A stretch of DNA of 58,224 nt, counting the filler, from Sluysia triapertura (taxonomy: Eukaryota): NCBI GenBank assembly GCA_046118255.1. It is 4 parts of 4 records of this genome, joined end to end, with 100 filler letters (N's around TTAATTAATTAA, not from the genome) between each part and the next. Parts side by side here need not be neighbours in the genome. Positions count along the whole stretch, not along the records: positions 29,601 to 42,899 come from JBJNIA010047679.1; 3 more parts are not named here. One strand, given 5' to 3'. This document shows, piece after piece, positions 1 through 58,224 of the stretch. A model generated the notes under the pieces. It saw only the letters and a program-made list of their open reading frames with translations. It had not been told where the DNA came from and made no database searches. Each line of letters begins with the position of its first letter. Within the stretch, counting starts at the first letter, position 1. Made by a program: the position numbers and the translations under genes.

Positions 1-11949: not shown

Positions 11950-12358
11950 AAATGATTTTTTCCTAATTTCTTTGCTTCTAAGTCACAAAATGTGACTCTA
12001 GGAAAGTTTCCTGAATGTTCCCATTGTTGTCCACGTAAAATATCTATCAAAATTCGTATTCCGAAAAATACCTGCTTCGATCCAAACAAGTATTCCATGA
12101 AATATAATTGACCGACCAAATTCACTATGTACAAGACCTTCACCAAACAATAACTGACCAATAAAAAGTGATTACCATTGTTGCTATCACAAGTAGGCTT
12201 ATAGTTTAACTTGTTGCCACAGCAACAAAAGCATCTGCTACCGTTGTAACTGTGGATTAACTTTCGACCGCAGCGACGAGTCCAGGTATTAGTAATTGAA
12301 ACACAATTAACATTTCCATGGTAACTATTGCTATCAGTTCCGTTGTTGCCATGATGTG
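11950..12358 (-). CDS. inx: Innexin (gap-junction protein) internal exon: cytoplasmic loop, TM3, second extracellular loop
   Basis: AG acceptor 12360-12359 and GT donor 11949-11948. Translation ...FLLVSYCLVKVLYIVNLVGQLYFMEYLFG...WEHSGNFPRVTFCDLEAKKLGKNH contains the innexin FPRVTxC signature. Flanking exons not found. Confidence 0.92.
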
Positions 12359-12394
12359 CTGTAAAATAGCAAAATTATCATTAATAAACTAATT

Positions 12395-13495
12395 TTAATT
12401 TGGAGCTTCGATTGGTTTCGAGGGCTTGTTATATAAATTTGAATTTAAAACTATTTTGTCAAATTTACTTTCATCTAAAAGTTTAGTAAAAGTCTTATGA
12501 TTATTTTGATAGAGTTTTAAAGGATGACCTATCACTTCGTAATTTATTTCTGCCTTGATATCACTAACTCGACTTATATATGGACTCATGTTATAATTCA
12601 AAATTCTTTCTTTGTGGGTTTTACTGTGATTAAGTTTATTTGCCTTATACTTGTCGTTTAAGTTTTGGTTTTGAATACATTCATACATTAGTTTAATTGT
12701 TCTAACTTCCAGCTCAACAATGGTTTTATCTATAGTCCCTTTAAAGAAAAATATAAACGATGTTTAATTTTCGACGTAACTAAATAACATTTTTAGAACA
12801 TAAAGGCAAAATTGTATTAAATAATGAACTTTTATAAATTTAAAATTTGAATCATTGATTTTGTCCTTTAATACTGGCCCCCTGTTTTCCACAAAGATTT
12901 GTGCTGTACTCCGCGGATCCACTCGTACTTGTAAAAAGGTTACTTTTCATGTTAATGATATCGTTCTTCTTAAAAGCTGCAGAATCTTCCTCGTCAAGTA
13001 GGTTCGTTACATTATCTTCACCTGGTTTTTCTGCATCTAACGAGCGTGTTTCGCAGTCTAATTCCATTTGATGATCACCATAACTTCTAGATAAAGTTTT
13101 GTATAAATAATCGTACTAAATGTTTTTTGCTGTTGAAAACGCTGCCTTCAAATGATAAATGTGTCGATTTTTACCAGCAATTTCGTTGCGTATCGACTTA
13201 CGTATTTCCAAATAGATTAAATTGCTAAACAAACTTTTCGCTTCTTTTTTTACTTTTATACTTGGATTCGTAATAATTGACTTCACATATTCATAACTTT
13301 CTGGCAAATTATAGTCAGGAACATTGTAATTTACATCATGATGTAATTTATATTCTAATTTATCAGTACACTTCGACTTATTATTGTATTTACTTACTAA
13401 ACAGTTTTCGAAATTTTGTTTTGGGTTACCATTTAAACTTTTATCAGTTGTATTATTATTGTCGATATCATCACTGTTACTTTTATTGCCATCAC
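12395..13495 (-). CDS. N/K/S/D-rich low-complexity coding region, interrupted (possible pseudogene)
   Basis: Open from the gap at 13495 to 12852 in one frame except a single TAG at 13118-13116; a further open segment about 12788-12395. Confidence 0.45.
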
Positions 13496-13595
13496 NNNNN
13501 NNNNNNNNNNNNNNNNNNNNNNNNNNNNNNNNNNNNNNNTTAATTAATTAANNNNNNNNNNNNNNNNNNNNNNNNNNNNNNNNNNNNNNNNNNNN
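13496..13595. other. Artificial contig linker (44N-TTAATTAATTAA-44N)
   Basis: Exactly 100 bp with a six-frame stop core; repeated identically three times. Confidence 0.97.
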
Positions 13596-13727
13596 ATTAT
13601 TTTAATTACTAATTTCATTTATTTGTGTTAAAACATTAAAAATAAGTTTAACAAAAAATTTATAATTAAATATGCATTGAGTAATATCTTTTAATTTTAT
13701 TTTAATTATACGAAATGTTTTAATAAC

Positions 13728-13889
13728 ATTTTCGGCATCGTTGGTGACTCTTGCTAAATCCATACCACGAGAATGACAAGCATGTACAGCTTCCGTGTAG
13801 GTCATGCTATTAGCAACGTGTTGGTATTGTATGCATTGATACTTTTTAATCAATAAGAAAAATAAGGCAAACAATATAGATATCTGCAT
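13728..13889 (-). CDS. Secreted C-type lectin-domain protein, exon 1
   Basis: Signal-peptide-like MQISILFALFFLLIKKYQC, then MTYTEAVHACHSRGMDLARVTNDAEN (CTLD N-terminal pattern A-x3-C-x3-G-x2-LA-x-V-x4-EN), then GT donor. The rest is lost in the gap. Confidence 0.75.
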
Positions 13890-13932
13890 TACTAATATTC
13901 GTACGCATTAAATTACCTAAATATGTGACTGC

Positions 13933-13940
13933 TTTTTATA
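13933..13940 (-). promoter_or_regulatory. Candidate TATA box of the lectin gene
   Basis: TATAAAAA about 45 bp upstream of the ATG at 13889; AT-rich background lowers specificity. Confidence 0.45.
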
Positions 13941-14859
13941 GTTGAAAAATGTAAATTTGACACTTGAGACAAAAACAAATGGCAAATGTGTTTCATGAAA
14001 ATTAAATATGTTTTACTAATAATGGCATTAGTAAAATCAAATATTCGTTTAATTTATTTAATTAAATGAAATTTAATTTTCAAAAGTAAACATTTAATTT
14101 TAGTGGCCAAAATAAAGAAAGTGTTGTTATTTAATTCGAAACTGCTTATTGTTATCATTTTATCTGAATGCATCTTTGAAAATAATAATAAATGAAGCGT
14201 GGTGTTTTATAAATCCAGTAATAATAAATTTAGTCTTAATTTGTAAACATGGATTGAGGTTACTTCATGTCGCATAGAATATCTATTTGTCACTATAATT
14301 GATTCATGCTGTCTATTATGAATGTTAGCATTTGTTATAAAACATTTTAATACAAGATTGTAATACAAACTTGTCGTATTATCTTTAAAATTATTATTTG
14401 TAAACTTTATAAAATTCTGGTATTTCATTTTCTAAAATTATTCTCTGCAATTTTATAATCGATAAGCTGATTCAAGACATTTGACAATAACACAAAAACA
14501 ACATAATACTCAATAATAATATTGCTGTGGTATTTCTTAACTCTTAACTTAAGGCCAAATAAAATTGGACAGTGTTCGGTTACAGTAAACGTCATAGAAT
14601 ATGTTGTTGGCATCTCTGCAACTTGTTAAGCTATTACTTTTACTAAATTCACTCAAAAATAAGTATAAACGTTCTTAACTTAATTATTAAAGTAAAAGAT
14701 TCTATATGTTCAATCAATTTGTCTCTAAAAAGTTACAATTAAAATCACAAAAATTTTATTAAAACAATGAATTACTTATTTTCTAAACAATAAAAATTTA
14801 TATAATTTAAAATTAAAATTCCTTTGAATATTTAGTTTTATTCTCTGATTTTAATTATA

Positions 14860-15270
14860 GAAAATTGCCCTCATTAGATCGGGGCAAAAACTAATTAACA
14901 AAATGTTTTTACGTGAGATTTTGTAATAGTCATGGAAAAAAATCGGTTTGAAGCAAAATTCATTGTTGACTGTTGTGATAACTGGAACAGGATAACTAAA
15001 ATGGATACCCAAAATGGAACTGATATAATTGCAGCTAAACAATTTAAAATAAAGCAAGGAATGAAAATAAAGTCTGTTTTTATAATAAAATTGATGCTAG
15101 TTTATATACTAATCATCAATCAATAGAAACCGATAGAATGTTCTAGAATGTTATTTTCTATTTTTAGTAGGTAATTTTCTTTTTTAGAAAATACGTTTCT
15201 TTTTTAGAAAATTATTTATTCTTTTTTAGAATTTAAGTTATTTTATTGAAAAATTAGTGCGGTAAATTGT
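14860..15270. repeat. Dispersed repeat family C, copy 1
   Basis: Shares ccctcattaNatcgggg, tgatgcYagtttata and ttttttagaaaa arrays with 45655-46060; the first motif also occurs reversed near 31652-31678. Confidence 0.6.
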
Positions 15271-18200
15271 TTGTTGCAATCTTTATAGGGTGAGTGATGA
15301 CAACCTAAAAATATTAAATAAAATGTTTAAAAATAAAATGATACTATGTATGATTGAATTTTAAAAGTTATCGAATGCTTGAATTCACAATGAGCGACAT
15401 AGAAATGTATAAATCAGAGAAAGTACACAGGACTATAATATTTAACAACAATTATCAACAACGCCCAATGAAATACATTCGATTCCAGTGAACTTGTGCG
15501 GACTGCTTTTTACCATTCAAGTTTGTGATTTATAAATTTGATTTTAGATTAAAATAATCATGAAATATTTTTCTAAAATTTATTCTAGATAAATTTTAAA
15601 TAAACTAATATTATACGGACTGCTTACTTGTTTAGATTTTGTTATTTATCTAACATTTCCTTAGAATAAATAAATACATAAAAACTTGTGCATTTAGTTT
15701 CATTTATTTTATAAATATAGAAGACGGCGATTGGGGGATAGAATTGGACAAATTAAAACAGATTTAAAGCACAACTGAGACGAGTATAGAACTGATAAAG
15801 ATTTCATACATTATGAAATCACAAGGTAGAACTCAAATAAAATTCATGCGTGACACTAGTTAAGAGGCTTGATACATAAAGTCTTTAACTATAAAAGAGA
15901 TTTCAAGCAGAATAAAAACTAGAATAGCAACGCATTTTAAATTATTTACGAGAAACATTTCTTCTTTAATATATCCACACATCATACATTAAAGCAAAGT
16001 ACGCATATTTTAAAAAGATTAAAAGAGTGACGAATTTTATAACAAAAACATTTTAAAAAGACCGAATAATATTTAAATTCTATAAATTAATTAATATCAA
16101 ATAACATTAAAACCTTAATATAAACAGTCTTTATCTGTGTTGACGCAATTCTAACTTATCTCTGTTGTAAGATAAGGAAGTGTGAATAAAATGTTTAAAT
16201 TTTATTTAAAATTCTCTAAGAAAAACTAAATGAACTAAAATCTATTTCCAAAGTTTTAATGTTTTAACGTGTTACATGTTTGTGTTATAAGAATTTAATA
16301 TAAAATTATCAAATACATTTGGAGAGCAGTTAGAATGCCCATTGAACTTTAATCTTTGAATTGAAAATATAAAAATTTGTTCACGACCGTCGTTTTTTCT
16401 AAAATAATCTTATACGTAGTGTAGGACTTTATATATCTTTATCTGATAGATAAACGATTTTCATTGTAATAAATAAGACATAATGAAAGTTTTTATATGT
16501 TTTATTGAAAAGTATATTAGTAATAAATTACTCTTTTTATTACTAAATTTCTTAAGGGTTTTAACATATTCGCTAACTCTTTTACAGCTTCCTAATCTAC
16601 TTCCAATTTATCTCTATTTTGTGGTACCCAAAAGCATAATATTTGAGTTTGTATGTCAAAATAATCATTTTATTGTTCATCAGTTCTCATGTTCAGTGTT
16701 TATTGAAATGATATTAAAGTGCATAATTAACACTATAATAGCTTTGTTACATCTTTCATTTCAGGTTTTGTGTCTTTTCCAAAACTGTGAAGATCATTAT
16801 TACAATTATTAATTGGTAAAACAATTGGAACATACATTGCAAAAAGTTAAAGCAAAATACTTTCAAACAAAACACCACTAAGATAAGGTACAAACAACAA
16901 TAAAGATTCGAAAAAGAATAATGACAATACAAGAATAAGGGACAAATACATTGTTATTATGATAACTACAAATGCAATATATATATGTTAAGAAACAAGA
17001 AAATTATTCAAGAAGATGAACCGATGAAAGAGAATCCTAAGAACAAAACACAACAATAGAAATCTAAGAAGGCGAACAGTATGTATGAAACCAAAAATTG
17101 CTACACGGAAAGTTACAATAATTCTTGAATTTTATGCAATTGAATTTGAATGTGGTATAAACAAGAATGTTTTTCGAGTTGCACCTTGAATACATAAAAG
17201 ATAAGAAATGAATGGAAGAAAGAGAACGAAAAGTAAAAGATCAAATAGAAAGCAAATGATAATTCAACCAATTAAGGTTAATATTGAAGAAATATTAAGT
17301 TAACCAATTTAGAGTAAAAGAGAAGAGATAGAAAAAATAAAATCTGACAAAAAAGAACAAGCGATAATAAAAATATACCGAAAATAAATGAGGAAAGAAA
17401 GATAAGCTCAACCAATTATATGTAAATTCCATCTAATGGCGTATTTGTAAATAACGTGAAAGTGTATACTGAAAGATTGATGCTACAATAAGGTGTCCTT
17501 ATCCTTAATACGTGATATGAGAAATCTATGAGAATACTATTAAATAAGTGTATTTTTAAGTGTAAGTTATAAGTTTAACGTATTTACTTAGAAAAATCAA
17601 CAATAGATCCTGTAAAGTTCACTTTAATAAATTTTAATAATTTCTGGTGTAATAATGTTATAACTAAATATTATTACAATCTTACTTTATTAGTTAAATT
17701 AAATATATCAAATTTTTATATTAAAATTAACAATTAATATGAAATGCATTATTCACAACTAAAAAACAAAATTACCAATTTCACAATAGAGTTATTATCA
17801 AAAGCAGTAATAATATAAAACAAAACTGATAATAACAATAATAATTATTTTATTACAAAAGAACTAGCCCGACCTTAGGGGCCAACGAAAAGACAATGAT
17901 TTTATATTTTAGTGTAATTTTGTAATTGGCCTTATTGACCAACTGAAAATTATATAGTTTAAGTCAATATTTTAATTCTACACGTTATGTAAAATAAACT
18001 AACTATTTAATGTAGAACATAATTTAAAATTTGTGATCTCTCTAATCGAATGTTCGAGATCAAAATGTTCTTTTTATGAATATTTGATTTGATGGCACTG
18101 TTTGGAAACCAAAACTTTAAATATAAATCATCAAAATATTGTTGAATTAAAATGGTCGCTAGATCAGAATAACAAATTTGTCGCTAAAATTAATACTGGC

Positions 18201-20920
18201 ACTAGAGATCGAAATGGTGGCAATATCAAAATGGCTTTTCTTTTTTAATAGTTTTATGATTATAAAGAATTATATTTTTTAAATTTGATTCATTAAAGCA
18301 ATTTATTTCTAGAAACTTCTTTATGAATTACTTTTAAAATAATGAAGTATTAATTTTAATATAATTGTAATTAGAATTTTTTAATTAATAGTAATTTTAA
18401 TAATTTTTTATAGTAATTTTAATACTTATAATTTTTTAATAAATACACAAAACATAAGAACACATAAAATATAAAATAATAAAATATAAATAATTTTATA
18501 TAAAAATATCAATTCACAAAAAAATACTTATTTACAACCTTTACAGAAGAAATTAAAACGAAGCCCAGAATAAAGAACATGTAAAACATTCAAATAACAA
18601 CTAGAAAATTACATATTATAATAATCGATATTGTAAGATTAGAGTGATTATTTATCTAGATTTTAATCTACGTGAACTCTTTACGATATTAGACTTACTC
18701 ACTTAAAGGCTAATGCGTAAGTGACGTATAAAATAGTTATTTGGAGGCTTTTTATATGTTAAATTATCAGTAACCTAGTTAAAGAACCAATGTTATGATG
18801 TCAGGGATTTAGTTTCTGTCCTATTGCAATGACAGGTTAAAACTATGTAATTTACGTCGGATACCAATTAAAAATGATCTGCGAAAATGAAATTTAATAC
18901 TAAATTATCAAATGACGAAGTATTTTTAAGTAATTTTGTGACTATATAAATTTAATATTACGTAAATGGTTTAATTAATTATACGAACCCAATTTAAGTA
19001 GTTTATATTAAGACAAAAAATGGGTAATAAGTACAATGAGTTTATATAACTTTAATATAATGAATATATAAAAATTACAAAAATTAAATACAATTCGCAT
19101 TAAGTTTCTCTTAGTATAGATTTTTAAATAAATGTTACATCAACCCTTTAAACGGTTGAATAAAAATATTAAATAAAAATGTCGAGTGTAATTTGCATCA
19201 ACTCTAAACTGTTGTTAAAACCTAAAAAATCGACTAACGAATTATTATATTTCCTGTATGAATCAGTCGAATATGATCAATGTTCGAAGTAGAACTCCTT
19301 TCAAAAAATCTGTTGCGATTTATAAATGATGAATCGTAGTTTGTAAAATGTGAATAATTACGAATTTGTAATTGATAACTTAAAAATTGTAAATTATGTG
19401 TTTTATGTGTTAGTTATTTATACTAGATTTTTTGAAGGTTATAAAGAATTTAAACAAAATTTTATAAATATTTTTTCCTTTTTGCTAACCAACAAAACTA
19501 TTCCGTTAAAAAGATTTATAAATTTATTAATCAAATAAAATATACAATTATTATTGTTAATTAATGTTATTTAATTAAAATATACATAAAACTTATAATA
19601 ATATAATAAATTATAAAAATATTGATTTTCTTAATGGTTATAAATTGATTAAACATAGAACATATAAAATATATATAATACACAATATATGATTTACACA
19701 CATACACAATAACTGATTGACAATATAAAAAATGCTTAAGCACATTCATCATCAATAACGGTAAAGTAATTACCAAGACATAAAAAGAAAAGTTTAAATT
19801 TAATTTACATCAAAACCAAAGTTTTCAAAGCACACAACACAAAAATAAAACACTGCACTTAGTCTTTCCAGCAATCACAATACAAATTCGCATGTAGTGT
19901 GAGCAATAGATTTTTGATTATAGTTTATTTTATAAATTGCTTTTAGGAGGTTAAAAATCTTTGGCGAATATTTGCTTGTCTAATTTCTTTAACAGCTAAA
20001 ATCTTTTATAACTCTTTTAACATAGAGCAACCAAGAATGCATAATGGTTCGTTTTATATCATGCGCATCTCTATAAAATTCGAATGAATTTTATTATTTA
20101 ATTATTATTAGTGACAGTAACTCAATACCAAATCAATTAGTTTAGAGAATCTCCATAAATTTAATAATTACAAAATCAAATACATATTGTTGGAAGTTCT
20201 CTTAATTTAGCAATAATATTTATTAAAACCAAAACGATATGTTTTTAAATTTCAATTAATAACCATAACACAATAATTTAATAATTACAAAATCAAATAC
20301 AAATCATTACTATTACCCTCCATTTTGACACATAATGACTAAATCTCAAAATTATCAATAATTTTATTGTGGTGTCTCAGTCATATCATGTACTTTTATT
20401 ATCACATACTGTCATAAATTTACATAAAATCCACCCACTAATATTTCCTACATTTCACAACGACATCTCATATCACGCAAATCACAAACCCAAAATAAAG
20501 TCTTTAACACATAAACTATTATAATTGATTGTATTTGTATCATATCGCCAGCCTCATACACTTTAGCATCACTATTAAGGGCACTTCCTTAACATTTTAT
20601 ACTACATTCTCTTCTCGTGAATTATGTATATTATTTATATATTTTTTTATCTTTCGAAGTAATTATTACGAATTGTGTAAACAATCATTTTTCTTTACTA
20701 GCAACTTATGTTTTTTACAAATAAGTCATGAAATGGCGACATTTGATCATTTTGATAAATTGTAACATGTGAGGTATTGCATGAATGCAATGAATATGCA
20801 CGTGGTCATGATGTCATTATGGTTTTATTCAGTTGAATTTACGTTAAAATCTCAAAGGAAAATGTAAAAGAATAAGTAAAGGAAGATATAACTATCATGT
20901 ATTATCTGGTTTTTCACAAT

Positions 20921-21055
20921 GTCGTTTCATTGGATGATAAAAACAAAGAACTTGAACCAAATGAAGTGGGAGAAATTTTATGTCGCGGTGCAACTTTAAT
21001 GAAAGGATGTGTTGAAATTGATCCGTATAGTTGAGAAAGGGGATTCGATTCTGAT
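20921..21055 (+). pseudogene. AMP-binding (4-coumarate-CoA ligase/luciferase-like acyl-CoA synthetase) fragment
   Basis: VVSLDDKNKELEPNEVGEILCRGATLMKGCVEIDPYS*ERGFDSD matches the GE(I/L)xxRGxxxMKGY motif; in-frame TGA; isolated. Confidence 0.75.
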
Positions 21056-21769
21056 ATCAGTTTAATTTACTTAAACGGAATCCTAATAATTTCAATACTT
21101 ATCAAAATAAATTTAAATTATCTCAAATTCTATTAGGTTAGTAACAGTAACAATTCAATCCCAACAGAAGTTATATTCTTTAATTAAATTAATAACAAAA
21201 CTCAATTATAATAATTATAAAAAATTAAATACAATAATATTAATGAGTCAACTGGAAATGATTACAATTAAAAGAAAGTAAACAATAACTTTTATAACAA
21301 TGTTAAGTAGACAATAACTCGTCCAAAAAGAAAAACCAGAGATGACAACAAAAATTAAATAATTTTTATATTCTTTCCAAATAATTTTATTCCAATTCAA
21401 TGACAAAATAAACTATAAGATAAATTGGGCAGGTAGAATCCAAAAAGTTAACTTATCAATAGCCTAAAAATCAAAATTGGAATAATAATCAAATTATTAT
21501 CTTAAGATATTTTAAAAAATAAATTGGGCAGCGAATCCACAAAACATCAATCTATTAATGGCTTAAAATCAAGTTTAAAATCATAATCTAATATTCAACT
21601 AACAAAAAAATTAACTGTTTTCCCTGCTTAATAAAAATAAAAATAAAATAAACAAAATTACCGACAACATGGACATGAGCAGTATGATAAGAACTTGAAT
21701 TGTGGCTCTGTATTTCCGTTGTGTGTTTACATTTTTAAGTTTTTCATTTTATAATCTCTCATCAAAAAA

Positions 21770-22795
21770 TCAATCCTGAGTTTCACAATTAAACAACTTT
21801 GTCAATTACATGGTACATTCAAGTCAAACATCATTAGGTACAAAACACAAAAAATTTGATTATCAATCTATTTTTGCTTAAATTACTTCTTACATTAAAA
21901 TAACAATCAGCAATATTATTATACATAAAATAATGAATTTAATTTCACTTTTTAAATTTAAATAATTTTCAAATTTTCACACCAAATTTTCTAATGAAAA
22001 ATGTTTACGGTTCAAACAAACCATTCTACGAACATTCTAGATTCTCCTCTCTCAAAGAAATCATCTCATTATATTTACATCATTTCAACATTCAACATAA
22101 ATTCAACATTCCATAATTAAAAATTAATATAAATTTGACTTTGCTCAACATTAAGTCTTTCCTTGCATGAACTCGGTCAAACCATACCTTCATCGAAAGG
22201 TCTTTTCAAAAAAATAAAAGTATCATTCCGCAATGAAACGTTATTCACAAAAACGTATTTTTTAATTAATTAATCTATTTTTAGACTTAATCTATTCTAT
22301 GTTTAAAAGTTTTATTAAGGTTCCAAAGATATTTAGTAATTTATAAGGCATTCAAGAGGCTCTAGATGTTTTCACCTTCACCCCTCTGATTCCTTTTTCT
22401 ATTTCTTCATGTTAATTATTACCATATTAAACTTATCTTTAATATTTTGATCAATGATTTTATTTCTCAAATATTTTAAAGATTTTAAATACTCTATAAG
22501 GTTACTCGAAGATCTCAAATGCTTATAGAATGTTTAAAGGTTAATAAAGTTTCAGATGATCTGAAAGATTACTAGTTCAAAGGTATTCCAATAACTTTAA
22601 AGGCTTATTATTAATGTATCTCAAACTTTCATAAGGAATCAAACCCTTATATAGGTCTTTGGAATGCCAAGGTATTGCTTAGCTGTTAACGTTATTGTTG
22701 ATGTTTTAATTCTTATGATTCTTATTTCAACGCTACTTATAATACTCAATCCATGATTCGGTATCCTATAGCTTCATGTTTCTCACTCATTTTTC
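21770..22795. repeat. Dispersed repeat family B, copy 2
   Basis: Colinear with 880-2010. Confidence 0.9.
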
Positions 22796-22839
22796 TAACC
22801 TACTATGAAACCATTAATCAAAAGTATGAAAACATTATT

Positions 22840-23545
22840 ATAAAATATTTGAAGATGTTAAAAATGGTGAGGTTTCGCCAGATGAAGAAATATTTTATTG
22901 CTAGGACGCTCAAGTTCAGTATGATATCATTGTAAAATTTTCTCAATCATTATACTTAACATACGATCAAATTATTTTATTGCTTGAAATTATTAAATTT
23001 ATGTCAAAAAGTACAAAGAAATCAAATAATGCATCAGGTCGTAGTTCTGATTGAAGTCAGTATTATCAAATATTACCTTCTGAAATTAAACATTTACTAA
23101 ATTTAATATTAACAACAGAAGACGACTGGCAAAAAATTTGTTATTAAAAGCCTAAAATGATCCAGAAATACAAAATTCACCTATGAGATTCGTTGATTTA
23201 TCCATATTTATCTATACTTATTAGCTACAGAAATTTTACCATTAGTACATGGTACTTCAAAGGAGTAGTTGAATTAGTTGATAAACGTTTGTTAACAGAC
23301 ATGGTAATGAATTTAATACAATTTTATTTAGCATATGTTGGATTTATTCCAGATGAAGCTAAATACTGATAACTTTTATATTGTAACCATATGTGGTATT
23401 GATCTTAGTTCTTCAGTAAGTGCTTTAAATAATTTGGTTAAAGATAATATGTGGCATAAATTAAGATGGATTTTATCAATGGCTGGTGAAAGTAAAATAA
23501 TAACTGAAAATACTGAAATTGAAAACATCTTATTCATGTAGAATG
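22840..23545 (+). pseudogene. Frameshifted coding remnant, product unknown
   Basis: Protein-like blocks IFEDVKNGEVSPDEEIFY, QYYQILPSEIKHLLNLILTTEDDW and GIDLSSSVSALNNLVKDNMWHKLRWILSMAGE separated by stops and frameshifts. Confidence 0.4.
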
Positions 23546-25399
23546 ATAAACAATTTACTACTACTATTAAATTTATGAATTATTACTACTACCACTACTA
23601 CTATCACTACTACTAATGTTTTGTTACCACCTGCCACTACCTGAAATTAAAATTTAATAAAAATATTACAAATTAATAATAATTAATTTTCATGATTATA
23701 AAAATCAATATTGTAAGTTTTGGATGAAATTAATTTTTTGTTTATCTCAATATGAAGTTAAAATTAAGCAGTTTATGTCTTATTTTATATAATTATCACT
23801 AATGCATCAGTATTCAACTAGAATTCAACTATATGCCCATATGGAACCGTTATTAAATAGTTATCTGACATTTATTTAAATTGTTAGAATCATGTTTTAC
23901 TATTATGAGTTGTACTATAGAACGGAATGAAAGTGGTAAATATTTAGTACTACATATGTACAGAATAACATCAAATGGTGAAAAAGTGTAAGTGGATACA
24001 ATATTTTACATGATATTAAAAATCATAATTGTGTAAAATTTTACGAATTTAAAATTTATCAGATACCTTATGTATACTTATTCTTTTACAAGCGTAACAT
24101 TTATCGTGCATGGAGGACAACCCACTCATTACAATATGTCTACAGACGTTTATATGATTTTTAGTGAGGTTGCTATAAAATGTAGTAAAATATTCTACGA
24201 TTTTTGTTTTACTCGTGAACGACGCCGCGATCAATACCCATCCTAGAAAAATTACTGTCAACCACTTAAAGTAAAGGAATATAATTGGTTAATTTTTATT
24301 ATACTTAGTTATATTCTCATACTTCTTGTTCTATTGGTTTTTATAGTAACACTAAACTGGTTCTTATGTAGTCATTTTTCTGTTAATAAACATTTGTTGA
24401 CCTATTTATTTAATTCATTATTTACAGCATTTGTTATTGTTTTAAAGGGCTTTAAGCCCCATTTATGTGTTAAACAAAGTTTTGTTTCATTAATAGGTAA
24501 AATTAAATTAAAACTAGGTTTTGCATTAATAATTAAAAAATTTATAAAAAATTTTATAAAAAATCTATAAAAAATTTTGAACCCCTCCACAAAAGCTATC
24601 CTTTAAAAGTGCTATCGAGAATATTTATACCTTATGTAGACTACTTCATTTATTTGATTGCATCACTACGTCATTCCTATCACCACTATCAATATGAACG
24701 TGGAAGCATCTTGTTTTATGTCACAATTTTGAAGTTAAAGAATTCAATGTGCCGCTACCACTGTCAAATGGCGGAGACTATGAATCCATTATTCATATTA
24801 AATGGAGACAAGGTTAAGAACATTTCGGTACATCAAAGAGATTAATGAAAATTCCAAGTTTTGTAGATCTTGAAACAATGTGTCTTTATATAACAAGTGA
24901 TGGGATTAAATTTCATGGAAATGATAAGGTGATTGTATAAAGCAATGCCGATGCTGCTACTAATTTTAGTAGTTATTAAATATAAAACGAGTAGGAAACA
25001 TGCTAAGTTGCCATTGTTTATTTGCAAATTTTATTTTTATACATTGAAATTATTATTACTATACATAATTATTATTAGTATACATAATAATAATTATTAT
25101 TATTGATATTATTATTATTATTTTTATTATTATTATTTTTATTATTGTTATTATGTTGCACTTTATTACCAAATGATAATTACCAGCTTTAATATATTGT
25201 TGGGCTTCTGTACAGAGCGGTTACGTCTCGAAATACTTCACCATTACAACCAACATGACCAGCACGTAGAAAATCAATAAAGCTTAAAATAATTTCAATT
25301 TTTTAATAAACACTTTAATTATCAAATTTAATGCATAAATCTCATTTTCAAAACATAAACCTTTTCAACAAGCTTTAACAAATTATTCTAACATCCTTT

Positions 25400-26150
25400 A
25401 TTTAATTACAATTTAATTATCAGACGTCTCAAAACAAATTCAGATAACTTCAAAGAATTCATTAGCCGTTTCATTATCTTTTTATTTGTTTCTTCTCATT
25501 TTATTTTATTTCAATTTTATATGTAAGAACAATCGAAGAAAGATAAGAAAGATCATGTATGGAATACTTTCAGAGATTTATGTTTTGATTTTAACATTTT
25601 AATAATAATGGCAATAATTTTACCATTTTTATTATTGTTATTATTATTATTTTATTATTATTTGTACAATTAATGACACTACTGCATTTTATTATTATTT
25701 CTCATTTTATTATTATCAGTATTAAAATCATTAATGTCTGCCATTATGTACATCGTTGATTAATATTATTAATTATAGTTTCAACTGTATCGCCACTGTC
25801 ATCAACTTTAATTATTAATTTAAATAATTATTTTTACTGTCATTGTGTGACAGCTTTTAACATTGGCTTGCACGTTGAATGTTTGTCGTCGAGCACATTT
25901 TGCTGTCTTGTGTCTTATTGGCCAGTCAACTAAAGTATAAAATATTCAATTTGTGTAAATACAAGAATAGAGTTAAGTACAGAACAATTATCAAAAATAA
26001 TTGGAAACATTTCATCAAACACTTCGTTACTTCCAATCAATATTAAAAGACTTAGTTAAATAATATTACGACAGTAAGACGTATAACGTTGCTGATAATT
26101 AATTTGACGATTATTATTATACTATCTAACAAAAGTAATTACTTTTTTGT
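25400..26150 (+). mobile_element. Family A LTR promoter-module fragment (degenerate)
   Basis: agccgtt...tatatgtaagaa...gatttatg...(TTA)n...ctgtca/tgacag...attggc, the same order as 43000-43500. Confidence 0.55.
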
Positions 26151-26268
26151 GAAGCACATATTTCCAATCAACGAAAACTGTTAGTTTTTAAGATTCAAAT
26201 ATAAATTTATATTTGATAATTTTTATCAGAAATAATTTATTGACGATTTGTATATCTAATTGTTAATT

Positions 26269-26896
26269 ATGGATGATAACAATATAATTTCAACGTCAAC
26301 AACATCTTCGATCACTTCAACCTCTACTACAGCTACTTCAAATTATTGTACACAAGTCGTCAAAACACCTGAAAGATTATTTACAAATACGATATTACAG
26401 AGATGTGAAAAAATCTCAGTATTTAAAATGTATCGAATGATAATTCTAACAGTGTTCTTTAGAAATATTATTCATCAGATGATAACATTATCATGGGATG
26501 TAACAATAATCGAATTCATTTGGACAGTTCAAATCTATTGAAAACGGTATTATGATTATTGAAGCAAGCATTGTGTATAAACATCATTCAATTGTTCCTA
26601 ACATTCATGTGTGCGCTGCCGCAATTGAGAAATTATTAGAAGAGTTATTAAAATATTCAGATTGTCATTTGTCTACTAGAGTCATCCCAATCGACTGTTA
26701 TGAAACTCAGTGTAATGATTCGTTAAGTCTGTATGATATTTCAATTAAATCTTCATCTTTTAAAAATTCGTATTATAAATTTACATCGAAAACAGATAAA
26801 TGCGAAATCAACAATGGTCGTCAAAATTCGTATGAAAAATTCGTCATAAATTTGGTATCTGCCTATATGGGACTTCAACCAATGGTCACTGTGTGA
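26269..26896 (+). CDS. Coding fragments of unknown product (S/T-rich N-terminus, short intron about 26420-26462)
   Basis: MDDNNIISTSTTSS...EKIS, GT-AG, KYYSSDDNIIMG...; adjoining ORF 26552-26896 is in another frame. Confidence 0.35.
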
Positions 26897-28235
26897 GGTA
26901 TGGTAAAAGCTGTTGATATGCTCATAAAGTTTCAGTTATTCAAATTTTAGGCAAAGAACAGAGCATTTTTGTGAATTTTATATTTTAAAGACTTTGAAAA
27001 TAATGAAAACTATATCAGTGGACTATATCAATGAACGCTCTACATAAGCAACTTAATTTTTGAATATAGATTGTTGACTTAGGTTTATACTTTTAGGAAA
27101 AAAACTCATATGACAATGGCTAATAAATTTAAAAATATTAGAATAATTGTTGTTATTATTCAATATTTAATGATTATAAAAATTGGTTCACAGGAGTTGC
27201 TTATATAGAGCGTCCACTGTATTTGATAAAGCTGTTCAGATTTCATCTAAAATCGTTGGTCCTCCAAAAAATAAAAATGTTTATGAACACTTATCGATTT
27301 TTAGAATATGCTTTATTCAAAAGTTTTGAATATTGAAGTTTATAATGATGCCATGTAGATTTTGTCTAGGTTTTCAATTGTTGAATGTAAACGAAGCAGA
27401 GAAATCGAAGATATGAAAAGAATACAAAATCCTCTTTTATCTAAAATAGTTGGTTCTTTAATGAATAAAAGTGTTTAAGAACATTTTAGTCAAACAACTA
27501 TCCAAGCGAAATCCAATTGGAAAGCTTTGAATCGTTATCAAGTCACGGATAAAAAACTTGATCATGATTTTAGAAAAGACATTAATTTAAATTACGTACT
27601 AACTGTTGCGAATCAAGTTCGAAATATCTGCGTAATAAGTCTCAGTCCCGTCAAAATGATGCTTAAGAGCTAAAGTCACTGCTTTAAATGCTGTCAAAGT
27701 TTCTTCACCAATTCTCTAATAACGATGAAATGGTCTGAATAAAAAATGTGTTCAAGATGCACTTAAAAGGTGCACCTTAGAATAATTTGTATTAGTAAAA
27801 AAATCATTGAATTTTAAATTATATACATCAAAAACGTCCAATGATCGTGGCTTGCTGTTTTTAAAGATCCTGCTTTTTTCTTGTCACAATTTAGTGCTAC
27901 TTAGTCTTCTCAGACTTTCAGGACTTTACTGTGCGTTGTAAAGTCACCTCATAAGACTCTAAAAACGTTAAACTTCTTAATTCACTTAAATAAATTTTAA
28001 TTCTTTTTACGAAACGCAATTCAATTTAATTTTTTCACGTAACTTTATATTATTTTTTCCTCTTTATGTTACTTTGTTTCTTTATGAAACTTTATTCATC
28101 TTTATATTATTTTAGACGTTTTAAGTTCGTCTATTTTCAATCCCCTTTAATTACTATTAAAATAAATAGAAATAAATCGATAAAAAATACAATATTATTA
28201 AGAATTTTATTAATCAATTTAAATATAATCTTTCA

Positions 28236-28393
28236 AAAATATACAACGAGTTGCCAGAGAATGTCAAATTACTGGAACATGATGAAATATTTAAGAAAAA
28301 GGCAAAATTCTTTCTGTTTCAGAAATATTATAGTGAATGATTTATTTTAAGCGTTTTGAGTACTTACTTTGTAGTAGACGTGAGCGCAATATA
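28236..28393 (+). mobile_element. 5'-truncated LINE ORF2 C-terminal fragment
   Basis: KIYNELPENVKLLEHDEIFKKKAKFFLFQKYYSE*; second copy at 8330-8520 (minus). Confidence 0.7.
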
Positions 28394-29027
28394 AATTAAT
28401 ATCTTATTCTTATTATCATTATCTCAATAATTTTAATAATTATAATTTAAAAATGATTTTTATTATTAGCATTATAATTAGAATTAAAAATATGTTATAT
28501 TTGAGAAAGATGAAGAGGTATCTATCGATCACTTAAAATTATTGGAGAACGGCCTTGAGTTACTGCAAAATGAGATAATAAATGTGAAAGTAAGCTTTGT
28601 CTATATTCTAAGTTCAATGATTTTTCATGATCTTTCTACTCTTAAACTCATTCTCCCTTGTTGTTATTATAATGTATTAGTCACTGTTTCATTTTAATTT
28701 TAGTTTTAAATTGAATATTTTAATTAGCGAAATTTCATTTTTCTAAATACATTATATTAATATTTGTGATGAATAAATACTTTTTTAAATTTCAACTACA
28801 AATAAATGTTCTTTGAAATATTCAACAACAAATTTACAATTTCCTCATATCCAATATCACAGCTAATAATGATAATGAAATTTCATATCAATTTTTTAAC
28901 ACAAGTATAACTTATAATATACATTTTAATATGGATATTAAATGCTAAGAAATGTCAGAATACGGCCTAAAGTTCAATAGAATAATTATAGTGTAATTGA
29001 CTTTAATAAAACCAAAATTGTCTGACA

Positions 29028-29080
29028 AGACTAATAGCGCAGCGAGAGAATCCAGGTTCTATTCCCGGTCAGTCCATTTT
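29028..29080 (+). pseudogene. Internally deleted tRNA-like sequence (tRNA pseudogene or SINE head)
   Basis: Acceptor-like GACTAA...TCAGTC, A-box-like TAGCGCAGCG, T-arm CCAGG-TTCTATT-CCCGG, ends CCA then TTTT; anticodon arm absent. Confidence 0.5.
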
Positions 29081-29500
29081 ATGAAGTCTAGCAGAATAAT
29101 ATTTATTGCGTCATTGACAAAAGCTCTTTCAGCTGTTCTGCGGCAAAAAACAAAATGAAAGGTAAAAAGAAGCTTTAAAGTATGAAACTACTCTTTGAAC
29201 ACTTTAAAACTATACCAAATTCATCTGTTTACAGAAACATGAATTGCATAGAATAGAATACGTAAAGAAAGGTGAAGAACAAAAGTAATGTTCCTTCATT
29301 GATTTCTTAGGGCCAATATATATGAATATTTTACTTATCTAATGGTTAATGGATCATTCCAATGAATCAATAATCCATCAGGATTGGAATCGAATCAAAC
29401 AAATCACAAATCAAGATTAGATATTTTTATATTAATTTCATTAATTTTTCAAGAAAGAGATGATAAAGTATTAATTTCAATGATTATAAGTTGTTATAAA

Positions 29501-29600
29501 NNNNNNNNNNNNNNNNNNNNNNNNNNNNNNNNNNNNNNNNNNNNTTAATTAATTAANNNNNNNNNNNNNNNNNNNNNNNNNNNNNNNNNNNNNNNNNNNN
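29501..29600. other. Artificial contig linker (44N-TTAATTAATTAA-44N)
   Basis: Identical to 13496-13595. Confidence 0.97.
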
Positions 29601-29692
29601 TTGCACATTTAATTAAATAATTTTTAAACTGTGCCGCCAAATTTTGAAATCTTTAAAATAGTGCCGCAACAAAAAAATGCTGATAATCACTG
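29601..29692. mobile_element. hAT (Charlie-like) non-autonomous element end
   Basis: gtgccgc subterminal repeats and ...gctgataatcactg terminus followed by CTCTAGAT, matching the NTCTAGAN target preference; other end lost in the gap. Confidence 0.6.
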
Positions 29693-30226
29693 CTCTAGAT
29701 GTTTAAAGTATTTAAAGTATTTAAAGTTTATGTAATTTAGCTTAAAGATTTACATACAAAATTTTGTGCAAAATTTTGGACCATCACATATAGGTTGTAT
29801 CAAAAAGAACTTATGCATTTTGCAACCGTATGAGCTATGTATATTATGCTCATTAAAGTATTTTTATAAATACTTCTTCAAAGTTACATTATGAAAAATT
29901 ATAATTAATTTATAAAATTGACCAAATCAAATTTTATACTGATCTTATGGTATTTTAGTTTGAAAGTATTTAAAATATATATTTTTTGTATTTCAACATT
30001 TTTGTTATAAATTATTAAAATGACTTAAAAGAGTGTACTTAGTATTGAATATATTTTAGTTTGACCTTCATCATACCTATTACCATGTCAACATAAATTA
30101 ATATTTAATTTTTCATAAATGTAACATGTTTTACACTTTAATAAAATGTGGTATTCACTCTTCGCATTAGCATTTCATTTGAACTTAATAAATATTAAAA
30201 TCTGATTATACTCTACAGAATACTAT

Positions 30227-33200
30227 ATGGCTCGTATTACTCAATATAGAAGACAAGTTTCCGAAGTAGTTAATTGGAATCAATTAAAAGCTAATAATGA
30301 AACGTTTTTCCTTCTACGAGAAATTGGTCCAACAGGATTTATTGTCCAAGAAGAAGGTGATACCAAAAAATTTAAGGTATGGTTTTTGGTATGAAATTAT
30401 GAAATTACATGAAGGTCTGTTTAGGAGATCCACATTCTTGCTCTTGCAACGATTTTAAAAAGGAGAAAGATTTATGTAAACACATATGTTGGATTTTATT
30501 AAAACGCTTTCGGCTTGATAAAGATGATCCATTGAGTTGGCAGTTAGGGTTAGTTGAACGAGAAATCAATTTTTGGTTTAATGAATAATTCAAATTCAAA
30601 GCAAAATAAAAAAAAGTAAAGAGACAAATGCTACAAATGAAGAACCAAATACATTATTAATTCATCAGAGGCGCATAGAACCTGATGATGTATGTCCAAT
30701 TTGCCAAGAAGATTTATTAGATTCTCGTCGACCAGTAACATATTGTCGAAATGGTTGTGGAAATAATATTCATATTCGATGTATGTCGATTTGGACTGAG
30801 CATAAGAAAAAAGAAATAGGATTAAGTGAGATAATTTTAATTTTTAAGTTAATACTACGTTATATAAAATAAAAGAATTTAGTTTAGCTTATATTTAAAA
30901 TATATAAATTTTAATTAATGTGTAGCTTACAGGAAAAGAAATAATAAAATTGGTCTACCAAACATTTAAATGAGTATTTTATATATTTTTAAGTATAAGT
31001 AATCTTCTAGAGAAATCTTTTTCAGAATTATAACAAATACATCCATTTAAACATTGTTAAGTTAAGTTGCATGTTTAGTTTGGATTAGTGCATAAATAAC
31101 TTAACAATATACTAACAGTTCGTTATATTGTGACGCATTACTTATCATTTTGAAGACTAATTGAATTGTAATTTTTTAGCAGCCAGTCATTTAATTACTA
31201 AATATTACTTTAAAATAAGATAAAAACGAATGATTTATAGCACAAAACTGTTGCAGTTATCGAAAAATTGCAAAACAGTTCAGACTTTAAAAAATTGTAA
31301 TAGATGAAAATAAGAATATAAAAAGAACAACTTTTAGGTTGACATCGTAACCCTTCAAGAAAATTATAATAAAGATATATATTAATAATAATAATTTTAA
31401 ATAATCAATGTCTAAGTAACAATATATTACTTAATAAAATAAGTAAGTAATATTAAATTAAATTTTTTAAATAATTTCATAATTTATTTGTTAAAATACT
31501 GATTTTACAAATTTAGCAATTTTATTTCAGTGTTTATTATGAAGCATTTTTTTTAATGCAAATAAATTTTTATTTTTATAAAATTTAAATTTTATAAGGT
31601 TGTATATTCCTTTGCGGAATAAATAACAACATCACTAAAAACATCGTTTTTTTGCCCTATTTAATGAGGGATAAAATCTCATTAAAGTAATTTTATATAA
31701 AACGAAAAGAAGTTAAAGTCAAAGACCTTTAATCTTTAACACTTTGTAAATATTGATCGCCTCAGAAAATCTTTGTCAGAATTACTTTATTTTCTGGAAT
31801 TTTTTTGTAGCGAATAAAATTGCTGATTAATTAAGTAGTTTTAAGTTTTATTTTTGGTATTAAAGAACTAAATTAAACAGCTTTAAAATAACCTTCAATA
31901 ATACTTTTAGGTGCATATTTTAATAAATACGACTTTAAATTGACTTGTTCAGTGTGAATAAAATAAACATCTCATCTACAAGTTCCATAGGTTTTATGCT
32001 AAATAATTAAATTCATGGCTACAGATGAACCTACTTTATGTTTTAAGTCGCGGATTGTAGCCGAACCCATTATGATTACTTATTTTGTTTCGGAATTAAG
32101 AAAATAAAATTCATTTTAAGTGGTAAAAGTGGAAAACAGAATGATTAAATATAAAAATTGAAATTGTTTTAACTATATCTCTTTCGTTTGTGAATTCAAA
32201 CGAAAACTGAAATGATTTACAACAGAAATTGGATGATACACAAAGTATTTAAAACGCACAGAGAAACAAAAGATTTTTTCGATTGTTTTGCGGACCTTGC
32301 TTCATTAAAAATCGAGATTATTACTTAAACTCTTAACGCATGCTTATTTTGAAAAAAACAAGCTACATATATCAGTTTCTTTATTTAACCCTTTCAATAC
32401 GACTTTTGGCCAGTGAAGATATTTCAGTATAATTGAACTAAATGTGTTGTAAATAAGGAAAGGAACGTGCTTACATAATTTCAGATTTTTAGAAAATATA
32501 GTTCTTGAAAAAATTCCTTGGGACACATATCCCTGCAGTAGTTTAATTATGGAATAAATACATTCTCTGGGACTTATATATCCCCAGAATTGAAAATTTT
32601 AATTGTAATTTTGGATTTTGATCCACATTGCAGATAAGAGCCATACATCAACTTTTATTATATTTCATTTCTAATTTGTATTCATTTTTGTATACTTTTT
32701 CAACAGAAATAATAATAATAATAATAAAAGTAGTATTTATTTAAAAAAATGATGTCAATAAAATGACCCCGCTTGAATTATCTCGATTGTGGGCAGTTTG
32801 GCCTGTTTAGTGCGCTCGAATTAACTCAAGCGTGCTCGTTAAGAGGTTAATTATATTAAATACATTTGTAAAATGCTGTATAACAAAGAGAATAAGTGTC
32901 AAACTTCTACTTTATTAAATTATTTGTTTCCCAGATTTGTTACCCAAATAGAAAATAATTATAATTGATTATTATAATTTTTCAAGATAATATTTGAATG
33001 CATGTGTGAGTGTCTGTCGAATTTAGGAGTTTTAAGTATAATAAAATTATATGATCAAATTATGTGATAAGATTAGGCTGCAGTAAAAGGTCACATAAAA
33101 TTAATAATAATAAAAGTGAAGAGTTAGAGTAAGCTCAATTTCTAATGAAAGTTAATTGTAAGGGTAAACAATCATTAGAAATTAGATTGTTAGTTTTAAT

Positions 33201-33750
33201 CATAAACTCCGTTATTAATTTTTATTTGATTTAAATATATTGAAATATAGTTTTACAAAGCTCTTAAGGCTTTTTTTGGAATTAAACTATACTTTTAGTT
33301 GAAAAATGAGTTATAATTATACAAAGTATTCATGTTTAAACATGTTTAAGTGTAGAATAAATAACGTAATTTTATTATTTTACTGCGAATCAAAAAATGA
33401 CTTATTCAGAATCCACTGATTACATACCATGTCCAATATGCCGTGGAGATTTTGTTACTGTTCAGTTTTTGATAGAAGAAAGTAAGAATTGTCAAGATAC
33501 ACGTTACTCTAATAAAACTGCTGGTATTGTTATTGTTCGTCACCATGGCTACGCTTGTTGTAATTGTCAACAAGATCCAATTGAAGGCAAAATGTACAAA
33601 TGTATTGTCTGTAAGAACGATTCTAAGGATTATTATTTATGTTCATCGTGTTTCAATGATAATTCTATACATCCGAATCATAAATTTGAATTTCGAGAAT
33701 ATTCGTGTGGGCGATGGAATCCAGCACCAGAAGCACGAGGTTTACATCCT
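30227..33750 (+). CDS. ZSWIM2: ZSWIM2-like E3 ubiquitin ligase (SWIM, RING, ZZ zinc fingers), 3' end not found
   Basis: Exon 30227-30376 (MARITQYRRQ...LLREIGPTGF...KKFK), 38-nt intron, exon from 30415 (VCLGDPHSCSC...LCKHICWILLKRF...WQLGLVEREIN), frame break 30576-30601, RING (DDVCPICQEDL...YCRNGCGNNIHIRCMSIW) to 30825, long intron, phase-matched exon 33410-33750 (CPICRGDF...CCNCQQDPIEGKMYKCIVC...LCSSCF...HPNHKF). Confidence 0.88.
32325..32850. mobile_element. piggyBac-like non-autonomous element in the ZSWIM2 intron
   Basis: TTAA at both ends; left actcttaacgcatgctt vs right (reverse complement) cctcttaacgagcacgctt; subterminal palindromes; a second ttaaccctt end at about 32386. Confidence 0.5.
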
Positions 33751-34040
33751 GTTTGGGATAATAAAAATTTATTCAAAAAATATAAAATTTTGATTTTTAT
33801 TATAATTTATTTACTTACAATAGTGAGTAAGTAAATTATAAATAAAAATTATAATATACCTTAAAAACTTTTTTTGTCTGTATTTACAACTTACTTTGAA
33901 CATTAACCTGAATATATTGGCAAACGTTTTATTTAATAACTGCAGTTCAATGAATCTCGTTTTTGTATTCTGTACGATTATATCCCAGTCAATGATATCC
34001 ATACCTGAAATGATAAAATAATAATAAAATTTAATGTATA

Positions 34041-34865
34041 ATGAATCGATACACGTTCAATGTTTGGATACGCATCACATCAAAATTGCTTCGTACCATC
34101 TTTGTGCGGAATTTGTCAATATTACGATCGTTCTGGTATAGGAGTAATGAGATCCTCATCACGGCATCACTATTTGGTCTGGTTTTGGCAGTATGCCTCG
34201 GTTCTTCTACGAGTTTTTCGCATGCTTTCACGACATTGTGTGGTTTTAGTGAAAAATTAAGATGTTCACATAAAGTACGTAGCGAAATTGAATTTATTGT
34301 CATGAACGCAATGGAAATGCAAGTCACTGCTCCCTATGTTAATGTATTAGCGGCATTTACTAGATGTGGAGAAAAGGATGATTTATTATTTAATATTATG
34401 TATGATCATTCTATTCAAAAAAATGGTTCGTTGATCGATGTTTTAATTAGAGTTATTGTTGGTTCTGATATAGTTGTAAATTTTTTAAAATTGGATAATG
34501 TGTTTTCGTTTATAAATCATTCTATTTCATATATTAATGCTATACTAACAATCGTTATAGTATTAGCATATTTAGTGGAAACGTCTCAAATGTTATTTCG
34601 TGGTACAATAATGGCACGTCATCAATTATCAATTATATTCGTTATTCATCTCATCTGCTTGGTGTTATGTTCCTCTAAAATTGGAAAATGGATACTATGC
34701 GACATTATCTCGCCCATAGATGATGGTTTCTTCGATACGATTATGAAAGACGCAGACAAAACAGAAAATGAACAATTTATGAGTAAAGGTAATAAAGATA
34801 TCTATATTATACCAGATATGTACATTCGTGTTGATTCATTTTTTGATCTTTTTTTAATAAACTAA
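34041..34865 (+). CDS. Orphan ORF, 274 aa, with several hydrophobic segments
   Basis: ATG-initiated long open frame; no domain recognised. Confidence 0.4.
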   Translation: MNRYTFNVWIRITSKLLRTIFVRNLSILRSFWYRSNEILITASLFGLVLAVCLGSSTSFSHAFTTLCGFSEKLRCSHKVRSEIEFIVMNAMEMQVTAPYVNVLAAFTRCGEKDDLLFNIMYDHSIQKNGSLIDVLIRVIVGSDIVVNFLKLDNVFSFINHSISYINAILTIVIVLAYLVETSQMLFRGTIMARHQLSIIFVIHLICLVLCSSKIGKWILCDIISPIDDGFFDTIMKDADKTENEQFMSKGNKDIYIIPDMYIRVDSFFDLFLIN

Positions 34866-35899
34866 TTTTTATAAATGTAGTGAAATACACCAAGTTGGAT
34901 TATTTTGTTTTTTTTATGCGTCTTAAATATTTGTCTTTTATTAATAAATTTGGGCCTTAAGCCCCTTTTAGCTATTAATTATACATTATATAAAATTTGT
35001 TTCCTTTTAATTAATTTTTATTTGAAGAAAGATAATTTTTATAAATTGATAGGAATAAAATTGCCCTCAACACTTTAGTAGATAACGTAAAAATTAGTTA
35101 TTTTAACTAATTTTGTAATTTAAAATTAAAGAATAAATACGTTCCAATGTCTAAGTATTGATAAAGTGTATATCAAATTGATGCTTATAAAGATACTAAT
35201 TTTAAAATGTTACTAAACTTGACGGTTGGCGCACAACATATTAATGAAGAATGCTCCTGTGAGATTTATTATTTCATAAATTTTATTTTTAAATTAAGTT
35301 GAAAAATTATATTATTGGTATAATAACAATGTAACAATATTTTAAGTGTTGATTAGGTGATATTAAGAAGATAAGAGGATTGTTGACCACAAATCCTATA
35401 TTATTAGATAATTAAAATTAGATTGAATTTGAACATTGACGAAATTGCTGCTGAAATTCAATCAGTAAAATTAGTCGGCTAAAGGAGAATAGACAACTTT
35501 AATTTCGATCTTTTTAAATTCTTGATTTTAATTTCCTACAGCACCATAATGCTGCTACATAAGCAGTTACATTTTTGCATAAAATTAGAAACACAAACGA
35601 CATAGATAGAAGTTAGATTTTAGTTACCAAAACTTTCTAGCTGAGGACGCTGCCTTGATACATCTGTAGTTAACGGTGATATCAGGGATTATTCTTTAGT
35701 AATTGAATAACATAAATATTTAGAGTTAGAGGACCTATGATTAGTGATTTATTTTAAATTGAATATATTTTACGAAGATTTAAGTTGTAGCCCCTGGTTG
35801 TGAATTGTTTATAAAGAGTAATTTGCGCTGTTATAGAGAGTTATTTGTAATATTGTTATAAAGAATAATTTGTATTTTGTTATAAAGAGTACTTTGTAT

Positions 35900-36320
35900 T
35901 GTCGTTGTCATAAAGAATAATTTATATCTTTTAATTGCAATTTTGTGATTATCGAGATTTTGCATTTGTTTAGTTATTAGGTTTTTATTAATAATTTGTA
36001 AAGCATGAAAGTATAAAAGACACAACACAACCAAGTATTGATCCTTGAGGAACTCCATGCTTTACATACCTCATTTGACTTCAAACCATTTTATTGCACT
36101 GAATGAGAGACATTCTTTTGAAATCACAAAGTAATATGTCATAATCTATTGCATAAAAAGCAGCAGAAGCAACAGCACCATTAAAACAATTTAAAATATA
36201 ATTTATTCTTAAGATAACTGTATCTGTACATCTGTCAATGCAAAAGGTGTACTTTACAAAATATAGTGGATGTTTTGCAGATCAGTAAAAGATTTAGAAG
36301 GTAATGGCGAGTTTTTTATT
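35900..36320 (-). mobile_element. Degenerate LINE (CR1/L2-like) reverse transcriptase fragment
   Basis: Ordered RT motif relics: CTDTVILR (STETALL-like), SAAFYAIDYDILL (SAAFDTIDHxILL), KHGVPQGSILG, ILYDND (YADD-like). Confidence 0.8.
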
Positions 36321-36960
36321 TAAACAAATTTATCTTAATAATTTGTCACTCAACAATAAATGAATTTAAATTTTACGAGTTCGTCTACGATCCTACACTT
36401 ACAAGAAAAGGCTAGTGCGTAGGATTTTGAAAATATTTAACTTAAAAGTAGTAATGGAGGTCAATTAACTTTTCAATGATATTGTTGACTATAGGTAAGC
36501 TATATTGTTAAACTTTTATTGTTATAACGAAAATGGAGGTTATCGAACAATTTATAATGTTTTACTGGATTCTGATTCCGCTTTTAAGCGAAGTTAAATA
36601 AAATTTTTAACCTAAACTTATATAACGGGTTCACTTTATAGGGAGATAAATTGTAATAATGATTTTACTACCGGTTCTATTTAAACAGAACTTACAGAAA
36701 TATCGGTCTTAAACACCGATGGCGTTGATTGTACTAGTGTTTTTTATGTAATCTAAAATACGGTTTAGATTCAGGTTCACCTAACTGAAGACGATCTCAC
36801 TGGATTTCTTTTTCTAAATACTGAGATTCTACGATTAGAATCGGATAGCTACATAAAATTTAACTTAAATTGATATTTGTGCATTTTCCTAAGATATCAA
36901 TGAATGTTGATCTATTCGGGTTCAAACTTTTGAAAATTTAATTCGCCACTAATATAAGCT

Positions 36961-37185
36961 TTTACTATTTTAATTTAACACTTAATAAACCTTTATTATT
37001 CTAATTTAACACTTAATGACCCGTTTTATTCTAATATCTTGATACAAAATTATTTTAAAACTTCAACAAATATTACTAATTCAACACTCAATAAAGTTTT
37101 TCATTATTCTAATTTGACACTTAATAAACTTTTTATTATTCTAATATATTAAAACAAAGTTATTTCAATACTTCAATAAACAACA
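36961..37185. repeat. Minisatellite with higher-order A-A-B/A-A-B structure
   Basis: A = ttattctaatttaacacttaataaac (about 30 bp); B = ttattctaatat...caaaattatttNaaNacttcaa; block repeated twice. Confidence 0.7.
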
Positions 37186-38337
37186 AATATTAAATACTAA
37201 TATATATTGATTTTAGTTAAGATTTAAAGTTTAACATTGTGGAAATTAGTTGTGAGATTAGGATGTGTGATTAAGATTTTTAATTTGGATTAAATGCCTT
37301 ATCCTTAACGTAAGCACATAGATTCGCAGCTTTTAATTGTGGTGGCCAACCTATTATCTTAATAAATTTTATTAAAAATTTATTTAAGTATATTTCACAT
37401 TCACAAAAAAAATCCATTAAAAACATTTCTTTGAACATAAGTTTTTGCCAACATAGCACTCACCCCCCAAAATCTACAACTCACATTTCTAAATTCACAA
37501 ATAATACAAAAAATAATTAAAATCTTACTCGTTTCAACACTACACAACAACCTTGCAAAATCCCTCACAACCGTTCTTATACCTCAATTCTTTTCACATT
37601 CACCAAAATAAACTCCCATTTTTCAAAACATTTCAAATCTACAATTTACATTCAAAAATTAACATAAAACAATATTAAACTAAATCAACATATTCTACAT
37701 AAAACCATACTCTATAACATTTTAACATTCTCATATTTACCTCCTCTACATTCTCTAAAACAATTCATCCTCTAAAGTCAATTTAAATCTACAACCTTAT
37801 AGCATATAAATCACGGTGACATTCAATACCATCAAATTACATTAAAAATTCATCCAAAATATTTTATGTTTCATCTCTGAAGAATTCAGTTTCAGCCACA
37901 TTCGAAATTAATTATCATACACTTTTAAATCATCTCAAATATTCTAAATGCACGATCTTTTATCATTAAATCCTAACAACCAAACATGACTTTCTTTCAA
38001 AACACCAATGCACATCCATCACTCATTTTAACATTTACACTATTCCAAAGTACTCAAGTCATAACCTTCTACACTCTATTAACATCTTCGGTTAGAAACT
38101 TTATTTCATTCACAACATCAATGTATATTTAAAATCCATGTAAAATAATTATATCATTTTTAAAAACTTAAATCGTAAGTTTCTATATCATAGCAATTAA
38201 CCTCCATACACCATTAAAGATATCTAGTTTTTTGAATAGATTTTAATATGTTCAGAAGGCAAAGACATAAAAGAAATATCATGTATATTTCACAGAACAC
38301 AGAATTTATGCTTTTCGGGATAATAATAATAATAATA

Positions 38338-39789
38338 TGTGGTGGCCAACTCACTACTCTGAATAAAATTCACAAAAAATTCAAACATATTAAAATCTCA
38401 TAAACTTTCAAATATACTTTATTCATTTTAAATCCAAATCAAAACTAACTCATCATATCTAAATCATGCTCTTTAGCAACATATAACAATTCTGTAAAAT
38501 TCATCTCAATCACTTTTATATTTCATTTCGCTTTAGATCCATCAATATAAACTTTCACTTTTCAAAACACTTCAAGTCTACAATCTCATAGCATACAATA
38601 CCATCAATTTACATTAAGTTATTCATCAAAAATATTTTATTCGACATCTCATAACAATCCAACTACAACTACATTCGAAATCAGTTACCAGATATCTTCA
38701 AATCAATTCAGATATTCTAAAGTTATAATCTCTTATCAATTAACTTCTAACATCAAAACATTATTTTATCCAGAACATTAGACTGAAGTAACTAAATTTT
38801 CACTAAACACGTATCAATCTTTTTAAAACACAAATTCACAATTTCGTAAACTTTATCTCTTTTTTGAAGTTTAATATGTCTAGAAATTGAAGAATAAAAG
38901 AGAGATTGTGTATAAGTTCTAAAAGATAAAGAAATTTATGTGTTTTGGTTAATAATAATAATAATAACACTCTTGTTATTATTATTATAACCATTTTTAA
39001 ATTTATCATTTTTATTTTTATTTTTTAAACTATTAAATTGTAAATAAATCAGTAATTACCACCATCCATGTTGACATAGCTAATCACTATGTACAAATGC
39101 ATGTCAACATGCATGGTGGTTTATCTTTCGTTCATTTCATGATGAATGCTACAAATCACATCCATGGCTAGAATTAGCCAATAGAAATGTTAAAAAGTAA
39201 AAGAGAATTTTAGCCAAGAATTTTACAGTATTATACGTATGTCAGCAAACAATTTATCAGTACTATTAAACAACTAATCAAGAAACAACTACAATTTTTC
39301 TATGCACTAAAATAATTTTTCAAAAATTAATTGATCTCAATGTATAATTATAAATGTTAATTTATGAATAATAACCTCACTAATTTATTTTAGCAATAAT
39401 CAATTAGCAGCAAAATTTAGAGTAAAAATTAGAATCTTTTTAAAAAGCATATCAATGATGCTGATCTTATAGTTAAAACTCATAACAACGATGACGAACT
39501 TAAAGTTAAAAGTCATAACAACGATGATGATTATGATAACAAATATAATAACATTAAAGTTAGAGGTTATGACAACCGTGAAGATTACTACAAAGAAGAT
39601 ATGATAACGATGATTATAAATATATTAATCGTAAAGTTGAAAGTTACCATATTAGTGATGTCAATTATGGTTTATCTTAAAAGAAACTTTTATAATTCAA
39701 TTAAATATTATATTAAATAAAATTCATAAAATTTATCAATTAAAATTAAAATTTAATTTAATACTTCATAAATATACAAAATCACAATA
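38338..39789 (+). mobile_element. Nested solo LTR (family A, 1452 bp)
   Basis: Starts TGTGGTGGCCAAC like 37338, ends atcacaata; TAATA on both sides (38333-38337, 39790-39794); the outer copy resumes in register afterwards. Confidence 0.75.
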
Positions 39790-40141
39790 TAATAACATTT
39801 TTGTTATTATTATTATCGTCATTAATTTTTATTATATTTATTGCTAAAATTATTAATTTGGTAACTATCACTACCAGTGGTGACTGCATTAATTTACAAT
39901 GACAGTCAATGTCACCAATGATAGTGGTTCACACATCAATAATCAATCTCTGTTCATTCTTTCATGCATTTATATTGGCCATAGAACCAGAACAAGTATT
40001 ACAGTTGTTTTCATTTTCAATGCCTCTGGTTGGATGACCAATCACAGTATTTCAAAAATTTTCATTATTACAATTTGAAAAGTCTGAGCTAATCGAAAAA
40101 AATAATTTTGAAAAGGATTTATTTATTTAATTACGAAGATA

Positions 40142-40761
40142 GAATTTAACTATTATAAACACGACGATGATTTTGATGAAGATTATGAACTTAACAATAA
40201 CGAAGATGATGATTACAAAGCTAACTATTATAAACATGATGATTACAAAGTTAACAATAACAAAGATGATGATTACGAGGCTAACAATAATAAAGATGAT
40301 GATCGTGAAGCTAACGACAATAAAGACGATGATTACCAAGTTCACAATTATAAAGATGACGATTACGAACTTAACGAATATAAAAATGATGATTATGAAG
40401 CTAACGATAATAATTACGAATTTGATTATTACGAAGATGATTATTACGAAGTTAATGGTAGCAAAGATGATGATTACGAAGCTAACATTATTGCTATCTG
40501 TCCATTCACCACAGATAAATATGGCATATGGAAGTCATTGCTGTTACGCTCACAAAGTCTGTGAAATGAGGTCCACCAAGGAAAACGATTCAAGCTACAC
40601 CTAACATTCTCTTAGAATTACCAATATCTTAAGTAGCATCAAAATTTCAAATCAAAACGCGATAAATAACAATTTGTGTATCCACGAACTCAAAGTAATT
40701 ATTTATTATACTTTTTGGGATGATATTAATTTTTGTGATTTTTATTTAGATGATGAAATAG
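40142..40761 (+). pseudogene. LTR-borne spliced gene remnant: Asp/Tyr-rich 10-aa repeats plus Cys-containing domain
   Basis: DYELNNNEDDDYKANYYKHDDYKVNNNKDDDYEAN...NIIAICPFTTDKYG, frameshift, GSHCCYAHKVCEMRSTKENDSSYT*HSLRI...HELK, intron 40695-40749, MMK*. Confidence 0.7.
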
Positions 40762-41208
40762 TTGGATCAGGAGCTGGCACAACCAGAATTAAAATAATAA
40801 ACGTTCAATGTAATTTTAATAAAATTTTATGTGGTTGTAGTTCATTTATAAATTGTTTTTTATTTCAAAATTCACAATATAACAAAGATTGAAGACATAA
40901 GAACTTAATTAAAATTTCAGTTTCTTTTTTTCAAATCTATTTAAAATTTTTTAAAAATTCAATCATAACTCAAAGTTTAAATAATTATATTAAACCACAA
41001 CAAAAATGTTGTCAGGAGTTCAAAATAACCCTACTACCACAACATTAAGAAAGAAAAGATAAGAACTGGAGGCTTATGTTGATATTTAATTTTGATGTTA
41101 TCTGTTTCTTAGATTTAGATACTTATTAGCTTTCCTCAATTAAGATTTTATTATAATTTGGAAAATAATCAATATTAAAAATTATCCGTATCAATTCAAA
41201 TTTATTTT

Positions 41209-41270
41209 AATTAAAATATTACCAATTAAAATATTACCAATTAAAATATTACAAATTCGAATATTATAAA
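41209..41270. repeat. 15-bp tandem repeat (aattaaaatattacc), about 4 copies
   Basis: Directly visible. Confidence 0.85.
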
Positions 41271-42532
41271 TTATTTATTAAAAAGCAAGTATGTAAAAGT
41301 TAAAACACTTATACAATTAATAAGTAAAAATTGTCAAATAAACTTAGTAAGCGTAAAACATAAATAAAAATTATATGCAAAAATTAAAAGTTCGTTTAAA
41401 ATCTTGAAAAGTATTAATGTAATACATCAAATGTCAAAAAATTAAAAAATCCGTCTATATTATAGGAATAAATATTAAACAATATTAATTTATAATTAAT
41501 ATGTTGTAATTAAATGTTAATAAATAACTTTTATTGCATTAAATATACTTTTAGATTATAAATTCAGTTTAACTATTCTTAAATTAACTATTCTTAACTA
41601 TTCTTAACTATGTTTAAATTAACTATTCTTAAAAAAACATAAAACTAACGATTAATTAATTTTTCCAAAATAATCTTATTTTCTTCAGTTATAAATAAAT
41701 TGTTAATATCAAATTAATTAGTTTTTCCAAATATCAATACTTTTTTCAAATATTAATAATTTTTCTAAATAAATAATTGTCTTTTATCCAGCTATAAATA
41801 AACTGTTAATATCACTAAATCAATAATTTTTTAACTTTGACATTATATATTTGTGTAAGTGTAACGATTCACTATTTATAGTGTTTTTAAATACTATTTT
41901 TAGTAGTTTTATAAGTAAAATAATAAGTTGAATAATTAAAGCAATAATATTTTTTTAAATTAATTGTAAAGGATAATTTTATGTTTTTTATTTTTTGTGT
42001 AAAATTTATTGTATGTTTTATTCTTGAAATTAATATTATTATTATAAAATTAATTATTAAATAAAGTTTTTTATGAATTTAAATAAAATTTTTAATTTTA
42101 AATTTAAATAAAATTACAAATAATAATAATTTAAAAATAATTAATAATTTTAAAGACTAAATTTAAAAATAATTTAAAAAAATAATTAATAATTTAAAGT
42201 ATTGGAAATTATTAATTTGTTTAAATTATTAAAAACTTCTCGAAGATATTTTTTGTTTAAATTAATCGGCAGACATATTAGGAAAAATTACTATAAATAG
42301 GTTAGAATTTTTTAACATTAACCAGAAATTTTAGACGAAATTTTAGACGACAAAAAGAAAAGAAGATTAATAAATTTTTAGACTAATTTTATCGCAGAAG
42401 AAGATCAATAAATTTTAAGAAGAATTTTAGAAGACTAATTTTATCACAGAAGAAATTTAATAAATTTAAGAAGAATTACTATTCAAAAAGTTTTCCATGT
42501 CGTTAAAGTAATTTTTTATTTATTAAGTTTCT

Positions 42533-42899
42533 TATATCACCTTATAAAGGGATATACAAAATCTAACTTAAATTTAATTTTAATTTTTCATCGACACCTT
42601 AATAACAGGGTCGAGTAATTTTATTTTTTAAATTGACAAATAATCAACTTAGGTTGAATTAGTAAAATCATTATCTTTATTATAATTTCGTTTTTTGTAT
42701 AGTTTAGAACATAATTGTAATTATTTAATAAAAGCTTTAGAGTTTTAAGGAATTTTGTTTTTTGAGTTAAATTAAGTTAGATAATTAAGCGACAACTAAA
42801 TAAAATAATAAAATCTTTTTTGTATAACAACACCTTAATAAAAGGGTTGTGTAAATATTAAAATAATTCTTTTCATACAACATCTCATTAAGAGAGTTG
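42533..42899 (+). other. Array of four bulged-A stem-loops
   Basis: tatatc-A-cctt-ata-aagg-gatata; tcgac-A-cct-taataac-agg-gtcga; acaac-A-cctt-aataa-aagg-gttgt; caac-A-tctc-attaa-gaga-gttg. Confidence 0.75.
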
Positions 42900-42999
42900 N
42901 NNNNNNNNNNNNNNNNNNNNNNNNNNNNNNNNNNNNNNNNNNNTTAATTAATTAANNNNNNNNNNNNNNNNNNNNNNNNNNNNNNNNNNNNNNNNNNNN
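42900..42999. other. Artificial contig linker (44N-TTAATTAATTAA-44N)
   Basis: Identical to the other two linkers. Confidence 0.97.
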
Positions 43000-43620
43000 A
43001 ACCACAAATAACATTGTATATACTCATAGCCGTTGCTACTTCACAGCCTTCTATTCACCTTACGTATCTTTTATTCCATTTTATTATTTGTATATGTAAG
43101 AAATTAGTAAGGATACAAAGAACAGATTGTGTTATTAAGAATCAAAGACTTTTATGCATGTTATTAGTTTTCAAATTATTATAATTCTTTTATTATTATT
43201 ATTATTACTAATCTTATTATTATTATAATTATTATTATCATTTATGTTATTATCAAATTAATTATTTGTACTATTAATTTTTGATAATTTAGTCTCTACC
43301 GCCATCAGCACATATAAAATCATTTTAAAATGTCAATAATACGTCAGTGCTGATGACGGCTTACCAACAGTAAAACATAATTTTATCAGCTGGCCAGAAA
43401 AATTTAATTCAATATCACCCAATCAGAGTGAATTCAGTTCTTATTCACTCAAAATACTCTGATTGGGTAGGCAGCATTAGAGTACAAATTTTCATAATTA
43501 TATTATTGGAGCTAAAAATAGAATACACAAAAAAATTGTAGCAACTTGTGATAATAGTTAGCGGTTAAAAATATTTGCCAGACACATTTAGTAATAATTC
43601 CTAACATTTGGAAAATTTTC
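43000..43620 (+). mobile_element. Family A LTR promoter-module fragment
   Basis: tgctacttc, tatatgtaagaa, tttatgc, (TTA)n, inverted repeat 43299-43311/43347-43359, tggcc, CCAAT inverted repeat 43417-43429/43456-43468, and aaattttcataatta as near 40056. Confidence 0.65.
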
Positions 43621-43697
43621 AACAATTGATGATGGATTTAGTTATTTTGCGTAAAGATGATGTATCTGATCTAATACAATTATGTATTTGAGAAACA

Positions 43698-45164
43698 ATG
43701 AAGAGTGAATTTATGTTGTGTATCAACGGCATGATCAATACAATGTTGCTAAACGATTGTGAAATAGTGATCAAACAATTCGAAGTGTATGAAGACCTCA
43801 CATTCAATGTATTATCTCTAGACAGACATGATATAACGACCAAACATTGTAGTATAATTAAAAAGGACGTTTTTAATACAATAATATTGATGATTAGGAA
43901 ATTTTGCGCGCGCAATGGTCCTATATCTGGTATTATATTATTAAAAATTCAAAAAATAATAATGAAACAACTTAATGAAGATAAAATTAGTCTTTTTAGT
44001 TTAAATTCATCAAATAAATACAAAATTAGTCCTTTTAGCTTATTACTATTAGATGAAAACCAAATCACGACAAGACAACCGGATGTACATAATTATGGAT
44101 TAATGGCGAAACAATTTTTTACGTGTAAAGATTATGTTCTTGTAGTAGTATTATTTAGAAGTTGCAAAGTAATGATTAAGGTCTTCGATGTACATAGTGT
44201 TGGTATAACGGTTAGACGATCTAGGATATATGAAGATGATTTATTCCATACAATATTAGTGTACAATTTCGGCAGAGTAAAAATACTATCTAATGCAAGT
44301 GAAGGAGAAAATATTCTAAAGTTTACCGATAATGTTAAGTGTCTCGATATAACCGTATCGTCCATCGCAGTGGTCCACAGTCATAAAAAATCCGGGATTA
44401 GTCTAAGTAATTTTGTTATATTAAACTTACATTACTATATCTATTATATTGTTTATGTATTTATTAGTCATGATACTTCCATCAATCAAGAAGTCCATGG
44501 AATCGCGATCCGTGGAGAAAAGGTGTCTGCAGAAAAATCTAAAATTTTTAGTTTATTTACAAACAAATTTACAGTTACCAAACTAATCTTCAACATAAAC
44601 ATTTTGTTTAGTTTATTAATAAATAATTATAGGTCTTATTTTCACACAATTAAAGTTATTTGCGAAATAAATAAAAATGTTCATATTCAATCTATAGTTT
44701 ATTATAAATCATTTATTAAAGGAATAAGTAATTTGATAAAGTCCTCAATCGATATCTGTAACTTCATCTTTCGTAGCCATCACACAGTTTCCAACATAAA
44801 GTTACGTTTTAATTTAATATTCTCCTATATGACTATTGTAAAAATCACGAATACTCTGCCTTCTTTCAATTCAATAAATGTACTTATACAAATTATTGCC
44901 GATATACTTAATAATAGATTTAGACAGTTAATATTCTATGGGGTTAAGTCTAAGGCCATCTTTGGCAAATTATCAAACTATATTAAAAACCACTCGACAC
45001 TGTATCCACACTACATATACCCCATAATCTTTTTGACTCCATCTTCTATTTTTAGATTCGATTTTGTTTTTAATAAAATTCTGATTAGATATCTTACTTT
45101 CACTTTCACTTATTGTATATTTTTGCAAGTTTTCTCTGAAATGATTATTTCTTTAATAGTTTAG
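43698..45164 (+). CDS. Orphan ORF, 488 aa (extends in frame to ATG 43632 across one TGA)
   Basis: Longest ORF in the window; opposite strand in the same register is full of stops; no domain recognised. Confidence 0.5.
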   Translation: MKSEFMLCINGMINTMLLNDCEIVIKQFEVYEDLTFNVLSLDRHDITTKHCSIIKKDVFNTIILMIRKFCARNGPISGIILLKIQKIIMKQLNEDKISLFSLNSSNKYKISPFSLLLLDENQITTRQPDVHNYGLMAKQFFTCKDYVLVVVLFRSCKVMIKVFDVHSVGITVRRSRIYEDDLFHTILVYNFGRVKILSNASEGENILKFTDNVKCLDITVSSIAVVHSHKKSGISLSNFVILNLHYYIYYIVYVFISHDTSINQEVHGIAIRGEKVSAEKSKIFSLFTNKFTVTKLIFNINILFSLLINNYRSYFHTIKVICEINKNVHIQSIVYYKSFIKGISNLIKSSIDICNFIFRSHHTVSNIKLRFNLIFSYMTIVKITNTLPSFNSINVLIQIIADILNNRFRQLIFYGVKSKAIFGKLSNYIKNHSTLYPHYIYPIIFLTPSSIFRFDFVFNKILIRYLTFTFTYCIFLQVFSEMIISLIV

Positions 45165-45654
45165 AAATAATTTCTTCCTACTGATTATCATTTAATTTAA
45201 CTTTTTTATAGAATAAAAATAGAAATGTAAACAATATTTTTGTCAGTAATGACTTAAGATATTATTACAGTAAAATAAAATTGAGCTACAGTATATGACT
45301 TATGACATGATGTGGGCATATTGTAACTGTAAATGACAATTTTAACGTTTAATTAACTTTCATGCAATATACTTAACATATTATTGATTTTAACTGAAGG
45401 TTTTATATAATAAATTGATTTACTTTAGTCTTTTCAATTCAAGTAGATGGTTTTTCTTACTACAACTTTACTACATTAAAATCTTGATCTAAAGCAGTCT
45501 ATCAAGAAAAAGCATGTTAGTGATATAATATTTATTTTATCATAAAATTACTAAGTACAAAGGTCTATAATTATAAAAGTAAAATAATTTTAATTTTAAA
45601 ATTAAAGCTTCTTATGAGCCTTTAATTTGTAATCTTTAGTATTTTAAATTAGAT

Positions 45655-46060
45655 TTTATCCCTCATTATATCGGGGACAACTATGACAATGTGGATTTTA
45701 CGATTAACATTCGATGAATGGAACCAATCTTACAAAACAGTAACTTACTAAAATAAAATAAAATTCAATTATTGTTAATCCTTGCAATTGACAGTGGTAT
45801 CGTGAAAATTTCTAATAAGTATTTGAATCGTGATATAAACTCTTAATAAATTGTGTAACTAAGTTGAGATTTAAACTAAACTGATGCCAGTTTATACATT
45901 AGTCCATCGGTCAATCAAAAACAATGGAATTTTTCGATTATTCTATAATGTTCTTGAATTTTCTATTTCTCTTTAAGAAAATGTGGTCATTTTTTGAAGA
46001 ATTTATTTTCTTTTTTAAAAAATAATTTTCTTTTATAGAAATTAATTATTTTAAAAGGTT
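45655..46060. repeat. Dispersed repeat family C, copy 2
   Basis: Colinear motifs with 14860-15270. Confidence 0.6.
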
Positions 46061-46993
46061 AATTACTTGTATATTATACAAAACGAATAAATATGATCGA
46101 TCACCTTAATTAGATAGTGAAAGTTTAAGACTAATTATTTCAACCAAGTTAAGTCGATTTTAATCCTTATATTAAGTAAAGAAAAAGTTTATACATTAAT
46201 ATCTTAAGATTTATTTAATATTTAGATGATTTAGTGTTAGCCGATTTTTAATTAAGTTTACTCGCATTAATAAGTACGAAAAAATTTGAATTAGTTTTTT
46301 TAGCCGAATTTAAATTAGGCATCTAAACTGTTACCAAATTATTTGAATAGTCGAATTTTAATAATTCGAGTAAAATCTTTTTATACTCTGTATTACATTG
46401 TAAAATATTTGTTATTATTAACTCATAAATAACAATAGATCTGAAAAAGATAATTTGTTAATTTGACAATAATTTTTCTCTAAAGAAATAAACTATCAGG
46501 GCACACGTTTTAGTTCTCATTTTAAAAGAGAATTCGAATTAAAGGAAGTAACTTATATAATTTCACATTTATAAAATCAGTCGAAATTTAATTGTTTTTC
46601 TAATACGATGTTAAAATTAATTTTTTCGAAATCATAAACCTCATTAACATAGGAGATATACACAATTAACGAGTTTATAAACTCAACCCAATAAATATTA
46701 ACCAAATAAGTATCAAGCTTAAACTGCTTATAAAGGTTTCAAACTTTTAGCACATCACAGGCTAAGCAAAAGCTTTCTTCTTCTTATTCTTCGAAAATTT
46801 TAAAATAATCTAGTAATTATTACATTAAATAAATACTTTTCAGAAGAAGAAAGATTTAAAATAACTTATACTTACATTGAAGATACTTGTTGCGAATAAT
46901 ATTGGCAACTTTATTTTTCTTACAAATAAATGTAAAAACCACGAAACTGTCGAACAAATATAAAAATGAATGTCGTTAAAAGTAATTAATTAA

Positions 46994-47187
46994 CATGTTC
47001 TCTACCGGTGCTTGAGAAGAATATCTTGTACCACAGCCCATGGAAATTTTTCTTATGAAATGACTTTAAATAGTATTGGATTTTTTAATTACGAAAAAAT
47101 ACTGCAACGCCTTATCGGAAAATGATAAGGTAGATACGCCACACATTTACGATGCCGGGCTCAAAGCAAGAAGTGGTAGCGAACGTG
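46994..47187. mobile_element. piggyBac-like MITE, 194 bp
   Basis: TTAA on both sides (46990-46993, 47188-47191); 13-bp TIRs catgttctctacc / cacgttcgctacc. Confidence 0.75.
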
Positions 47188-48260
47188 TTAAAATATTTTT
47201 TGATATTTTAATATTTTTATGTAAATATTAATTTTATATTTTCATCAATATTGATGCTATTATGTTAAAATGTTTATTGGTTATAATTCTTATTTAAAAT
47301 AAGTGTAATTTTAATAATATTAACCTGAATAGTAAATGTTTCTTCATTTTGAATCAAATATGAAACATATTTATAAAGAAATTTATTTATATTTAAAATT
47401 TAAAATGCGTTCTATTACAATTACCCATTTAAAGCTAAATCTAAATGTTTTATTTTGATTTATACAATTATGTGATTAAATACAGTACTACAATAGTACA
47501 GTTTCGATTAAGTAAAACTTCGTAATTAGTCACTTTTGTTTGTTTTTATGGAATTTTATGGAACTTGTATTCTTTTGATCATTTCAGAATTTTTAAAAGA
47601 TACTTTTTTCATCGCTAGAAGAAATCTATTCTCTGATCTTCAGAAATAATTCCGTAATGTATCAAACTCTAAAAGCTCTTTCAAACGTTGATCAGAAGCT
47701 ACTTATCAATTATGTTCTTTACCGAAGATTTTTAAAGAAAGTCTTTCACCATAAACATAAATTTGCTTTAAAAACCTTTACTAATGGATGATTTGTTAAA
47801 ATTACGCATTTTAATTCTGTGATTTTAAAATGGGTTCATCTATTAATTAATTTATAGAAAATTTTGTAATAATAGAATGATCAAATGAAAATAAATTTGG
47901 AAGAATGTAGTGGTTCACCTAATAATTCAAACTTTAATATTATCAAAGTTATCTATCCACATAAAACAGAAATTAAACACTTAGAAAATTGTTACAATGA
48001 GTAAACAATTAAACAAATACATTAAATGCATTCAGCCCAATACATTAAGTTTTCTATATCATAACATAAATTCTTAACTAAACACTTTTAAAAAAATATT
48101 GAAATACTTCTTACCCTCACTTTTTCAGTTTTCTCAAAACATTTAAATATAGCAGTCGTTTTTATTGCATTATTCTATTATTATATTTTCACATCGCGTA
48201 TGTAGCCAACAGAATAATAATTTAAATTAAATAAATTAATTATCCTTTAAATGATTTCAG

Positions 48261-48534
48261 TCGGCTTTTAATTACTGGAGGAGAATCAGTAAATACAGAA
48301 ATTTTACAGATAGCTGCTGATGTTTTCAATCTAACAATAATTACAATCGCAAATTCCACATCATTTGGAGCAGCTCCCAGAGCTATTTTTGCTACTCAAT
48401 GCGATGATTTCAAATTTTTAACGAATGAAAAAGACAAAATTAACTTAGAAATTACGTCTAGAAATAATAAGGTATATGAAGAAAAAGTACCGCTATTTCA
48501 AAGTTTTATTGACCATATTAGAAAGTCATTGTGA
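48261..48534 (+). CDS. XYLB: Xylulose kinase (FGGY family), terminal exon
   Basis: AG acceptor then RLLITGGESVNTEILQIAADVFNLTIITIANSTSFGAAPRAIF...RKSL*, matching the XYLB C-terminal TGGASxNxxILQxxADVF...ANSxxxGxAxRA. Upstream exons not found; may be a pseudo-exon. Confidence 0.8.
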
Positions 48535-51500
48535 ATATATTAATTTAACTTGTTAAACATAAATTCTAATGTAATGATGCATCATTTATCACATTTGTAT
48601 TTTACTTATTAATTTTTAATATTTCTAAAATTAGTAAAATTATTACAGATATTATTAAGTATAAAATAAAAAATTAATTTCATAAAAATTTTTATTGATC
48701 CTGTAAAAATGGAGTCTTCATTGTTTACGACCAACTATAAAACATCACCTCTTAACGAAAGCAAAACAGCAGATGATTATTGCAGTCTTCATGAACCTGC
48801 TTATGCTAAGCTAACTGAATGTTTCTGTAGGGAACTCGTCATACGGTATCCATCATATTTCATCACACAATATTCACTATAACTCATCTCATAAAGTTCA
48901 TCACAAACCATCACTTAAAAACGATACCTGCATACATAAACTACTAAACGAACTATTAAACTCATTCAAAAGTAAACACGATCATCTCATTTAATAATCA
49001 TGAACTATTATTATTATTACGATTAATATCTTTTCAAAATTCGAATTAAAATTACAACTTTTATAACAACTTTATAATAACAAACTTCGTTTTAATCAAC
49101 ATTGTAATTATACAATTGTTATCATTATTATTAATTGTTTTTTTCTTTTTTACCTTTAGTATTATTATTATTATTTCTCTTCATCCTTTTATCGATTTAT
49201 CTCTACCTGTTCTATTTTTTTTATTCTTGGAATTAATAATTTATTACCTTAGTGATTTCTTTTCATAAATCAGAGAAATTGTTGTGAGACTGTGAGTCAT
49301 ATTGACTTGATGGGTCTGCTTTATTTAAACAAGTTTATATTTTAAAAAGAATAAATTGAAAGATTTAATTTTCGTGTTGAGTAATTATTCATTTACTTAA
49401 TTCAAATCTATTAGTTAAAACACATGCACTCAGGAATTATATTCATGCAAACAAATAAATACTTATCACCTTATTCCTGAAATTATGTTTATCAAACATT
49501 CTTCAAATTTATTAATTACATTACATAATTACGAATTAATTCCATGTTTCATTTACATGAATTGAATTTACTTTTTAATTAATTTCGTCACAATTTTTTA
49601 ATTCACTTCAACATCATATTTGCCACTGTTTCAGCTAATAGATATTTCTGGCTATTTTTTTTCATTACTACTTAATTTGCTAATTGAGATCACGAATTTT
49701 GGATGTAATGTAAATAAAAACTTTTCTCTTTATTTGATTTTTTTTATACTTTTATCATCTAAATTGAATGATTTTATGTTAATTAAATTGTAGCTTCTGC
49801 CATTTCTCTTATATTTGCGTTGCATAGTTTTAGCAAGCTTTCATAGGTAGTTTAATTCAGACTTTTACTAAATGCGTGTCAGTTAATTATTGGAATATCT
49901 TCATCGAATTGTTAAGATAACATATACGCATTTAAACCTGTCTTCCATGAATATAAATTATTTGAAATAACTAAATTCTACATTTCTGGAATTATTACTT
50001 TTGATTTTGATTATTACCTTTTGATTTTCCAAGCAGCATTTTATAAGTTTTGTTTAGTTTTCATGTGATCTTAAAATAAATATCTCAGTTTTTATTAAGA
50101 ATAAATATTTTACCTATGGTATCTGCAAATTTTCAGTTCGATGCTATGTTTTTATTTCCACTTTTGTTAATATTTATATTAGAACTATTTTCTTGCCATT
50201 TTAATACGGGATTATTGTTGGAGAATGCCAATATTTTCACATCTTTGAATATTCGTATGTAATTTTATATTGTGCATACATGTTGCGATTAATGTATGTA
50301 TTCAAATAACAAATTTCATTGGCACTTTGCAGACTAAACATCTATTAAGATAGAACAGACATAATTCACTATTATTACCATGATTATTATAATCATTATC
50401 ATTATTATCATCATCATTATACTCATGATAAAATTTATATTATTGAATGTTTATTCATTGTCTTATCTCATATGTTATATTTATTTACAAATATGGGTAA
50501 CATTTTGAACATTTTAATTTTATTTAATTATAATTTATTTTCTTTTCCATTTTTATCTTTTAATTGAAAATAAAGAGATTTAAAGTTTTCCTTTTTAACT
50601 GCATTTAGCTACTAAATCAATTCATAGTTCCTTTTCAAATATTGCAGAAAATCAACGGATATAAAAGAAATCATACAAATAACAGTTTTAAGTAATTTAA
50701 AAAGAGAGTATATCATAATAGACAGAAATCGACTATCAAAACGCAATAATAAACAAAATAAATAAATATATTATTATTATTAATTTTTTTAAATTAAACA
50801 CTTTGTCATTAATCAATAAATTAATGATTTTATTTTTCTTATATAAATGATAAACAACTAATTTTTATAAAATATATGTAATAAGATTAAAAAGTTTGTT
50901 AATTCAAATATTTCTAAATGTAAAATTGTAGTTGTTTTTTGTGGTGTTATAAAATCATGTGCTGATTATTATTGCTCATAATTAATCATTATTAATGGAT
51001 TTAAAATTTTGTATGCTCTAAAAGTTTTCACATTGAATTGTTAATATACAATTTATATGTGTAAGCCGAAAAAGTTACATAATTGGCTATAATAAAAATA
51101 AATCATTAGATTGAGCTGAAAACTTGGTGGACAGAAAGTCTTTAGCAGTCTTTTACAATGTCCAATATCTGTAGTCATCAGTGGATTTACACTTTCAATT
51201 ACATAAAACGTTTATTTCACAAATTATTTTATGGTTTTATATTCATATTTGTAATATCTTAATCAGATTTGAATATACTTATCTTTACCACAGTGCACAA
51301 TAAACAGGTTAAATTAACCCAAGAATGTCACAAAGCGATTTGTAGCCACTTCCAAACAAATTGTGTTAAGTTTGAAATGATTAAAAGAGACGCTGCAAAT
51401 GCTGTATGAAATAGTTTTTTATTAGCAAGAATATGATAAATGTTGACTAAACACAAGAGTCAAAAAAGTTTTTTTTGGCAGTACTACCGCGTATTAGAAT

Positions 51501-51710
51501 GATAAAAGTTAAAAATTTGATAAATTTATCTATACTATTTTGATAAGATTTGCAATAATATCAAAAAATGTTATCATTCGTACAGTTACAGTTAGAAACG
51601 TATATACATACTTCATAAATCATGTATATAAATCATTATCATATTTATTTATTACACAATTGTAAATTAATTTCAATTAATTTTTCGATTTATTTCTTCA
51701 TCATATTTAT

Positions 51711-51846
51711 NNNNNNNNNNNNNNNNNNNNNNNNNNNNNNNNNNNNNNNNNNNNNNNNNNNNNNNNNNNNNNNNNNNNNNNNNNNNNNNNNNNNNNNNNN
51801 NNNNNNNNNNNNNNNNNNNNNNNNNNNNNNNNNNNNNNNNNNNNNN
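51711..51846. other. Assembly gap (136 N)
   Basis: Directly visible. Confidence 0.99.
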
Positions 51847-54799
51847 AAGTAATATATTAAAAATGTAAAAAATAATAAAGTGCAAGAGCAAGAGCAAGAT
51901 TAAGATTAATGAATAATTTTCATTTTGATAATAAGTTCTAAAGCGACAGAGTAAAAATTTTAATATATAGGTAGATTTTTATTCATATGGTAAAGGGATT
52001 ATTTTTAATGAAACTAATATTAAACATAAACAAATTATAGAAAAGATGAAAAATATAATTAATGAAAAATAATATTGTAATTATAAATATAGTTATTCGT
52101 CTTGGAATTTAGAAATATTATATGTTGTAAATATTTACGTAATTTTCATAAATTGCGTTTTTAGTATTTGTTTTGAAATTATTTTACTTCGTTTATGTTA
52201 ATTTTTTAACAATAAAGCAGTGATTATTAAATATATCGATTCGTAGATCACTTTATTAACATAATTGAAACATTGGACCAAATATTGATTAAATAATAAT
52301 TTATCGATCAAGTTGCATTATCTAAATAAAAATACGTTTTCGTAATAATTTAATAATTGCTTTATATTTCTTTAAATTTAAATAAGTTGAGCAAAATTAT
52401 AGCTTTTGTTTTGTCGCAGATTCCATTATATACAAAGTTGTGTGTTACACTTGCATGTATTTTATTTTTAGTTTGTCCTTATTTATTTCATAGAAATTTT
52501 TTTAGTCAAAAGTTTATTTCCGAAGTGGCACTTGTAACCTTTTGGACACTTATCAATTTTGGAGGAAACATCAGTCTAAGAACGTCAAATTTTTTGCATT
52601 ACTATTTTTCAGTACTATTGCGAATTTCGTCACACGCGTAATTTCTATCGCATTGATCATTTTAAATATACAAAAATAACCAATTTCCCAGTACTTACAT
52701 TGTGAAATAAATAAGTTAATATACTTTTGATTAAATTACTTCGAGAGAGTAGTTTTAAATTTGTACTTAATTTTGTAGTTACATAAAGTCATTGAAATAA
52801 CAATGATTGTGATAACTAATATAATATAACCGAACAAATATAAATATTTAGACCATGTCCGATTGGAAATGTTCGAAGTACATTATATAAAATTATTTTT
52901 ATTTATATGCTTAAAAAGATTATTCATCAACAAATACTTTCAAATGGTTTTTAAAGTTTCTACTGCTCTATTGAACTAGTAATTAGTCACAAAGGAACTT
53001 TTTCTTGAAATGACACTTCGAATTGATATGGATCATACAAAATTTAAATTTAAGAGCCTTGCATAAGTCAATATACTGTTTCAAGTATTTATTTTTTAGT
53101 CTTTGCAATATATTGTGGTCACTAGAATATAACAAACATTTAATTTGAACTTTTTACCGCGAAATCATCGATAAATTTTTTGCTAGACATAAAGTGCTTA
53201 AAAGTAACTTTGTAACGTTACAATGCTCGATATCGGATATTTTAAATATTTATTTAAATGTTTATATTTAAGATTTGATTTTCAATATTTATTTTTTTTA
53301 TTCGAAGATTTGTTACTGAGAAAAAGTTATTTTTATAATATTAAGACTGTAATTGTGTAAATTAATAAAATAAAATATCCATGTAAGTTCATTTTAAAAA
53401 AATAATGCTTATTTAACGAATAATCATTTTATTAAATAATTTCCATTTCCAAATACTTTCTGAAAAGTAATAAAATAATCTTAAAATATTTTCTACAAAA
53501 TAATATTAAAATAATGCTAAGATCATATTAATTTAAAATGACATTACATAATTAATATAAATTCAAAATTTAGTAACAAATAACAATCCACTTTTAACTG
53601 AAATTTTATAAATGATCATTTTAAGCATCATTATAAGAATTAATTACAATAATATGAAATCCAACTTTAAGAGAATAAAATCCGATCAAAATTATCTTAA
53701 AAGCAAGATTTAGAATATTATGATAAGATAAAATCTTACTAAACTGAGATTAAATAGAACTGTATGTAACCAAAGTTTAATAACATTATAAAAGATCAAA
53801 ATTAACTTAAAGTAAAGATTAAACAGAAGTTATACGTAATCAAGATTGTAATCGACAAAAATCAACTTAAACTAAGATTGCATAAAATTAATATAGAAAA
53901 TAAAATTAAGATCATAAAACAAACCAATAAACTGATAGTGATAATTATAATGATAATAATAATAATAAATTTAACTATTTGCGATTATCGATTATTCTAT
54001 TTGTGACTATGGATAATTTATTATTCTATATTTGTTATTAACATAATATTTAGAGTGTTAGCACTTTGTTCATAACTATGACTGTTTATTAAGATAATAG
54101 TATATATTATTTAGAGTTCAATTAACTATTAACTGTTTATTAACATAATAGAGTGTAATTAACCAAAGGAGCAAAATAAGTAATATTATGAGTAGAATTC
54201 TGAGAAATTTTCGAAACTATAATTTTGAAAAAATTTTAAGAAATAAAACTTGGGAACGAGAATTTTTTGAAATTAAAGTTATCAACCGGATATTTCCAGA
54301 AGAATTTTGAAATCGAACTGTTGACACTAAAATTTTATTTATTTGAAATTGTCGATTGGGTAATTACACTTAACCATTGGAAGAAGATTTCAAAAACAAA
54401 TATTCCCTAATTTCATTATTTATTAAATTATTTGTTATTAAATTCTATTTTTGGTGATAAATTAGAGTTAAAAGGGATTGAAATAAGTGGTAAAAGAGGA
54501 AAAATAATAAATTGAAATAACACACAAAGTAAACCTTTTTTACGATAGCCTGAGATCATTGTAATCGAAATAAAAAACGTCAAACCAGTAAAATCAAATC
54601 TTATAAGTTAGATACAGACAAAGTACGATCATACGAATTTAATTAAAAAATATTAGAATATAATCAAAGTATAATTAAACCAAACTTGAAAGAATAATTT
54701 AGTAGATAGGCACTTCTTCCTAAGAACTGGGACGAGTATTCGGATTCGAATTTCCAGATAAGATAAATATAATATATAGAGTATTGTTATCACTTGTAA

Positions 54800-55150
54800 A
54801 GTAAATTAATAGAATTTTACATTGATAATAAATCATATCTTCAGAAAGAACAGTTGATAAATTGATATAGAATACAGGTATTATTCAGGAAGTTTACATC
54901 AATAAAGATTTAACCTTTGGAATCTTAATTTACATTACTCAAATAAAACGTTTTGGTATTATTTTTAACTATAAAGCAGAGTTTTAGCGAAACCATTATT
55001 AGAGATTAAGAGTTCATTCAAGTATATTCTAATTTTTATAATATAAAAAATGATAAAGTTTAGTTACTTGTAAATCAGAACTATAATCTGATAAGAGTTT
55101 GTTGAGCACATTCAAACATTCATACAATCTACCAACTCCTTCATAAGAAA
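54800..55150 (+). mobile_element. Possible highly decayed Gypsy-like pol remnant
   Basis: Weak relics TGIIQE, RFGIIFNYKAEF and HIQT..NLPTPS in the order expected for RT; many indels. Confidence 0.25.
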
Positions 55151-55931
55151 AACTAACAAAACAAATAATAATTAAAAGTTGTCTTCAAAACTTTTTCTTT
55201 TTTTTAATATCTTTTTAATTAAAAAAATTTTTTTGGATTTACAGTGTCACAATGAAATTTATTTATTTTACCAAGGATGTCTTTAAGGATTTATAAATCA
55301 AATCTAAATTTAAATTAAGATTTTTAATGAATTTTTTATTCATTTCTGATGATAGAGATGGAAATGCAAATTTAAGTCGTTTATTTTAATTCAAATCTTA
55401 AACGTTTTAAAATCAGGAAATTAATTAATTACACAAAGATATATTATGAACAAAAATTCAATATTTCTGGGATTACTCAAATGATGGATATTAAAAGTAG
55501 ATATGGAATTGTACGATTGTTTATGTGAAAAGGTGGTAGAGACATAATAAAACAATGTTGAATGAGAATGGTTACTTTATCTACTTTATTCTATTACAAT
55601 TTTTCTTTTTATGTTAAAGTGTTAAAGGGTATTGACTCCAAATTGTTGTAACATTTTTTTTAAAAAGTTCGGTTTATTTAATTTATTTGGTTTTGTTTTT
55701 TTCAATATTCTTTTCATTGATATATTTACAATATTTAGTAAAGAATCTCACTCACATTTAGTAAATTCTTGATTTTAATATGTAAAACAGTTTTTAGTAA
55801 TTTTATTGATTATGTAGTTACTAGAACAGCTGATTCAAAAAATTTATTAATTCATAAGAGTAAAAATTACAATAAGGTTTATGTAATATGAGTTCATTCT
55901 TTGTTAATGATTTAAGTGATTGTGATAAAAG

Positions 55932-56994
55932 TGTGAAAATTGGACTTTATAAATTAAATTTTAAAAATTAAACTTTATTATTAACTTTATATGGACATTG
56001 ATTTGTTAGACTTTATTATATGTATTATTGATATTATTGATTTTATTCTGAATTGTTAACTTTGATTTATTCAAAAAATTTTGGAATTAATTATTAATAA
56101 TAATTATTTTTAAAAGTGAATACATTATTAATAGAATATTATAAATTTAATTTAACATTATTAATAAAATATTATAAATTAAAAACTTTTTTCCATTTGT
56201 TTTAATAATAAAAGGCCAAGGTCAACTCAATACATATATAAAAACATCGCAAAAAATTCACAATTCATAGAAATTGTAATTGTTCACTCAACAATTATTC
56301 ACTTAATATTTGTTCACACAATTTATTGTAATAATTTTGTTCAACAATTCATTTGACAATTCTGCTACATAATACTGTTATGTAATACTTCTGAACATAA
56401 TAATTTTTGAAGGAAATCAACTGAATTCTTGGCCAGGATCCTATCAATTTTTCTTTAAAATAATTTACGTTAGTTTATTTCATTAAGATTTTGATACTGG
56501 TAGGTATTGTCGCAAAATCCACGTAAAGTATTATTAAATAAGGATTTTTTTAGAAACTTTTAACCGTTTCATCGTAAAATAAATTTTTAAAATCCTTATA
56601 TTCAAAATTAACTAAAAGTTAATGGTGGTAACATTTTTATTTGTATTTATTATCCATTGCTGTAACGTTTTTATTATGACCATTGAATAAATTTACTTTT
56701 AATCTGTGAATTTATTAATTATTTAGAGAAAAAAATTTTTTTTACTTTACAATATTTTAATAATAATGTTAAATTAAATTTATAATATTCTATTAATAAT
56801 GTACTCACGTTTAAAAATAATTATTATTAATAATTAATTCCAAAATTTTTCTAGAATAAATCAAAGTTAACAATTCAGAATAAAATCACTAATATCAATA
56901 ATATATATAAATCAATGGCTATAATAAAGTCTAACGAATCAACATCCATATAAAGTTAATAATAAAGTTTAATTTATAAAGTCCAATTTTCACA
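55932..56994. mobile_element. Foldback/MITE-like element with about 250-bp terminal inverted repeats
   Basis: 55932-56185 is the near reverse complement of 56745-56994 (tgtgaaaattggactttataaatt ... aatttataaagtccaattttcaca). Confidence 0.85.
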
Positions 56995-57097
56995 TAAAAT
57001 AATCATGAATAGACAATTTTAATGATAAAGCTCGTTATTATTAAACACATTTTCAGTTTCATTGATGTGTTGGACAACAAATTGAATTTCATCTAAT

Positions 57098-58224
57098 TTA
57101 CAAAGACTTCGTCCCAGAGGCAGTAGAATTTTTGGGGTGGATTGAGTTTTTTGAGTCATTGCTATTTGAAAATGTTCTTTGGACGAGTGTTAAGGGCTTA
57201 TTATTATAAGATTTATGAAAGGAATTAAATGGTTTGGATGATTTAACGTTGAGACTGGAACTAACTGCGTAGTCCATGTTTTTATACATAAAGGTCTTAC
57301 GTATGACAATTACGTGGTTTTTGATGAAGGGAGGTTCATTCAATTGACGTAGATTTGAAAATATGGGTTGTTTACGTATAAGTCGTTTTAAAGAGATTAT
57401 GCAATTATTCTTTTGGCTTATATCATAAAAACTGGCTTTAATACAAAAAACGATGTTTACTTTAACTGTTTTAAATTCTAGTCCTATAACGTTTAGGATC
57501 TGTTCTTCCATAAATTCACTATCTTTAAATACACAATAAAAATGAGAGAAAATACGGTACTCAATATTAAGTTTTATTAATACAAAAAGTTCCTGTAATA
57601 TTGTTATGTGTTTGCCGGAATTTGATAATGATTGCGTCCCTGTTCCGTTCACGTATCCAACTTCGTGATTATACAACTTGGTGACCCTGTGATATATAAA
57701 AATAATATAAATATCTTTAAGTAAGTGTTTAATAGAAATGAAAATTAGTAGTTTACCTTTAGAGAATAAAGTCAAAGCTGTGCATTCGGATACGAATCTG
57801 ACAGAGTATTGTGGAGCCGCAACAGCATCCCATGTACACGAATCATGCATAGTAAGGCCATATATTATGTATTCACGTTCAGCGCGGTTCACGTAGTTTA
57901 CATTCTGCCTGGCGTTATTTACATCATTCCCGCTACTTTTATTGATAATATTTCGCTTCGCACCATAGACGTTCCTTAGACTAAATTCCAGACTAATCAC
58001 ATCGGTTGCGTGCTTCCTGGTGCTATTTACAGTGTTTACACTAATTTCGTTTATTGTACATCGCTTCACGCTATCGGCATCACATATACTAAATTCCAGA
58101 CTAATTACGTCGGTTGCGAGCTTCCTGGTGCTATTTACAGTGTTTACACTAATTTCGTTTATTGTACATCGCTTCACGGTATCGGTATTACATATACTAA
58201 ATTCCAGACTAATTACATCGGTTG
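57098..58224 (-). CDS. Orphan protein with 36-aa tandem repeats; start lies beyond the window
   Basis: Frame is open from the window edge; repeat KRCTINEISVNTVNSTRKxATDVISLEFSICxxDxV precedes a unique C-terminal region. Confidence 0.55.
   Translation of the reverse strand, partial: TDVISLEFSICNTDTVKRCTINEISVNTVNSTRKLATDVISLEFSICDADSVKRCTINEISVNTVNSTRKHATDVISLEFSLRNVYGAKRNIINKSSGNDVNNARQNVNYVNRAEREYIIYGLTMHDSCTWDAVAAPQYSVRFVSECTALTLFSKGKLLIFISIKHLLKDIYIIFIYHRVTKLYNHEVGYVNGTGTQSLSNSGKHITILQELFVLIKLNIEYRIFSHFYCVFKDSEFMEEQILNVIGLEFKTVKVNIVFCIKASFYDISQKNNCIISLKRLIRKQPIFSNLRQLNEPPFIKNHVIVIRKTFMYKNMDYAVSSSLNVKSSKPFNSFHKSYNNKPLTLVQRTFSNSNDSKNSIHPKNSTASGTKSL
57981..58224. repeat. 108-bp tandem repeat, at least 2.3 copies
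   Basis: ctaaattccagactaat recurs at 57981, 58089 and 58197. Confidence 0.95.

Follow-up and report, generated by a model that had tools for sequence, protein, structure and literature searches.

A dispersed module that stands in front of genes in Sluysia triapertura (assembly GCA_046118255.1) carries, at a fixed place, a pair of GC-rich, covarying hairpins that are homologous between copies. The letters of the hairpins differ from copy to copy while the pairing is kept, which means that something preserves the fold. We consider it possible, at a probability of about 0.45, that an RNA element folded into two hairpins is maintained by selection here, probably on the strand opposite the ORFs. 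The window (the whole stretch of DNA analysed) comprises 58,224 nt in four joined parts, filler included; its GC content is 24.8%, it is animal-like (pieces of innexin, RING, ZZ, SWIM and FGGY via Pfam), and its introns, by eye, measure about 40 bp. The literature searched, in which subscription papers are thinly covered, holds analogues and no account of this module.

The copies are A (39058-39221), B (39867-40042), C (43299-43468), D (6021-5854, minus strand) and E (about 25290-25945). Every module starts with a G-poor tract and continues with (TTA)n and a pair of GC-rich hairpins, each 52-73 bp long; an intron-less ORF comes next, which is of the Asp/Tyr-repeat, decayed SKI-like or orphan type. 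The first hairpin (IR1) spans 61-73 bp and the second (IR2) 52-69 bp, with 97-114 bp from centre to centre; the arm spacing in the hairpins of A-D is 23-35 bp, and the loops are given as 23-49 nt. The arms have 50-52% GC, compared with 21-24% in the 5' flank and the loop. The inverted repeats are listed below, with a strand for D only:

39058-39077/39101-39120: A IR1, arms 19/20, z -6.4 and -6.1 on the two strands
39160-39175/39206-39221: A, weak candidate for IR2, 13/16 paired
39867-39884/39911-39928: B IR1, arms 15/18
39974-39991/40025-40042: B IR2, arms 15/18, outer ATTGG/CCAAT
43299-43311/43347-43359: C IR1, 12/13, z -2.9 on the module strand and -5.5 on the opposite one
43417-43429/43456-43468: C IR2, arms 13/13, inner CCAAT/ATTGG
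5949-5967/6003-6021, module on the minus strand: D IR1, arms 18/19
5854-5874/5902-5922, module on the minus strand: D IR2, 15/21, outer ATTGG/CCAAT

A scan weighted by base composition found four inverted repeats of at least 25 bits (TTA repeats excluded), where 20 block shuffles gave 0.05 on average; the four lie inside modules without exception; at 22 bits or more there were six against 0.2, five of them inside modules. The observation of the first-pass annotation is thus confirmed, and the well-defined arms sit where it had put them; B IR1 (39867-39928) and D IR2 (5854-5922) are near, and not identical to, the ranges that it gave (39864-39925 and 5851-5923). It had also described a second repeat containing ATTGG/CCAAT, which is present in B, C and D and fails in A, where a 6-bp palindrome that lacks ATTGG occupies 39165-39181; the weak IR2 candidate of A has no significant alignment to any other IR2. 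The CCAAT box of C occupies another column of the stem, further inward than in B and D, where it is at the outer end.

The sample for covariation is three to four copies, which were picked for having repeats and from whose own sequences the structure was drawn; in it, IR1 of A, B and C aligns gap-free in the arms, 87% of cells are paired, and 7 of the 18 pairs are changed on both sides. None of 500 shuffles reached this count, slid registers give 0-2, and RNAalifold recovers the same helix. For IR2 of B, C and D, aligned on the right arm, 4 of 18 columns are compensated; C IR2 aligns with the inner stem of B IR2, and the B-D alignment has p 0.003. Between copies the hairpins are homologous and their changes are compensatory, as the claim of structure kept without sequence implied; it is likewise correct that arms match better within a copy (11-13 of the 14 columns of IR1) than between copies (5-10 of 14). 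Covariation this dense in short repeats normally marks a functional fold. The neutral decay of a perfect repeat is rejected: in simulation it keeps both stems at P <= 3e-4 in all six copy pairs of A-D, the register of D being set by hand. Trained on A, B and C, a model of IR1 picks up D IR1 on the module strand (E 0.03) and also matches C IR2 (E 0.029), with no further new site below E 0.3; the likeness of C IR2 to IR1 hints at a tandem origin of the two hairpins.

As both arms and loops are homologous across copies, the modules are not independent insertions, and an explanation by separate MITEs fails. That the repeats are such MITEs, or else termini of rolling-circle (Helentron/DINE-1) elements, appears very unlikely to us. 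PMC4067079 describes DINE-1/HINE non-autonomous Helentrons as non-coding repeats with a short inverted repeat beside a microsatellite, an anatomy that the modules recall; D carries a partial third arm copy at 5796, and host-like gene pieces adjoin the modules. However, this third copy is not above background for A, B and C, so that three of the four copies are without a matching 3' subterminal repeat, and the arm spacing of 23-35 bp exceeds the 3-22 bp of such elements. The short terminal palindrome is not seen, and the ORFs scanned have no Pfam match to Rep/helicase.

The surroundings of the hairpins, including copy E, are as follows:

38340-38870, plus: G-poor tract upstream of A (G 27, C 109, skew -0.60, p 7e-13)
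38870-38946, plus: upstream motif of A, rich in purines, with homologues in C and E
38950-38990, plus: (TTA)n/(TAA)n tract of A, from the sequence
39433-39720, plus: decayed Asp/Tyr-repeat ORF after A
40112-40604, plus: Asp/Tyr-repeat ORF after B, frameshifted, with a Cys-bearing tail and a paralogue at about 60-390
43086-43253, plus: upstream motif and (TTA)n tract of C
43692-45164, plus: orphan ORF after C, 490 codons, stop-free
6060-6520, minus: (TTA)n tract and G-poor upstream tract of D (skew -0.41, p 0.002)
5190-5720, minus: SKI-like gene after D, intron-less and decayed; a premature in-frame TGA lies close to its start, and its second half has decayed
about 25290-25945, plus: copy E, with G-poor tract, upstream motif, (TTA)n and decayed hairpins (by homology alignment and skew)

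The upstream motif aligns globally better than shuffles in the pairs A-C, A-E and C-E (p <= 0.0013), and for D only at p 0.02-0.41. Copy E is homologous to the other copies in this motif and in both repeats; most of its pairing is lost and its fold is not significant (z -1.7), and two looser candidates near 25160 and 20300 have no significant fold either (z -1.7 to +1.1, E included). In A, C, D and E the G-poor upstream tract has a skew between -0.41 and -0.61 (p <= 0.008), compared with about 0 downstream; the place looks promoter-like, as had been proposed, with GC skew switching at the module in four of four copies tested and an ATG 131 bp (D) or 161 bp (C) past IR2. Beyond the module the strand opposite the ORFs is G-rich, again in four of four copies tested.

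The SKI-like gene after D has a Pfam match to Ski_Sno_DHD (E 5e-13) and is 45% identical (E 7e-20) to P0001, an intact relative of 224 aa with both SKI domains; P0002, P0003 and P0013 are repetitive proteins, and their matches were taken as spurious. For the ORF after C a SKI-like nature was considered and rejected, with no detectable SKI likeness; it has no match in Pfam, in the protein search or in viral contigs, and its Atlas rows are unnamed and weak. The sense strand of the ORF at 40112-40604 was judged by eye from synonymous-looking changes. The ORFs after C and after D each have an upstream ATG whose frame is closed after some 20 codons by one TGA (43629-43691, plus; 5720-5649, minus), which may reflect either decay or readthrough. 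Long intron-less ORFs with no Pfam match at threshold were further noted at 6666-7975 (minus), 34035-34865 (plus), 26260-26896 (plus) and 57096-58222 (minus); two of the four are closely packed head to tail, and the last contains a 108-bp tandem repeat.

Compensation of this kind may also arise at the DNA level. Here the paired CCAAT and TGACA sites of a promoter would be selected, and the pairing would be a by-product of copying from arm to arm, by template switching or conversion; a cruciform may form and need not function. We hold this to be doubtful. The 985 bp of modules contain 10 of the 105 window matches to CCAAT and 10 of the 113 to TGACA (p ~1e-5, uncorrected for GC and arm doubling), in D and C the distance to the ATG downstream is 131-161 bp, and the mismatches have a spectrum close to neutral. 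A and C differ in five adjacent pairs, and the arms are no better conserved between copies (8-13 of 18) than the 5' flank (8-10 of 13-15); both observations fit block copying. According to PMC8794818, template switching can create and maintain stems and gives multi-base compensations, and PMC1803023 reports that long nematode inverted repeats keep structure over sequence.

The compensated changes fall outside the TGACA and CCAAT cores. Against the copying of selected sites stand the position of CCAAT, which is not homologous between C and B/D, and the constant span and spacing of the two hairpins, which arm homogenisation alone leaves unexplained. A loop inversion, which would be the clearest mark of template switching, showed up between A and B (p 0.008, one of 12 tests) and was rejected: under a strict test, with the inner stem excluded, the sign is gone (8/18 in either orientation). 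The hairpins of PMC8794818 resemble ours in their compensatory, clustered stem changes; however, they are described for genes of rRNA and miRNA, and it is chiefly short loops that are inverted there, whereas the loops here have 23-49 nt and loop inversion is unsupported. The actively maintained inverted repeats of Caenorhabditis are similar in that the inverted structure outlasts the sequence, but they are long and span gene pairs (PMC1803023); ours have arms of 13-21 bp in a dispersed module.

As to the factor sites, the first-pass annotation offered paired TALE-homeodomain and NF-Y sites as an alternative. In bioRxiv 10.64898/2026.02.16.706105, DECA lies 10-11 bp from CCAAT in the DECA-CCAAT (TALE/NF-Y) composite, and the likeness consists in cores of TGACA and CCAAT close to what is probably a promoter. 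The canonical composite is not supported for the modules: neither of the two window matches to TGATTGAC falls in them, so that the DECA motif is absent, and the repeats are about 100 bp apart rather than 10-11 bp.

Returning to a selected RNA fold, the evidence leans to the strand opposite the ORFs. This strand folds lower in all eight hairpins, and in six of eight by z-score (sign test p 0.14, not significant); the covariation term of the consensus is -2.21 on it and -1.21 on the other. Mismatches of the G.U type number 8 on the opposite strand vs 4 (p 0.19, not significant): 8 of the 22 stem mismatches are wobble pairs there, and 10 of the 22 are of the transversion type, which wobbles on neither strand. 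As the strand tests are not significant, they do not separate an RNA structure from a cruciform or from arm homogenisation.

In this reading, a dispersed and lineage-specific family of repeats, placed before unrelated intron-less genes, would have the module as its regulatory core, and the two inverted repeats would persist as their arms must pair within one strand. The folded molecule would be RNA, in all likelihood transcribed by Pol II from the strand opposite the ORFs, with a pair of stem-loops, each of 52-73 nt, at a distance of about 100-115 nt; along the transcript, hairpin 2 would come first, followed by hairpin 1, (AAU)n and then a G-rich tract. Such a layout would be expected of U3 in an LTR-like element that is non-autonomous, or of an antisense transcript from a promoter that works both ways. 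It is the shape of the hairpins, and no fixed sequence, that would act, possibly as handles for a double-strand-RNA-binding protein or for the replication of the element; the compensatory changes retained by selection may come from copying between the arms. The module fits no Rfam family and precedes unrelated genes, a SKI-like regulator among them. Many copies from one genome would separate selection for RNA structure from DNA-level arm copying, and the module might show how new promoters or microRNAs originate in a repeat family.

In compact miRNA clusters, hairpins of 52-73 nt at a period of 97-114 nt would fit. The pair might be read as a microRNA-like cassette whose seeds diverge quickly, comparable to the U3 dumbbell of foamy viruses but transcribed by Pol II; we find this quite unlikely. 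Besides the span and the period, the right arms of IR2 are better conserved than the left ones (10-12 vs 7-9 of 18), and C IR2 resembles IR1. On the other hand, the basal Drosha stem is above shuffled flanks in none of 16 hairpin-strand tests (lowest p 0.11), no seed common to the copies is seen by eye, and runs of T4 break the cassette in four of four copies on the module strand and in two of four on the other. The best Rfam match, mir-31, reaches 22 bits (E 2.3), well short of its gathering score of 51; the whole window gave four Rfam matches at E <= 5, none at threshold. Inspection by eye as well as Rfam spoke against a hammerhead, a box C/D or a SECIS element, and these readings were dropped; a sigma-70 scan, not applicable to an animal, was at chance level.

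The foamy-virus dumbbell (PMC6950176) is a pri-miRNA cassette in the LTR U3, and its units are Pol III products of 111-128 nt with proven miRNAs; here the cassette has 164-176 nt and internal T4 runs, the LTR is only a resemblance, and the miRNAs are hypothetical. A bolder version, equally improbable, is a gene-carrying, dispersed invertebrate element with a two-hairpin small-RNA cassette that is transcribed opposite its cargo and has its arms rewritten in concert. If true, each copy would yield different small RNAs, and the element would be a Pol II, non-viral counterpart of the foamy dumbbell and a source of new microRNAs.

The modules had been described as lying in LTR copies; this is not supported for all copies, C, D and E in particular, and the term "LTR" stands for a resemblance. 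The LTR-like unit is the following:

38338-41044, no strand: TG..CA-bounded, LTR-like repeat unit with modules A and B

Its start, TGTGGTGGCC, recurs at 37338, and its end, CCACAACA, is common to 805-859 (56.8 bits vs background up to 25.7); TG..CA ends are thus common only around A/B and at 859. There is no exact target duplication (flanks TAATA or TTAAT vs TTAAG), and the candidate ends of C and D are not above background. An element at 4446-6520 around D, with a 4-bp duplication, was rejected since its ends were chosen post hoc. No TGG-type primer-binding site was seen by eye next to the ends, and the 29-letter end pattern has no match in metagenome contigs. Concerning gag/pol, none of the 113 ORFs of 58-119 aa and none of the 11 scanned among the 15 longer ORFs has a retroelement Pfam match; decayed frames were covered by motif search.

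Further repeats were noted in the window. At 37338-38337 there is a second G-poor block of 1 kb, with the same start as 38338 and no hairpin module. A pair of 1.1-kb G-poor repeats (860-2041 and 21770-22827) is 73% identical and apparently non-coding; the former abuts the TG..CA end at 859 and has a purine-rich run on the minus strand. An inverted pair of 165 bp (8335-8499 and 28233-28397) is 84% identical. Three related short hairpins with loops of 7-9 nt lie at 42588-42900, just before the gap upstream of C. The gaps at about 13540, 29546 and 42945 carry an artificial 12-base spacer with stops in all frames between runs of N.

Follow-up and report, generated by a model that had tools for sequence, protein, structure and literature searches.

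Broken copies of a small gene with a single Unkempt-type zinc finger, possibly carried by a mobile element, in animal DNA from Sluysia triapertura

We report a small, decayed gene family in a stretch of DNA from Sluysia triapertura, the 58,224 nucleotides of which are referred to here as the window. This is animal DNA of 25% GC in gap-separated segments, and the 100-nt gaps between the segments, each with a six-frame-stop spacer (13496-13595, 29501-29600 and 42900-42999), mean that the segments may not be true neighbours. Two copies of the gene, both on the plus strand, are best resolved. Copy B (40142-40761) opens with a region of Asp, Asn, Tyr, Glu and Lys (40142-40489; 32 D, 21 N and 19 Y among 116 residues), built from a 30-nt unit present 8.0 times at 40175-40413, from which the frame runs open into the first half of a single CCCH finger of the Unkempt ZnF3 type (40499-40553). 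There follow 47 post-finger codons (40554-40694) that align without gaps to copy A, a likely phase-0 GT-AG intron of 55 nt deduced from the sequence (40695-40749) and a likely last exon of three codons and a stop (40750-40761). Copy A (75-580), which is truncated by the start of the window, comprises repeats of Asp, Tyr, Lys and Asn (75-287; a 30-nt unit repeated 5.9 times at 80-255, or a 15-nt unit nine times), a finger of the same type (309-374) and a likely 53-nt phase-0 intron (516-568) which, with the three-codon last exon, occupies 516-580. Ahead of the repeats of copy B, and of this copy only, 40034-40142 holds a candidate first exon of four codons and a phase-1 intron of 96 nt that would lead into them in frame.

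The original prediction, made on these two copies, described their shared Asp/Tyr repeats and gapless 55-codon block, their matching introns and their pseudogenisation, and in all of this it is borne out: coordinates, repeat units and alignment are correct, and phase-0 GT-AG introns of 53 and 55 nt begin at the same codon boundary in both copies, with a stop three codons after the intron. Two unrelated tails would stop at the same codon with a chance of about 0.04, and splicing of the introns is likely from the conservation of GT-AG. Both copies are broken, copy A by stops at 288 and 384 and by the replacement of the first finger Cys with Phe, copy B by a frameshift inside the finger (about 40525-40530) and an in-frame stop at 40602.

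The copies lie on different contigs and are about 60% alike overall. In the gapless block (351-515 in A, 40530-40694 in B) 15 of the 55 residues are identical, and identity at codon positions 1, 2 and 3 is 35, 31 and 12 of 55, a contrast between positions 1+2 and position 3 that is highly significant (Fisher p=3e-6) and is retained in the 47 post-finger codons alone (p=7e-5). The comparison of synonymous and non-synonymous change that had been proposed as a check gives pS 0.91 and pN 0.37 over 65 codons. This excess of synonymous change, together with the codon-position bias, marks the frame as one formerly under purifying selection, and copy B is best described, at the level of sequence, as a broken small protein-coding gene. 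Because the repeats can be read without stops in other frames too, the minus strand included, their own coding status is carried by their contiguity with the finger in copy B.

Two further fingers of the same type, which the original prediction had missed, lie at 4450-4515 on the minus strand (copy C) and at 26860-26925 on the plus strand (copy D). Copy C holds a complete CCCH finger with stops downstream and a candidate 59-nt intron 161 nt past the finger, which is in phase 0 only under an assumed frameshift; copy D has a stop at the third Cys position. Neither has Asp/Tyr repeats or the 54-nt end zone of copies A and B that is described below. The finger core motif occurs four times in the window against 0.16 expected per shuffle, with a maximum of two among 100 shuffles, and the four copies, every one of them broken, are spread over three gap-separated segments and 58 kb in both orientations. 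On the same strand as copy C, 680 nt upstream of it, lies a decayed Ski/Sno Dachshund-homology domain (5193-5723, minus strand; Pfam E=6e-11), and a Ski-finger chimera at this locus is possible. Upstream of copy D there are some 200 codons of decayed frame (26269-26893, plus strand) for which no family was found; a Ski-like reading of these frames was rejected, the frameshift-aware score of 31 comparing with 30.4 +/- 2.9 in controls.

The original prediction, which saw a conserved Cys domain in an apparently undescribed gene family, gave the motifs IAxxPFxTDxxG and GNLCCYTH. The motifs are present as given; they are, however, the two halves of one known finger, as follows from the matches to Pfam, to a solved structure, to protein databases and in a reciprocal search. 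The finger spacing, C-x9-C-x6-C-x3-H, is full in copy C and broken at one point in each of copies A, B and D. The Unkempt-like CCCH finger family PF25427 is the best Pfam family for all four loci, with E=1.5e-4 for A, 9e-3 for B (second half alone), 4.5e-4 for C and 4.3e-7 for D, all four scores falling under the curated cut-off of 31.1 bits, the best at 30.2. Among structures in the PDB, a profile of the four copies finds the ZnF1-3 of mouse Unkempt first (5ELH, residues 97-122, E=1.4e-6), above other CCCH proteins. A HMMER profile search of 1.84 billion protein representatives gave 19 matches, namely 10 Unkempt ZnF3 fragments, five other CCCH proteins and four unrelated repeats; none of the 19 combines repeats with one finger, and no intact member was found there. 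In the reciprocal direction, the four loci are the top-ranking matches in the window to a profile built from the 10 Unkempt fragments, which detects no Unkempt region there beyond ZnF3. These matches identify the block, by its sequence, as homologous to Unkempt ZnF3, a described domain and not a new one.

Structure prediction, also proposed as a check, pointed the same way as the profile: the AlphaFold model of copy A is of low confidence (pLDDT 58 overall, 74-84 in the finger, and about 50 in a helix, H42-64, of the post-finger part), and its sole structural match, a weak one, is again 5ELH (E=4.3). A single-sequence search of the PDB with copy A gave no matches. Neither copy A nor the four-copy alignment matched any of the longer proteins in word-indexed searches, which, however, missed Unkempt itself too. 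The end-zone pattern was not found in metagenome contigs, where none of 592 candidates for copy A was confirmed, nor was any of 78 for copy B in viral contigs. One public sequencing run carries 0.38 of the searched words, and no RNA run is among those listed.

The accessible text of one preprint gives R119, Y120, N143 and F149 as the ZnF1-3 residues needed for RNA binding (bioRxiv 2024.07.29.605660). With the N-to-F spacing placed on 5ELH, the position of F149 is a Tyr, and so aromatic, in all four copies, and that of N143 is Asn in one copy and Tyr in three; the R119/Y120 lead-in, located by counting back along the Unkempt fragments, is missing from all three copies that are readable there. 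A Gly precedes the third Cys, as in Unkempt ZnF3. The ZnF1-3 cluster is described, in the portions available to us, as binding weakly to A/U-rich RNA (PMC12136788) and translational repression by Unkempt as acting via motifs outside the fingers (PMC11009413), motifs that were not found here.

Upstream of copy B the DNA is an older tandem duplication, 38951-39548 against 39780-40293 (score 134, shuffle maximum 66), and each unit begins with its own hairpin. The Asp/Tyr-rich relic that the original prediction placed at 39455-39670 (plus strand) is the repeat part of the upstream duplicate (a 33-nt unit, 2.8 times, at 39440-39531) and has no finger. The hairpin upstream of the relic (39058-39120; z -6.3) is the strongest 72-nt fold among 2393 window tiles, and the homologous hairpin upstream of copy B (39869-39929; z -1.8) ranks tenth of the 2393. 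Both are of precursor size; three of their 21 pairs are altered on both sides, which 73 of 500 shuffles match, the comparison being of two sequences only. Assignment of the hairpin at 39058-39120 to the mir-31 family was rejected (Rfam 22 bits against a gathering threshold of 51, E=0.18; the 3' part is alike and the seed differs). CCAAT motifs precede both copy B and the relic.

The homology between copies A and B continues past the stop to positions 859 and 41044, respectively, where both end in CAACA, and drops to 14 of 54 immediately afterwards. The last 54 nt before this boundary (806-859 and 40991-41044), a non-coding end zone containing an internal direct repeat, are identical at 47 of 54 positions (E=1e-13), compared with 78 of 165 in the coding block. 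The boundary, about 280 bases past the gene stop, is a candidate element terminus, and TG...CA ends are typical of long terminal repeats (LTRs). A candidate for the opposite terminus is offered by two C-rich blocks (37338-38337 and 38338-38860), the second an old tandem copy of the first (386 of 618 aligned columns identical), each of which opens with the same 13-nt, TG-starting motif, 3.7 and 2.7 kb upstream of the end of copy B. This opening matches the CAACA end at 7 of 8 bases (7 of 10), but 21 sites within 29601-40100 match the end at 7 or more of 10, and the chance figure for a pattern of the opening is circular, the pattern having been built from these same two sites. A target duplication is matched at four of five bases for 37338-41044 and is absent for 38338, and a stricter combination of terminus and duplication occurs in 11% of 300 shuffles. 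The opening motif (37340-37350 and 38340-38350) may alternatively be read as a tRNA primer-binding site, with a possible likeness to tRNA-Ile; no tRNA genes are present in the window for comparison.

The original prediction had placed the gene inside an LTR, and what can be upheld of this is a sharp, terminus-like boundary near the end of the gene. No second LTR around an internal region was found in the window, no TGG primer site adjoins any candidate end, and the match in target duplication is no better than chance; on the minus strand ahead of the end of copy A there is a G-rich tract with 13 purines in 20, which is interrupted. Gag, protease, reverse transcriptase and integrase were absent by Pfam from all 151 ORFs of at least 55 aa and from six-frame scans of 861-4462, 19801-21902, 22651-29492, 35001-42052 and 46801-58224, the rest of the window being scanned as ORFs only. 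A protease-like motif noted by eye at 36502-36900 was set aside, having neither Pfam nor PDB support. A solo LTR would carry neither a primer-binding site nor a polypurine tract, and the lack of gag and pol lowers the case for LTR membership without excluding it, since such a lack is expected in a solo LTR or a decayed copy. The same Pfam scans and inspection of the candidate ends likewise revealed no transposase, Rep/helicase, long terminal inverted repeats or Helitron 3' hairpin with CTRR. The common end of copies A and B looks like an element terminus and is at most a candidate LTR end.

A second C-rich, non-coding repeat of 1.1 kb is present elsewhere in the window (934-2041 and 21792-22827, 73% identical), with no coding signal or Pfam match; it does not detectably resemble the C-rich blocks at 37338-38860. 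The openings of its two copies are identical at 24 of 25 bases, among them a CA with TGG directly after it, such as is found where an LTR meets its primer site, and decayed frames follow the second copy (21792-22827). A dispersed, inverted pair of 168-nt repeats, 84% identical, lies at 8335-8499 and 28233-28397, and a long inverted repeat with arms at 55950-56190 and 56730-56990, about 93% complementary, is possibly a MITE. Ordinary host genes are also found, among them those for an LRR protein, an innexin, a weak AMP-binding fragment, a SWIM/RING/ZZ protein and an FGGY kinase (9006-9872, 11928-12374, 20900-21000, 30400-33830 and 48235-48531). In a word-indexed search the innexin exon has 39 relatives, and all 30 of those named by organism are flatworms, the best being Dugesia japonica at 67%, which makes a flatworm host likely; readings of the host as Intoshia or a nematode were set aside on this result. 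Intronless ORFs of 220-490 aa belonging to no Pfam family occupy 6669-7975 (minus), 34035-34862 (plus), 43692-45161 (plus) and 57101-58222 (minus), the last of which contains 108-nt repeats.

Our preferred reading, plausible though a little short of probable, is that the gene is a captured Unkempt finger serving as an accessory gene of a mobile, likely LTR-type, element. Such an element would have taken up the ZnF3 part of a host unkempt gene, losing the other five fingers, and would have used its own promoter to express the captured finger as a small accessory protein. A lone finger that keeps the aromatic RNA-stacking position, standing apart from the rest of ZnF1-3, might be expected to show weak binding to A/U-rich RNA; multivalent contacts could be added by the acidic, Tyr-rich tail, and the protein might then act on the RNA of the element itself or be a competitor of host RNA regulators. 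Should the CAACA end be where an LTR starts on the minus strand, the gene would be antisense to the element, in which case its intron would survive reverse transcription without any special escape. Copies would decay after insertion, as copies of elements do. We count in favour of carriage by an element that all four copies are broken and that the 54-nt end is better kept than the coding block, and against it that no transposable-element protein was found in the scanned regions and that repeats and end zone alike are missing from copies C and D. Of the earlier proposal, that an accessory gene family was spread by an LTR, there survives a formerly selected, multi-copy, broken gene with a likely intron near a terminus-like end; the assignment of that end to the LTR class is conjectural.

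A bolder form of this reading, which we regard as doubtful, is of a flatworm retrotransposon whose LTR, 2.7-3.7 kb in length, would hold an intron-bearing, antisense, one-finger Unkempt gene together with a conserved, precursor-like hairpin, and which would exist in many copies with exchangeable 5' parts, the Asp/Tyr repeats in two copies and possibly a Ski domain in another.

It is also conceivable, if on balance unlikely, that these are members of a lineage-specific host multigene family derived from unkempt and shaped by duplication and loss, in which case the 54-nt end would either mark the breakpoint of a duplication or be a 3' regulatory element that has been conserved. The retained intron, the purifying selection on the frame, the tandemly duplicated upstream unit and the CCAAT motifs ahead of copy B and the relic would all suit host genes, as would the different 5' parts of copies C and D, their lack of an end zone and the absence of a transposable-element protein from the scanned regions; host genes with short introns abound in the window, so that the copies may form a local host cluster. 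Set against this are the breakage of every copy, the dispersal of the copies in both orientations among unrelated genes, and the very sharp boundary at CAACA, with its last 54 nt better conserved than the coding part.

Capture by a DNA element is rather improbable. Here a pack-type or Ginger-like transposon with TGT ends, or a Helitron, would have taken up the ZnF3 exon and the following intron as DNA, with variable 5' cargo, which would account for the kept intron and raise no problem of orientation. The intron lies 47 codons past the finger His, and the conserved linker of eight of the 10 Unkempt fragments stops 39-66 residues past that His, at what protein read-through suggests is an exon end; the Unkempt intron so deduced is, however, apparently in phase 1 and that of copies A and B in phase 0. 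The internal direct repeat of the end zone, the upstream hairpins and the position of copy C 680 nt downstream of the decayed Ski domain, on the same strand, fit such an origin, but the inverted match of the ends, 7 of 8 bases, is shorter than terminal inverted repeats usually are, neither a transposase nor a Rep/helicase was matched, and a hairpin of the Helitron 3' type is absent from the end zone (z +1.5 and -1.4).

That the locus is a non-coding minisatellite beside chance open frames is very improbable, for although the open frame of the repeats is one of several, on both strands, and proves little by itself, the codon-position bias (p=3e-6), the finger homology and the excess of finger motifs over shuffled sequence already refute this for the finger and the 47 post-finger codons, so that it applies at most to the repeats.

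Comparison of the preferred reading, an element-borne accessory gene, with known systems begins with Unkempt itself (UNK/UNKL), with which copies A-D have in common the ZnF3 spacing, the Gly before the third Cys and the aromatic residue at F149. Unkempt has six fingers in two clusters and a C-terminal region, whereas each locus here has ZnF3 only, preceded in A and B by Asp/Tyr repeats, and all are broken; none is thus an UNK ortholog with six CCCH fingers and the C-terminal region. ORFs inside LTRs are exemplified by MMTV sag and lentiviral nef, which belong to vertebrate retroviruses and have no internal intron, and foamy viruses encode miRNA hairpins in the LTR. These resemble the present case in their LTR placement, if the copy B unit is an LTR, and no sequence relation to them is expected. 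Pack-MULE, CACTA and Helitron elements capture host exon fragments with an intron and leave many decayed copies with varying cargo, which mostly evolve neutrally; their capture layout is alike, but the frame described here was under strong past purifying selection and the ends typical of such elements were not found.

The nearest parallels in hosts of the same probable group are the giant Ty3/gypsy LTR elements of planarians known as Burro, which carry captured MATH, BIR, BCL2-like and other domains and accessory ORFs (PMC6431247). Burro likewise took up regulatory host domains, which are encoded within the internal polyprotein or by an ORF upstream, unlike the gene near a terminus seen here, and no gag, env or pol of the Burro type was found in the window; the term CCCH does not occur in the accessible text of the review (PMC6431247). 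LTR elements of rotifers carry captured ORF3s (PMC5408684), and the plant elements Grande, RIRE2 and Retand have antisense ORFs with their own promoter (PMC7264820). According to the available sections of these papers, such additional ORFs of LTR elements are genes either captured or unknown, some of them antisense, as proposed here, but they lie between pol and the 3' LTR, whereas the present gene abuts the terminus and keeps a likely intron; the products that those sections name are GDSL, DEDDy, env-like, coiled-coil and SMC-like, with no CCCH finger among them (PMC5408684, PMC7264820). The portions seen of three further papers (PMC13238120, PMC8532177 and PMC11436793) hold nothing decisive.

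Our searches of openly available papers turned up neither an Unkempt or CCCH finger carried by a flatworm element nor an intron-bearing gene within the LTR of an invertebrate; such a unit may already be described in repeat libraries, Repbase among them, in subscription journals or in the supplements to papers on planarian genomes. Both the domain and capture by elements are known, and it is the layout of repeats plus finger that seems undescribed. Were the gene a member of a host family, that family would be a one-finger Unkempt derivative that has expanded modestly in one lineage. Carried by an element, it would be a case of a retroelement using the finger of a host translational regulator on RNA, and in the bolder LTR form it would amount to a retroelement RNA-regulator cassette drawn from a host developmental RNA-binding protein.

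Follow-up and report, generated by a model that had tools for sequence, protein, structure and literature searches.

The window, a stretch of 58,224 nucleotides from Sluysia triapertura, is an AT-rich animal scaffold with 24.9% G+C overall and four gaps. Its open frames include animal gene fragments recognised by Pfam, namely innexin, Ski/Sno and a ZZ finger. The best matches of the innexin fragment are flatworm proteins, with 50-62% identity, which makes a fast-evolving spiralian the probable source. Base composition by itself would permit no more than a guess at an orthonectid (73% A+T in 10.1101/282285). Within this window, positions 41045-42899 form a non-coding tract of 1.85 kb with 16.5% G+C. 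An array of four small hairpins (H1-H4) lies at the far end of this tract and stops at a gap. The neighbourhood of the array is rich in repeats, and the contig break falls inside H4 (Table 1).

Table 1. Features of the hairpin array and its surroundings, in order along the window
Position	Strand	Feature	Remarks
41047-41082	+	Purine tract, 4 nt, then TGTTG	Weak PPT/LTR-start candidate; TG at 41077
41209-41814	.	AT-rich short tandem repeats of 15, 10/25, 19 and 44 bp	U3/enhancer-like in layout only
41872-41881	-	Exact inverted twin of CTATAAATAG, facing away	Only other copy in the window; 410 bp upstream
41991-42200	.	A/T spacer between the two TATA words	5.7% G+C
42291-42300	+	CTATAAATAG, TATA-box-like word	242 bp before H1
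42325-42477	+	Short direct repeats: 12-bp x2, 52-bp x2, 7 AGAAGA	Between TATA word and H1
42533-42556	+	H1	6-bp lower stem, bulged A 42539, 4-bp upper stem, 3-nt loop ATA
42591-42614	+	H2	5-bp lower stem, bulged A 42596, 3 bp and T.C mismatch, loop AATAA
42644-42657	+	Fifth hairpin, without bulge	CAAC/GTTG lower stem in common with H3/H4; -4.4 kcal/mol
42827-42850	+	H3	5-bp lower stem, bulged A 42832, 4-bp upper stem, loop AATAA
42878-42899	+	H4	Lower stem of at least 4 bp, bulged A 42882, 4-bp upper stem, loop ATTAA
42900-42999	.	Gap with TTAATTAATTAA spacer	Interrupts H4
43692-45164	+	490-codon open frame past the gap, orphan	No Pfam family

The tract begins beside a repeated unit. Two diverged copies of this unit, at 59-859 and 40100-41044, have a 30-bp tandem repeat with a D/N/Y-rich frame, a CCCH-zinc-finger-like stretch that is frameshifted in the second copy, and an apparent short intron. 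An end of about 55 bp, with CCACAACA twice, is much better conserved. The copy at 40100-41044 stops where the non-coding tract starts.

The initial annotation placed a TATA box about 240 bp before the hairpins. The word is present, but it has an exact inverted twin upstream, and TATAWAWR is common, with 158 occurrences in the window. It also matches the MEF2 consensus, YTA(W)4TAR, a weak fit because this pattern occurs 111 times in the window. Transcription by Pol III is unlikely, because T runs begin within 40 nt of the TATA word. A long palindrome across the spacer between the two TATA words was rejected. It reflects local composition, since its score was reached by 29-30 out of 300 pairs shuffled locally. 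Sigma-70 promoters and intrinsic terminators were rejected as well, their counts being at chance level.

Two further claims about the surroundings held up. The short agaaga repeats after the TATA word were found again, and a T-rich tract does precede each hairpin, with 8-9 T in the preceding 15 nt. The latter is a modest feature, because 134 of the 575 15-mers of the region are equally T-rich.

Pfam was searched with 117 stop-to-stop frames of the window (16 + 101), and with six-frame read-through of 39300-42301 and 43000-46601 only. A search of 1.84 billion representatives gave no homologue of the orphan frame past the gap. A decayed reverse transcriptase on the minus strand at 44700-45200 was considered and rejected: it has no Pfam support, and the stretch is the antisense of this same frame. 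A covariance-model search of Rfam 15 to E 1 found no family at the hairpin locus (IRE, histone stem-loop, hammerhead, snRNA and others), and it gave just one match in the window, to snoR104 at 54833 (E 0.51), which is unrelated. No tRNA gene was found in the window.

Shape kept through compensatory change

The four hairpins lie where they had been reported and fold as claimed, each with an unpaired A, a lower stem ending in C and an A/T loop. Common to all is an A bulged on the 5' side above a C-G pair. Invariant in H1-H4 are this C-G pair, the bulged A, a C-G pair at +2, a T-A pair at +3 and the A...A ends of the loop. H3 contains a canonical AATAAA at 42837. H4 has two compensatory changes in its upper stem and is truncated by the gap, as had been stated; its last pair is lost, and the array may therefore be longer. 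The fifth, bulge-less hairpin is possibly a worn copy of the array unit.

The folds are stable in their context. Within the 590-nt region, the pairs form with a probability of at least 0.92 on the plus strand and at least 0.96 on the minus strand, and the bulge is unpaired with a probability of at least 0.98. Single-hairpin folding z-scores on the plus strand range from -2.2 to -3.8.

Both strands of the 58 kb were scanned for the shape, defined as at least 4 bp ending in C, a bulged A, at least 3 bp and a loop of 3-8. Seven matches were found on the plus strand and none on the minus strand. Four of the seven are H1-H4, and each of the remaining three contains just one G-C pair. Dinucleotide shuffling of 42290-42899, repeated 1000 times, never gave a count above 2 under the C-A rule, against 4 observed. 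When any 5' bulge was allowed and three or more G-C pairs were required, the same shuffles never exceeded 3, again against 4. Without the G-C requirement the excess is weaker, the observed 7 being reached by 31 of the 1000.

The stems differ by compensatory change, as the initial annotation had claimed. With H1-H4 in register at the bulge, 34 pairs can be read and 33 of them are Watson-Crick, the one mismatch being T.C at +4 of H2, and six of nine stem positions show a change on both sides. An alignment with MAFFT, in which the loop gap of H1 is misplaced, is 93.9% paired and has 5 two-sided pairs. Column shuffles, which ignore the kinship of the copies, scored as high in 5 of 500 cases, and slid-register controls gave 41-56% paired. 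The sample consists of four related copies, which came to notice because they pair. The shape is kept through compensatory change, and the bulge is fixed.

Kinship among the copies is uneven. None of 200 shuffles was as alike as H2 and H3, and at most one of 200 as alike as H3 and H4. H1 resembles the others in shape only, with 21-90 of 200 shuffles as alike in sequence. The array had been described as two pairs. All four hairpins are present, but a duplicated two-hairpin module was rejected, because only H2-H3 and H3-H4 are relatives in sequence and H1 is not.

A model search, also suggested in the initial annotation, was run in the window. With a model built from H2-H4, the held-out H1 was the best non-training match at 19.1 bits (E 0.084). 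The next match reached 18.2 bits, so that H1 was recovered by a margin of less than 1 bit. Neither this model nor sequence comparison revealed a second copy of the array in the 58-kb window.

Collections of IMG/VR, phage, plasmid and metagenome sequences held nothing informative on the array. A pattern derived from H3 had 21 single matches in IMG/VR. These are taken as chance, because 20 of the 21 lie inside stop-free frames of more than 100 codons and none is similar to the region by blastn. Two metagenome scans gave 0 and 0 matches, and blastn of the region against 50,697 phage records found nothing. The plasmid collection gave one 60-nt AT-rich match, outside the hairpins. The array is a real, statistically solid structural motif without an Rfam match.

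Compensatory change can also be mimicked. The hairpins might have no function and be duplicated quasi-palindromes, the arms of which were recopied by template switching. Such an origin agrees with H2-H3 and H3-H4 being sequence duplicates, with five other G+C-containing inverted repeats in the window, and with there being only four copies. Arm-to-arm repair should presumably erase the bulge too, yet all four copies keep it, at the same distance from the loop. Moreover, H1 has the shape without overall sequence likeness, and the flanks have diverged where the stems have not. An origin without function is decidedly unlikely.

Known hairpins of similar form

RNA phages, yeast totiviruses and retroviruses offer well-known cases of protein-binding hairpins that are reiterated and conserved in structure. 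In capsid-binding hairpins the stems vary around a fixed bulge, as shape recognition predicts. By analogy, the variable stems around a fixed bulge at this locus suggest shape recognition as well. That H1-H4 are protein-binding hairpins recognised by shape is well supported by covariation around the invariant bulge, the binding itself being a prediction from sequence. To this extent the protein-binding reading of the initial annotation stands. It gave the MS2 operator as an example, and the operator of Qbeta is closer.

In the MS2 operator, 2 bp lie between the bulge and a 4-nt loop, whereas the array has 3-4 bp above the bulge and loops of 3 or 5 nt. The likeness lies in a bulged-A stem-loop and in reiterated, degenerate sites. 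One account describes many degenerate reiterated hairpins that serve as packaging signals in MS2 (PMC4751978). MS2 is not the closest analogue, because an upper stem of 4 bp is more in keeping with the Qbeta operator.

The Qbeta operator has a bulged A, and its upper stem must have 4 bp and its loop 3 nt (PMC11724954). The array shares the bulged A and the 4-bp upper stem, and H1 also has a 3-nt loop, but this is an analogy only. Stem and bulge agree in three of the four hairpins (H2 has its mismatch), the 3-nt loop in one, and UAA as a whole loop in none. The loop of H1 is ATA rather than UAA, and the loops of H2-H4 have 5 nt. The setting differs as well: the array occurs in four copies on an animal chromosome, with no known coat protein. 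A leviviral context, with the operator ahead of the replicase gene of an RNA phage, is absent from this nuclear scaffold, for which the 50,697 phage records gave no blastn match.

A eukaryotic parallel is the encapsidation signal of the yeast L-A/M dsRNAs. This signal, which lies downstream of the RdRp in those genomes, is a stem-loop of about 20 nt with a critical A protruding on its 5' side (PMC8709356). Unlike it, the array lies in genomic DNA behind a TATA word, has loops of A/T only, and has no totivirus gene nearby. The scanned frames gave no Pfam match to an RdRp or a capsid.

Retroviral leaders offer another comparison. The polyA hairpin of HIV-1 encloses AAUAAA and lies in the R region of the LTR (PMC2645353). 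The array resembles the TAR and polyA hairpins in lying downstream of a TATA box and in having AAUAAA within H3. It differs in starting about 210 nt past the putative start rather than at +1, in having a single-A bulge, and in that its LTR is putative.

The same comparison raises control of 3' ends. Here the loops would present or hide poly(A) signals before G/U- or U-rich tracts, as the HIV-1 5' LTR polyA hairpin does according to that source. The loop hexamers TATAAA, AATAAC, AATAAA and ATTAAG suit this idea, as do the U-rich tracts between the hairpins. However, the canonical hexamer occurs in H3 only, and AATAAA is common anyway, with 7 in the 590-nt region and 3.7 per kb across the window. 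An invariant bulge, furthermore, is not needed for hiding a signal. A role in 3'-end control is very unlikely.

The molecule itself has to be considered. The core stems of H1-H4 contain zero G-U or A-C pairs and hence show no strand asymmetry; they fold equally on both strands, as RNA and as DNA. DNA folding energies are -3.9 to -5.4 kcal/mol on the minus strand and -4.2 to -6.0 kcal/mol on the plus strand. The whole 590-nt region is slightly more ordered on the plus strand (z -3.06) than on the minus strand (z -2.18). Plus-strand RNA was chosen because of the TATA word alone. On this choice, the hairpins would function at the RNA level, as part of a plus-strand Pol II transcript.

Alternately, the hairpins could act on the minus strand as a single-stranded DNA signal. 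Each would then be an imperfect hairpin that has a T-rich loop and, on its 3' side, an extrahelical T. Its reader would be a recombinase or an HUH nuclease, in the manner of IS608 or REP/BIME. DNA folding that is as good on the minus strand agrees with such a signal, as do the bulged T present there in 4 of 4 hairpins and the clustering of the copies. BIME hairpin pairs are inverted, whereas all four hairpins here have the same orientation. In Helitrons, the hairpin at the 3' end is followed by CTRR. Here CTRR occurs within 20 nt of only one of seven readable hairpin ends.

IS608 TnpA recognises an extrahelical T and thymine loops (PMC5027513, 10.1101/2024.12.22.630000; cf. PMC5934647, PMC3479197). 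On the minus strand, TTAC directly abuts the foot of the hairpin on the 5' side in two of three readable copies. The third has TTTG instead, and no tetranucleotide is common to all copies. In IS608, TTAC is the cleavage site and not a word at the foot. IS608 and REP/BIME are prokaryotic, and reports of Replitrons come from plants, algae and protists. Among the scanned frames, Pfam found no HUH, Rep or helicase domain, and no gene for a cognate HUH (Y1) nuclease was seen there. A single-stranded DNA signal is unlikely.

A joint form of this explanation, in which an HUH-type protein reads the extrahelical-T hairpins as the cis signal of an undescribed animal mobile element acting via single-stranded DNA, is highly improbable. 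In such an element, the divergent pair of TATA words would flank a nearly pure A/T, easily melted spacer that could be an origin.

Judged by these comparisons, the array is shaped like the Qbeta operator and the L-A signal, and is apparently a member of none of the families compared.

The proposed carrier and its reader

The best explanation, held tentatively and with somewhat less than even confidence, is an RNA hairpin that binds a protein, occurs in several copies and lies in the R/U5-leader of a mobile element. It would be shaped like the Qbeta operator and the L-A signal and belong to neither. A Pol II transcript would start about 30 nt past the TATA word, and H1-H4 would be reiterated sites for one protein that reads the shape and a few fixed bases. 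These bases would comprise the bulged A with the C-G pair beneath it, the next fixed pairs upward (C-G and U-A), and the A-closed A/U loop. The protein would pocket the flipped-out A, like the Qbeta coat protein or the L-A packaging machinery, and four copies would provide avidity. The array would sit in the cis region (R/U5 or leader) of this element, which would probably be of the LTR type and have its other parts in or beyond the gap. The reader would therefore be a Gag-like protein encoded by the element or a host export or processing factor.

Several points speak for this explanation. They are the excess over shuffles, the six two-sided changes against one mismatch, the first rank of the held-out H1, and the published capsid precedents with a 5'-bulged A. 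The TATA word upstream on the plus strand and the fold of that strand add to them, as do the repeat-rich neighbourhood, the contig break inside H4, and a layout in which short tandem repeats are followed by the TATA word and this by a structured tract. Counted against it are the lack of mobile-element domains in the scanned frames and of a PBS before the gap, the weakness of the PPT candidate, the inverted TATA twin, the frequency of TATAWAWR, the missing second copy in 58 kb and the lack of strand asymmetry. The four related copies are also few and were found because they pair, and the margin of H1 is narrow.

The retroelement leader and packaging signal of the initial annotation are plausible candidates. 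Pfam found no gag, protease, RT, integrase or other mobile-element domain in the 117 window frames or in the read-through of 39300-42301 and 43000-46601; a solo LTR would show none either. From the TATA word to the gap, the plus strand has no PBS-like CA-TGG. Because the contig ends inside H4, the gap could hold both a PBS and gag. Of the TG...CA ends of an LTR, the candidate TG follows the purine tract, and the right end would fall in the gap. A TATA word followed by poly(A) signals is present, with seven AATAAA downstream of CTATAAATAG, and both words are common at such a base composition.

The array may instead belong to the host. It would then be part of a single-copy lncRNA, or of the 5' leader of an orphan gene past the gap, with the hairpins bound by a host RNA-binding protein in the manner of IRE or Roquin-type elements. 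A variant places it in a 3' UTR on the minus strand. The array is single in the window, the scanned frames nearby encode no mobile-element protein, and the orphan 490-codon frame follows on the plus strand. However, the gap separates the hairpins from this frame, the surroundings are repeats, and the locus has no Rfam match to E 1. An IRE requires a bulged C and a CAGUGN loop, both of which are absent here. Taken together, the forms of a host element are rather unlikely.

The evidence base is one locus with four copies. If the region is an LTR leader, it is a small candidate, open to direct testing, for the means by which an element of this kind selects its RNA or processes it. If it is a host element or a single-stranded DNA signal, it marks an unknown pair of protein and nucleic acid in a fast-evolving animal. 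No description of comparable hairpins was found in the invertebrate-retroelement literature searched, most subscription papers lying outside that search.

Repeats elsewhere in the window

A repeat of about 1 kb occurs at 860-1966 and 21770-22756. The copies are 74% identical, and close to one end both conserve a minus-strand TATA word (1857-1866 and 22645-22654). They are possibly solo LTRs or a non-coding gene family. An 11-base word at 1851-1861, before the TATA word of this repeat, is identical to the 5' arm of H2. It is unable to form the H2 hairpin, is missing from the second copy of the repeat, and is probably a chance match.

Inverted repeats that contain G+C and have arms of 13-20 bp lie at 5949-6021, 39058-39120, 43299-43359, 43417-43468 and 46769-46857. 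Those at 5949 and 43299 have a common CATCAG/CTGATG core. The five may be MITE-like or intronic RNA stems.

At the end of the window, 57101-58222 on the minus strand is a stop-free frame of 374 codons that runs to the window end and covers a 108-bp tandem repeat (57980-58224). It has no convincing family. A GVPQGSILG motif, typical of LINE reverse transcriptases, appears in a stop-riddled frame on the minus strand at about 35300-35700. Tandem units at 37339-38345 and 38349-38965 have a strong C-over-G skew, start with TGTGGTGGCCAAC and end in (TAA)n; they look like non-autonomous non-LTR elements.
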